Assembly: GCA_030704615.1 (NCBI GenBank)
Contig: CM060734.1
Span: 8,742,001-8,806,000 of the forward strand
From: Takakia lepidozioides
Taxonomy: Eukaryota > Plantae > Bryophyta
Direction of reading: 5' to 3'
Length of the DNA stretch: 64,000 nucleotides
Both the position numbers and the translations under genes were made by a program. This document shows positions 1 to 64,000 of the stretch, piece by piece. Within the stretch, counting starts at the first letter, position 1, and the number at the start of each line of letters is the position of its first letter. Under the pieces are notes generated by a model. That model made no database searches, had not been told where the DNA came from, and saw only the letters and a program-made list of their open reading frames with translations.

Positions 1-717
1 TTCAATAACAATTATCATCCCAGGTTCACACCGCTCCATGGAGCCTCCTTCTCACCATCAAATCGACTACGTCCTCCGAACCTCTCTCTCAACTATCTTA
101 TCTCCCACTACAATGCCAAAGAAAAAAAGTCTAGATTGCCTGAAGCACCAGGTTTAAATCCTATCCAACATCTACTCTGCTGCCGCCAAAGCTTCCCGCC
201 ATGCCTGGGATTCTTCGCCTCCATATCTAGAAAGCTGCAGAAGCTGCGAAGAATCAAACTTATCTCATAACTCAGCCGCAACTACATAAAAGTTACGAGC
301 TGCCAGGCATCAATTGCATACCAGTCCATTGCTTACATCAAACCTGGATTTTGTTGCATGTCATCCCAGTCCCCCTTTCCAATAAGACAGGCCCTGCAGC
401 AAATGATGACCTGAGAGGCAAAGCTCTTTGTTGGTACAATTGTGTGAACCAACAATGCAGCTGCACCCAAGTGGGGCTTGAACCCACTCGCATGCCCAAC
501 TATTTCCAGCTTGCATGTGGGTGAAAGGTGCACTGGCAAACTGCAAGTACTATGGCCTACAGCTCGCCAAGGCCATGGTACTTGCCCCCCCTATAACATG
601 CAAAGTATGGATGCAGTGGATGCAAGACCGAGCAAATGGATGCAATGGAAATGCCCACCCCCCCAAAAATCCCCACAATGCAGAATGTATGCAAGGAACG
701 TCTTGTATCTTATGTAG

Positions 718-3700
718 CTAGTCGTTACCAGAATCCAAAGCTGCAATTGCAGCCCTTATCCCTTCTTCAGCATATTCAGGCAATTTGTAAACCGGATCAT
801 TCCCTACAACCCTGTAGTCGCATGGCAGCATAGGAAACTTGATGGCACGCACATGTTCAGAGTGCAGAAAGACCACTTGTGATTTTTTCAGAAATACATA
901 CATGTCTTCCGCTCTCCCCCACTTCTGGTAATACTTTCCTGCAATTACCATGTCTCCTTCTACAAACGAAGTGCCCCATGCATCAGTGAATGGCTTCTTC
1001 ACTGCATGGAGAGCCCGACTACAACAAATGATGTAAAAGTCTACTTGTTCATCATTGTTTTCCTCAGCATTGACTGCAAAATTGTCTCCAATTTCAATGA
1101 GGGATGCCAAATAATCACCATTGATGCCAAACTGGTCCCAATCCTCATCTGCATCTTTCTCCATGGCATGCCTGACATTTGCGGTGTTCTTCGGGGTCAA
1201 GATCTGCAACTCCCATTCACCAGTCCATGCAACATTCTCACAATTGTTCCATGCTGAGTCAATACAGAAACAACAGAAGCAAGCCAACCCTTTTATCATG
1301 AGTTTGTTAGTATCGCGACTGGCAACAGATTTGACTGAATGTAGTTTCTTGATTCCCTTGATAACATCACAGTCATGCAGTGAACAACGGTTGATATCCT
1401 CTTCCTTTACATCCCAGAAAACTCGACGAACATCAGATCTCTGCCAGTAGGAAGACTCTGGTCTTGAGGACAACCATTCTCTCAAAAATCTTACAACATC
1501 CTCTGCATTTTGCAGCTTCGGGCCTGAGACATCTAGTTGTGCAGTACGTAGGTATCTTTTGACAACTGCACCTGCTCCATCATGAGGGCCCTTGCCGTGC
1601 CCTGTACCAAAGAAGCTCCAAAGCAAAGTGCAACCCCCCGTGAGATGAGGGTACCTGCTGACAAAATACCATGGCCCTTTGGACTTGAATTTAGAAGAAC
1701 ACCCATCACTCCATATCCAATGTTGATGGACGAAACAAGGTAGTGGTCACACGCTGCCAATGCAACTGCAAGCAATGTTGAACAAAGTAGTTGTCATGTG
1801 TTTTGTCGTCCAAGATAAAGAAATGGTATTCCATCAAGCTATCAGAGCCAAGGCCACTCAAATTTCGGTTAGGATTTCGACGCCAGGTTATTAAGACCAA
1901 GATTGTAATCTGGTAAGAATGCCAGTGCATGCTTTGCACTTCATTCTGAATTTCAAAACTGTAATTTTCCGCAAAATCGACCACTGAAACCAACACGTCA
2001 GCAGGAAAATTCTTCAAGCACTCCTTGAACTGTCTGTCTTCCCACTGAGCAACAAAATTATGACGAATGAAGAACTGAAGTTTAGGCTTCAAATACCGAA
2101 TAAGCTCGTGAGGTGGAGTCCGCTTGTAGAGGAGGGTGAGTTTCTTTCTTTCTTCAAGTGGAGAGTTTATTTCAACGTAACGGACTTTCTACTGCTTTCC
2201 TATTACCAATGAACCCAGATGAGGTGGACATCACATCCAGACATGACCGCAACAGACTCATTCGGAGAGAGCTTATGGAATTACATGTCAAGAGAACTTG
2301 GATGCTATCCAATCTCACAACAAAGCTCCACTTCTATCGAGAGACATTCTTGGTGCTCCGCGATGATAGAATCTTGAGACCAAATTACCTTTCAGCACCC
2401 TTATCTCCTTCCCTCTTGAGGGCATTGGGGCGGTTCAGGGTGGGTTCCCACAACCTACGGATAGAGACTGGCAGATGGGAAAACCTGCAACGGGAGGACC
2501 GCCTATGTCCAGCTTGCATAGGGCGCAGCAAGGAAATTGAAACTGAAGAACACTTCTTCTTCTACTGCCCTCTATACTACGAGATCCGTGGGAGATTCCA
2601 CTGTTTATTCAGTGGAACCCAAACTCTCACTGATGTCTTTCACTATGAGGATCAAAAATGCTTGGCAGCCTACCTACACAAGGCCTTCACCCTTAGACAA
2701 TCGCTAGAACATTAATTGTGGTTTCTGGATTTGTTCCTCTCTCATGTTTTCTTCCATTTTGTCCCATAAGCTCTACGAGCTTTCCGCGGACGTTATAAAG
2801 CACCATTTCATTTCATTTCATTTCATTTCTTCTCCTTTCTTTGTCAAGATTGTTTGTAAAGAGAAGTGCCTCCACTGCACTAGGTGCTCTGATGAATCAT
2901 CATCCTCAAGAGGGCACAGAGATAGGTTTTCAACACCACAAGCTTGGCACTCTCCATACATGCACTCTTTCCTGTGCCAATCACTATACTCATCTTTTGG
3001 GCATACCACTGACTCCCACATATGAGTAACCCTTGAAAAAGTATATAGAGCACCTCTGCAGCCCTGTACAACATCCGGCTGACATATATATTCACATTCA
3101 CAATCACATGATCCATTACAATGGATACCTGACTTGGCTCGCATGTTGTTGAAGCCCACTCGCAACTCTTCCATTTCCACATGATAAATGCAGCAACACA
3201 CATTCCTGTTTTTCATTCTCTTTACAAAGAATGGTTTTAATGCATCAAATGACCGGCTTCCAATTATGATGTCAGGGTGTGCTCTTTGGAATCATAAAAA
3301 GAAATCCATCTGCACAAGAAAGGCACCTGTCAATCCCAAAATTTCATGAAAAACATTCTTACAACGAGCTAGCAGAGTATGAAACTGTATATGCACTAAG
3401 ACAGTATTGTCTACTAGTCCACAACATGTCCTACTATCCACAGAAGTCTATGGTGAGTCCATGAATAGCGGCATGGTCAGCGCAGAGTAACTCGCATGTC
3501 CACAAACCAGTCATTGTTTCCACAAGACTTCACAAATAATCCACAACATTCCGCTGCAATTGCAACCGACAAACAAATCATGGACTGGCACTCCACAACC
3601 TGACATTGAATCCAGGGGACTCCACATTCAACCCACAAGACTCCACAACCCCACATTCAATCCACAAGACTCCACATTTCCACTGTACCTTGCTATAGAG

Positions 3701-4573
3701 CTCATGGGATTCCATGGCATGTCAGTGTCAACCTCCGAGCATTCCATAAGAACATAGACAATTCAAAGACATTCCACATACAGTGAGAAGACATGTAGAG
3801 TTGTACCTGAGGCTCCATCAAGTAGTGTGTAGGCTTTACATCGTACTGAAACGCAGCGAGACGCTTCCGAGTGACATCTTTTGCATTAGGACTGACTCGT
3901 GTTTGGGACACCCACCAAGAGACCACAACATCCCTCGTTGCAACTGAAATTGTATCACGTCTCGTCTTCCTTATAGACAAACTCCACATGAATCCTTCGC
4001 GAGCAGATGCCATATCCTCGCGGCGTGCTACTGCCGCGCTTATATTATGGGGATGAACACCTAACAGAGATGCCGTAGATCTATACGAGGAACCACACCC
4101 ATTGTTAACCACTGCTGTTAGTAGCGCATGCTTGCTCGCTAATTTGCCTGCGGAGTTAGGGTTTTTAATCTCAGCCAGCGATTTTGTCAGTCCATTGATG
4201 ATCTGTTGTTGAGCAATAATGGTCTTTCCATCTTGCGAAGCAAGTGGCATCACAGGGATGAGTGAAGGGTGCGAAATGACCTTCTCCATGATGTGTCGTT
4301 TGCTTGAAGGTCCCGGGAACACTTTCAACGTGTTACAAATGCATGTCACAATCGTATGGCAGGCCCTTCTAATCTCTCGATCCCTTACAACTTCCTCCGT
4401 GTTTTGCTCTAAGTCACCTACAGTGTGCGAAACATTCTGGGCATGTGACTCTTTTTCCTCGCTCTAGATCGGCGGACGCGTTCAAGAACCTTATCTCTCA
4501 ATGCGCGTCTAGCCCTTTCTCTAGGCCCAGGTCTCGTGTGCGCACCGCCGCGTTGTGACCTGCCACTAGTCAT
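718..4573 (-). pseudogene. Sola-like (probably Sola2-type) DDD transposase, degraded; one intron (~3310-3806), interrupted by a LINE fragment
   Basis: Joined ORFs 4418-4600, 3702-4349, 2818-3309, 1706-2155 and 718-1730 give HPDIIIGSRSFDALKPFFVK..RNVCCCIYH, VVDFAENYSFEIQNEVQSMHW, IWSDGCSSKFK and FFGTGHGKGPHDGAGA (three acidic catalytic positions). One stop and frameshifts present. Family name recalled from motif pattern, not searched. Confidence 0.7.
2156..2825 (+). mobile_element. 5'-truncated LINE 3' end with C-terminal Zn-knuckle and (CATTT)n tail
   Basis: ORF 2158-2715 has RFRVGSHNLRIETGRW..RLCPAC..ETEEHFFFYCPLY; CATTT tail at ~2803-2825; 7-bp TSD TTTCTTC (2149-2155 / 2826-2832). Removing the insert restores the transposase frame (TKKGEERKKL). 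Confidence 0.9.
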
Positions 4574-5877
4574 GGCCGACTGAACTCTCCAAGCCTGCAC
4601 AAAGTGAAGAACTTAGAAAACATACAATGAAGGGACAAATTAGGTTTAAAACATTCTACACTACTTAGCAAACAATGCACGAACGAAGGTATTCAGTTTA
4701 GGGAGGGAAAGCATTTGTTGCAAGAGCTGAATGCCCGTGATAGCCAAATCTCAAGCCCATCATGTTGATGCGAATGAAAATGTCCATGCACAGGGCCATC
4801 TTGGAGAATCCACCAACCACCAACATGCAAGTAAATTTTAGGGTCTCCCCCACCAACTCTCACACACAACACCCAATCATCAAAAACTGAGCTCGTCATT
4901 TCCACACACACGGGCACCATCTGCATGCCCCATGGATGTATATATTTTGAAACGTTATGCAAAAGGATATCGCCAGGCATGGGGCCTGGTCTACGCAGAA
5001 CCACGACAAAGGCTCAACTACAAATGTCGGCTTGGAGTGGAAAGGCGTACTGGAATGAGAGCCACACACATTCAAACTATTCACTGCAAAGCTCAAAACT
5101 TCAAGTTCAACATCCTCAGAGCTTAGGTATTCGTAGTCACTACCATAGATTCTCATTGCAAATAACCACACAGCTCACCGAAACACAGAAGCGTCCACGA
5201 TTAGAGAAACGGGAAGACGACAGAGCAAGTGTGCGCGCAAATCGCGATAGGCAGCACATTTTCGAAATTGGGTTTTGCGCGAAATACGAAAAATAAAAAT
5301 ATAAAAATATAAAAATTGAAAACCGACACGTCATTGCCTATGTGGCATCTGTGTGTGTAGTTGTACTGCGGTTATTCAACAAACTAGTCCATTTGACACC
5401 TGGCACTTTTGGAATAGTTGATTCTACGCCTCTTTAGAAAAGGGTGATACACCAAAAAGCCACAAATGAAGATAGTATGGACTAGGCTAAATTGCCCTAT
5501 TTTTCAGGCATAAAAAAGTCCATAGCTATTAATTCCCGATGCTATTTGTCCATATGAAAATGGATTTGAGTTGGTTTAAAAAATGGCACCCCTAGGATGT
5601 TTTCCTTTACATCTTTGCATGAGTGTACATTGTGTTTATTTAGTCCATAACATTTTGTACTGTAACATCTGCAGTCCACAGTTTTCTACTTTGAAAGTCC
5701 ATAGCTCTCCATCAGTAGGTTTTTTTCTTAATCTAACAATTGGTACATATTTCTATGGTGGTTAAGAATCTTACACCATATAAAATTAGGTGAACTATTG
5801 AGTTGCTAAGAAATTATAAGTGAAACCATGGAGGGAGGTCACTGCAGAAACTGAGACACCCAATCCTGCAAATACTC

Positions 5878-5967
5878 TTCGGCACTGCGCAAACACACGA
5901 TTAATCCAATTTACCTCTCCCACTTTTATAAGCTAGCATGCATTCTACACACTAGCCAACCATACCA
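5878..5967. repeat. 90-bp filler nearly identical to 51775-51864 (chromovirus 3' non-coding region)
   Basis: Direct comparison: 89/90 identical (ttttata vs ttttgta). Confidence 0.9.
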
Positions 5968-5989
5968 GGGAGTTGAGGACGACGAGAGG

Positions 5990-8900
5990 GCCTCTCTGAC
6001 CAGGATGACATCCTCCCGGAGATCCCCAAACCCGGAGCATACAGGCTGGATTTGGTGGTCCTGGTGGGCTGCCGGAGAACCTCCCTGCAGCAGACGTCAT
6101 GTTGGAGGCCGATATGAAGTTGGCCACTGCCAAGATGTTGGAGGCAACCCATAGCAACATTGGCAGGGTCCTGGGAGGCATGGTCTACCCGGAAAAGCTT
6201 CGGATTCCTCTCTGCCGCTTGGTATCATTGTAGGTGGTCAGACCTGCCCTCCCAGGCGATATCGACAAGCTGAAATTCTCTTTCCGAGACGGATATCGAA
6301 TGGGGTCTGCCGCGTTTTATGTCTCGATTGAGAACGACCACGGAGCTTCTTGTGCCCACACTTCCGATGCAGTGGATAAATGGGGTCCCCATTGGCAAAG
6401 GCAAAATGAGGAGTTCAAGAGATTGATTGCTACTGATCCTCTTTTCCAGCACTTGTCCGGGAAGATGTTTTACGTGTGGGACGGCAACCATCGCCTCTTG
6501 GCATGGATGGAGCACATAGCCCAAGCCCACCCCAACAACCTAGATTGGCATTACGCCGTGGAGTGTGTTGTGCTGAAGGTTGCGGGGCCAAAGGATCGCA
6601 GTCTTCTCAAAGCTGCTATGGCAGACATCAACTCGTAAGTTACAATGTCTCTTGCACTGGAACTTTGAATCTGAAACACTCATTTCATTGCCAATCGTCA
6701 TATTTGTTGCAAATTCTCATTTCAGTATCGTTTAATGGAAATGTGACATTGCAGGGTGACTGAGAATGCCTTCATTGCCACCAACTTGTCCCACATGCTC
6801 TTCCGAGTGAAGGATGTCAGGAAGCAGGGGGTACAAGAGTTTGCCAATTCGCTCAGTGCCGACCTCCTTCGCAAGTCGGAGGCAAAGGCAAACAGACGCT
6901 GGTATAGGCTGAGCATGGATGCCATGGTGGACTACATATTTCGGGTACTGCGATGTGCTCTCTTCTTTTGTTGACATAATCAGTCTTTGCTCCCCCAATC
7001 GAAGAAAAAGTGTGGACCAGGATTTCTAATCTTATGTGCGCATTGTTGACAGATGAAAATTGAGCAGGATTTGGCACATGCGAGGAGGTTCTACATGGAG
7101 TCAGAGGAGAAGAATCTAACCCTCCCGGCACTGGAATCGTATCTCAAAGCTGCGGAGGCGAAGGCTCGCATCAAGTATAAGTCACAGATGGTGAAGTACG
7201 TGGCCATTGCTGATCCCGCCCTTGGTGCCGACTTTCTGGTGGAGGTGGGGAAGCACTACTCCCGCGCTCTTAAGCCCACGAAGACACTGGAGAAGTTGCA
7301 TCGTCTAGCCACAGCCTGTGTGGATGCAACAGAGAAGGTTATACATTCTTAACCAAATTCTCTTGTGGCAACAATCCGTTTTCATGGTGTCTTGCGCTTA
7401 CTAATATGCACGTTGATTGGACAGACCCGGTGGCTCCAAATCTGGAATGGGTCCCAGAGTACACAGGACATGCGGAGCTTCCCAAAACCCGACAAACTGT
7501 CCGACCCCACATTCGACATGTGGATGAACTGCATGACATGGTGGTTTCAGGTACTTTCCCACGCTTCATTTGGCGCTTCTACTCTTGTATCAGGTGGATT
7601 TCCTGTATTTCTTGAGGAATACTGTCTGATGGAGAATCTCCGCAGGTGACGACGAATGCGCAAGAGCAGCTTGACACCCAAGCACATCAGTTCAAGCTAG
7701 AGATTGTAGGAGAAGCAGAGAGCCTCCGCGACTATGTGACGAGATACTTTCTGCTGTACAAAACCGACCTGTTCTTTCGAATGATACCGCATGCCCGGAG
7801 GAGCCACGAGTTCACCGACCAGCCGAACGCAGACAAAGCGGCAATGCGCCTTCTGTACAGGTAAATATGCGGTGCTCCTCTTTGATCTGTGGCCATTGTA
7901 GTCCCTAGAGTTCCTGGATGTAAAACGCCTAATGTGGGGCAGACAATTCGTTGTGAAGAAATGGCTAAGTCCCTGGGGTGGCTGCCCCCGAGACTGGGAA
8001 AATGGCGCCAAATTTCTTGTCTCGGTGGAAGCCACCCCAGGGACTAGCATTTGGAAGCCTCGAATCTGGAAATTCGGCGCCATTTTCCCAGCTTGGGGCC
8101 CAAAATGGCTAAGTCCAATGAGGGGCTGGCCCCGATACAGGAAAAAGGCGCCGAATTTGCAGTTTCGGTGCCATCCACCCTGGGGACTTAGCCATTTTAT
8201 GGCCCCGGAACTGGAAATTCGGCGCCATTTTTCCAAGTTGGGCCCAAAAATGGCCAATACCAAAAGAAGATGGCCCCCAACCTGGAAAAATGGTGCCGAA
8301 TTTCCAGTATTGGTGCCAGCCACCCCAGGGACTTAGCCATTTCCGGGGCCCGGAACTGGAAGTTCGGCGCCATTTTTCCAGGTTGGATCCCAAAGTGGCT
8401 AAGACCCAGAAGGGGCTGGGGCCCAACTTGGAAAAATGACGCCGAATTTCCAGTTTCGGTGCCAGCCACCCCAGGGACTTAGCCATTTCTGGGGCCTGGA
8501 ACTGGAAAAAATTTCCAGGTTGGGCCCCAAAGTGGCCAAGTCCCAGAAGGGGCTGGGGCCCAACCTGGAAAAATGGCGCCGAATTTCCAGTTTTGGTGCC
8601 TGCCACCCCAGGGACTTAGCCATTTCTGGGGCCCGGAACTGGAAATTTGGCGCCATTTTTCCAGGTTGGGCCCCAAAGTGGCTAAGTCCCAGAAGGGGCT
8701 GCCTCGCCCACGGGAAAAATGGCGCCGAATTTCTAGTTTCGTTGCCCGGCACCCTGGGGAGCCGGGAGCAGCGCCCCCCCCCCCCCCCGCATGGAAATTC
8801 GGCGCCATTTTTACAGTTTCTTGCCGAAACATTAACCTCATTCCCGGGACCTGATTCTCTGTGGGTTTCTTGAATGCAGGTACTGCAAGTTCTCCCTATT

Positions 8901-11180
8901 GGAGAAAGGTCATCTGTCCTTCGAGCCTCCATTCTTCCTCGCATGGCGGAACCCTGGCGCTGACTCCATGTACACTGACGTTATGGTGAAGGAGTGGCAT
9001 CTGAAGCATTTGCGCGACTGCCCTTGGTATGTGGACCTTCCGCCCGGCTCACTCGACGCCTCGAAGTTTCAATTGAAGCTGGATGCTGAGGCCTGCCGAA
9101 ACTGGGCTACACTGCCTCCGCTAGGTCCAAAGGAGGCGAAAGCGCTTGCCAAGTCCAGGAAAGCGGCAAAGCTTGCTCAGGCAGGTATTTAGGAGAAGTT
9201 GAATGAGAAGAAAAAAGGGTTGAAGAAAAGGACACGGAAACAGGGGACTGCAGTAACCCCAAAAAAACAGAAAACCAGCGGGGCGCGAGAGGAGGCGTAG
9301 GAGGGGCCCGAAGGGAGTGACTCGGACGACGACTTTGTACAAGGTCCTGCCCTAGCTACTGCTACCAAGTCACCGGTAGTCCGGGTTCCCAAGTCAGTTC
9401 GGACTGGGACTGGCTCTGCCAAGCAGTTGGCGTTTGAGGGGGAGCCTACACGGCGGCATTCGGCGGTGACGTTTCCCGACGGGCCAAAGCTAGAACCCCC
9501 AACAATCATCCAATGCATCAATGAGAGCTTCCTTGACGCTCTGGCTGCCAGGGCGAAGAAGGTGGCACACAACAAGTCTCTGGAGGAGCTGAAGGGGAAA
9601 GCGAAGAAGAGGGCTGTTGCTGCAGAGCCTAAAGACACCCCTGGTTTGGAAGCCATGATGGAATTCTTCACGGCTGTGAGCACGGATTGTAAGAGCACTC
9701 GGGGGGGGGGGGGGGGGGGGGGGTGGGTTGAGGTGGAGAGAGCCTGTGATATGATTCTCCTCGATATTCCAGATGGGGAGCTGCTGGAGGGCCTGGATGG
9801 TGTGCCTACCTCGAACAAGTTTACTGAGGACTACTGGAGAGCCAGGTTTGGGCTGGCGGGGATGCTCCTGGATGACGGTGGATGTATGGTGGTCCTTGCC
9901 ACAAGAGGGAAGACGACAAAGATTGTTGTGGCAAGGTGGACACCAAAAAGTGCCACCCCGGTCCTCCTCAATAAATGGTTATGCATCAACAGGCAGGGGT
10001 TGCAAACAGAGGGCCAAAGTGTAAGTTATCAATCTATTGCTTTCACTTCATATCGTGGTGTATCTAAACTAGAGCTTGGAGTTGATCCCTCTTTTCTTGG
10101 ATGTGCTGACATTGATGTTTGAGGCATATTGTTTTGTGAAGAGAGGGTCTACGTTCAAATTCCGCAATGATGGTCGTCTTGTTGATGCTGTTGTGGACCC
10201 TCTTACCTACGATGTCTTCTACAACTATGTGCCCCACTCCAGTATGCCAAAGGACACAAAGACAGGCAAACCGTGGCGGTACAGCCGGACCCAGAGCCCT
10301 GCTTTCATCCAAACCCTCATGGAGACGTGCTCCGATGTCCAAAGGCGGATTCTTGACCTCACATGTGGCACGGGTAAGCCTTCACATGCACAGTATGTCC
10401 CGTGGCCCAATTACAATTGCATGCCGCATGCTACTAACCGCCTGCTTTGTCCCTCAGGTGCTTCAATGTGGGCTGGGACATTGTCTGACATGCATGTCTT
10501 TGCCTTCGAGCCAGATACTGCCCTCCACAACTCAGAACTAGCAGTGGCTGAACATTTGCCGAAAGAGGAAGAGGCATCCTCGGAGGATAAGGAAGAATCC
10601 GAGAAGGAGCAGGGGGAGGTACAAGTTGGGATCGAGGCCGAGGAGCCCCCAGTTTACGAGTGAGTGGTCGCATTGTAAGTTGCCTCCTGATTTTGTGAGG
10701 CACCTCCCTTTGCTCTCTTATTTCATTGGCCGACCTTTTCTGCTTCTGCTGGTATTGACATTCTTGAAGTGGATTTGTTCTTACTATAGGATGCCAAGTA
10801 CTGCAAGAGGGACGTCTACACCGCAGTTCATGGGTAGGAGGAACGTGCCTTTTTTTGCCAAGGGGGATTTCATGCCGAGTCCAAAAAGGGACTACCTCAG
10901 GAAAATAAAGATGAGGGAGGAGGCAACAGCTATTAGAGCTCGTCAGGCTCGTAGATTTGTCTTGGATTCTGCTGAGGAAAATGAGGAGAAGAGGCAGAAG
11001 ATTCCCAGGAGGTGAGGTGGACAGTCCCCCAAGGAGAGGACGGTATTTTTGAGAGGCATGGTGGAACTTATGCATCTCAGAGCTCAGAGGATGAGGGGGA
11101 TGAGAGGGATGAGGAGGAAGGTGGGGCAAGTTCCTCGGAGGGTGTAGGAGAGTAGTACCCATTCCGGCTATGACAGTTAG
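5990..11180 (+). pseudogene. ParB/Srx-like + DNA amino-methyltransferase-like fusion gene, copy 1 (~9 exons, several in-frame stops)
   Basis: Inferred exons ~5990-6634, 6755-6944, 7053-7337, 7425-7550, 7646-7860, 8880-10020, 10124-10373, 10458-~10659, 10790-11180 with GT-AG ends. Motifs: KLRIPLCRLVSL*VVRP, FYVWDGNHRL, ILLDIPDG (9763-9777), RTQSPAFIQTLMETCSDVQRRILDLTCGTG/ASMWAG..HVFAFEPD. Confidence 0.8.
7962..8815. repeat. Intronic array of ~11 alternately inverted GAAATTCGGCGCCATTTT motifs (~72-bp spacing, ~145-bp unit)
   Basis: GGCGCC-type cores at 8004, 8076, 8147, 8221, 8292, 8366, 8438, 8575, 8649, 8721, 8801, all inside intron 7861-8879. Confidence 0.9.
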
Positions 11181-14025
11181 GACACACTTGTATAGATGTG
11201 GCTTGCCACAAAATTTGCAATAAAATGTTGCATTTCATTGCTATGACGAGTCCAATGGTGCCACATTCCAACTTTAAATGACCCTATTACCGTGCCTCCT
11301 AACCCTATTTCCGTGGACACACAATTGTCCGCTCATGTTTTTTTTTTTTTCCGCTCATGCTCATGCCGCTCATGAAATAGCAGCCCCCCACCCACGCGTG
11401 CTGGACATTATGACAGATCTAGGATACCCCATTGATTCTATTCAACTTATTGGCAATATTTACACTAACAGTACCACCAAATACTCTAGCTCCTACTACG
11501 GCCCCACCCCCCCTATGCCCATATTGCGTGGTACCATTCAAGGTGACACACTGAGCCCATATCTATTTATTATTTTTCTTCAACCTCTGGTGCGATGGCT
11601 TGCTCGCGGCAACCTCGGATACCAGTACAAAACTTCTTCCAATGAAATCTCTGCAGCAGCCTATTCGGACGACCTAGCCATTCTTGCACACAAACCTCAA
11701 CACCTCAACTGACAGGTTGACAAACTATTCCGCTTCAACCAGTGGTCAGGGATGGAACTAAGCCTACACAAATGTGCGGTCACCGCTGCTACACACCAAA
11801 GCAAATTCTCAAAATCCACGATAGCCTCCCACTGCAAGCTATACATACACTATCAACAAAAACCATTCCCCTTCTTTAGCCCCAAGCGAACCCTATACTT
11901 ACTTAGGCATACAATTGGTTTCCTCGCTCACATGGCATATACAGAAGAGCACAACCCTATCCATATTAACCAACAAGAGCTTAGCCTTACTCAAATCTCC
12001 GATCTCCATCCGCCCTAAATTAGCTATCATCCAAAAAGTCCTCAATCCACAAGTCCAATACGCATTTCATGCGGCCCCCTTCTCTTTATCTGACATTAGA
12101 CTACTTGACAAAAACATTATTCAGCTCACCAAACGCATTTGTGGTCTACCTATTAGTACCCCAAATGCTCTCACTCAGCTCCCACAAGATAGTTATGGGA
12201 GAGGATCTAGCCCCCTGATTACATCATATGCCCGCACCCTTGGCTCATAACTCCTCGAGGCCCTCAACGACCCTAGGGCTATTTTTAGAGGACTCCTTAA
12301 ACACTTGGCCCATAAATATAATGGACTGTACTCCCTCCCCTCTCTCCACCCTCAATCCTGCCTTCACTCCCCTACCGCTCGCACATTGTTCATCTTACGC
12401 CAAATGAGAATCAGCATACAAACTGACCTCCCGGGCTACCCCAACTCCATATCACCACTTGAACGCGCGTGGCTCAACAGCCCATTCCTCACACAATTTG
12501 AAACTTTATACCCCCGTCAAAGAAAACTTATCCTTGCCTACTTCAAAGCACGCCATATTACTAATCTCACCCAGCTCACTACAGCCACTGGGAACCGACT
12601 GCTAACTCCATGCCAATTTACCTTGAAACATTCTCGTGCTACTATCAAAACACGCAGATATCTGCTTCACCTTTGTTCCCTATTCTGTCACCCAACTATC
12701 TCTTGTACCCTTGATTGTGACCTCCCCTACTCACTTTTTCCCCACAACCAACAAGATTTCATCCCAGAATTCCGTTCTGCCCCAACCGCCTCTATACTCC
12801 AACAGCTTAAAGCCTCCCAATATACTCCTGCTCGACCTTCCCAGGACTCCTCTCCCTTCTCCTCACCCACATCCCCTCCCCCAACGTCGCAACTAGTTGC
12901 CAATACAAATATTATCCTCTCGACTCCCCACTAGTAGCTACCCCTCCTCACCCAACCAGCCCTGACCATCCCGAGGCCTTCATCATTGAGGCCATCCTTG
13001 GCATCAAAACCCAAACCTCACTCGATGCATTTGGCGCTACTGGTGTTGATACATACTACCTTTGTAAATGGGCAGGCTTTTCTACAGAAGACAACACGTG
13101 GCAAATCGAAGAAGACCTCTTTGGGCCTACGAAGACTGCGATCCCGCCCATAACCGTGATCTTCTAATCAAATTCCACAAACAAACTAACACCAAATATC
13201 TAGCACACACCCACCAACACCACTCCTCCCAAACCCAATTGATAGACGCCCGCTACATCCACACCTCCCTAGCTGCCCAAAATCTGCATATACAAACCAC
13301 CGAATGTAACCCAGACAAAGACATTGCGCATGATTCCCCCATCATATGCCCTAGTCCTAGTATGTCCAATATATACACACTCAGCGGCAGTTTTGCCGGG
13401 TCAATTTCCAACATCAGTCTTGCCTGGCTCTGGTCTCAATATTCCACTTCCACCCCTCATACTACCCCATTACAACCGCCAAAGCAAGACTTTGCCACGG
13501 AGGTCTGCTAGCTTATATTAGGCCGGTACCTTCGCGACACCCCCCCCCCCCAAAAAAAACCCCGCACTCTCGATAAACTAGCACTTGCATATACTCATAG
13601 CACCATCCCACTAGACATCCTCAAACTTCTCATCACCACATTTCAGCTTACACACTCCTTCTATTCTAGCCCCTCACGTGCCCCCTTGAGCTTTCCTCCT
13701 ATGATAGCCCGCATCCCAGAGACTGTGTACTAGGAGCCCTTGGTTCCGCTATCCAACACACTTGGTCCGGAGGTGGCCTCGCGCACCCACCACCCGGGCT
13801 CCTCACCCATGAGGCTCTACAATGGGCGCGCCTCACCGCCCATTCATCCCCCTCCGCCATCACTATCCTTATTCTCACTCACAAAGCTTACCTAATCACC
13901 AACACCACCTTCTCCAACTCCCCCCTGAGGTGACGCCACTAGCCGCCATTGAATCCAACCATCTCCGCTACAGGCGCACCCTGCCCTTCCCCAAATATCT
14001 CCGCCACAAATAACCCATTCTAACC

Positions 14026-14964
14026 TGTTAGAGGGCTGCTTGGGACTTAGACGCTTTTATGGGTTCTGTGGGGTACCCTTAATTTTTGCGCAGACTGAGA
14101 CCAACAGGAGTCTTAGGGGTGGTAGGAGCAAGCTTTAGGGGGGTTACACAGCCCGACACAGCTTCACACAGCTTTACACAGCCAGTCACAGCCTGACACA
14201 GCTTCACATAGCCCGACACAGCTTCGCACAGCCAGTCACAGCCCGACACAGCTTCACACAGCCCGACACAACTTCGCATAGCCAGTCCCAGCCCGACATA
14301 GCTTTACACAGCCAGTCACAGCTCGGCACAGCTTGACACAGCCTGTCACAGTACATGGGGAACAGTTATCATTGACAGGGAACGACATCTGCATAGGGAC
14401 CGTGTTACTTTAGGGATGACGGTTAGTTAGTTAGGTGGTTAGAACAGTTTGCGGGTAAATTAGGAGAGCGGCAACGGGAAGGGGATCACTTCGAGGAGAG
14501 GGCGACTTGTTCAGGAGAGGAGGAGACGTAACGGAGAGCGGGGAAACAGTGTAGAGGAGATGATGACTTGAATGAGGCTTAGTTCATGCAAGCTGTAGAA
14601 TTATACAGTAGGATAGAATAGAGACACCATGGCATAGGCATGAAACATGACTAATCTTAATCCGATACTGAATCGATACAAACATAGTGTGTACAGAGAC
14701 ACGAGAGAAGCTGTGGAATGAATGCATGATTAACTGGAACTTAGTAGATACTGAAGCAATCTGATGCTTCAGTATACACGGTAAGGTAAATTGATAACAT
14801 GAAGGCAAGAAGGAATACAAATAGGAAGCACAACCATGATTCACTAGCTACAGGTCATGACTGATTGTTCTGAGCGGGCTGAGTGCTTAGAGATATCCAA
14901 CTCTTCTATCTTGGAGTTTCCACCTCGGATAGCGAAGGGATGGGTGAGTAAAAGCCGCTCGACA
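14026..14964. mobile_element. Solo LTR (939 bp) inserted in the LINE
   Basis: TGTT...GACA ends; perfect 5-bp TSD TAACC (14021-14025 / 14965-14969). Confidence 0.9.
14146..14351. repeat. 10-bp minisatellite (ACACAGCYNN-type) inside the solo LTR
   Basis: About 20 units such as acacagcccg / acacagcttc / tcacagcctg. Confidence 0.9.
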
Positions 14965-16179
14965 TAACCCTACTGTTGCTAGTCCAGAAGCCCCCCTGCA
15001 CCTCCATACCCACAGACTTCCCCACTCGCCTCAATCATCTCTTGTCCGGTACCCATGGCATGTCCCTCACCATCTACCCACCCTCACCACCGCATAGTCC
15101 TCCCCCCAGATCAACTTATAGGCCAAAACCGAACAAAGTTTGGGCTATGCCCCCCCCCCCGCCCCTATCACCATCCACAATATAACCTCCACGGATGCCC
15201 CCCTGGTACATTTGGGGCCTATCGCCCCCAAATACCCCCCACTTCATTCACACTATACTGAAAAACGCCAAAAATATGCACCGTTTATCATTGCTATCCG
15301 CCGCCGTGGCTGGGTCACATGCCCACTTACTGTTATCACTGCCGTACATAATGCCAACATCTTTGCATTTCAGAACAACTTTAAACTCCCCATCACTTCT
15401 ATTCATAAATGCTTCAAAGCCATACACCTCACGACGTTTCACTCCCTCACAACTATCATCACCAATAAGCGACAACTCGAATCCAATCCCTCTTCGGTAC
15501 CCCAGGGTACCCTAGGTCCCTAGGTACCACTACTCCCTGGCCACTTGGTGTCCCCTGGACACCTGTTTTCTTTATAGGCCCACCCCCAAAAGGGGCAGGT
15601 AGCCGTAAGGCGAAGTGGCTCTTAGTTACGCCGGTTTCGGCCGGAGTCTTCTCTCTCTGCCATGTGTTATGTATTGAGAGCTTAGGGCCCTCCATGATGT
15701 GATGAAGTCCATACATTCATCTAAGACGAATACATCTCTTCCAGTCCAACGATTTAAAATATTCACCGTTGTGTTTATTCATGCCACATGTCATTGCTTT
15801 TGGTCATTGTGCCAACTCAGATAATTGACCACGACCTTTGTGGATTACCCTACATCAAATTTTGCCTTGTTTCACACTTCTATGTAATATGCCATGTTAA
15901 ATATTCTACATCTTGGAAGGTCAATGTACCACCTCATCCCGTTGACTCTCAAGGTGTGGTATGATCCCATAAAGTGTGACACATCCCACACTTAGTGCCT
16001 AGGTTGGTGCCACACTTTGGCTCATTCCACATAGATGTGAATAAGTTACGATATGTGCAAAGTATGAGGTATTTTTTGTGTGAAAAAAACCCATTTCTCC
16101 TCGAGTGCGTGATGACATACATCTGCCTTTTTGTGCACTCTAGCAACGGAAGCTCAAGCTAGTCCATCCCATGGGATTG

Positions 16180-18587
16180 GTCATGACGATAGTGTGCATG
16201 ACGATCCAGAGATCAGTGAGGAGCTTGGTGGTGCTAATGATGTGCATGAAGATGCAGCAATGTTGGCCTACCTGAACGTACTGGAGAGACAGCAGCCAGT
16301 GTGACTGCTAAGGAGAGAGATCGGATCCTACAACGGGCCAAGAGGTTCAAGTGGGAGGGGACTCACCTACTCCGGGTATGGGAGGATGGACGAGTGAGGA
16401 TTGTGCCTCATCCAACACAACGAGCGTGATTGGTATGTCATGCCCATGAGGAGTTGGGACATTTTGGCGTGCGGCGCACTGATAGTTTGCTGCAAGGGCA
16501 GTACTAGTGGCGGGGCATGCACACGGATGTGCAGCACTTAGTGGCAAGGTGCATGGTGTGTGATAGGGTGCATGCTTCCTTCAATGCACCTACTCCACAA
16601 TTGCATCCTTTACCCATTATGGATTTGGGCTATCGTTGGAGTCTTGACTTCATAGGCCCATTGTCACCGACGATTTGCCATAACAAGTATGTGCTGGTGA
16701 TGGTGGAACTCTTCTCCAAATGGATTGCACGGGTGGTATTGCCTGACAAGGCTAGTGAGGGGGCTGCGTATGCATTCTTGGATCGTGTTCTTAGCCGATT
16801 TGGTGCTCCAGCCGAGGTACTCACGGACCAGGGGAGAGAGTTATTGGGAGAGTTTCAGGCTTTGTGTGAGCAAGTCTTGATAGATCACCGCACTATTTCT
16901 CGGGATCATCCCGAGGCTGATGGCTTGGCGGAGAGAGTTGTTCAGACAGTCAAGAGAGGTTTGCGCAAGTACGGTTTGCAGAAGGGACACATAGGAGATT
17001 GAGACCTTTAGCTGCCTTGGTTGGCTATGGACTATAGGTTCAGCAAACAAGTGTCACTTGCCTCATTCTCACCTTACTTTCTTCTTTTCGGCCGAGAGCC
17101 AGATTTGCCTGCATCTATTCGCAGGGAAGCTGCAGTAGTCCTCAACCTTCATGATCCGGAGATGTGGACACAAACATGTGACCAGTGGGCAGAGTTGTTC
17201 AAGAGAGTCATGCCTATGGCTTTTGAAAACCTTGCTATTGCCCAATACCGAGACACATTGAGGTATGCTACTATAGGGTCGTTGCAGCCTATAGTGTCCA
17301 TTTTTTGCTGTCGCAGCACAGTTTTTCCTTCACATAGACTGATGGTATACATTCACACTCTTCAATCGAATGGAATATTTGAATAAAAGACTCTAAAGGA
17401 TAATATGCACTAAAGGCTTCACCCACTCTTTCAAGTTTCATTTCAACATACTAAGTATATTAAAAGCTAATGACTTCTTAAAAAGTCCTTAGTAAAAAGT
17501 CGTAGTCCATAATCTGATGATTATGTACTTTGTTCTTGGTCATTTTCAATGCCACTATAAAAAATGACTCACATTATGATCACCCCCATTTTGAGGAATC
17601 TATAATGCCTTATCTTACACTAAAATATGTAGTCCATAAAATGTTAGGGACTTTTGAAGAGCATAAAAATCAGTTATTTTTGTATTAAGCTTTACTACAT
17701 GAAAAACATAGATTTACAAGAACTGCCTTCACAAAAAACACGCATTTCCCATAGGTTGAGGGCATAGATGAATAATTTGAGAATTTCGTTTTTTTTTTTT
17801 TAATTTTTTTTTAAAAGCCCGCCCATATTTTTTTGACACGGTACTTTTGGCCGACGGTCTAGATCGACTTCATCCGACGGTCCAAAATTTTATTTTTCAA
17901 AACTCGCACCAGCTTAAGGACATCTCATGTACTCGTGATCGTGTCGCATTATGGACACTCTAGGCTGCAATCACCTTATACATGGAGGAGGGTATCGACC
18001 GGGGGTTCGGAGATTCAGCCCTGGGGACTATGTGTATGTGCAGTAGACAGCACCTGCGATCTTGGACGTCATAGCAGGGCATGTGATTCTATGAGTACGG
18101 GAGGTGTTGCCTTTGGGAGTGTTGATTCTGGAGGGTCGAGATGGCATGGTATGGAAGAACCATGTGCGCAATTGTGCGCCATGTCACCTTCCACATGTGG
18201 ATGGGAGGGTAGATCCCAACCGTGCAGTGGTCCCTGCAGGGTTGCGTTGCATGTTATGCGGGCATGAGGTTCCTAATGGAGAATGGTTGCGTCCACAATG
18301 TCTTTGACAAAGGTAGCCTGACATGGCAATGGTGAGGCTGACAAGTGATCCAAGGTCTAGCTAGTGGGGCTTCAATGCCATGGATACTCAACTAAAGATC
18401 ATGGATTGCAGGAAGACGAATAACGATGGTGCTACTTACCTGACCTCTTGATCTATCGACTTCAGATGCTGGGACTTGTGCGATTGAAGACCAAACGATG
18501 ATTTTATTGGGGTGGATACTTATGAGCTATCCGGTGTTAGAGGGACCTAATCACTAGCTAGGGGGGCGATTGTGGCATAGCTTTTTA
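16180..18587 (+). mobile_element. Ty3/gypsy remnant A1: integrase (HHCC, core, partly deleted PHD), PPT and start of 85-bp terminal unit X (continues at 30202-30277)
   Basis: HEELGHFG..CMVCDRV, WSLDFIGP, VLTDQGRE, DGLAERVVQT; PPT GGGGGGCGAT 18561-18570, then TGTGGC; closely similar to 41824-43317. Confidence 0.9.
17276..17976. mobile_element. Non-autonomous TIR element (MITE-like, 701 bp), possibly Sola-type
   Basis: 26-bp imperfect TIR GGGTCGTTGCAGCCTATAGTGTCCAT / (rc) AGGTGATTGCAGCCTAGAGTGTCCAT; 4-bp TSD TATA; the empty site is visible in the paralog (gccactatacatgg at ~42552). Confidence 0.88.
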
Positions 18588-19270
18588 GGGGGGTGCTATT
18601 CCGTGAGCCTGGAGGCGTGAGCCTGTGAGCCCAGGAAACCGTGAGCCCAGCACAGGCTCACGCCACGTCAGCATACATACAGGGCCTATTTCCGCGGGTG
18701 TCACCTATTTCCGCGGGTTGATCAGCCATTTCCCGGGAATCCATAGTGGATACGTTACATCCATTGTATCCATTGCATCCATGCAGACGTTATCAACATA
18801 CCAAGCCCTCACAAGTTTATGTGGGTACGTCGTGAGGAGGTGCACACTGACATGATCTAAAGAGGAACCTTGCGAAATCTTTTCTTACTCACCACCCTTG
18901 CGAACATGCCAGGTATGTGCGGGACATCATGGATGCTCATTAGATTTGAGAATGCCTCATAGCTCTTTGATGAGGTGGACTTCACCGTGATGGATTCACC
19001 AACCATTCTTCTAGTAGGAATGGTTTGGAGACCAACGACCACGAACCAAAGTCGTTTGTTTGTTTTTGCAATGCACTCAAGTCTGTGAGGTCCAGAAAAC
19101 ACTAAATAGATTGAAGGAACAATCCGGGCAGTCCATGCAACCCCCATCTCCAACAATAGTTTGTTCCCATTAATGTGCATTCCACGCACACATTGCAAAC
19201 AGGACAACAAGGACACACAACCATCCCATTTCAAATTTGGCCCCGAATAAAACCAAAAGAAAACTTCATA

Positions 19271-22200
19271 TCAAGTGTCACAGTCATCAGAATCAGTCTC
19301 GACCTCCTGTGCTATGTCATCCACAAAGATTTTGGCCCCAACACCACGTCTTCTACCACGGCCGTCGATGGGTGGACTCCGAGTGCCATGAACGGTCATG
19401 CTTGTTGCGAGTGCCTCTGCATAGACAGGTAGCACGCAAGACCAAGGAGGACTGGAAAGAAGTCCAAATAGGTGTGATAGCCGTGGAGGGCAAGTGGAAG
19501 CACGCGGACTCCTGCACATGTCGACAAAAACCCATTCAGAACACAATATGCAATACACAAGTCCAACGAAGAGGATGTCTGCCATGTGAACTTTGCCTCA
19601 AGAAGAGTGATTCTCGATATTGAAACAACAATGCAAGCATCCACAGGTTGAACTTACTCACAGGCAAAGTCGGAGTCCAGCTCCTTGTCGGAAGTCTCCT
19701 CTGTATCAATATCAGCGGGACGGGGCTTCGGAAGGACTTGAGAAGTGTGTCCACCCAAACCCATCAGGAGGTTCTTGTAAATCTCAGCATCCCCTTCAAT
19801 CCCAAAGAGATGTCGGGCACTGGCCTTGCAAGCGTGGTACGAAGCACCTGCAGTGGAATAGAATGAAGGAAGCAGACATTGAAGACACATATGGAACGGT
19901 GGGAAGTACTGAAAGTGCAAGCTCAATCAAACCAAGAGACAAACCTGTGCCCATTGACAAATCCAGAACTCTGGCGTCTGTGTAGGTGCAGCACTCCACA
20001 ATCGTTTGAATGAAAGTCGGGCTCCTCTCCCTCGCCCCTCTCCAAGGAACCTCATTCCCCCTTCGCAAGCAGACGTTGTTGTCGACGTAGTTGTGGTGCA
20101 TGTCATCCATGGGAGGATCTGTCCTGTCGTCTATGAACTTGCCCCCATGAGTGATGGCGAACTCCGAAATGTCGGCCGGAGTCGTTGGTGGATGCACTCG
20201 GACGAGACAAAACAGCTTCAAACAAACGAGTCTGCGAACAACACATCCAGAAGGAACTAAGAAGCTTCAAAAATCAGGACCCTACATATGAGTTCGAGCG
20301 ACCTACACAACTCCATCCGAGAACCACCAAGAAGAGGAAGAAGAAGGCAAATTTACCATCTCTCCCGGACGATCCCCCTTCGTAAGGTACATGCTGTTCA
20401 CACAATTCCATGTCTTCAGGACTCTCATGCCCGAGGCTTTCAAATAGCTGGCAAGTGCACGGCGACAGCGAATGTCGGCGGACTGTATGAGCACCAAAAC
20501 ACCTGCATCGGACAGGAAAAAATTGCAAAAGGAGAAAACCCACCGCCAGTAGCGCTCATCAAAAGCATTCCAACCCGGACAAGCACCCGATGGAGGGACA
20601 TCCGGGACTGCCAACCCATCAGGGATGTCCAAGATTATGAATTCGGCTGCATATTGCTTCTCCTTCCCGTTCACCCAGGATTTGGTCATTTTAGCCTGCA
20701 AACAAAATTACAATGGAATACTCAAGAGGATTGAAACGATCCATGCCCACTGCAGAGAAGAAGCAAAAGAGAACACGCACCGTGCCGAGGAACTCTACAA
20801 TCCTCTCCCACACTGGTGATGGCTCGCCCTTGTAATCAGATTTCTTGGACTCCATCATGGCAAGGAATCCGACGTTGGCCATCTCCAACCTGGTAGGGCG
20901 AATGATCCTCGTCGGATGTTCCACTGCATGGTACGGGTCCTTGGGATCAACCACCCCCTTGTTCTTTCTCACGGATCCCCTACCATGCGGTGGAGTCTGC
21001 TGGACATGCACCACTGGGCCAATATCTGCAACACTTCCCTGCCCTTGTGCCACCTTCCCTCTACCCCTTCCTTTCCCTACAACACCAGCAACATCTTTTC
21101 CCTTTGCCTTTCTACCTCTACCCGGGGTATCCTGAGCGGGAGGCTCCTTCTCTGCAAGAGTCCTCCAATTTCATTCATGAATGTTGAGGTCGGCTGCTGC
21201 GGCAGTGGCTGCAATTCGCTCATTCTCTCTCCTCAAAGACACCTCCGGAGCTGGGGTCTCAGAAGGAGGGCAATCCAAATACCAACCACAAGAAGAAAGA
21301 TGGTCTGGGCCCCAGTCATGCAAGATCCCAGTAGTAAACATGGTCTGATTGCCAGCAGGTCCACGAAATCTGGATGTTTGTCCAAGCAATTCTCTTCCAT
21401 GAGAACAAACTTTATGTACCTGCAGGAATAGAGACAGCCTCATTATGCAATGCAATTATTGTCTCTCAGCTTTTCCATCACACCAGGAAGACCCCCTTAA
21501 ACTGTATGCGTCACAGTACATTGCAACCACAGCACACTAAGTAGCCTGAACGGCCCAGGGTGTGCACCTGTAAAGGCATCGTTTCCAGGCTTCCTCTCCT
21601 TTTTCTTGCTGGTCAAGGTCATGTGTTCGACTGATGTCACCCTCCTTGCTGAACTCTCTAAAGAAACAAGAGTGCCACACTGTGGCTCTCCATTTCCTCA
21701 TGTATGCTTCGAAGGAGACCTTCGGTGCTGTCATAGTGATGCCATAGTCAGCCAGCTGAGTATGCAGAACCGACCGTGCCCTTTCTTCCAACTGCAAAAC
21801 AATTCAAATGCAAGAATGAACCAAAAAAAATCATAGCGAATGTGAGAGGCAATGGAAAGAGAAGGACAGGAAAAGAGAAAAGAAAGTGACACAGGAAAGG
21901 ACATCACACCTGGCTCCAGTAAGTGGCCTTGTGAAGCCATGTGTCCAGCACATTGTCACTGACAGGAATGACACGCTGGGTCTTCTTCTCTTTCTCCGGC
22001 CTGGGGAACATGTGGGTATCCCTAACTGTGGGATCGGAGTTCCATATCTGTAGCCACTTCACCTTCTGTTCTGAAGACACAACGGCGTCAGACAACCTGT
22101 GTAACTTCTCCTGGGCCATCTCTAGCTTGCCTGGCTTGTTATAATGGTTTTTTTTATCTCCAGGAGAAACTGCGATCCGAATGATGGGTCGGCAATTCTC

Positions 22201-25200
22201 AACCGCTTCACAAAAGCACTCATTATAGTCCTTCTTGTAGCGGTCATCTCTTTTTGGATGTGACTCTCAACCCCCTTTGCTGTCCTTCTCTCCTCAGGGG
22301 TTGACCTGTAGTATTCCAGTTTGCCACGCTCCCCTGCATCTGCAATGTCTTGCTGCAAGGGAATGCACGAGAGTTGCATCAACCCAAGGGCAAGGGAAAC
22401 AAACAGAAACAAACATGTGGAAGCAGGAATATGGAAAGGGCAGATGAAGGAAGATGTATCTCACCGTGTACATGTACTCCATGAAAGCCTCACGTGTCAA
22501 CGAGTACCACGTTTCCGATGTCTTGGAGCTTTCGCACTTCTTGTACGTCTCTGCTGAAAGGATGGTCTTGAAGTTGGTCAAGGGCATCTGCCCAATCCTT
22601 TGTATCCTATACAGTGTGTGAACCAGACTCGTTTTGACATGCGATGTCTCCGTTCCTCTGCAGAATGATTTCTGAAAGTCAGAATGAAATTCAAGGACTT
22701 TAATCAAAGAACCACGGAACTACAAGTGGAACATGTAGAATGAGAAACCAACCTGTTCACATCATTCATTGCCATCAGAAGACCCATCATGTTCCCCTCA
22801 CAATCCAGCACCATCGATCGAACAGAGTAATGCCACTCTTCCTCCCGTGAGTGCAGCCTCCCAATAACAGCCATCCATGCAAGCAACCGGTGGTTCCCAT
22901 CCCAAACGTGAAACATCTTCCCCGAGAATGCCTGGGTGGAAGGTTTCCTGGAGAGAAGAAGTTCGAAGGATTCGTTCACCTGTCTCCAAATAGGATCCCA
23001 GGAGTCCACGATTGACTCATCCACAAGGAGCTCATTGCCTGTGGAATCCTTTGTACAAACGTAATCTATCCAAATACCCATGAACAAAGCCTCTAGCTTG
23101 AGAATGTCCTTGATGAGGGGTGGTCGAACAACGGGCATGGAAACCATCCTACACAGGGGAATCTTACTTTGCACCACAAGCTGAGAGTTTACCTTCTGAC
23201 CCCCCAGCATCTCAGCGGCTTTGCTTTCATAGAACTCATCGTCAACATCAACAATGATCTCCTTCCCCAGCCCCGAAGGGATCTCCTCCGCCACACTTTG
23301 CATCTTCTCCTGCAGGGTTGTCCATTCAAATTGATATAAGAGTGAGGCATGAGACGATGGTGTTTGAGCATGGGAGACAGGCCATGTGTGGAAGAAAAGG
23401 TGAGCTCAAACAGTGTGCGTTGACGCACACTGTTTGAGCTGCAAGGTAAGTGTTCATTGAACCTCAAAGACATGCCACGTAAGTGTTCATTGAACCTCAA
23501 TGAGAAGCCCTTAGTGGCCGATTTTCAGATGAAAAAAAAAGAAAAAGTGAGCTCAAACAGTGTGCGTTGACGCACACTATTTGGGCTGCAAGGTAAGTGT
23601 TCAGTGAACCTCAGAGACATGCCATGTAAGTGTTCATTGAACCTCAGAGACATGTCAGGTAAGTGTTCATTGAACCTCAAAGAGAAGCCCTTAGTGGCCG
23701 ATTTTCAGATGACAAAGGCAATGACAAGGTGAGCTCAAACAGTGTGCGTTGACGCACACTGTTTGAGCTGCCAGGTAAGTGTTCATTGAACCTCCGAGAC
23801 ATGCCCAATATTGCCGAATTTCATAGGGGAAAAATAGTGACAAGGTGTGCTCAAACAGTGTGCGGCAACGCACACTGTTTGAGCTGCCAGGTAAGTGATG
23901 ATTGATCCTCAAATACAAACCCTATGTGGCCGATTTTTAGATGACAAAGGCAATGACATGGTGAGCTCAAATAGTGTGCGTTGACGCACACTGTTTGAGC
24001 TCACCAGGTAAGTGTTCATTGAACCTCCGAGACATGCCCTGTATTGCCGAATTTCACAGGGGAAAAATAGTGACAAGGTGTGCTCAAACAGTGTGCGGCA
24101 ACGCACACTGTTTGAGCTGCCAGGTAAGTCATGATTGATCCTCAAATACAAACCCTATGTGGCCGATTTTCAGATGACAAAGGCAATGACAAGGTGAGCT
24201 CAAACAGTGTGCGTTGACGCACACTGTTTGAGCTGCCAGGTAAGTGTTCATTGAACCTCAGAGACATGCCATGTATTGCCGAATTTCACAGGGAAAAAAC
24301 AGTGACAAGGTGTGCTCAAACAGTGTGCGGCAACTCACACTGTTTGAGCTCCCAAATAAGTGTTCATCGATCCTCAGAGACATGCCCTATGTGGCCGATT
24401 TTCAAATGAAAAAGGCAATGATAAGGGTAGCTCAAACAGTGTGCGCCAACGCACACTGTTTGAGCTGCCAGGTAAGTGATGATTGATCCTCAAATTCATA
24501 CCCTATGTGGCCGATTTTCAGATGACAAAGGCAATGACAATGTGAGCTCAAACAGTTTGCATTGACGCACACTGTTTGAGCTGCCATGTAAGTGATGATT
24601 GATCCTCAAATACATGCCGTTTGTGGCCGTTTTTCAAATGAAAAAACAATGACAAGGTGGGCTCAAACAGTGGAGAATTGAACTGGGCATAGTGGCCCTA
24701 TCTGGCCGTTTTTCACACTATCAACCAAGTAAAATGCGGGGCTCAAACAGTGTGCGTCAACGCACACTGTTTCAGCATCCAATTCGTGGTGGATTTAACC
24801 TGCCGTAGTTCCCCAATTTGGCCGTTTCGCACATCAACAAGCCAGCAAAATGGAAGGCTCAAACAGTGTGCGTCAACGCACACTGTTTGAGCTTCTTGTT
24901 TGCGGTTGATGCAACTTGGCAGAGATGTCGTGTGTAGACTATGTTCATATCGAAATAGAATCTCAACTTGGGTTCACATCAGCAATGAAGCACAAAGGTG
25001 GGTTTCAAAGATTGAACCTTTTTTTTGGCTGCTCCAGAAGACTCCCCAATCGCCGGGGACCCTTTGCGCTTCGGACTGCTCTCCACGCCTCGCATGTTCT
25101 GGAGCATCTCCCCCATCCTCTCTTCCACTATTAGGTTCTTTGTGAGGCCAGCGTCAACATCATCTTCGGCGTCTGCCTCTCCCTCGGATGCAGTGTCCTC

Positions 25201-25480
25201 CTCATTTGTTCTTGGAACTATGGCAGGCTGCTGTTCTTCTCCGGATTCCTGCTCTTCCATCGCCGAACTTTGCTCTTTGCCCTCTTCTTCCGCCTTTTCC
25301 TCTTCGGCCACTCTTTCCATCCTCATTCTATATCTGGCTCTATTCCTGTTTCTAGAGCTCGTGAAGTATAATGACTTCCTTCTCTTCCTCCTCCGCTGGA
25401 AACAAGGGCTCCCCACGATGCCTCTAGAGCTCTCCAGTTTGACGTTTGCAACAAGGGTTGCTATTGCATGTAACCAAAAT
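19271..25480 (-). pseudogene. ParB/Srx-like + DNA amino-methyltransferase-like fusion gene, copy 2 (multi-exon; 5' acidic exon tentative)
   Basis: KIPLCRMVSMPVVRP and FHVWDGNHRL (22704-23303); HTLYRI; IADPSFGSQFL; KWLQIWN; IILDIPDG (~20615-20629); RERSPTFIQTIVECCTYTDARVLDLSMGTG/ASYHACKASARHLFGIEGD. Several intron positions match copy 1. Exon ~25020-25480 could splice in phase 0 to 23309. Confidence 0.78.
23402..24893. repeat. Array of ~13 copies of a 38-bp palindrome AGCTCAAACAGTGTGCGT-TG-ACGCACACTGTTTGAGCT, ~116-bp period (232-bp higher order)
   Basis: Copies start at 23403, 23550, 23732, 23848, 23964, 24081, 24197, 24313, 24429, 24545, 24660 (half), 24740, 24857. Confidence 0.95.
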
Positions 25481-26285
25481 CAAAATTGGACATTGTCAAC
25501 CGTATTTGGATGCGGGTGTTGTTATTGTGTGTGAACGGAATTCATCCATTTTGGCGTCTTGTAATTAAGAAATAAAGTGCTAGAAAATATGTACATCCGT
25601 TGCATGTACTTGTGATATATGTCAGATGTACTTCGTCGCCTGCCAATATATGGCGGCCTTCTTGCATGGTTTCAAATTCGGAAGTGCCGTAGAAATCTAA
25701 TGCTAGTTCAATTTGGAGCAGTTCTTGCAGATTCGCCATAAATGTTGTGCTTCACATATGCATCCACGTGTGTCGTACTGCCTGCCCTGTGCTTTACATT
25801 TTGCCGTCATCGTCGCCATGGGGTCATTCGGTATAAAGGGTTGTGTCGGAAATGATCTTGTGTTGCACACATCCGTGCGAGGTGACTCTTGGAGTGTCAG
25901 TGTTTGTGCTGTGCTCTTCTGGCACGACACAACCTCATTACATTCGGGGTCTTCCTGTTTACTGCTCTCCAGGGTTGTTGCCGTCTTTCCATAAAGGATG
26001 GTTTCATGTCATGTTCAGGGTTTGTTTTTCATCCAAAAACAGCACGGCTTCTTGTGGCTTCCTGTATTTGAAAACAGTTTTTCTAGTTGGTGTCTCTCAG
26101 CGTGGTTGTCTGCGAAGTTCTGTGCATGTCATTCCTGCATCCTTTTGATGCATCGCCCGCAGCCTTTGGGTTAGTGCTACCCTTGTTGACCTCAATTTTT
26201 TGTGGTGGATCCCCTTTCGAGAATTGCGGGCTATCAGTTCGGGGATTCCGTTGTGAAACGAAAGTTTCGATCAGCGTAGGAAAAC

Positions 26286-28833
26286 ATGTCCAGGGAGAGA
26301 GATAGACTAGCCCGATTTCATTCCAATGCAGATAGTCTTCCACTGACTGCCACTGCAGACGACGATAGGTTTGCAGTTGTTCATGAGGATGAGCTGGTTA
26401 CAGTGTTCCCACTGGAATTGGGTTCTCTGCTTGTTCAAAAAGAGGTGTATGACGAGGATGGGAATTTGGATTCTGGACATTTGGAGAAACATTGGTTGGC
26501 GAGTGTGGAAGGAAGTGGAGAGTCATTCCAGGCACATACCGTGTCCTTGGAAAAGAGAGAAGACAATCAGCAAGATCAGTCATTACCCCTGGAACTGCAG
26601 CATCGGTCGTGCAACAAAAGGGCACAGTTCATGTGAAACAAGAGGTGAGCACATCCACTACATTCGTGACTCTTTCAGACTCGTCCTCGGAGGATGTTTC
26701 TGAGATTCCTCCGCCAGTGCAGACTCCATTCTTGGATGAATCCGAATTGCAAGAGATAACGAGTGTCATTCCAAAATTGAAAGCCCTCGCAGGGGTGCCT
26801 GGGTGCAAGAGCGAGATGCGTTTTGTTGATTGGGAGTCCCTTCGTGTGCAGCGGGTTCAATACGTGCCAGCAGAGTTTGATGGGGACATCTTGTTTGAGC
26901 TCAACCCTCCCACGTCTTCCAATGGACTGGCTGGGCTTCTGCAGGGCATGGACAAGAAACATGACGTTGGTGCAGGACAAAAACGTCAAACATCCACAAC
27001 GACATTGGATTGAAATTTCGAAGGTCGGTTTGCGTTGGGCATTGCAAGTGCCTGAATATATCTTGCCCTCGCTTGAGAAACAGCGCTCAACCAAACGAAA
27101 GTGAGTGGGAAGGTGTGCCCTTGAATCCTTTCACCCCAGGACTTGCCCCTCCCAAGACCAATACTTTTGTTTGCAGGTTCTGCAAACTTTCCCGTCCTGT
27201 GTTTCTGTGTGCCACGCTCGTATGTACCAGGTGGCACACCGATGCAAGACAATGACTCGTGCCTGCATTCATATGGGTGCACACGAGCATCCTGTGTCCA
27301 AAGGAAGTTGCAGGGATAGCGTGGACATCGCTAGAAATCTGCTGAAGCAGGAGTTCCACAATGCCCTTTGTGCAACATCTTCCGCTATAGCGCTTGCAGT
27401 TAGCAAGGCTTTCCTGGAAAAACACATATTGGGTGAAGGGGATTCGACACAACCAATGCTGGATGCAGATTCGCTTGATACAGTGATGAACCATTTCTCC
27501 GTGTTGAGCTCTCCCAATATTCGAAACCAGGTGAATGCACTCAGAGTCGGCACAGGCACTGCTGGATTCATGGACAACATTATGGACCTCAAACGGAGAA
27601 GTCGCTATGAATTCATTCAAAACAATATCTTCCCTGGCCAAGGCTCATCCAAGGTGTATTTGTTCAAGATGTCCGCAGTGGGCGAAGGCAGTGGTGTGAG
27701 CATTGTCCGCCGAATGCAACCTGGAGGAGATTTGGCTAAATGTTGGTTGATGTTTGATCACTGCAAACGGGTGAAGGGTTGGACAACCATGGCATGCCAT
27801 GTGTATGATCCAGCGTACCAGCGTGTGCTCTCAATAGCAATTTGTGATACGCAGTCGGAGGACACTGAATCCCAGATGCTCATGTGGAATTCGTTCCTGG
27901 CCGTCATGCAGCGCAATGGAATACAGAACACAAATTTTGCGGGCTTCATGGCTGATAGTGCACAGGCAAATTTCAATGCAGTGTGGTGCGTGTTTGGTTC
28001 GGGGGATCCTAAGGTCCCAATGGAAAATAGGGAGCGCACATGCCTCTTCCATTGGAGTCAATCTCTGGCACGTCATACAAAGCGGTGCATTCGCCCTGAC
28101 CTTCAGTTGGAGCACATAAGGCTCTGTCTCAAGTACAAAAATGCCAACTCAATGGGAGAAGCTGAGAGCACTTACCAAGCAATCCGGGCTTGGTGGTTCT
28201 CCTCTGGTGCTGCTACTGGTATCTACCTGAAGGAGTTGGAGGACTGGTTGGTTTTCTGGCACTTTAGATATAGACAGTGGGGAGCTTTCATGACGACGGT
28301 AAGCCTCTTGAATCCCAAAATCAGAAATTTTGCATCGTGCCTTTTCATTTGGGGTTCTTGGATTGTCGCTTGCAGAACCTCTTCCATTTCCTTTCCTTCC
28401 TCACATTTCCATGCAATGCCTCATGCAGGACATGTCCTTGGAGGACTTGGCCGACATGCCATCCTGTAATTTGGCGGAGACTGTTCATAACGCTTGGATG
28501 CAGCAATCTACCAAAGCAGGTCGTGACTTGTATGTGGCCACTGCTGATGACATGGTGCGGGCACTTACACAACAAACCAGGTACCGCAATTTTATGATGG
28601 GACGGGGTGGAGGCAAGGGCCCCGGTACGACTTTGTTGATGCTAAGGGCTGCGAGTAGGTCCGGAGACCCATCCAAGATGGCCAGAGCTCTGAACAGGTG
28701 CACTGAAGGCTCCCCTTTGCAATCCAGGCTCCCTCATTTGGAAGGCAAGGAAAGATTTGGATCATGCAAAAGGAAATTGAACACTCTTCCAGGGTCAGAT
28801 GGAGATTCCCATCGCCCAGACAGGGTAGCGTGA
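26286..28833 (+). pseudogene. MULE-like DDE transposase, N-terminal and catalytic part (frameshifted; intron 28299-28428)
   Basis: WLMFDHCKRV (D), GFMADSAQAN (D), RTCLFHW (CxxH), SCNLAETVH (E); upstream CIHMGAHEH Zn-like motif. Confidence 0.75.
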
Positions 28834-29151
28834 GCGGCACAAATCTGCTGGAGAAGCAGGTCCTATAGGCGAGGATTGCAAGAAGAGGGCCTATTACCGT
28901 GGACAAAACAAAGGGGGCCACCATGCACCATGTCTGCAATGCCTGCACAAAAAGAGGAATATGAAAATATGGCAGAATTGAGCTCAGAATGATTGACACA
29001 CTTTATTTCAATTCACAGATAGACGCTTACAATGAATGGCATGTACATTTGCCCTGGTTCCGTGAACGAAATGTATGTGTTGTCCTAAATGCAAAGTCTT
29101 CACACGGTAACCTAGAAACCAGCATGGAAAGCGGGCATGGCTCGTATGTGT

Positions 29152-30160
29152 TCAAAGAGAATTTGGCGGAGCCCTACGTGAGGTGTCCCGCTGCAGAAGG
29201 GTGATGACTTCTCTGTAGCCTAGTGTGGCTTGGTGAATGAATTGGTCTCTCTTACCGTCGCAACACATAATTACAAGGTATATGTAATATTGATGCTTGC
29301 AGGGGACCCACTTCCCTCTCATGCCGAGAGCGCCCTCACGCATCGTTACAAAATCCGGACAAGTGCAAGTAGGGAAATTCCCCACGGTAACCTGATATTC
29401 TTTGTCATGAAGAACTGAGCCAATAGACAGCACTGTGTAAATCCGTCCATACCCCGGGGCAGGGACTTCAGTGATACGAGCCACCCGAGCCTGCAAAATT
29501 CTAGCCGATTCCATCTTGCATTCGTGATCTGCACCCGAAGCGACACGGCGCACTGTTTTTCCATCTCTTTTTGTTGGGTGGGAGTCGGCACTGGGTGGAG
29601 GCATTGCCAGAGCTTGTGGCACATCTGTGCCGACAGTGCACAAGGGCACCACTCGGGATCATGCAAGACAAAACCCTCCCTCCTCCAGCATGCTTATCTC
29701 AGTTGTTGACAGCGACGTTCCAAGTTTCACAGGCCAAATTGCGGGGGAAGGGGGTTTCATTATCACCGAAGGATGAACTGTTCCCTTGACGCATCGTGCC
29801 ATATCGTCTGGGTAGAACCAGAACTTGTGGTCCTTTGACTCCCCACTATGATAAGGTCGGAACAACCCTGTGAATGTTGGAGCTGGAGTCCCCCTGGAGC
29901 CTTTGCATATTTTTGATTTGCATTTCTTGAAAGAGGGGGTCCGAATTGCAATGCAAGCAACTCTAGATCCTGGTGGGGTGCGTTCTATATGCCACTCACT
30001 ATCAATGCAATCAGATTCCTGCACCATGGCCACCACCTCCTCCAATGGGATTCCTGCTGCTGTGCTTGCATGTTCTGCACCTGCTCCACAGGAGGAGGAC
30101 CCACCTAGGAAGGGGCCGGCACACGACTTAGTCTGCACTGGAGACACCTTTGAGCTCAGC
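29152..30160 (-). pseudogene. SWIM Zn-finger-containing region, probably the inverted C-terminal third of the transposase
   Basis: YQVTVGNFPTCTCPDF..WVPCKHQYY (CxC..CxH). No room for a promoter or start: coding sequence begins ~40 bp from the element end. Confidence 0.7.
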
Positions 30161-30201
30161 TCCCAGGCTCACGGGGCTGGGCTCACGCCGTAGCTACGCT
30201 G

Positions 30202-30730
30202 GCTTTTTAGGACTATATGCTAGGAAATGTGGTTGGACAGCGAAGTATGTTGTGGCACGATGCGTAGGTGCACGACAACTGTCATGGTTTTAGTCATGGT
30301 TAATTACAAATAGTTATTTCTAACTAATTAGGACTTTATACATTTATATTTGTATTTTGTGGGCATTGGGACTTCATTTGGTTCCATGTGCCAAGTGAGG
30401 TGGCGAACCTCACTTGGGACGTGGAGAGGTTCATCGCTACCTCTAGTCGAGCCTCTCGAGGCCTCTCTCGCCGCCATAGCTCTAGTACTTGAGATGGAGT
30501 GTGGGTGAGGTCTATATGCTGGAGTCCTTTAGCAAATGTGTCATTGGCTTGACTTACATAAAGTGATAGAGTGGGTTCATTTTTTTTCATCTTTCTTATC
30601 CTTAGAAGAAGACATGCTTACATCTATGAGTGCAAGGTGTTAGCATAATTAGCACTTGTGGCATAGCTTTCTAGGACTATATGCTAGGAAGTGTGGTTGG
30701 ACAGGTGGCACGATGCTTAGGTGCACGACA
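30202..30730 (+). mobile_element. Composite terminus of gypsy A1: rest of unit X (30202-30277), LTR-B 5' part (30280-30656), second unit X (30657-30730)
   Basis: Same arrangement at 43233-43749; the LTR-B part matches 32511 onward. Confidence 0.85.
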
Positions 30731-30899
30731 CTTTCTTCGTGCACAAGTCTCTTTTCTTTTTTCCTCCTCTCTTTGACATTGGCCTCCTTACACTCTCTTT
30801 CTCTTTATTTTCCTCTCTTTCTCTTTTCGTGCGTCGGCGCTCCGCTCATGCGCGTTGGCGGACCAGCGCCGCCTCCACCCCACCATGTCCTTGTCCAAA

Positions 30900-31650
30900 C
30901 GCCAAAGGACGCTCGATGAGGATGGAGACTCGCCTTCACCCTCGCCTCACCCCGGGTCTTCACTGCTTTTCCTTCCTGTCCTTACCTTTCAACATGCTTT
31001 TCCCTTGCATCAGTACTCCATGAGAAGTATTGATATTAAATCCAGCGCGATCAAGTTACTATCATGCAAACTCGATGCATCTCTGAGGAGGCTCTGCAAC
31101 AATTACTCGCAACTTGAGACAAGGACTGGGAGAAGAGGCTTGCAGACCGAAACTTGGACTTAGAGAAGTCGCTGGAGGGGGAAGTGAAAACCACACAAAG
31201 TTTTCACAGAAATACGACTTTCTAAACTGGAGGAGGAAGTGATCCTCACAGAGAGGGGCTTTTCAGTTCCCCTCACGGCAAGCATTCATCAACAGGTGGA
31301 AACCCTTAGTAAAGAGCTGGAAACCCACAAAGCTGCAAAGTCTACAATGGCCCGAGAGCTCCAAGATCATAAGGTGGAGGCTTCCTCTTGGGCCAATATA
31401 GTCAAGGGCAGCACATCCAACAACAGTTCCCACTCTTTAGAGGAGACAGTCTTGGCCACTTTGTGCAAGGAATAGCAACGGGCTTTCAAAGTCCTTAACA
31501 TCCGGGTCACTGGCAAGCTGGGGACTCTTGCAGGGTGACCCTCTTGGAGCGGCCACCACCCTCATCTAACAAAACCTTGCTTTACCACGGGGAACGAGTG
31601 GCATTGAACGAGCTTGGCGTGCAGGAACTTCGAAGCAAAGAACTTTGGAT
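30900..31650 (+). pseudogene. Probable LINE ORF1 remnant (coiled coil + E..R...NIRVTG)
   Basis: SWANIVKG..TLCKE*QRAFKVLNIRVTG pattern; several stops and frameshifts. Confidence 0.5.
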
Positions 31651-32510
31651 GCATTTTTTCAAGACAAACTAATAACTATTTTTCATCCCTCTTATGGATG
31701 ACCAGCTAGGACCACCTCATAAAGTCAAACAATAATTTTGGTCAAAGGAAAAATAAGAAATCAAATAATTCAGTCGCCGCAAGTGCCGTTGACCTTGAAA
31801 TTCGGTGCCATCGCTAATCTTAACCAAAAATCACCAAACTTGGTGATAAATTGTGGTTAGGTCTTTTGTAATAGCTTGTAAATTTACAGGTCCATCGGAA
31901 TTAAAAATATTCTCCAAACGCCGTTCTGCATTGAATCGTCGTGAAGGAAGTCTGATGCTTCCTTGGAAAATGTCCTAATGGTGGTGCCTCCGTGGGTCTT
32001 TGACCTTGCCACAATGGCAGTCCCCCAAATATAATTAAATGAATAAATTTAATAATTTTTTGGAATATTTAAATATGTTGATATGTTTATTTAGCTAAGG
32101 TTTTTTTTTTGGTGGCCTTTTGAGGCTACGATGCTATTTTTTATTCTTTTTTCTTAGAGTATGTGACATTTGTTTTTACCCCATTTTATTTTTATTTATT
32201 TTATATGAAACTGACAATGTAGGCCCGCGTTGGCGTCAGGTTCGACATGACCTAATGCATTCTGACGTCATGTCAGTGTACAACCCTGATCTGTGAGCAG
32301 ACAATTCTTATAAAAGAAACCTTAATTTGACAAATTACTCATGAAGCCAGTGTGACTGTCTCTTAGGCACAAACCCGCAATGTGCCATCTACTTGAGGTA
32401 GTGGGGGACTTACTGCGAGCGAGAGAGGAAGAAAATTGAATGCAAAAAGAGGGAAAATGAGATGGTAGACATTTGTTAGCCTTGGGCGTAAAGATGAATA
32501 TTTAAATACG

Positions 32511-33221
32511 TGTCATGGTTTTGTTTGTGATGAGTTAGAAATAGTTATTTCTAGCTAATTAGGACTTTATACATTGATATTTGTATTTTGTGGGCATTGG
32601 GACTTCATTTGGTTCCATGTGCCAAGTGAGGTGACGAACCTCATTTGAAACGTGGAGAGGTTATCTCCACGTGAGACGTAGGCAGGCTCGTCTTTTTCTA
32701 GTCGAGCCTTACGAGGCCTCTCTCGCCGCCATAGCTCTAGTACTTGAGATGGAGAGTGGTGAGGTCTGTATGGTGGAGTCCTTTAGCAAAGGTTGACTTA
32801 TATAACGTGATAGAGTGGGTTCACCTATTTTCACCATTTCCGTATCACTAGAAGAAGACCTGCTTACATCTATAAGTGCAAGGTGTTAGCATAGTTAGCA
32901 CTTGTGTGTTAAAGAGAGCTTGGTAGAGAGCTTCTGTATTACAAGGTGTTGCAGGGTTTGCAAAGAAAGTCCTTGTGGTATTTATGCACAGGTGGAGGTC
33001 TTCAAGAAGAGCCCCAGTGCAAAGTTTGAGAATTAGTGAAGATAATTCTTATTCTGGAAGTTGTTGCAGGTTTGAGGAGTTCAAGAAGACACTACAACAG
33101 ATTGCGGCTTTTACGACTCTGTGTTATGACTGCAAATGCAGTTATGAAAGCCATTTACAACTTCATGACTCTGCAGTCGTAAAACCCTAGTCAGTTGTGG
33201 CATGGCCAGCCTGGTTGTGAC
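32511..33221 (+). mobile_element. LTR-B, probable solo or near-full LTR
   Basis: Begins TGTCATGG; first ~390 bp match 30280-30656 and 43320-43664; ends near GTTGTGAC; no clean TSD. Confidence 0.65.
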
Positions 33222-33639
33222 GTGGCGCATGAGCAGCTGTGGGGGTAGTCATACACGCTGGCTTTACTAAATGACTGAACGGGTCCATGTCAGCCGCTGT
33301 GTAAGAGAGACACGTGCTCTCTACAGAACATGCCACGTGTCAGACTGCGACGCCATCCCGACTGCGGAGGAGGGAATCAGACGTCAGCACGTGTCGCATC
33401 GTGATTTTGACACGTGGTTCCTCATGTCAATTGACACGCATCGCTGTGGGGGGGGAGGGGGGGTTGGGGATTTAATTTATTGTTATTATAATTATTTTAA
33501 TTAATTAATTAATTATTATTACTTTTGACCAACATGGGACAGTGGCACATTATTAAATAACGAATTTTTGAAATTATATTCTTAGATAAAATATTTATTC
33601 GCTCACACCCTTACGGGGAAAGAGAGTTTGCCTTAGTGC

Positions 33640-36600
33640 CTATGCTGAATTGCGTCTGCTACTCTCTGTAATCTAACAGGCATTCATTTTTTTGCCTCTG
33701 TTGTCCCACCATTGACTGGGGTCAGAAAAGTTCATTCCACAGCTTCTCCTCATCTCTGTTACCTGTTTATGGATACTTTTTTATTGTCACTTTGGCAGTA
33801 TCATGTCAAAGTCACTCCAAACTATCTACCATCTACCCATGACCATCTACCCATGCAGGTTTCTTGTAGCTATCCTTCCACAAGGAATCATCGGTAATCT
33901 GGAGCTTGAAATCCGGCTTTCTTGGATGATCTGGACCCACACTCTTTCCCTGCTCCTTCAGCTATCCATGCCTCTGCACAGATCATGCATATATCCTTGC
34001 ATTGTTGTTAGCAGCTGACAATGACAGCCTACATTTGTTCCAGCAAACACCCAACTCAACTTACCACACTAGTTCCTATTCTCAATTGCATCTGCTACTC
34101 TCTGTAATCCAACAGGCATTTACCTTTTTGCCTCGGTTGTCCCACCATTAACTGGGTCAGAAAAGTATTCATTCCACAGCTTCCCCTCATCTCCGTTAAC
34201 TGTTTTTCGATACTTTCCTGTTGTCACATTGGCAATATCATGTCAAAGTCACTCCAAACTAGATTCACTCAACCAGCTAACTTGCAGACATTGAAATTTA
34301 GGGCCGGTTCTGATAAGAGGGAAAAACAGGGTGAAATGTGTTGAAGAAGGTGCCTTTATTAGCAGTGCCTGATTTTATCAATTGTGCCGCTACTCCTGTG
34401 GCTTCCAGTTCACCATCTACCCATGCAGGTTTCTTATAGCAAAATCCACAGGTAATAATAGGTAATCATGTGCTTGAAATCTGGCCCTCTTGGATGAATC
34501 TGGACCCATACTCTATCCCTGCTCTTTCAGCTATCACTGCTTCTGCACAAATCATGCATACTTCCTTGCCTTGCAGCTGATAATGACAGCCTAGATTTGT
34601 TCTAGGAAACACCCAACTCAGCTTATCACACTAGTTCCTATGCTGAATTGCGTATGCCCTCTATAATCTAACAGGCATTAACCTTTTTCCCTCGGTTGTC
34701 CCACCATTCCATAACTTCTCCTCGTCTCTGTGACCTGTTTCTGGATACTTTCCTGTTGTCACATTGGCATCATGTCAAAGTTCAGATCGACATCTAGTAC
34801 ACTTCCAGCTTGGACGATGTTACCACGAACCTCTTTGCTATTTTGCAGGGCTGCCAGGCTTGCACACATGTTGCAAATGTAACAAACGCGATGTGGTTGC
34901 GCTGCAGTATCCCTTCCCACACCACTTGCTCATAGACCTCTCCAAAGGGCCTCCATCCCGCGCCGCTGTTGTGCATATCCTGGGATCATCATCCTCCATG
35001 CACCCCAATTTGGCATACAAGTCCACAAGGGCATAGTTCAGAACAACATTTGCTTAATTCCAGCTTGGACGATGTCATCACAAACCCCGTCTTCACTCAT
35101 TGCCTACTCTAGTTAAGTGCAATTATGGGCTAGGCTGGTACCACATCTCATTCAGCCATATTATCAAAACAGCCATGTATCCTTGTAGTTGCATCCTGCA
35201 ACCTTGGCATACATGTCCACTATGGCAACGTTCAAAATCACATCAGATACAATACCAGCTTTGACAATATCACCGTGGACCTCTGTACCCTTTTTCAAGG
35301 CTGCCAGGCGTGCATTTGACATACATATCCACCAAGGCAGTGTTTAGAGTGACATCTAGTGGTACAATTCCAGATTTGATAATGGACCTTTGCATCCTTT
35401 CCAGGGCTACCAGGCTCGCATTTGACATACATGTACACCAGGGGAATGTTCAGAATGACATCAGGTACAATTCCAGCTTTGATGATGTCACCATGAACCT
35501 CTTGGCCCCTTCCCAGGGCTGCTAGGCTCGCATATGCATATTAACAAATGAACATGACCTGGTTTGGCGTCATCCTTTCCCACATCATTTGTTCTTAGGT
35601 TTCCAAAGCCTTACTCCCACACCTATGCTACACACACCTTACAATCATGGCAGTCCACAACACCACATCTCATTTAGCCATGTTGTCAAACTCTCCCTTT
35701 GCATCAGGCTTGCTGCACCCACATTTGGCATACATGTCCACTAGGGCAGTGGTCAGAATGACAACTAGTACAATTTCAGCTTTGACGATGGTACATGGCC
35801 AAGAGATATCCCAATATCCCGCTACCAATGGGTTCAATGCATACTCTTGTCACATTGGCAGTATCATGTCAAAGTCACTCCAACTAGATTCACTCAACCA
35901 GCTAATTTGCAGAATTGAACATGAAAATTTAGGGCCGATTATGATAAGAGGGGGAAATAGGGTGAAATGTGTTTCAGAAGGTGCCTTCATTAGCAGTGCT
36001 TGATTTTATCAATTGTGCTGCTGTTGCTGCGGCTTCCAATTGACCATCTACCCATGTAGGTTTCTTGTATCTATCATTCCACAGGGAATCATAGATAATC
36101 TGGAGCTTGAAATCTGGCCCTCTTCCACACTCTATCCCTGCTCCTTTAGCTATCTATGCCTCTGCACAAAATCAGGCATACAACAATCATTCCAGCAAAC
36201 ACCCCCAACCCTACTTATCAATAAGCAACGAGCTAACTTACATAATTCAATATGCATCTCAAGGCCGAGTCTGATGAGAGGGCAAAACAGGCTGAAATAG
36301 GTCGAAGAAGAACCCATAGAGGATCCAAAAGGACCTCTTGTGTGTGCTGCTTGTGTCTTGTAGTCAGGTAATGTCGGATTGGTCTGTGAGAACCAGCACG
36401 GTGCAAATGAGCAGGTAGAGATTGAAACACGGCCTGCTAAGACCAAGCTGACTCTCCCAAGAACCTTGAAACATCAGGAAGAATACCAAATCATGGTACT
36501 AAGAGGAGCCAACAGCCCACATTTGCAGGATGGACAAACTTCTTCACATCGTACATTAAGGAAAAGCCACACCTTGCCATTGCGGTTGTCGCACCATCGT

Positions 36601-37080
36601 GAAGGATCTTTAAAAATCTCATGCCAATGCTCCGTGCTGCAAATGAAGGGCCGAGTCTGATGAGAGGGCAAAACAGGCTGAAATAGGTCGAAGAAGAAGG
36701 TGCCCTCACCACATTGTCCTCGACCTTGTGTCATGACCCATGGAGGATTTGACTGACCATGAACCCAAGAGGACCTCTTCAGTGTGCTGCTTGTTTCTGT
36801 AGTCAGGTAATGTCGGATTGGTCTGTGAGAACCACCACGGTGCAGCTGAGCGGGTAGAGATTGAAACACGGCCTGCTAAGACCAAGCTGACTCTCCCAAG
36901 AACGACGAGCTCCCAGCCAAAACCTCCTCGCACACATACCCTAGCGTTTCTAGGGTTGCTTGCTTCAGATGCGAAGGTTGCTCCAACTGCGGCCTCCCAT
37001 GCATATTTCCCTTCCCTCCCGCTCGCTCGCTCTAAGTCCCAGCCCTCTCTCTCTATCTCCCTCCCTCCCGCTCACTCTAA
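33640..37080 (-). pseudogene. PDF-motif (OSB-like) + PLS-class PPR pseudogene with internal tandem duplications
   Basis: Exon HWHEIFKDPSRWCDNRNGK|gt (~36573-36630); three copies of an exon like RGPDFK..T..LW...KKPAWVDG (~33840-33930, 34410-34500, 36040-36125); PPR text TALVDMYAKCG..FDNM..DVVLWTAMI..M..NQVMF..GQEVHGDIIKAG (34790-35790). Confidence 0.8.
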
Positions 37081-37169
37081 TTCTATTCACGGCTACCGTG
37101 ATGGGCAACTTTTTAAGTTTTTTAACCTTCTTGCAAACCCTATAAGCAACTTTTTGATTTTTTATATAT

Positions 37170-37355
37170 ATATATTTTTTAAAGGAAGCCTCAGGCCCTT
37201 GAGGAGGGGGAAAAATTAACCCCCTTTCATTTGGGCCATGAGACCTACAGGACGATCAACGCCCAAACATATCGTCACGAACAATCCCACACACGGGGTA
37301 GGGCAGCGGGTTTGAACCCCGAACCACCGGGGCGACACACTATGCACCTCCAGCC
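37170..37355 (-). mobile_element. Possible tRNA-derived SINE
   Basis: B-box-like GGTTCAAACCC on the minus strand (~37307-37317), followed ~120 bp later by an A/TA-rich tail; A box unclear. Confidence 0.35.
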
Positions 37356-37479
37356 GATGTGCTTTTTTCAAATCTTTTGCACTTTGATTTTAAAAAAAAA
37401 AATTCATTCTAGTGGTTAGAGTCTCCGACATTTTTTCAAAATATAAATATTGATATATTATATATATAACCAGAAAAGC

Positions 37480-38420
37480 ATATGTCGACACGTGCAGTCA
37501 TGTAGTGATTAATCCATGTGATGATCTGGCAGAATGCATTAGAGTGAGAGTCATAAAGTCATATGTCCGTCTAGCAATTTGTACACGTCATTCCAGTGTA
37601 GGTATGACCGTGACTGGTAGTCATATCTGCCATGCCAATATTTGTGGTCAAACATGTTTGACCTGTGTTGCACAGAGTCCGGAGTCATGCAATCGCATAT
37701 ACGCCTTCCCCGGACCTGCGTTATGACTTCAAAAGGCATCTACGACTTCAAATGGCATTTCTGCCACAAATCTGTCATGACTACGCAGCCATGGGAGTAA
37801 TAAAAGCCGCAATCTGTTGTAGTGAGAGCTCGGGTGTTAACCAAGCAAGCGGTGCATGTGTGGAGCATGGTTTCAGCTTGTGGGGGTCTTCAACTTCAAG
37901 CTTAGAAGAGCTATGAGTGAAGAGAAGGATCTGATTTCTCCTTGTTGCAAGATGGTGCATTTATAGAGCATGCTTTGAGTTGGGGTTTCAATCTCAAGCT
38001 TGAGAAGAGCATGTCTATGGAAGTGGCAAGTATAGGGCTGAATTAGGAGCTCTAAGGGGTGCACTATGGCCATGGAAGGGAGCACTATGAGTGCATACAA
38101 TGGTTAGAAGAAGGTATGTCATAGAAAGCTCAATAACTTGTTCTATGCTTGTTGCAATGAGTCCATGGAGAAAGAGAGTTTGTTGTGTGGCAAATAGCTT
38201 GATCAGGGAGTTAGAGGCACTCTTGGTGGTCCATTGATGCCCAAGAAACCAAGAACAACACCTCTGGTTGCTCCATAGAAGCCATAGCTCGTTGGTAGCA
38301 ATCACAGAGCCAAAGCGGTGCAAACCCTAGCTTGGGAACGTACGTGAACGCTTGGGAACGCATGTGAACTCCTTGGGAACTCGTGGGAACGCATGGGAAT
38401 AGTGCCCCAAGTTGGGAGCA
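37480..38420. mobile_element. Probable LTR remnant with short TGGGAAC repeats, interrupted by LTR-C
   Basis: Non-coding; AAACCCTAG followed by five TGGGAA(C) repeats at 38333-38400; directly abuts LTR-C. Confidence 0.35.
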
Positions 38421-39088
38421 TGTAGAATAATAGGAATTTCTGACTTAATGACAATTTTCAGAACTTTTTAATATCTTTCTAGCCTGCGATACCTTCGATA
38501 TTGTTGCGATAGAGCAATGTTCTTCGATATCTTGTATACAGTCGATAGTCTATCTTGGACTGAATGATAGAAGAGATGGATGAAAAATTGTAAAGGATGG
38601 AAGAAGGAGTTTTTGAGCGGTTATTACAGTTATTGAAATACTCTGCTATATAAAGCGATAATGAGAAGCAGAAAGTGTCAATTGAGCCAGAAAGCCATGA
38701 CCGGGAATAAAGTGAGTTGGAGGTAGATTATAGAGTTATTCTGCAATGGTAGATTTAGTACTGCGTTCTTGCGGTGTTGTGATTTATGAATGAGAAGAAG
38801 AAGAAAAAGGAAGTGCAATTCACTTTGTGTACGTGTGTGAAGAATGGAGTGATGGAATGAGGATGTGTTTTCGTGTGTAAGAACTGAAGAACCATATGAG
38901 ATGATGAGAATGCGCATAAATGAAACAGATAAGAATTTGATGTGAGGATTAGTTCTGGTCCATCAAGAGGAATATTGATAGAGAGATATTCAAAGCTCAA
39001 GAAGGAGCCGATTAAGGAAAAGAAGACAGAGAGAGGGTTTTCAATTGGATTCATGATAGGAGTGAAACAATGAATTAAAATCATTTGC

Positions 39089-39337
39089 ATGGCGGAGAGC
39101 AATAATGAAGGAATAAAGGAAGTGTCAGAATTGATCTCTGGATTACCAGACCATTTATCGATAACAATCTTTCAGAAACTTTGTTGTAGTGATAAAGAAG
39201 TATTCTTATTGCAATTGGTCAATAAAGGATGGCATAGGGAGATATCCATTCTATATCGGAGTTGTTATTGGAAGCATAGTTGGTTGCAGAAGTGGTATAG
39301 ACCATTTAAAGGCTATCTTGAACTTATGAAAGAATGA
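39089..39337 (+). CDS. F-box-like mini-ORF 1 inside LTR-C (82 aa)
   Basis: ELISGLPDHLSITIFQKL..LLQLVNKGWHREI fits the plant F-box consensus LIPGLPDD....L..L......L..V.K.W. Confidence 0.65.
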   Translation: MAESNNEGIKEVSELISGLPDHLSITIFQKLCCSDKEVFLLQLVNKGWHREISILYRSCYWKHSWLQKWYRPFKGYLELMKE

Positions 39338-39413
39338 AATCATAACTTTGGTGAGGGAAAATCCCTAGAACGACCTGAGAAACCGAATTGGTGGTGAAGA
39401 ATGATCACTAGCG

Positions 39414-39716
39414 ATGTGTGAAGGAGAGCAGATAGTATATAATGTAGAATTGATTACTGGACTGCCTCATAGTTTGTCTCTAGATATCTTTAAAAGATTA
39501 CAATGTAGCGACAGGGAGATAATCAATCTATGGTTAGTTAATAAAGAATGGTATCGAGAGCTGTTGACTTTGTATCAGAGAGATTATTGGAGGAAGAATA
39601 TAGTGGAGCAATGGTATTTGATTTCAGCCGATGGAGCAGAGTTAATAGAAGATGGAGAGAATATTCATGAATCTGGAAGAATGATGATCGTGTTTAATGA
39701 AGATGACTGTTGGTAG
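39414..39716 (+). CDS. F-box-like mini-ORF 2 inside LTR-C (100 aa), paralog of ORF 1
   Basis: ELITGLPHSLSLDIFKRL..LWLVNKEWYREL; aligns with ORF 1 through LY..YW....WY. Confidence 0.65.
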   Translation: MCEGEQIVYNVELITGLPHSLSLDIFKRLQCSDREIINLWLVNKEWYRELLTLYQRDYWRKNIVEQWYLISADGAELIEDGENIHESGRMMIVFNEDDCW

Positions 39717-39856
39717 AAGTTGTTTCAAAGAAGGGATAGAGAGAGATAGAATAGTCTGGCATCATTATGTATTAGTCGTATAGTGCTGTCCCCAACGAAT
39801 GAACCTTAGAACTAATTGATCCTCTTTTAGGATTGATTCTAGTTTTATTCTACAAC

Positions 39857-39878
39857 TTTTTGGCGCCGCTACCGGGGA
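39857..39878 (+). promoter_or_regulatory. Primer-binding site (Athila-type TGGCGCCGYTRCCGGGGA)
   Basis: TTTTTGGCGCCGCTACCGGGGA just after the LTR end. Confidence 0.85.
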
Positions 39879-39952
39879 AAGACGATGCGGTTTGCTATAG
39901 TGATGCTTTACTAAAATTTCAAGATAATTACTTTCTGTAGAGGAATTACGAG

Positions 39953-41823
39953 ATGACGAGGGAAGTCATTCGTAATAGTAAGGTTTCTCCACCTGGTTTC
40001 AAACTATGTCCTTATTATAGTTTATGTAAGCAGCATAAGAAGGCAGAGATCCCGGAATGTTTTTGGACTCAGATCAAGGCGCGGGAAACGGATGAGCCTC
40101 CCTATTCTCAGTTAATAAAAACTGGAGATGCTAGCTCTGGCGATAGCACATGAGGAGCAGATTCAACTATTGTCGGAACAAGAAGAAACGTCAAGAACAC
40201 TTGAATTGACTGTTGCAAGAAATCGAGGAGATCACCTTGTATTGTCAATTAAGAAGAAGAGATTATGGGGTATGAGGGAATCTCCCGTAACCGCCGAACA
40301 TAAGGCTAAAGCCAGATCTGATCGATTGGGCAGTCAGGATAGCACGACGAGCATTACTAGCCGCACAGGCAGCTGCATCGGCACCACCTATCGTATCCCC
40401 TATTGCACCACCTATTGTACCACCTATTGTACTAGTACCAATGGCGGCAATACCAATTGCAGCTGCTCTCCAATCAATTCTGTCAATGTATCGCCCCTGC
40501 CACAGTTTACGGGGCTGCAAGGGTCAGATCCTGACCTCCATTTGGCTCAATTTATGACAGCTTGTATTGCTAATAATGCCAGGACGGAATTCTGTTGGTT
40601 GACGATGTTCCCTGCCACTTTGCGGGACTTAGCATTTCAGTGGTATGATCGACAACAGCACGGAGCATTTCCTGATTGGAACACTTTAAAGACAACTTTC
40701 CTAACACAGTTTCGACCCTTGGGATTTACCGATCGTCTACGGGAGCAATTGATGAAAATTCATATGGTGAAAGGCGAGTCGGTCGACTCATTTGCAGGCC
40801 GCCTAGAGGATATTCTTCGACGATGGAATAATCATAATATTCCTAACCATATGCAGATGGGCCTATTTGTAGAAGGGTTGGCTCCAGCAGAACTGAAACG
40901 TTTTGTTAAAGAGGGTATTCCTGCTGATTTATAGGCCGCAATTAATCGGGCTAAGTTATGGGAGACTATTAGTATCACTACTTATTCAGTTGGGCCCCAC
41001 GACAATGTTTGATACTGATTCATGGGCCCCACAAGCATCATCAGCTCCAGTGACTATGTCTCCTTCTTCAAATCAATCTACTGTGGGAATGTATGCCCCT
41101 GTATCCTTGCAAAATCGACTACCAGCTGGTGTACCCGATATTCATCCGATGCCCATGATGATATCGCCTAGTTTGGTTGTCCATCCACCTTCCACGATCA
41201 TGGACCCTATCGACCTGGATTCTGTCATCTCAGTTGCGATACCCCAATCCAGAACGGAGCCAGTCCAGCGGAGAAATAGAGGGAAGTATACTGGTCCGAA
41301 AATAGGCAATGGCAAGATAGGACACCCCAAGGGGTCTCGACGAAAAAGGGTCATGGCACTGACTAAAGGCTTGGTTCATTATGATATACTTAAAGACCTG
41401 GACACGTTGCAACCTGCTATTTCTTTGCGGCAGCTGTTGGCTATCACACCTCAATGTCGGGCTTCTTTGCAGTCATCTCTAGTGCGGAAACAGGCAACGA
41501 ATAACGACGTCCATGAAGTGAGTATATCCACACTCAATCCGGATCCAGGTGCCCCCGTCCTTGATGTAACAATAGATGGCGTTGTTATTACTGGAGTTCA
41601 AATTGACGATGGTTCTAGTGTCAATCTAATGAGTTCCGACACAATGGAGGAGTTAGGACTTGGTGGTTTACAGAACACTCGATTGGTGTTACGGATGGCC
41701 GATCAAAGCCGTGCCAAACCAATGGGCGTCCTGACTGTCGTCCCAACTATAATTGCTGCTATTGAGTATTCCATTGATTATGTGGTCTTCCGACTAAATG
41801 TCTCGGCCTATTCTTACCCTATC
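39953..41823 (+). pseudogene. gypsy gag and aspartic protease (degraded), truncated before RT
   Basis: LPQFTG..DPDLHL..FPATLRDLAFQWY..W..LKTTFL (gag); VQIDDGSSVNLM..LRMADQS (protease). Confidence 0.88.
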
Positions 41824-43749
41824 TTAGTGGCAAGGTGCATGATGTGTGATAGAGTGCGGGCTTATTTTAACGCACCTACTCCATAATTGCATCATTTACC
41901 TATTATGGGTTTGGGTTATCAATGTAGTCTTGACTTCGCAGGCCCATTGCCACTAACGATTTGCCATAACAAGTATGTGCTGGTGATGGAGAACACTTCT
42001 CCAAATAGATTGAACTGGTGGCGTTGCCTGATAAGGCAAGTGAGGGGGCTGCGTATGCATTTTTAGACCTAATGCTTAGCCAATTTGGTGCTCCAGCCGA
42101 GGTACTCACGGACCAGGGGAGAGAGTTCTTGGGGGAGTTTCAGGCTTTGTGTGAGCAAGCCTTGATAGATCACCGCACTACTTCTCGGGATCATCCCGAG
42201 GCTGATGGCTTGGCGGAGAGAGTTGTTCAAACAGTCAAGATGGGTTTGCGCAAGTATGGCTTACAGAAGGGACACCTAGGAAATTGGGACCTTCAGCTGC
42301 CTTGGCTAGCTATGGGCTATAGGTTCAGCAAACAAGCTTCACTTGCCTCATTCTCACCTTATTTCCTTCTCTTTGGCCGAGAGCCAGATTTGCCTGCATC
42401 TATTCGCAGGGAGACTGCAATAGTCCTCAACCTTGATAATCCGGATGTGTGGACACAAGCATGTGCCCAGCGGGCAGAGTTGTTCAAGAGAGTCATGCCT
42501 ATGGCTTTTGAGAACCTTGCTATTGCCTAACATCGAGACACATTGAGGTATGCCACTATACATGGAGGGGGATATCGGCCAGGTGTTTGGCGTTTCCACC
42601 CTGAGGACTATGTGTATCTGCAGCAGACAGCGCCTACGACCTTGGATGTCACAGCAGGACATGTGATTCTAAGGGTCAGGGAGGTGTTGCCTTCAGGAGT
42701 GTTGATTCTGGAGGGTCGAGATAGCATGGTATGGAAGGACCATGTGCGCAATTGTGCGTCATGTCACCTTCAACATGTGGATGGGATGATAGATCCCAAC
42801 CTTGCAGTGGTACTTGCAGGGTTGTGTTGCATGCTATGTGGGTATGCTGGTGGTGCCGCAACCATGTTGGTGTGTGACAAATGCTCTAGGGGTGGCACAT
42901 GGGATGCTTGACGTTGCCACTTGAGGAGGTTCCTATCGGAGAATGGTTGTGTCCACGATGCCTTGGACAGAGGTAGTGGGCATGACAATGGTGAGGTTGA
43001 CAAGTGATCCAAGGTCTAGCCAGTGGGGCTTCAATGCCATGGATACTCAACTAAAGATCATGGATTGTAGGAAGGCGACTAACGATGGGGCTACTTTTGC
43101 ACCCGGCCTCGTGATCTATCGACTTCAGATGCTGGGACTTGTGCGATTGAAGACCAAACGATGATCTTATTGGGGTGGATACTTGCAGCTATCCGGTGTT
43201 AGAGGGACCTAATCACCAGCTAGGGGGGCGATTGTGGCGTGGCTTTCTAGGACTATATGCTAGGAAGTGTGGCTGGACAGCAATGTATGTTATGGCACGA
43301 TGCTTAGGTGCACGACAGTTGTCATGGTTTTGTTTGTGATTAGTTAGAAATAGTTATTTCTAGCTAATTAGGACTTTATACATTGATATTTGTATTCTGT
43401 GGGCATTGGGACTTCATTTGGTTCCATGTACCAAGTGAGGTGACGAACCTCACTTGGGACGTGGAGAGGTTATCTCCACGTGAGACGTAGGCAGGCTCGT
43501 CTTCTTCTAGTCAAGCCTTCCGAGGCCTCTCTCGCCGCCATAGCTCTAGTACTTGAGATGGAGAGTGGGTGAGGTCTGTATGGTGGAGTCCTTTAGCAAA
43601 GGTGCCATTGGCTTGACTTATATAACATGAGTGGGTTCACCTCTTTTCACCATTTCCGTATCATTGTGGCGTGGCTTTCTAGGACTATATGCTAGGAAGT
43701 GTGGTTCGACAGTGATGTATGTTGTGGCACGATGCTTAGGTGCACGATA
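41824..43749 (+). mobile_element. Ty3/gypsy remnant A2: integrase with C-terminal PHD finger, PPT, X (43233-43317), LTR-B part (43320-43664), X (43665-43749)
   Basis: Integrase core 42018-42530; CMLCG..MLVCDKCSRG/WHMGCL..VPIGEWLCPRC (~42826-42962). Confidence 0.9.
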
Positions 43750-45689
43750 TACGTAATCAAGTAATTTTTTAATTACTAGTTTGTATATAGCCTTTGGGCA
43801 GTGTCTACACATTCATCTTTAATCAGGCAAAAAAAAAAAAAAAAATCATAACAATCTCATAAATCCACTTTTTTCTTATTTGGCGTAACCCCAAAGTTCT
43901 GCAAGGGTCTCGACCACGGATAATTGTAGCCATGGCCATGAATGGCCAACACTCCAAGACTCCTTTTGATTTGAGTACAAAGGTCTCTTCCCCCCTTAAG
44001 ATAAAAATAACAACAAAACCCCGCCTCATGCAATAAGAAATAGCTTTCCATCCTTGCAAGATAGCCATCATTTTCTTGGTTCAAGATTTCACATCCATGT
44101 TGATTTGAGAATAGGTTGACCCTCCCTTACAACTTCTGCTACCTCGTTTCTCTTAATTCTTGATTCTTGCGTGAGTGAATGTATAGGGTAAGCAACCCAC
44201 GCAAAGTGCTTCACAGGTATGAGCCCATTTGCAAAAGAGTGAACTTACATGTTGTGCGTCACAGAGCGTTGTGCTTGGTAAGCCATTGGCACTATATTCC
44301 ACAAAATAAGGCCACGCGAAATACAAATGATTTGTTTTTAAAATTCTTTACACATGGTGTAGCATGGCACGTTTTGGGGTAGCTACAAATGGGTGGCTAC
44401 CTTGACTTGTTTTCACCAGATGTTAATCCTTAAACGACAAGCACCATTTTGGTGGGCCCACTAAAAAATAGTGCATACCCTCATGGATAAGGATGTAACT
44501 TTTTACCCCCAATCATCCATGGGGATGAACCTTATACTTATGTGCATATCTACTACATCCACGTCCTGTCAAAAGTGTAGGCAATTTGATCATTGCATTT
44601 GGGATATAATAACAAAAATAATTTGCCTCAATTTATAAATGTATTTTAGATTGCATGGAAAAAGGGTTTGACCACTAAATTCAAATGTCGAGTTGAATTT
44701 TATGAGACATATGCCCTCCATAATCTGATTATATGGCACTTAAGGGACTCCCCCAAAAAGCAAATCGAAATTCTAAAAACTGAGATAGGCTGCTTTGTAT
44801 GTGAAATCTGGGGGGGGGGGGGCGGGGTGTTGGTAAATGTTCATGGTTTGGATTCTTTCCCAAGTACACCCATGTGGTGATATTTGTTTTCTAATTCCTT
44901 TGGTAAGTAAGTGCACACGAACATTACATAGTGCCTTGTCCAAAATTTTTGGCATTTTGTTAAATTTTGAGCCCTAGATGTTATTTTCAAGATTGCTCAT
45001 TTGGCCTGCCACGTGGGCAGGTCAAGGCTGGATTTCCAGACCTAACCTGGCACTTTGAAGAATTCTAGGGAGCATAGCTTTTATTATTTTAGGGCGCTGT
45101 AAATTCCCACATGTGCTTCTCCCTAACCCGCTCACTTTACCTTCAAGAATCACTTCCATCCACTGTCATCCATAAAAGTTGGATCCTGGTGGCAAAAGAC
45201 TTTGGAGATTTTAGGGATTAAACGATTAAACGTCATCTTCCAAAATATACATATTGAGGACGCGTGCCGAAGCAAGTGTAATTTATGATGTGATGTGTCA
45301 TCTTCCAACATTCATTGGAGGGTAAAGGTTTGTGGGTTGGAGTCCTTGGACCTTAAACCATGGGTTGGAGGTTATTATTACTGAGAACCGACATATGAGG
45401 ATGGATGAATGCTATACACTGCTATACCAAGGGAGGGCAAGCATGCATCCATAAGTCTTGTGTTACCGTTTGGGTGAGGGTCTAAATTGGTAAAGTCTGA
45501 TGCAGCCCCGTGGTTGGGTGAGTGAGCCGGTGACCTATGAAAAATGTTCCTATGGGGGACTAAACAGAGGATTGTATGGTAGTACCGTGGAAAGAAAGTA
45601 AAGGGGAATGAAAGAACAAAGGCAGACAAGCATCCTCGTTGCCGAGCAACGGTGTCGTTGCTTCACGCCAGCGTGAGAGGGAGCGGGAC

Positions 45690-47589
45690 ATGGGGGAGGG
45701 GGACCTGCAGCCTGGACTGACGGGCCCCCGCATCTACAGCTGCTGCAACTGCCGCTGCCATGTGGCTGATCACGACGACATCATCTCCAAGTGCTTTCAG
45801 GTGCTTTGCTTTGCCTGTAACGGTGTGGGATTTTCCTTGGCTGCTGGATAAGATGCTGGGGCTATTCCTCACACTTTTCCTGCATCACACATGTACTCCA
45901 TTTTCCTGAATTAAAATCTTCATTTTGGGTCACCTGTGTCCGCAACTCCTCAATCTGCGTTAAGCCTGCGCCAATTTCCGGCAGATTTCTATTGCAAATT
46001 CTTCTGTCTCGATCATCCTATAATACCGTCAAATAAATTCAATGGGATTCATCTCCGTCATTTAGTGACGAAGTCTGTTGATTGATTGAGACGGTGACTA
46101 ACGAGATGTACTCTTCGTGTTAGTTGCATGCCGCTTTTGCTCCTATCTTCTCTACACTTCCATTCAAATTTTCCCTATACCATGTGTGCCTTCAACTATG
46201 AATGAGTGCATTGTATGTTTTGGATTTGGTAAGGGCGGTGTCTCCAGTCTTCTGAACGACGGTTTCACACCTGGGTAGCCTTAGTAGGGGGTGCTGGTCA
46301 GACTACAAAGCTGTACCACCAGCGTGTATGTCCCTCTTATCAGATCCATCCATGGAAATCCCTGGCGTATGGTCTTTTATATCAACTCAGATATTGTGGG
46401 CGGCAGTGGTTATGAGGCTCTCAGTCTAAGTAGCTGCAGATGGTCTCATCCAGTGAGTTCTTCTTGCATGAAGTTTTCTTAGGTGTAGTTGAAATTTCAG
46501 CAGAAGCACTTTCTCATGTGCTGGGTGTCTCAAAACCAGCTGTGGCTATTACTTTTGTATAATGATTGTTTTTATGTGAATATATACATGTTTTTACCGC
46601 CAGGCTTTGATAGAGGGTGTCTACCTGACAAAAGGACCTATGGAGTAGTTCTCAATTTAATTTTCTTTGGTGTCTCATTACGGAACATGCAGAGAGTACA
46701 CTACAAAAGTTATAAGCATATTGTGCGAAGAGTCCGGTGTTTTGAGAGGGGCTTGCCAGGTTTTGGGTCTGGGAATGTAAAAACTATCCCAATTGGTGCC
46801 TAGATAAAGGTCACAACCATACCATCTATGTAGAAACTTGGAAAGTGTGCTCTCAAAGGGATGCTGTAGTTTTTTTGCAGAAATTCAATAAGAAAGTGCT
46901 AAGGTGTTGGAGTCATGTGGGGAGGAATGGGTGGGTGGAAGATTAGAAAGAGAGGAAGATCGCACAAGACTGTTTGCTGCAAGGTTTACAGAAGGTTTCA
47001 GGCTGGTGGTCATTCTTCACCTGCAAGGTTCATGCTATATCATCCACCCAATGGTGGGCATTGTTCTGCCAAACTACTGACCCAGGGACTTCCTTCAGGT
47101 GAAGAATCGGGCAATAAACGCGACTTATTTGCACTTTAGGGACATCTTAAAAGATGTCAACCTCCTAACTGCAGGTGGTAAAATTTCCAAGTCTTTGTTT
47201 GATATTCCTCTACTTGTGGTTTGAGGCCATTCAATTTGGATGGAACAGCAGGGACATTTTTAGGAGATAGCTTGTGTGTAAGATGGAAAGAGAGTGGAGG
47301 AACAGGGCAGGTAGTTTGGAGAAGTTCGAGAGAGATGACAAAGGTGTGGCTTGATGTATAGGGAAGGAATGGCAGAGCGTACCTATTTACAAATGTGGTG
47401 AATGTATCAGTCGGACCAAAGGAAGACCGGCAGCTTATCACGGGGCTGCACACAGTGGCTGACATCTACTGTTTTCAGTGTCAAGAAGTGCTGGGATGGA
47501 AGTATGAGAAGGCTTATGAAGAGTCCCAGAAATACAAAGAGGGAAAATATATTCTGGAAAAGGCTAAGGTTATGAAGGAGAACTGGTGA
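45690..47589 (+). CDS. Yippee/YPEL-family Zn-binding protein, 112 aa; exons 45690-45800 and 47362-47589
   Basis: [22 protein letters not shown]|[58 protein letters not shown]; GT-AG phase-0 intron; intact frame. Confidence 0.95.
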
Positions 47590-48245
47590 TGGTCCCTTTG
47601 CTTGGATAGCATGTACATATGTGAGGGTGGAGATTTCAGCAGTGCATGAGCCCTCTATGATTGACTTAGCGGCAGGAATAAGCTGGTCTTGGGCCCATAC
47701 TGTTATTTGGTCGAAGGAGTGTCGGGGTTGTTTTTGTGTGACTTCAGTTGTGAGCATCCAACAAGGTGTATGTAGAAGGTGGGTGACATCCATGTGTTTA
47801 GTACTTGTAGCAAGATCCCACGTTTGTAGCCCTTCTTTTTCACAGTGGTCTCTCAGTCTTTGTAAACTTATGCCAAAGCTGCATCTGATTGTGAGGTGCT
47901 TCTAGTAAAGATCCCACATTTTTCTTTTTGCCTTTTTGTAAAATTAGACACAAGGGCAAGAATTTGGAGGCGGTCTTTAATGGGAATGCCAAAGGGTCCA
48001 AATAATGAAACCTTTTGGCATGATCCTATAGGGTTGCCGGGATTGCCCATAGTAGCATGCCTGGTATCATCACAACTATTACTACCACAATTTTCCAGAG
48101 TCATCTCTAATAGTGTTACCGTTGTTATGTACACACTCAAGCAGGTAGCCCCAGAGTTTGGGTCTTTGTGCTCTGCATGTGCATAACCTGGTGATACATT
48201 GGGCCTCCATGGGCTATGCATAGAGTTGTGTGCCTTGTATATATT

Positions 48246-49827
48246 GGGGGTAGTTTTTCTATGAGCAGTGAGCACCCAAAAACATGAGCAGAGGCTGGAA
48301 AATGGGCGAAAAGTGGATTTTTGGGGGAATATTCCTTCAAAAACACTCAATTTCGGGGGTGTTTATGGGCCCAGAACGCCCTAAGAATAAAGCACAAACT
48401 GTAGGTTCGGCATGCAAGACAGGTTCGGCGTCGTTGGCAGTTCCAGAAGTCGGCAACGATTTGCAGGTAGGAAATAGTAGTTGCAGCCAAGTAAACCTAC
48501 CCACGGTGATAGGTGGGGTTTCTATAACCGTGGAAAATTACATGGCTTAACATGGGAAGTCGGCACAGAATTGGACGTGTGTGCTGGACAAGTCACTCAG
48601 AAATGACAAGTCCGCACAGACTTCGCGATGGCCCGTACAGTTGTTGCGGGTTTGGAAGTCGGCATAGACTTCTGCAATGAGTGGCAAATAATATTTCGAA
48701 TGGTAAGTTGGCACCGAATTCGAGATGGCTTTTAGGCGTGATTTTGAGAGGGGAAGTCGGCACAGACTTCTCCATATCCTTCAAAAGTTTCTTGCGAAAG
48801 GTAAGTGGGCACCGAATGGAAGATGGTCTCGAGGCGTTAGACAGAATTGGAAGTTGGCACAGAGTTCTCCATATCCTTTGCATGTTTACGTGGGATCTGA
48901 AGTCGGTGCAGAATTGTGGGGTGTGCGAGAAAATCAGCAGCTTGCGGCATTTCACTGAGTTCGTTCCGGACTTAGTACAAGATTCAGTACTGGACCCTCC
49001 GAGGCAAAAAGTGAACATGCAACAAAACTCAACATTACACAAAAACTGGATCTTTTCTTCAGAGAAATCATTTATTCATATAATGAACTTTGACAAGTAT
49101 GCATGCCCTCACAAGCCGAGGTAAGCTTGAGGTATGCATGCATTCCATGGATGCTTGGGGCCCAAAACGGCTAAGTCCCATGACATCGGAAGGTACTCGG
49201 GGACTTAGCCATTTTGGCCCCCCAGACTGGAAATTCGGCGCCATATATCCAGGGTGGGGCCCAAAACGGCTGTCCCATGAGTGCCTGTATCCGACTCTGG
49301 AAAAATGGCGCCGCATTTCCAGATTCGGGCAAGGCCACCCCTGGGACTTAGCCATTTCCGAGGCAGCAGCTATTAGAGCTCGTCAGGCTCGTAGATTTGT
49401 CTTGGATTTTGCTGAGGAAAGTGGGGGAGAAGAGGCAGAAGATTCCCAGGAGGTGAGGTGGACGGTTCCCCAAGGAGAGGACGGTATTTTTGAGAGGCAT
49501 AGTAGAAGTGATGCATCTCAGATGTCAGGGGATGAGGGGGATGAGGAGGCAGGTGGGGCAAGTTCCTCGGAGGGTGTAGGAGAGGAGGATAGTAGTTCCC
49601 ATTCCGGCTATGACAGTTAGGACAGTTGTATAGATATGGCTCGCCACAAAATTTGCAATAAAATGTTGCATTTCATTGCTATGACGAGTCCAGTGGTGCC
49701 ACATTCCAACTTCACATGACCTTATTTTTGTGCCTCTTATCCCTATTTCTGTGGACACACAATGGTCCGCTCATGTTTTTTTTTTTTTTTCGCTCATGCT
49801 CATGCCGCTCATGAAATAGCAGCCCCC
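48246..49827 (+). mobile_element. Element E4: non-autonomous deletion derivative of the E1 family (1.58 kb)
   Basis: Left end GGGGGTAGTTTTTCTATGAGC; right end (rc) GGGGGCTGCTATTTCATGAGC; ~49155-49360 matches the E1 intron array and 49360-49827 matches 10920-11388. No TSD seen. Confidence 0.8.
48556..48912 (+). repeat. Array of 8 AAGTYGGCACMGA motifs at 48-51-bp period with divergent ~35-bp spacers
   Basis: Motif starts at 48557, 48608, 48656, 48705, 48754, 48803, 48851, 48900. Confidence 0.85.
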
Positions 49828-51499
49828 ATCTTCTGCGGATGTATTGTGGGATATGTTGTCCTATGCTTATATATTAAGCACGACTTGAAGTCCTTACACT
49901 CAAAAACACTTCCTTCCAGGATCCCAAATTCTTGAGCTCCATCGTTGCCAATTTATAAAATGTCTTATATGAAGATATTTTAAAAGTTTTTTAATTGGAT
50001 TATCTCCTGAAGGAATTACCGATATAGGATCGAAGGAATGTTTAGCACCAAGCTCCTTCTTAAATGTTGAGATGAACTCTGAGGCAATTTCATGATCTTG
50101 TAGACTAGGAATCCAATTGTTTTCAGAGAAGACCGCATCACCATTTGTTGATTGTATCATCACAGCTAATCCAAAATTGTGAACCTTTTGTTGATTCAAA
50201 ATTGGAAATGTACCGCATACATGAAACCAGCTAAGCTCTTTCATCAATTGCCCAATCGATGGATCGGGTTGCTTCACCAATTGTGCATCCAATAGACTCG
50301 GATAGTCCACCAAAATCTTGATTTCCCATTGAAACTTTATAATTGTCCAAATTATCTTGGTTCTCAATTTCCCAAATTGAAATACCATTTGTAAAAAGAA
50401 ATTAGAAACTCTTGGAAAAAGTCTCATGTCATCCAAGAATTTGCCTCTACAGACCGTGAAAGATTTAAGTTTTCCTCTCGCAACCTATTTACTTCACTAT
50501 GAAGACCACAATTCTTCTTTGAAATTGCTGAATCACACTCTGAAAGTTCACATAATAATTATAAAGATATGCTTCCCTATGGGTTGAAGGAACAAATTGC
50601 TCCATCTCGAATTGGTATGTAATTATTTCACATCCAAGAAAATTGAAAATTTGAAACCAAAGATAAACAAAAGTATAACAACACAAATTCCCCGACAATT
50701 TTTTTTTTTTTAAGCCCTAACCTCACAAGCTTCATAATTCAGTTTCTCTTTTGATCCAACGTTTATTTTACCAATAATATAATGTCCTAAAATAGCCCAC
50801 TCGATTGGCCTTTCCCCGGCAGCGGCACCAAAAAGATGTAGAATAAAACTATAATCAACCCTAAAGAAAAGGATCAATCAGTCTAGAGTTTGTTCGCTGG
50901 GGAAAGCACACAATTGAATTGTTATGTCGTGATTAGAACACTATATCTACTTCTAATTGTCTCCCAACAATAAATGTCTTAATATTCATCTCAATTAAAT
51001 TCCTCTCATATTGATCTGCACACTTCATAAAATGATCTTCATCTTTTTCTTTCACACAAAATTCTTCCCATTAAACTCCAACATCTCATCACATTAACAT
51101 GAAGTTTACAGAGTCTTTCATCATATCTTTTTCTCATCACACTACTCATATTCTTCTTATCTCTTACTTAAGCTACTGAAAACGACAAACTAACACCTCA
51201 TGTGTTAGGGCCTCGGCACTCTTGCTCGAATGACCATGAATACATCGATTCAGCTGAACTCATAGTGTCCTACTCTAACTACCATAACTACCTAGCACTG
51301 ATTCAATGGGCTGACATCTATCCTAATAACCTCATTCCTACCAATTATCATCCCCATTATCTGAATTTACTTCCATTCTAGCATCCTACCCAATTCTATC
51401 AAATTATCGAACCCCATAGTGCAATTTCACATCCACTTCTTGTGCATTTGCACTCCAATTTTAAATGCTATTCCACAAAGAATTTTCTAGTATTCTACA
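49828..51499 (-). mobile_element. Athila/Tat-like gypsy 5' part: LTR 50837-51499 (related to LTR-C), PBS ~50813-50834, uncharacterised 5' ORF 49900-50698
   Basis: TGTAGAATA...TATTCTACA ends; rc PBS TTTTGGTGCCGCTGCCGGGGA. Confidence 0.85.
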
Positions 51500-54160
51500 T
51501 GAACCAACCGTGTGCCCCAATCACTACAATTGGGTCCGCCTTGGAATGCTGGCCTAAGGTATGGGAACACGCCGAAGCCGCACTACGACTTCGTCCCGAG
51601 GCTACACGATTATAGTACGTGAACGGAAGCACGTAGCTTCCGTGTTAGCCCGCACTACAAGGCAACCCTCTCGGTAGCGCAGTTATAGTACGCGCACGCG
51701 CCAGGTGCGCACTAGCACATGAACTCCCAAAGAAGGCGCAAGTTTCCTTGCCCCTTGGATGGGAGTCACCCAATTTCGGCACTGCGCAAACACACGATTA
51801 ATCCAATTTACCTCTCCCACTTTTGTAAGCTAGCATGCATTCTACACACTAGCCAACCATACCATGCATCACCATTCCAAACGAAATAGGCAGCACAACA
51901 TTTGGAAACCATTTCATTTATAAACAAAAATCTTTACAATACAAGTTTTTGCAATCGGATTCTTGAGCTAGCTAAGCCGGACTAAGCATGCATTTTCTCC
52001 CCCACGATCCAAGGTTGATGTCCCTATCAACGCTTCTTCCGCTTTCGAGGTTGCCCTTTGAAAGCTGCCACCGCCTCGGATGCGTTTCCCATTTCTGAGG
52101 CACGCACCCAAGTTGCCTCCACTTGATGATAGCCCTTCCATTTCACGAGATACTATGTTTCTCAATTCTTGAACCTCCTCGACTTAAGCACTGCCTCCAC
52201 CTCGTACTCAGGTTTATTTTCATGATCCAACAGCACAGGTGGCGGACGCAACACTTGATGCCGATTCGGACGAGCTTCATCTTTGAAGTAAGGCTTCAAA
52301 AGGGAAACGTGGAATACTGGATGCACCTTACTGTTTGCCGGCAGCTCCAATTCATACACATCCTCAAAATTCTTGATGTTCAACCAGACCTCCGTGCCTG
52401 CCTCAAACTTAACCTCCCTCCGTTTCCGATTCGCTTGCCGTTCATACCGTTTCCTAGCTTTGGCAAGGTTGTACTTTGCGAGCTCCAACAAACGCTCGCG
52501 TTCTTCCAGCACCGATGTTGCTGCCGGTTCCTCACCGTCTTGGGCGACCCAACTTCTCGACTCCAAAGGTGCTTTTCCATAGACCAATACGAAAAGGGAA
52601 ACTCCCATTGCGGAGTGTTCTATGTTATTATAACAGAACTCTGCTGCATCCAAGTGCTCCACCCAGTCCGACTGGTCTGCCGACACATAATTCCGCAAAA
52701 TCTGCTTCACCACGGAGTTCACTCTTTCCATTTGGCCGTCCATTGTAGGTCGGAAGGCCGTGCTCATCTTGAGCCTCGTCCCCATTTCTTCCAAAGTCGC
52801 CCCGTCTCCTGCGCCGTTGCCGTCTCCTTGGTGGGGATGAAATGGCCCATTTTACCGAACCTATCCACCACCACCATGATTGCATCGAATCCTTTTGACA
52901 GCGGCAAAGCAGTCATGAAATTCATCAAGACACTTTCCCAAGACCCCTCTGGAATCGGCAAGGGTTGTAACAGCCCCACTTGCTTTTTGTACTCGTTCTG
53001 GTTTTGTTGGCATGTGGTGCATGTCTTGACATACTCCTCGGCCTCCTCCCTCAGTTTGGGCCAGAAATACTCTTTCTTCAAGAGTGTCGCGGTGCGCTTG
53101 GCTCCGCCGTGGCCCGCAAGCGGGCCATCGTGGCATTCTCTCAAGAGACTATCTCTGATCCTTCCCTTCGGTACATAGAGATGCTTTTGCTTGTACCGGA
53201 GCAGTCCATTGTGCAAGTGGAACTGCGATTTAACCCCCAACCTCTCAAGTCCCACATCATGGACTTCGTCATTTCATCCTTCCGGTAAGCCTTCCGGATC
53301 TTCCTTTGGAGCGCCGTCTCGCCCATGTACACCAACATGAGCTGTTGCTTTCTACTTAAAGCATCGGCCACCACATTGTCCCATCCCGGTTTGTACTGGA
53401 TATCCACGTCGAACACTGCCAAAGTGTCTTGCCACCTAAGTTGTTTTGGGGACAACTTAGGCTGTGTGGCAAAATACTTCACCGTGACATTGTCCGTGAA
53501 CACCTTCACCGAGTTGAAACCAACATAGTGGCACCAAAGCTCAAGGCAATGCACCATCGCCTTCATTTTTTTCTCGTGCGTATGCCACCGTCGCTCCACT
53601 TCATTCAGTTTCTTACTTTCGTAAGCCACTGGACGTCCATCTTGCATGAGCACACCCCCAATTGCGAAGTCCGACGCATCTGTATGAATCCCAAATGGAC
53701 TGTCGAACTCGGGGATTTTCAAGACTGGAGCTTCCGCCATCCGCTGCTTCAACTCGGCAAAAGCTTGGCCACAAAAGGTGTTCCATACCCATACTTGGGA
53801 CTTAACAGAAGGTCTGACAGCGGCCCAGCGATCTTGGCCAAATTTCTCACATACTTTCGGTAATAGGAGGCGAGTCCTAGGAAGGATCGCACTCCCGGGA
53901 CCGAAGTCGGAGGTTCCCAGTCCATGATCGCCCTCACATTTTTGTCATCCATTTTGATCCCATCCTGTGTAAATCACATGCCCTATGAACTCCACTTTTG
54001 TGACCCCAAATTCGCACTTTGAAGCTTTGGCATACAGCTTCCCTTCCCGCAATTTCTGGAACACCCTTTTGAGGTGCTCTAAGTGCTCTTCCTTTGTTTT
54101 CGAGTACACCAAGATGTCGTTGATGTACACGATCACAAAGTCATCCAACCACTCCTGAAA
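51500..54160 (-). mobile_element. Chromovirus-type gypsy remnant: RT end, RNase H, integrase, chromodomain, 3' non-coding
   Basis: VIVYINDILVYS, HTDASDFAIGGVL, HDGPLAGH, HPVFHVSLLKP, EYEVEAVL..YLVKWKGY..EATW. Confidence 0.9.
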
Positions 54161-57100
54161 GTATGAAGCACACTGGAAGTTGTGTAGACGACAATTTCCA
54201 GTTTGCGGAAGAGAAGGTGTGGGGTTCGTTTCTGGGTTTAAGTAGGGGTTCTCCTCTGTAGGCTTCTTCTCTAACTTCTCTCAAGGTTCTTGTGGAGGTA
54301 ATTTTGTCCTGCTGTCCGCCTAGGTTTAAAGCGCAGTTAGCTTTAATTGTTGGGCCCTTGCTTACCAAGAAGCATTTAGCTTCTGGTAACGGTTTTGAGT
54401 AAACCTCATCCCTTTTCTGGATGTGCCTGATTTTCTTCCATTGGTGTTTTCTTCGGAGTTTGTCTTGGATTGGACTGATGGTTGTTGATGATTCTCCGAT
54501 TTCGGTCAGTTTACGTTCATCCATCTTGGATGTGTTCATCCATTTTGGTATGTGGTCTGTTTTTAGATGAGCGGAGTGTGCGCAGTACTTGCAGATTGAT
54601 TTAATGGCTTTGCCCTTATCATCCGCCGTCTTTTGGCAATCCATTGGATTGCGCCGTCGTTCTTCCTCCGTGTTATGATCGATGGTTAGTGATGTATGAT
54701 TACCACGGTCGGTGGGGTAATCTGGAGCGTACATCTCGGAGTTTAACACAAGCAGTGACTCGTTGGCTGCTTCGTATTCGTTCACGGTTCTGTAGGGCAT
54801 ATGTGTTGGCCACGGTTACCCATACGGTATACGGGGTGGTAATGTTGTCCTCCAAATGAATGGTGGTCTAGCCGTAGTGGTGCCCTGAACTCGTATTGCC
54901 ACATGTCTTAGTACATGCCGATTCACCGTGTCGTGATGAATGTAGTACGCACTGGCGGTTTCACGCTCCTCATCTACGGTTTGGTCTTCCTCGTTGGCGT
55001 ATAAGTCATGTAGAAGGGCTTTGTCATGTATCCCTTTGTAGCCTTTTAACTTGTTAATATTAATTGTCCCACGAATTCTTGTTCCAAGGTCTGCAAATCA
55101 TCAGTTCCATTGTCATGTACCCTTTTGATTTGAAATGGTCCCAACCATGGCATTTTCAATTTTCCTCCCAGTTTGATCTTCTTGATTTTTGGTAACCATA
55201 AGACAATTTCCCCATCCTGGAAAGATTTTTCTTTCCCTTCGGATATTTGTTTTCTTCATTGTTCTTGAATTCGTGTCATGTTATCTGCAGCGTCTGCCCG
55301 AACTTCTTCCAGATGAAATAACTCATATTCCCTGACTCGTAGAGATTCCTCTAAACCCCATCGTTCATGAGTTCCGGTTCGTAGTGTGGGTATCATGCAT
55401 TCAATGGGTAATAGTGCCTCTGCTCCATACACCAATTGAAATGGTGTATGTTTCATGGTCACCTTGTATGATGTCCTGAATGCCCATAGTGTTGTGTTCA
55501 TTTTGGTGTCCCAATCTGTACGATTGGCACATACTATCTTGGTTAAGATAGTGCATAATATCTTGTTGGTAGATTCGGCCTGGCCATTTCCTTGGGGATA
55601 GTAAGCAGTACTCTTGTGATGTACGATCATGAACTCCTCCATCAAGCATTTTATGGCATCATTTATAAAATGTGATCCTTGATCACTGACGAATTCCAGT
55701 GGGCAACCAAATCGTGTGATGATGTTTTCATATAAGAATTTGGTTGTCGACCTGGCAGTGTTGTCTCTTAGTGCCTTGGCCTCTACCCATTTGGTAGTGT
55801 AGTCAGTGGCCGTGAGGATGTATTGGTTATGTGTGTACTTTGCTGGAGGTTTAATGGGCCCCACAAAGTCTAGTCCCCATCGTTGAAATGGTTTTGTTGG
55901 TAGTATTGGGTGCATAGTACCCTTCCCAGTTCGTTCTACTGGTCCCATCCTCTGGCAAATATCACACTGTTGACAGTGTTCATAAGTGTCTCCAAATACA
56001 GTAGGCCACCAGTAACCTGTTAATAATATCTTCTTTGTTGTCAGGTCAGAACTGAAATGTCCTCCTGCAATTCCTTCGTGTAGCTCTTGCATCATTGTTT
56101 TGGCTTGTTCTTTGTTCACACATCTTCTCATTATGGAGTCAATTCCTCTTTTGTACAGAATTCCCTTGATTATTGTGTATGATTTGCTTTTCATTGAAAG
56201 CTTTTTCCTGTCATCTTTGGTGTAGTCTTCCGGAAAATTTCCTGTGTTCAGATAGTATTTGATTGGCCATTGCCAATCGTCTTGATCTTGATTCTGAATG
56301 TCTTCTGATTCTTCCTTGGTAACTGTATAAGCTCCAATACTGATATTGGCCAATTCTTGATTGTTTGGCTCTTCGTTTTCCTTGTCCTCTTCTTCTTCTG
56401 GATCTGGCTCTTCCTCAATAATAGTCCTTCATCAAGAGGTTCATCTTCATCTGATGAGTCCTCTTCTTCATCAGTGTCATCCATGAGCTTAAGAGAATAT
56501 GGGAGGTCATAGTCTCCTTGAAACACTCCCAGAGCGCCTAGAGGATCTGTCTCTTCATCTTGTGCTTTTGGTTGAACAGCAAACAGAAATGCGTCGGGAA
56601 GTTGATCCTCTATTCCTGTGGCTGGTTCTCCTGCAGTAATTCTTGATAGATGATCTGCTATAACATGTAATCTTCCGGGTTTATGAACAACTTTACAATC
56701 ATACTCATGAAGAAGTAATAACCATCAAGCAACCTTGCCACTAGCTAGTGGTCGATTTGCTAAATGAACTAGAGCCCGATGATCAACAATAAACTTAAAG
56801 CGATTGCCAAGTAAATAATGCCGAAACTTTTGAACAACATAAATCATTGCCAATGCTTCCCTTTCCGTGGTGCTATAGTTCTTCTCAGCTGCTGTCAGCA
56901 ATCTGCTTGCATAATAGATTGGTGAATCTATTGTGCCCGTCACATTCTGAGCTAGAATTGCCCCCAAAGCAATGCCTGATGCATCACTGTGTACATGAAA
57001 TGGTAAATCCCATCTTGGATTTATTAGAATTGGTGCTGCTTTGAGTGCCCTTTTTAGTGAATCAAATGATTCCTGACAAGCTGGAGACCATCGGTATTCG

Positions 57101-57519
57101 GCATCTTGCTTCAGCAGTCTATAGACTGGTGCCGCTCTGTGAGCATATTTGTCCATGTACCTTCTGTAATAGCTTGTCTGTCCCAGAAATCTCTTGAGTT
57201 TCTTGGGATTTTTTGGTGGTGGTATTTTTTGGATAACCTCCACTTTCTTTGGATCCACCAAAATTCCCTGTTGGCACACAATGTGTCCCAACAGTAATCC
57301 TGAATTCACACAAAATGTACATTTTCCGGATTGAGACTTACTCCATTGTTTCTGCAGGCTTGTAAGCAAAGTTTTAACTGCGCCAAGTGTTTGGATTTCT
57401 GTCCGAAGACACTGAAATCATCCAAAAATACCTGCATAAAATCGTTGAGATAATTCTTGAATATCTCAGATACTACTCGCGTGGCTGGTGCGTTGCAAAG
57501 TCCAAATGGCATGACCTTG
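54161..57519 (-). mobile_element. Non-chromovirus gypsy remnant: RT (cut by E3), RNase H, integrase, 3' ORF-like region
   Basis: [56 protein letters not shown]. Confidence 0.92.
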
Positions 57520-57959
57520 GAGGTTTACTATTTCATGAGCCCATGAGCCCATGAGCCTATGAGCTCATAAGCTCATGAGCGGGCATCCGCGGAATTGGAA
57601 TTTTTGTGCCTTTATTGATGGTATTAGGTCCTCATACCTCGATAATATGGTCTGTTTCTCCTGGTCCATGATGCGGAATGAGGTATTTCGGCGTCGTTAT
57701 TCCACGTCACGACTGTAAAACATTGTGCAGGACAGGAAAGAGACACAAACTTGTAGCCCTCACAAGCCATTGTGCTGACAGGGTAATATATTTAGGGTCA
57801 GACGACAGTTGAATTTGCAAACCCCATTCAACACAACATCACCCCACATTGACATGACAGAAAATTGCCATACACGCTCGAAATACAAACATCGGGAAAC
57901 TAGAAGTTTTTATTTTGTACATCGACAACTCCGAGCTTCCATCATCAGAAATGAACCAC

Positions 57960-59016
57960 TGCAGCATAAGAAACCTGTGGAACTACCATAACCCGGAGCC
58001 TGTGCCCTCCAATCACCCTCCACAATGATCCTTAACGCTCTATACTGCTGCGTTGACATCCACAACACGAACCACCGAGTCGTCGAACCACAGGTCCAGA
58101 ATTAGGAGTGGCGCGGTAGTCGTCCACTACGCATTGCCGTTTTCTGGATTAAGATGACGGATAAAGATACAAGATATCTATAGAGGTCACGTTTGTGGAA
58201 ACATGCAAATATTGGAGGCCAGGTGGGACCTCCTCCACAGCATCGTGAAATGCGCAAACATCCGGGACAAACCTGTTCCGATTCTCCCTTAGTGTCAACA
58301 ATATATTCCCTGGCCCAGAAGAGTGACTGAGCAACTCAAGAGCCCTATCCGGGAGCAAATACTGTGGAGGTGCAGTATAGTTATGGTAGCAAGACCTCCA
58401 GAACTCGCCGCAGCAACATCTCATGATGAAGAGACGAACACTCCGTCTTCTAGGTCTATCTCGCACAACAAGTATCCATGTTGTCCACTGGCAGGCCTCA
58501 CCCAAACAGAATCCCACAGAAGTGCTCGGAAACTCGTCACCCTGCGTGTACCTTCACTGAAGTCCAACTCCACCATAATGTCTCCCATCTCCGGCTCACG
58601 CAATTGCGAACCTGGAATCCCGCTTCGTCAAATGCAGGTGGCATTTTCACAGGGCGGCATTGAGGAAGTGTGCGCCCACCGGGAATGGAGAGGGACAAGT
58701 AATCACTGTAGTGTTTCAACACGGAGATGCAAACATTGAAAACCCATTGCGGAACACCCTCTGACGTGATCCTCTCTGGGGCAATGGCAATACGTGCCCC
58801 CATTGGCCGGCAACGGCTATCCACACAGCCGATCGAAAATGACTGTCTGGACCATACGTCCACGAAGGGGCTAGACAGAGAAGGTGCCACGACATTACGG
58901 GAAGAAATTGTGCTAAAACTACCGGCGTCCCGGCTTGGACCTCCGCATTGCGGCGCCAAAATAGCACGTCGGCATGAAAACTGCATGATGCCAGCGGAGT
59001 CGGGCACGATTTGCAT
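57960..59016 (-). pseudogene. Possible additional cargo gene of E3, unknown function
   Basis: Chain of overlapping minus-strand ORFs (58537-59016, 58421-58603, 58149-58517) with protein-like composition; no family recognised. Confidence 0.3.
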
Positions 59017-59377
59017 ACTCGGACTTCGCGATTTCTGTGACGAAATAGCAAAAATACACTGTCCTATTTTGGGGCCAAAATAGGCAAACTAATGGGAGTA
59101 AAGTTGGAACGTATGTTGTGCAGTTCTTGAGCAGGAAAACAATGAAAATTGATTATTCACCTTGGCACGCGGATGACATTGAGGCGTGGTTTTTTCATCC
59201 TGGCGGAACGCGATATAGATGTTGCGGGATGTCAGGCGGCCAGGTGACACCCTGGTTGCAGGCGCCAGTGCTCATACGCCATGAGGGGGAGGTTCAAATA
59301 TCTTGGGTGGAGTGTGCGACGTCATTGTCGTACACAATACAGACGTTCCTAGCTAATACAGCTAACTTCGACCGTGC

Positions 59378-59680
59378 TATTTCGGCGCCGAAATTCCCAA
59401 GAGCAGTGTGCTAAAGTGTAGTATTTTCAAGACTTCCACCGGGGTATTTCGGCGCCAAAATTCCCTTTTGAAATGTGATATACTGGCGTATTTTATGGCG
59501 CAGAGCGGGCTATTTCGGCGCCGAAATACCCAAGTGTAATGTGCTGAAGTGCCTTGTGCTAAAGTGCCTTGTGCTGAAGGCTTCCACCATGCTATTTCGG
59601 TGCCGTAATTCCTACGTGGAATTTTATAAGGCCCATATTATGAAGGTGCACACTGGGCTATTTCGGCGCCGAAATTCCCA
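59378..59680. repeat. Five copies of palindrome TATTTCGGCGCCGAAAT(T/A) at ~66-bp period; two more at 62362 and 62429
   Basis: Starts at 59378, 59445, 59511, 59593, 59659. Confidence 0.9.
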
Positions 59681-59929
59681 GTAGGAATGTGAGAAAGGGC
59701 CGTGTTTTGATGGCTTCTAGTTCACGCTTTGCTGGTGTGCATAAATTACTTGTAGGGTTCTTTACTTTACTTTGCGTCTCTTCTGCTTTTATTATTACAT
59801 TGTGGTTTGCGGAAGATATGTTGGGAATCGGACATGCACAGTCTGAACACAATGATTTCAAAAATCATCAATTTTTTCATTAAGTGATTAAGAACTGTAC
59901 AACAGAAGGATCGAAATGAGACTTTGTTA

Positions 59930-62900
59930 TGGCGAGGATCCGCGATCACTGTCCAATGCATCCCCGGCCTCATGCAAGGATGGCTGCCCTCCACCTGCCT
60001 CCGAACCTTCGCTACTGCTACCGCAGTTACTCTGAGAAGCCCTCCCCTCAAAAATACCATCCTCACCAGCTGGAACTGTCCACCTGGGTGTGGAACTGTC
60101 CTCATCATCCCCCTCGCTCTCAGACGCGGATTCTATGACGAACTTGCCCTACTCTGCCTTTCACAATTCCATGTTTGGCCTCATGCCTCATTATAATTCT
60201 CTGCTCCTTCTCAAATATCAATTGCTCGAACCGATTAGGCCTATCCTCCCTCCTGATGGCTTCTCTGGCAGCCGTGTCTGCATAGGGTGGTAGAAAAAAT
60301 GGCTTCTAGGGACTCGCAAGAAACGATTTTCTGGCAAAGAATGGCCGATGCGATTCTGTCTCCTCCTCTGCAACAGGGTCCGATTCGAGCAAGTCTCCCA
60401 ACATTTCCTCGTCGGAAGACTCTGCAAAGCTAAGTGTATGCACAAACAAAGAATGAAGCACATCAGAACATTCAAACAGGGAATCATTGGCAGGTTGCAT
60501 GGTCCCTACAACCGAAACCAATATACTTACTATGGTGCAATTCACTCGAAGACAGGCATTGCAGGAAGCGGCTTCGGGCGTCCCTGAATCGGACGAATTT
60601 CCTGGACTTCCTCCTCCTCCCCTTCCTCCTCCCCTTCCACGTCTTGTTCTGTGTTGTTGGGATCCTCAGTAGGAGGCAAATGCTGTAGGCCCGCCAAATT
60701 GAAATCGTACAAGGCCGTATCCCCCTCAAATGAGAACACCCTTCTGCCCACATACAGGCACCTGCGAATTGATACGACACAACCAAAGCCAAAGTCAAGA
60801 ATGACTCGCATCCTCGCGCAAGCAAACAAAGACAATCGGAAACGGTGTCAATTTTGGTGCCACAATCACTGAACGCTCTCACCTGTATTAGCAGTGACGT
60901 CAAGGACCCTGCCTTCAACATCCATACACGTTTCCATGAGCGTCTGGATGAATGTAGGACTCCTGGTCCTGCCATACCTCCAAGGCTTGCCCGACAAATC
61001 ACAAAGCATGTCCTTCTCTCCCACATGGTTGAACATGACGTTATACTCCAGTGGATCAACTGTGGAATCAACAAGTCTGCTTGCTTGACATAATTTGAAT
61101 TTCGAATGTTCCTTCACGAAAGCAGAACAGATTAAAACCGCAACATACCTTGTGACCCTCGTTGACAAGACCCTGCGTGTTGATGCAAGTCCAGATCTTC
61201 TTCAGGATGGGTGCTGCACTTCTCCCCGTCCATACTTTGATATCATTCTCAGTGACTTCCCCATCAGCTGCTAGCACAACAATACAGCTATCGTCGTCCA
61301 ACATGTTGGCTACGAACCCGAATGTGTGGCTCCAATATCTTTCGTCATACTTGTTCCACCACGGTAGTGAGCCTAGTCCCAGTATCTCCTACCCATCCAG
61401 GATATCCACAAGGATCATGTCGATGGAGGCTTTCACCGTCCTGCCCCCGACTGTGCTCTTTTTGCCGTGGCTCATCGCCAGAAAATACTCCATCATCTTT
61501 GTGTAGCCAGGAGTGTCCTCGATTTCATTGCCAGTGGCCTTCCTCTTCCCCTTCCGCTGGTGGGCCTCCATCGCCTTCCTCAATCTCGTTTTCTCCATCC
61601 TTCTTGTCAGAGCACTTAGGAAATTTTCATTAACACACTCCACAATTGTGGGTGTTTTGAGGACTTCCCTACCCGCAATGTGCACCGCACGGTAGGATCT
61701 GCCAGGTGCATCCTCGTATAGTGATCTCTTTGCAGCTGAACCCCCGGAGCACTGGCCCTTGTGAATTTTCGGACAAGGTGTGGCCCCCTGGGTGTTATCC
61801 TGCTGGAAATCGTCGTCGGAATCCTCGTCATCTGGATGACTATGTTGCTGCTTCTTCTTCTTGGGTGTGGGGCTCTTCGTCTCTTGCCCCTGTTTGCGCG
61901 TTCTTTTCTTCCTGTCTTTGGGTTGCTCAGCTGCCTGCTTCTCCATCTGCTCCTTCGCCAACGCTGCCGCCTTGGCCGACTTTCTCAGTGCTTTCTGCTT
62001 TGCTGCCTCCTCTGCTTTCAGTTTTGCCGCGTCCTCTGGTTGGGGATCCAAATGCGCCTTCATAGCTCGGGCATTCGCTTCCTTCTTCAAGTTAACCTCC
62101 GAGAGGTCAACGGTCCCACTTGGGAGATCCACATACCAGGGACAGTCTACCAAATGCTCGGCATGCCACTTCTTTGCCATGACTTCTGTGTACATCGTAC
62201 CACGTCCTCCACGTGTCCTCCACGCCAAGAAGAATGGTGGAACCCTTTGAATGGCTCCGGATGGAATGAGAGCAAAATTTATGTACCTGCAATCACGAGC
62301 CACTTCAACAAAAATCATGTTAGTGATGCATCATGCAAGAGGAAGTTCTGAATGCAGAAGGTATTTCGGCACCGAAATACGCAATGGAGCGTGCCCCAAT
62401 TACCCAGCATTCACATCTTGTAGAGGGATATTTCGGCGCCGCAATACCCACCGCTGCTTGGCTAAATTCTCAAAACTGCAAAGAGGGGGATGCATTGGCA
62501 GCAGATTACCTGAACAAGACTCGCATTGCCGCTTTGTCGGCACCCTCCTGCTCTTCTATGTATACGTTGCGTCTTGCCTTTGCAATTTCTCCGAAAAAGA
62601 GGTTTGCGAAGCTCCCTCGCCAGGACTACACGTAGTTCTCCATTGTCTTCGGTTTCGTCCAGTCGATCTGCAACTTGAAAGTGGTGGTGTTGCAATCCAA
62701 TTGCTCCTAGGCATGGGTCAGTACCTGCAGCATTGCAGGTCTCCGAAACATTCATGAATTTGAAATTGCGATGATGTCCAACACACAGAAGAGGAGGACA
62801 TTATACTTGATGCCACCAAGTCATCACATTTAGCCAGTCGTTCATTTTGTTGTCAGTTGGCTCGATGGGAAAGTGGTACAACAACTTTGTGTTTGTATGG

Positions 62901-64000
62901 CCTTTCCAGATTTGCAGCCACCTCGTCTGTATGTCCTAACATCGGTCAGACAAAATAACCTCATCATGAGAATCGCGAGAAGACACAAAACAAGAACAAA
63001 CACATGCTAACCTTCTCCGCCGGCTCAACACATGACACTGCGATCTGATGAAGCTTCTCCATGGACATTTCCGGTTTCATGGGTCTGGAGTAATGTAGTC
63101 CTATCTCCGCCAGGAACTCGGCACCAAGGCCAGGGTCAGTGATTGCAACTTGCTTCACAAGTTTCGACCTGTACTTGGTCCGTGATTGTCTCCCTGCCTG
63201 CACAATGTGACTCTCTATCAACGCGTCCGCCTTGTTGGGGGCATCACTCTCAAATAACTGCCTTTTGGCATAGGCCAAGTCATCCCTAATGTTTGTCTGC
63301 ATTCCCATACCCAGCGGATACAGTCAGGCCACTGATCCCTGCAACAAATAGCATTAAATCGGGAAATTTGAGATGAACCTCACCGAATAGAGGATCTCCA
63401 CCATGGCGTCCAGTGTTGGTCGGTACAAGGTGCGATCCGTTTTCGCAAGGGACTTCCTGTACAGCTCGGGATCGAGGGATTTTTGGAAGTCCGTCAGCGG
63501 TGTTGTGCCCACTTCTTGCACTCTATAGAGCGTATGTGCCAGGTGAGTTTCCACGAAGGCCCTCTCTGTTACCCTGCCACGGAGAAAAAAAAAAAAAAAA
63601 AACAACATGAAACTATGATACCAAAATAACCAGATTTCAGCATAGCAATCTAATTTCCAATTCATACAGTGGGTGACAGTCAAGAACATTGCCTATTTTG
63701 GCGCCACAATAGGCACTATAGAAGGATATAGTAGTGTACTTACAGATTTATATCCGCCATGGCACCCTTCAGCAGTCCTCTGTCCCTCATGTCCACCTTC
63801 ACGACAATGCAGTCCACCATGTAATGCCAGTCGATATTTTGCGGATGCATTTCAGCTATGTACTCTGTCTAGGCAAGCATCTCGTGGTTCCCATCCCAGA
63901 CGAAGAACATCTTCTCTGCCATGTGTGTGAATGTAGGATTAGTTTTCATAGAGGCTTCAAACTCGGCATTTACAGTGTGCAAGTGGGGGCTCCAATTCTG
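59930..64000 (-). pseudogene. ParB/Srx-like + DNA amino-methyltransferase-like fusion gene, copy 3 (5' end outside window)
   Basis: KMFFVWDGNHEMLA*, HTLYRV, ITDPGLGAEFL, PPFFLAWR, ILVDILDG (~61392-61406), RTRSPTFIQTLMETCMDVEGRVLDVTANTG/..RRVFSFEGD, RWTVPAGEDGIFE; same intron positions as copy 1. Confidence 0.82.

Follow-up and report, generated by a model that had tools for sequence, protein, structure and literature searches.

The three copies of a gene predicted to join a ParB-like domain to a DNA methyltransferase domain that lie in 64,000 nucleotides of Takakia lepidozioides DNA (the window) raise the question of whether they descend from an old, intron-bearing cargo gene of mobile elements, as an earlier note suggested, or from a bacterial contaminant or one-off capture, and of what such a gene would do. 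The copies span 6060-10659 on the forward strand (copy 1) and 23306-19658 and 64000-60546 on the reverse strand (copies 2 and 3), the last being interrupted by the window end at 64000. In copy 1, exon 1 (6060-6634) encodes the ParB-like domain with its VWDGNHR motif, family homology starting near 5970-5995; exons 2-5 (6755-6944, 7053-7337, 7425-7550 and 7646-7860), with GT..AG junctions, encode the middle region; exons 6-8 (8880-10020, 10109-10373 and 10458-10659) encode a charged linker and the putative beta-class methyltransferase domain, with DIPDG as motif IV and DLTCGTG as motif I; and a frameshifted tail exon (10790-11155) contains PFFA and RWTVPQGEDGIFE blocks. Copy 2 (19272-23306) has exons at 23306-22753, 22657-22465, 22352-21910, 21791-21568, 21419-20781, 20695-20357, 20231-19945 and 19847-19658, with a tail exon from 19511, and copy 3 (59925-64000) at 64000-63744, 63573-63384, 63296-63012, 62926-62807, 62724-62510, 62286-61149, about 61120-60883 and 60761-60546, with a tail to about 59925.

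The strong divergence claimed for these copies is borne out by the spliced models, which share 34.1% (copies 1 and 2), 47.5% (1 and 3) and 31.6% (2 and 3) protein identity. The protein blocks VWDGNH, HxLxR, I.DP.xG..FL, WLQIW and R..SPxFIQT are each found in all three, and the distal RWTVPxGEDGIFE is common to copies 1 and 3, recurring at about 49450 in a deleted derivative. Each copy is also damaged, as had been noted: copy 1 by three in-frame stops (6231, 9190 and 9298), copy 2 by one stop (about 21173) and three frameshifts, and the modelled part of copy 3 by four stops and one frameshift. No intact copy was found among those seen, an exon-1 contig from sequencing run X6 carrying a stop of its own.

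The exon-intron structure had been described as the same throughout. The three introns on which this was based do coincide across all copies in both aligned codon and phase (after DIN/DVN and after LYR/LFR, both phase 2, and inside xTG, phase 1), as do two further phase-0 introns, and a sixth common intron is damaged in copy 1, where the acceptor is TG, and in copy 3, where the acceptor and about eight codons are deleted. However, the intron before TRWLQIW is confined to copies 1 and 3, and that after EFLGT to copy 2. With six positions common and two not, the structures are hence similar rather than identical, and two introns were gained or lost between subfamilies, leaving a record of such change within a transposon gene. 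The intron sequences themselves show no likeness beyond chance between copies in 14 pairs, none of which had fewer than seven of 200 shuffles scoring as high. Contigs from two probable RNA runs (X6 and X7, listed under the same species label, their RNA nature being the tool's guess) splice relatives of these genes at four predicted introns: the copy 1 intron at 7551-7645 is skipped in X7, the 1019-nt copy 1 intron 5 is skipped with GT..AG ends in X6, the copy 1 junction 10020/10109 is present in an X6 contig, and in copy 2 there is a 95-nt skip at 22656-22752 in both runs. Some other contigs of these runs are unspliced, and comparison of the run contigs with copy 1 places a poly-A loose end at 11241.

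Copy 2 lies within a complete 11.6 kb Mutator-like element (18590-30201), itself inserted in a Gypsy-type repeat, with short, imperfect terminal inverted repeats of about 65 bp and an exact 10-bp target duplication (18580-18589 and 30202-30211); the empty site is seen in a paralogous repeat. Target duplications of Mutator-like elements (MULEs) are typically about 9-11 bp. Head-to-head with the gene is a broken MULE-type DDE transposase (26453-28830, forward strand), the best Atlas match of which is a MULE cluster (score 0.96), no direct Pfam MULE match being obtained. Its SWIM-finger part (29155-30168, reverse strand; E=0.041, below the Pfam cut-off) is inverted in this element. The same head-to-head pairing recurs in two plant-like metagenome contigs, L003 and L004, which look like a single locus sampled twice; there the SWIM part is on the transposase strand, and the transposase adjoining the gene is 35% identical to that of copy 2. 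Hence the status of the gene as cargo holds for copy 2 and for these contigs. A terminal motif is common to the element ends of all three copies. That of copy 1 (11340-11388, reverse strand) consists of TGAGC subterminal repeats and terminal GGGGGCTGCTATTTCATGAGC, with an 89% identical end at 49360-49827, which belongs to a 1.6 kb non-autonomous derivative of the copy 1 family (48246-49827) having both ends, a piece of repeat array and a tail exon; the end downstream of copy 3 (57519-57580, forward strand) shares that terminal motif and carries CATGAGCC repeats. For copies 1 and 3 the transposase partner lies out of view, copy 1 being 5'-truncated and copy 3 running off the window. At the truncation of copy 1 lies 90 bp of filler from an LTR-like repeat (5878-5967, forward strand; 98.9% identical to 51775-51864), with loose ends at 5878, 5967 and 5995 and low depth upstream. 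A transposase-like gene at 718-4463 was considered as part of the copy 1 element and is not supported: it has no matching ends, the LTR filler lies at the junction, and depth is about a thousandfold lower at 5300-5505.

Synonymous sites are saturated between the copies, with pS of 0.74-0.76 and only 29-33% identity at fourfold sites, whereas pN is 0.34-0.48. The resulting dN/dS is 0.14 for copies 1 and 3 and 0.13 for copies 2 and 3, being undefined for copies 1 and 2, and bootstrap intervals for pN/pS span 0.42-0.70. The proposal of an old, intronised gene under purifying selection is therefore sustained, dN/dS being far from 1 wherever it is computable. Between copy 1 and the exon-1 contigs of X6 and X7, 17 differences are listed, seven synonymous and ten not (p=0.11), which says nothing about recent selection. 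The family comprises 355 clusters at 50% identity. Bacterial contamination, already doubted in the earlier note, is contradicted by annotated homologues in the liverwort Riccia sorocarpa and two species of the fern Adiantum, and by the ParB exon having no prokaryotic match: none of 64 candidates from prokaryote species genomes was confirmed, and phage records gave no relatives. The Riccia methylase domain drew 48 phage records, all at E 0.01 or worse, and no algal proteins were among the named records of the homologue search. In a quick, midpoint-rooted, undated tree of the ParB exon (146 columns, 82 rows, matches covering fewer than 105 residues left out), copies 1 and 3 form a sister pair (98), copy 2 takes no firm position, and the Riccia and Adiantum rows group apart. 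The further suggestion that there was no one-off capture stands in part: a one-off dead passenger is ruled out, but a single ancestral capture is still compatible with the data.

The assignment of exon 1 to ParB is corroborated by its predicted fold and by its GxxR nucleotide-binding motif (DGNHE in copy 3, DGNHR in the other two), the N and H of DGNH being present in at least 90% of 65 aligned rows. The model of the copy 2 exon has a pLDDT of 91 and a Foldseek E of 0.013 to ParB-like structures; the top 14 of the 33 matches listed are ParB, Noc, KorB or PadC entries, and the best has a Z of 8.3 and an rmsd of 2.4 Å over 91 residues. Exon 1 is hence predicted to adopt the N-terminal fold of ParB, within the ParB/Srx superfamily, although a Pfam search of 12 exon pieces from the window found neither ParB nor methylase, and a sequence search of the PDB gave nothing significant. 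The parS-binding helix-turn-helix of ParB was not located in the folding, which covered exon 1 and a methylase domain. ParB proteins clamp and spread on DNA with CTP, and also bridge it.

Non-coding repeat arrays with a common half-site accompany all three copies. Intron 5 of copy 1 contains a 146-bp tandem array (7962-8754) with imperfect palindromes centred on GGCGCC; between copy 2 and its transposase is a 116-bp tandem array (23400-24900) containing AAA(A/T)TCGGC half-sites and palindromes that reach 38 bp; and downstream of copy 3 are 67-bp repeats (59371-59676) with a perfect 16-18-bp palindrome, ATTTCGGCGCCGAAAT, further sites of which type occur in its introns at 62365, 62432 and 63697. 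The long palindrome of copy 2 is unlike that of copies 1 and 3, the half-site alone being common. Nineteen of the 20 GGCGCC sites in the window fall within the copy 1, derivative and copy 3 elements, and TTYGGCGCCRAA has 11 matches in the window against 0.55 expected. Decayed TTYGGCGCCRAA sites, by a pattern drawn after inspecting L004, number five each in L004 and another contig, L002, against 0.07 expected, and are located both upstream of the gene and within an intron; a single viral contig also matches the palindrome, but the 3 kb of it available contain no related gene. The GGCGCC-centred palindrome thus recurs in other hosts, and is a candidate binding site.

The C-terminus is predicted to be a beta-class amino-methyltransferase, motif IV preceding motif I as in that class. 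The 1207-aa Riccia homologue matches Pfam N6_N4_Mtase (PF01555) just under the cut-off (E=5e-5), the methylase part has an Atlas score of 0.95, and a profile alignment of copy 1 with Riccia has 91.5% probability; CcrM is the top Foldseek match, but to a poor model (pLDDT 41) that lends it weak support. Were the enzyme active, it might mark its own element, writing 6mA, or less probably 4mC, near the palindromes, and the mark would regulate transposase expression or recognition of the ends. In favour of this are the motif IV Asp, kept in all 28 sequences compared, the retention of motif I, an aromatic residue kept by two fern proteins (DVPFG and DLPFG), and a dN/dS of 0.16 for the methylase region of copies 1 and 3, a constraint equal to that on the remainder; the Asp and the SAM-binding motif make an N6-adenine mark likelier than an N4-cytosine one. 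However, the motif IV aromatic residue is missing from 26 of the 28, including all three copies here (DIPDG, DIPDG and DILDG), where the catalytic pattern [DNS]PP[YFW] is not matched; the usual Phe of motif I is also missing from all three. The rotifer N4CMT is reported to lose its activity when Ser and Tyr are replaced in its SPPY motif (PMC8885841), which counts against an active enzyme here. Methylase activity is therefore doubtful, a minority possibility on the motifs, and self-marking of the kind described slightly less probable again; otherwise the domain would be a dead DNA- or SAM-binding module.

Alternatively, the ParB part might serve the mechanics of transposition, coating or bridging the ends and helping the transposase to pair them. 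The elements are long, with short, imperfect inverted repeats, spreading and bridging are known ParB activities, and the derivative retains palindromes as well as both ends; but it is introns and intergenic DNA that house the arrays, not the element ends, which carry a different motif, TGAGC, and we regard this role as quite unlikely. A captured passive passenger, as in Pack-MULEs, or an incidental pairing with MULEs would accord with the broken state of all copies seen and with copy 1 adjoining a different, low-copy transposase gene across filler DNA. Such a passenger is largely refuted by a dN/dS well below 1, and the conservation of the protein despite saturated synonymous sites, the number of family clusters and the same pairing in another genome leave it very improbable. 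Purifying selection, the pairing, the target duplication and the arrays together make an accessory, self-targeting protein the best reading: a long-standing, intron-bearing second gene of land-plant Mutator-like elements, the product of which likely binds its own parS-like palindromes and would prevent silencing, a reading to which we give about an even chance. A dimer would load through the predicted ParB part at the palindromes of its own element, would probably clamp and spread as ParB does with CTP, and could act in trans on any copy with the same site, non-autonomous ones included, so keeping the element from silencing in the manner of VANC. CpG observed/expected ratios are 0.52-0.73 inside the elements and 0.38-0.77 in neighbouring retroelements; the depletion being alike, there is no sign that the elements were durably shielded from 5mC. 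A broader version, in which an ancient and very abundant Mutator class of seed-free land plants co-opted a bacterial ParB/parS system, with a CTP-type clamp that loads at a cross-lineage palindrome and spreads along the element and a methylase of non-canonical active site writing an adenine mark against 5mC silencing, seems unlikely as a whole.

A ParB-methylase accessory gene has already been published for a brown-algal Sola1 element, Sola1-1_Ec32 of Ectocarpus, the description of which gives a protein of about 1100 aa with ParB-like and N4C/N6A methyltransferase domains, for which binding and modification of the element that encodes it were proposed, anti-silencing there being likewise a proposal (PMC12477816). 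By that description, it resembles the present gene in having two domains in one gene transcribed opposite to the transposase, and differs in that the host here is a land plant and the transposase is of Mutator type. In the account of the red-algal Plavaka accessory genes PAG2 and PAG3 (bioRxiv 10.1101/2025.02.11.637652), where a like role is proposed, a ParB-like domain similarly lies beside tandem inverted-repeat arrays with a PF01555 methylase in the same cassette, which moves between transposon families; that cassette splits the two domains between separate genes, one joining ParB to a 2OG oxygenase and the other joining the methylase to a SET domain, rather than the single gene found here. 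VANC of Arabidopsis VANDAL elements, for which anti-silencing is reported as shown, recognises short motifs that are tandemly repeated in the non-coding parts of these elements (PMC5735166); both systems have an accessory gene and amplified short motifs in introns or intergenic DNA that differ between families, although the VANC motifs are described as non-palindromic and no sequence link between the protein here and VANC was seen. Marchantia MpDN4MT1a/b (bioRxiv 10.1101/2021.02.12.428880) and rotifer N4CMT (PMC8885841) are likewise prokaryote-type permuted beta-class amino-methyltransferases in eukaryotes, but are reported as host genes with (T)SPPY and 4mC activity, whereas this family has D-x-P-x-G and resides in transposons; its motif IV begins with Asp and is not the SPPY of those enzymes. 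'ParB' does not occur in the available text of the Marchantia preprint. No paper on a land-plant, MULE-borne variant was found; relatives from land plants may appear in the supplements on Ectocarpus and Bostrychia. The family provides a testable land-plant case, having a candidate site that crosses hosts, subfamilies that differ in both protein and array, and spliced transcripts, with homologues available in liverworts and ferns whose genomes are sequenced. Should the protein prove active, plant DNA would have a source of 6mA or 4mC that is carried by transposons, and eukaryotes an example of the ParB clamp put to use.

When copy 1 of the ParB-methyltransferase gene (6060-10659, plus strand) served as query in a translated search of the window, two other copies, both minus-strand, were detected at approximately 23300-19300 (copy 2) and 64000-59900 (copy 3, cut by the window end). 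Exon borders were set at GT..AG junctions and the spliced products then aligned, giving protein identities of 32-48%. All three copies are broken, and every motif listed in the earlier note is present; hence its description of damaged, strongly diverged copies sharing protein motifs is borne out. The common intron structure it also proposed holds in part: five introns with intact ends occupy the identical codon and phase in all three copies, and a sixth, present in all, is damaged in copies 1 and 3; however, one intron is restricted to copies 1 and 3, and another to copy 2. The intron sequences themselves no longer align between copies.

Selection was computed over 680-752 aligned codons, leaving out the linker and acidic tail (that of copy 2 resembles those of some Riccia proteins). 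Between copies, pS was 0.74-0.76 whereas pN was 0.34-0.48, with identities of 55-71% at second and 34-39% at third codon positions. Estimates of dN/dS, which are rough because dS is saturated, were 0.14 and 0.13 in two copy pairs and undefined in the third; the pN/pS intervals all lay below one, alike for the ParB, middle and methylase parts, supporting the proposed purifying selection between subfamilies.

Splicing was studied in contigs of two probable RNA runs (X6 and X7), from two studies with the same species label; the spliced contigs derive from relatives of the window copies, not the copies themselves. In the copy-1 family, intron 4 (95 nt) is skipped in X7 and intron 5 (1019 nt) in X6, both with GT..AG ends, and an X6 contig has the exact junction 10020/10109; in the copy-2 family, intron 1 corresponds to a 95 nt skip in both runs. 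The predicted junctions are thus supported at four introns. One X6 contig has a poly-A end behind 11241, and unspliced contigs are also present. X6 and X7 each contain a copy-2-family contig (19710-23013) in which no more than 217 letters separate exon 2 from the motif I exon and 2256 nt, motif IV among them, are skipped; this is either an internal deletion that is transcribed or a splice form, and it recurs in two studies. In copies 1 and 3 (10655-10800 and 60550-60420), a TGA is followed 11 nt on by GTAAGT, with a second possible donor just before the TGA, and X6 skips around 110 nt here; the conserved tail is perhaps a small frame of its own or an exon subject to alternative splicing.

The gene family is very abundant: 15,062 contigs of the DNA run X1 fell on the region, with a summed depth, which is not a copy number, of about 1-4.5 x 10^5 over the gene's exons versus 162 at 5300-5505. 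Matches to the ParB exon formed 355 clusters at 50% identity, and of the 93 that extended to the intron-1 site, 72 stopped no more than 25 residues away, the pattern expected of exon-1 reading frames. Named homologues came from Riccia sorocarpa (one full, 1207 aa), Adiantum nelumboides and A. capillus-veneris. Of the related loci, L002 and L004 have an intron preceding the motif IV exon, as in copy 2, and the decayed L006 (35% GC) shows the junctions of introns 1, 4 and 5 but is without intron 3. The copy-2 layout is therefore probably older, the copy-1/3 lineage having gained one intron and lost another.

The element carrying copy 2 (18590-30201) lies inside a Gypsy-type repeat with a 10 bp duplication; the empty form of this repeat is found at 42926-43649. 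Its MULE-type transposase is head-to-head with the gene and has its SWIM part inverted within the element (28840-30170), whilst L003/L004, apparently one locus sampled twice, have the plain order of gene, transposase and SWIM part. The same terminal motif follows all three copies. Copy 1 is 5'-truncated, and the window does not include the transposase that belongs to it. The earlier idea of an old cargo gene has good support, with the gene read as a long-established accessory gene of a transposon. A literature search, in which subscription journals were thinly covered, turned up no publication describing a gene of this type in Mutator elements of land plants; it is a land-plant variant of a gene kind already in print from algal transposons. 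PMC4738411 mentions chlorophyte and chytrid adenine methylases fused to ParB-HTH and notes that land plants have few enzymes of this kind, and a preprint (bioRxiv 10.1101/2025.02.11.637652) places the ParB-like PAG3 beside inverted-repeat arrays in Bostrychia.

Arrays also accompany the window copies: 146 bp units in intron 5 of copy 1, 116 bp units upstream of copy 2 and 67 bp repeats downstream of copy 3. A GGCGCC-centred palindrome is common to copies 1 and 3, where it sits in units of unrelated length; copy 2 has another palindrome, of up to 38 bp, and nine AAA(A/T)TCGGC half-sites. L004 and L002 each have five occurrences of the GGCGCC palindrome, intact or decayed by C-to-T changes, located in an intron and upstream of the gene. 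The confident structure model of copy 2 exon 1, nearest to ParB, Noc and KorB, predicts a ParB-like fold; a palindrome kept across hosts beside such a gene has the look expected of a parS-like site, to which the protein would bind. Upstream of the copy-2 array is an acidic 166-codon frame (24979-25479, minus strand) that may belong to the gene as a 5' exon, and between the copy-3 palindromes and the element end is a 183-codon open frame (58537-59088, minus strand) with no Pfam match.

We favour, at about an even chance, a self-targeting accessory protein, which would load at the palindromes of its own element and, once loaded, counter its silencing. VANC, the Arabidopsis VANDAL anti-silencing protein, provides a functional precedent (PMC5735166). 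Two observations count against this reading: the CpG content of the elements gives no sign of protection, and no intact copy was seen. The protein might instead actively methylate DNA, which we consider rather unlikely: the C-terminal domain has the beta-class motif order and a likeness to PF01555, and Asp is first in motif IV in all 28 sequences showing it (three window copies, 20 Riccia, three Adiantum, L002 and L004), but the aromatic fourth residue is retained in just two, making catalysis doubtful. By motif rules, Asp in motif IV indicates adenine rather than cytosine as the target. Bridging of element ends by the protein is less probable still.

Elsewhere in the window, a broken transposase-like gene (718-4463, minus strand; motifs DFAENY, SDGCSSKFKS and TGHGKGPHDG), which may be Sola-like, has ten relatives of 614-658 aa without a Pfam family and contains a LINE-like fragment at about 2190-2810. 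An inverted repeat of around 100 bp (39783-39881 and 50810-50909; 84% alike, 11 kb apart) flanks Gypsy pieces and a Yippee-like host gene lying amid repeats (45690-47590, plus strand; last exon Pfam E=1.7e-9). A 10 bp CACAG-type tandem array is found at 14146-14351, and degenerate 100-400 bp repeats at 33600-36200.

Follow-up and report, generated by a model that had tools for sequence, protein, structure and literature searches.

The window analysed here, a 64,000-nt stretch of the genome of Takakia lepidozioides (assembly GCA_030704615.1, contig CM060734.1, positions 8,742,001 to 8,806,000), contains three broken, paralogous, intron-rich copies of one accessory gene of Mutator-like elements, denoted E1, E2 and E3. 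The E1 accessory gene (5995..11150, plus strand) is broken by stops and frameshifts and lacks its 5' part and the transposase; its ParB-like exon (~6200-6635, encoding WDGNHRLLAW) is followed by helical exons, a linker and methyltransferase-like exons (9730-10380), all on the plus strand, and the end of the element (11290..11388, plus strand) carries GCTCATG subterminal repeats and the minus-strand terminus GGGGGCTGCTATTTCATGAG. E3 is located on the minus strand and extends from its end (GGAGGTTTACTATTTCATGAG) to the window edge (57520..64000), with a likewise broken accessory gene at ~64000-60000. The parts of E1 and E3 within the window contain no transposase. E4 (49150..49827, plus strand) is a deletion derivative of the E1 family in which two E1-type sites are joined to the E1 3' end.

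E2 (18589..30201) is present with both ends and is inserted in an LTR element. It is flanked by a 9-bp target-site duplication, GCTTTTTAG, at 18580-18588 and 30202-30210, and the empty site near 43240 carries GCTTTTTAG once; a duplication within the 9-11 bp typical of Mutator-like elements was thus found for this one element. Long terminal inverted repeats are absent, the E2 ends having only short subterminal GGCTCACG repeats, and these termini fit the non-TIR type of Mutator-like element. The E2 accessory gene (19400..25500, minus strand, outer limits approximate) includes a ParB-like exon (~23170-22752) and methyltransferase-like exons (20695-19940), and is divergent from a Mutator-like transposase gene (26400..28900, plus strand), of which the segment 27699-28301 matches PF00872 weakly, below the curated cut-off (E=0.0028). 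The SWIM-like part of E2 (29155-30168, minus strand) is inverted relative to the transposase, whereas in the related locus L030 both are on one strand, so that E2 contains an internal inversion. Transposase homologues divergent from the ParB gene were linked to it in three of the eight non-redundant loci with more than 4.5 kb upstream, and such linkage of transposase and accessory gene is seen in E2, L003, L030 and L076. The terminus shared by E1, E3 and E4 is similar to that of E2, and the repeat at the element ends, GCTCAYG, differs from the internal dyad described below and is the likelier transposase site.

Contig depth, which is a rough guide only, is far above that of neighbouring unique DNA over E1 and E3, and fits repeated families. 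A transposase-like gene at 718-4463 was considered as the missing transposase of E1 and rejected: it is unlike that of E2, and contig depth over it is ~200-650 compared to 10^4-10^5 over E1, again as a rough guide. This low-depth gene, on the minus strand, encodes a transposase-like protein (SDGCSSKF...GHGKGPHDGAG) with no significant Pfam match, carries an inserted high-copy fragment at ~2157-2843, and is possibly domesticated. At the truncated 5' side of E1, a 90-bp piece of a high-copy retroelement region (5878-5967) recurs with 99% identity at 51775-51864.

The E1 intron at 7861-8879 (plus strand, boundaries GT..AG) interrupts the Arg codon after 'LYR/LFR' that is also interrupted in E3 (62509-62287) and E2 (21567-21420), both on the minus strand, and the three introns are therefore orthologous. 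The original prediction, that this intron carries a common motif in E1 and E3, is borne out by 11 matches to TTCGGCGCCATTTT (two or fewer mismatches) in E1 and two symmetric sites in E3 (62363 and 62430); both palindromes quoted for E3 are present, 67 bp apart as described. The E1 array (7962..8815) comprises 5.5 copies of a 146-bp unit with two inverted sites per unit. As had been noticed, its lopsided TGGAAATTCGG-CG-CCATTTTTCCA sites (TCGG-CG-CCAT) alternate in orientation (7999-, 8073+, 8142-, 8218+, 8287-, 8363+, 8433-, 8570-, 8646+, 8716-, 8798+), apart from a deletion that removed the plus-strand site expected near 8505; no exact TCGG-NN-CCGA is present in E1. The E1 and E3 introns share nothing beyond the sites, as claimed, because their best local alignment is no better than shuffles (score 20 against a shuffle mean of 20.2, p=0.58).

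The orthologous intron is only one of the places where these sites occur. The majority of E3 sites (at least eight) lie outside it, in a second array 3' of the gene (59379..59680) with five TATTTCGG-CG-CCGAAAT-type sites (59379-59660) spaced 66-82 bp apart, and as single sites at 57685, 58947 and 63695, the last in another intron. The E2 array (23392..24960) is located further upstream than the E1/E3 intron, upstream of the ParB exon, and consists of 116-bp units with 12 palindromes of a different type, CAGTGTGCG-NNNN-CGCACACTG (type B), spanning 23411-24864. The E2 units also hold GAAATTCGGC or GAAAATCGGC, which resemble the good half-site of E1, so the E2 array may be not wholly unrelated. 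An array of ~9 AAGTCGG-CA-CMGA-type sites, ~49 bp apart (48447..48915, plus strand), adjoins E4; this low-depth array represents a further site variant, and no protein gene was found beside it.

GGCGCC, proposed as the core of the motif, occurs 20 times in the window, with 19 copies in E1 (9), E4 (2) and E3 (8), and one in the other 38,969 bp. Comparison of related loci retained this association but not GGCGCC as the invariant. A metagenome scan confirmed 351 relatives, of which the best 80 were kept and reduced to 59 non-redundant loci at 95% identity. In an unbiased screen of 3,328 dyads in these 59 loci, TCGG-N2-CCGA ranked first, with 52 sites against 0.9 expected, in 19 of the 59 loci, and the same dyad at any spacer other than 2 gave 0-2 sites. 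The consensus is GTCTCGG-NN-CCGAGAC, with seven centre classes. Unit lengths differ among loci (e.g., 67, 75, 117, 127, 146, 158 and 244 bp), and because these lengths and the two centre bases vary, GGCGCC is merely the NN=CG case of TCGG-NN-CCGA. None of the 56 tabulated exact sites falls within the three mapped exons, and none was found in 51,356 bp of outer flanks or in the 38,969-bp rest of the window; by this measure the motif is absent from unrelated DNA. Dense motif arrays, as known for VANC targets, are thus found in the non-coding parts of the elements themselves.

Among 166 distant pairs, sequence identity was 0.40-0.63 at positions -3 to -1, which are not fixed by the search, compared to 0.24 for the centre base and mostly 0.2-0.35 at distances of more than 3 bp from the core; the sites of distant proteins thus agree in nothing but the core and the three bases next to it. 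The flanks differ between clades but are symmetric (0.63-0.85 at -1 to -6). By the rules used and counting cluster members, 21 of the 59 loci carry exact sites, five have at least three decayed sites, four have lopsided arrays, three are of type B, one is of type C, and 25 have none. Of these siteless loci, 19 have less than 650 bp upstream, and the six longer ones (L003, L063, L064, L053, L070 and L076) stay below threshold. Old copies contain sites decayed by C>T/G>A changes (13 in L058 against 0.35 by chance, and 10 in L056 against 0.5). The centre in the decayed clades reads CG, CA or TG, so that GGCGCC may be the ancestral centre, although free to change. Long A/T-rich minisatellites of 15-25 bp were also seen in or near the gene in decayed copies (L033:4600-6600, L003:12280-13070, L059:12216-12690).

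Arrays occupy at least four positions. They were seen 5' of the ParB exon, following exon 2/3, within the E1/E3 intron (L046, L048), ahead of the methyltransferase exons and on the 3' side of the gene. The proposed location in the E1/E3 intron is therefore genuine but is not the only one. In L035 and L046, lopsided sites are amplified in direct orientation. The E2-type palindrome recurs in L030, L072, L075 and L078, all without an exact type-A (TCGG-NN-CCGA) site; in L078 it was a second palindrome of the unit that satisfied the relaxed type-A rule, and this locus was classed as type B. A second palindrome (GGTTTT...AAAACC) is carried by type-B units at L072:860-1300 and L078:1300-1660. The type-C site, TTTGGGTCG-NN-CGACCCAAA (GGGTCG-NN-CGACCC), occurs in L006:1-200 with a spacing of ~32-34 bp and might be a spacer-expanded type-A site.

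The ParB exons of E1 and E3 are 56% identical, against 47% otherwise, and the two are sisters (support 98/91). The more distant E2 protein does go with a different palindrome, as predicted, and this site type is common to one clade of three loci. The further proposal, that motif similarity tracks protein similarity, holds coarsely and not at fine scale. In a three-exon tree of 47 loci and two outgroups (33 loci motif-typed, 14 untyped), the site types require three changes against a shuffled mean of 4.8, and only 2 of 200 shuffles were as low, but kinship alone gives such clustering. Mantel tests of protein distance against flank similarity (r=0.16, p=0.12) and against the centre (r=0.07, p=0.17) were not significant. 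On the best tree, two changes are required for type B. The three-exon tree did not unite E2 and the remaining type-B loci in a single clade, whereas the first tree had joined E2 to the type-B clade at support 47, and type-B monophyly is not rejected (p-AU 0.22). By eye, no clear residue pattern in the exon 2-3 alignment separates the motif types. Because type A is spread over most clades, and the distant locus L029 also has TTCGG-CG-CCGAA, the E1/E3 match mainly reflects inheritance of a retained ancestral state. Judging from this distribution, the TCGG-NN-CCGA site looks ancestral and widespread rather than specific to E1 and E3.

The accessory protein belongs to a large family. A profile of the first conserved exon matched 755 protein clusters (50% identity) at E<=0.001; the ten long family matches that were looked up are annotated hypothetical proteins of the liverwort Riccia sorocarpa and of two Adiantum species (ferns), and a full-length form from a cluster member has 1207 amino acids. 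The ParB-like part was not recognised in Pfam, PHROGs or PDB sequence searches, relatives of the ParB exon were not found in viral contigs and prokaryotic genomes, and a homologue search with the E3 linker exon gave no matches. Single-sequence fold prediction reached a pLDDT of 34. An AlphaFold model of a distant liverwort homologue, P0098, rather than of E1 itself, was built from a 111-row alignment and has a pLDDT of 82-98 in most 10-residue blocks of 151-510. When 48,161 chains were compared to this model, the four best, KorB, PadC, an archaeal ParB-N and sulfiredoxin (Z 8.0-6.0), all had ParB/Srx folds, and the modelled N-terminal domain displays the ParB/Srx N-terminal fold (rmsd 2.4 over 96 residues, Z 8.9). 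The model overlays nearly whole two-domain ParB and Noc structures (Z 7.9-9.1, where 8-9 is near the caution level of the comparison tool; rmsd 7.6-13.7), including Caulobacter ParB (178 of 180 residues aligned, Z 9.1, rmsd 8.4), and these alignments run on through the second domain of ParB, which is its HTH DNA-binding domain, but at an rmsd of 7.6-9.6. In a Foldseek search with the same model, ParB also ranked first, with E 0.35, and nothing was retrieved at E<=0.001. The GxxR motif (G-N-H-R) is conserved, with G in 128 of 143 and R in 114 of 142 sequences. The accessory protein is accordingly predicted, from the model, to combine a ParB N-terminal domain with a helical domain that overlays the ParB DNA-binding domain.

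The C-terminal domain has a beta-class N6/N4 methyltransferase fold (PDB 5hek, E 2.6e-9; PF01555), with PF01555 matches above the curated cut-off in P0159 and P0165 and with motif IV preceding motif I, as in the beta class. The beta-class catalytic motif (D/N/S)PP(Y/F/W) is replaced by DIPD (E1, E2), DIPE, DYPE, DLPT, DMPT or DVPF: neither DPPY nor SPPY was present in any row examined, most rows have D-x-P-(T/S/D/E), and the fourth residue is aromatic in one fern protein only (DVPF). From liverwort to moss-like loci, motif IV retains its D and P, and a motif-I-like D-x-x-x-G-x-G is likewise conserved. Searches of phage records yielded methyltransferase matches, all of them weak. Judging from these motifs, the domain is probably inactive, and the accessory protein, lacking DPPY and TSPPY, is not a canonical methyltransferase or a DN4MT1. 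The 3' end of the gene repeatedly encodes a short acidic tail, RR.F(V/L)DD.A.E (10960-11060, 60044-60103, 19330-19300; P0162, P0165), which may resemble the short motifs by which chromatin factors are docked.

Among the transposons of flowering plants, VANDAL and Spm elements are established cases of sequence-specific self-protection. In Arabidopsis, VANC binds dense motif arrays in VANDAL introns, which results in hypomethylation (PMC5735166). The elements described here resemble VANDALs in being Mutator-like elements with an accessory gene and in having short motifs, which differ by family, in rapidly changing tandem repeats located in introns and other non-coding parts (PMC5735166, PMC10398659). 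However, VANC contains DUF1985/DUF287 and its target is a non-palindromic 9-mer arrayed in one orientation (PMC5735166, PMC10398659), whereas the protein in question here is ParB-like and methyltransferase-like, its dyad has a deeply conserved core, and its function is predicted. No Pfam matches to DUF1985/DUF287 were detected in the window exons or in full-length homologues; by its domain content, the accessory protein is not a VANC. The likeness to ParB/parS, Noc and RK2 KorB/OB consists in the ParB N-terminal fold predicted for the GxxR-containing part, in the helical domain that comes next and overlays the DNA-binding domain, and in palindromes of comparable size carried by the same mobile element as the gene (PMC11790492, PMC12704722). 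In contrast to these systems, the genes here are eukaryotic and intron-rich, encode large helical insertions and a C-terminal methyltransferase-like domain, are accompanied by tandem arrays, and no ParA-like gene was noticed.

The same two domain types occur in one chain in phage fusions of ParB with N6/N4 methyltransferases (PMC12704722, PMC4738411), and the C-terminal domain here matches PF01555 and phage methyltransferase families, but its catalytic motif is degenerate, and for the ParB part the viral contigs and prokaryotic genomes searched gave no relative. In PMC4738411, the eukaryotic ParB-HTH fusion is a 'chlorophyte-type Dam' (group 2) that occurs in chlorophytes and chytrids. MpDN4MT1 of Marchantia is likewise a prokaryotic-type beta-class amino-methyltransferase in a non-seed plant, but it is an active host enzyme with TSPPY, whereas the domain analysed here lacks TSPPY, shares its chain with a ParB-like part and is carried in multiple copies by a transposon (10.1101/2021.02.12.428880). 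By language-model features, the nearest named clusters are fungal DUF3723 (similarity 0.95-0.96), and an hmmscan of the accessory protein gave no match to DUF3723 (PF12520). Like the gene analysed here, DUF3723 is a conserved accessory of mobile elements in eukaryotes, being a cargo of fungal Starships, but the element class differs, and the available text of the source describes no cognate site for it (10.1101/2021.12.13.472469).

Across relatives, one short palindrome is preserved within repeats that have nothing else in common, which makes it likely that the protein binds these sites. A dyad with a free centre has been selectively retained and amplified repeatedly in different places, and the host gene has a ParB-like fold; on these grounds, the two would form a protein-site pair. 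By analogy with the known systems, this is most likely a VANC-like self-recognition system built from a ParB/parS-like pair. The short, CG-rich dyads arrayed in non-coding DNA, TCGG-NN-CCGA or derivatives of it, would be the binding sites of the element's own accessory protein, a dimer of which may recognise the dyad as ParB recognises parS, and tandem amplification would raise site density such that binding is confined to the element's own copies. Binding, perhaps followed by nucleotide-dependent sliding, could then maintain expression of the element in the face of CG/CHG methylation, which is the part played by VANC in VANDAL. Under this scheme, E1 and E3 would have inherited their site, and the E2 lineage would have switched to another dyad. 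By a narrow balance, we favor the view that the dyad is bound by a dimer of the accessory protein, which would thereby mark the element that encodes it, much as VANC does; such marking would possibly serve against host silencing. Against this count the lack of a significant fine-scale motif-protein correlation, the 25 of 59 siteless loci, the lack of an exact dyad in E1, the two changes needed for type B, the high rmsd and borderline Z of the two-domain overlays, the Foldseek result, the use of a distant homologue for the model, and the linkage of a transposase in only three of eight loci. CpG observed/expected ratios are 0.52-0.67 in E1 and E2, against 0.42-0.80 in neighbouring retroelements, and because these match, there is no sign of long-term methylation protection of E1 and E2; the 3' part of E3 alone is higher (0.85).

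The strongest rival reading, though it appears unlikely, is that the internal dyads are instead bound by the Mutator transposase, as enhancer or self-activation sites, the ParB-like gene being no more than a place that tolerates arrays. Such a transposase, inherited with the element, would be expected to produce the same tree pattern, its gene is linked in the four elements named above, and sequence-specific activation by the AtMu1 transposase is reported in a 2026 preprint, which places hypomethylation at the termini (10.64898/2026.08.24.746577). The termini of the present elements, however, carry their own, different repeats, L003 and L076 have a transposase but few or no dyads, and the ParB-like fold is that of a protein type known to bind such palindromes. 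That the accessory protein is an active 4mC/6mA methyltransferase using the dyads as landing or target sites, and thus chemically marking its own element, is quite improbable: the beta-class motif order, the PF01555 and PDB matches and the conservation of motif IV D and P and of the motif-I-like sequence would agree with it, but the catalytic motif is consistently degenerate, with the fourth residue mostly T, S, D or E.

We consider it very unlikely that the arrays are neutral or structural minisatellites, the palindromes promoting slippage or RNA hairpins and the similarity reflecting plain descent. The predicted RNA folding of the E1 array is very strong (-540 kcal/mol, z=-24), symmetric flank changes are also compatible with base pairing, and array length varies among family copies; yet the enrichment is for one specific sequence and spacer rather than for palindromes generally, the dyad survives while units turn over, and poorly pairing lopsided sites have been amplified in direct orientation (L035, L046). 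There is scarcely more than a slim chance that the dyad is an enhancer amplified by the elements and recognised by a transcription factor or chromatin protein of the host. The core does persist across very large protein distances, and the TGTCTC..GAGACA of one clade's site resembles an auxin-response inverted repeat; however, three variants and the type-B site coexist in one window, the flanks differ by element clade, and exact sites are absent from both the outer flanks and the rest of the window.

The arrays are a genuine feature, and on the preferred reading they would belong to a further variant of the systems by which transposons recognise themselves, one that would be categorically new if clamp behaviour were shown. 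No description of such an element was found in the literature that was covered, most subscription papers and repeat databases being outside the search. The family would be an independent solution to self-protection derived from a bacterial ParB-like module. With a candidate site already defined for several subfamilies, binding and specificity swaps are directly testable. The nucleotide specificity of ParB-type proteins is reported not to be predictable from sequence (PMC12704722). A sliding clamp like that of KorB (PMC11790492) could account for action over kilobases, offering a concrete mechanism by which a short motif marks a whole multi-kilobase element. A far bolder proposal, which we put forward as tentative and rather doubtful, is that a ParB/parS system is carried by transposons of mosses, liverworts and ferns: a sliding clamp, gated by nucleotide and derived from bacteria or phages, would load at palindrome arrays in its own introns and spread along the element, and the methyltransferase-like module would shield or re-mark the DNA against host silencing, with DUF3723 of Starships as a conceivable counterpart. 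If true, a clamp of the ParB type would be at work on the chromatin of eukaryotes, and this might point to a function for the Starship cargo DUF3723.

Several minor features were also observed. Parts of relatives are covered by contigs of two presumed RNA runs, on which no conclusion here is based. Degenerate ~106-bp repeats at 33600-36000, judged by eye, probably represent a PPR-like host gene. An inverted repeat of ~100 bp (84%), with copies 11 kb apart at 39783-39881 and 50810-50909, contains the sole GGCGCC of the window outside E1, E3 and E4.
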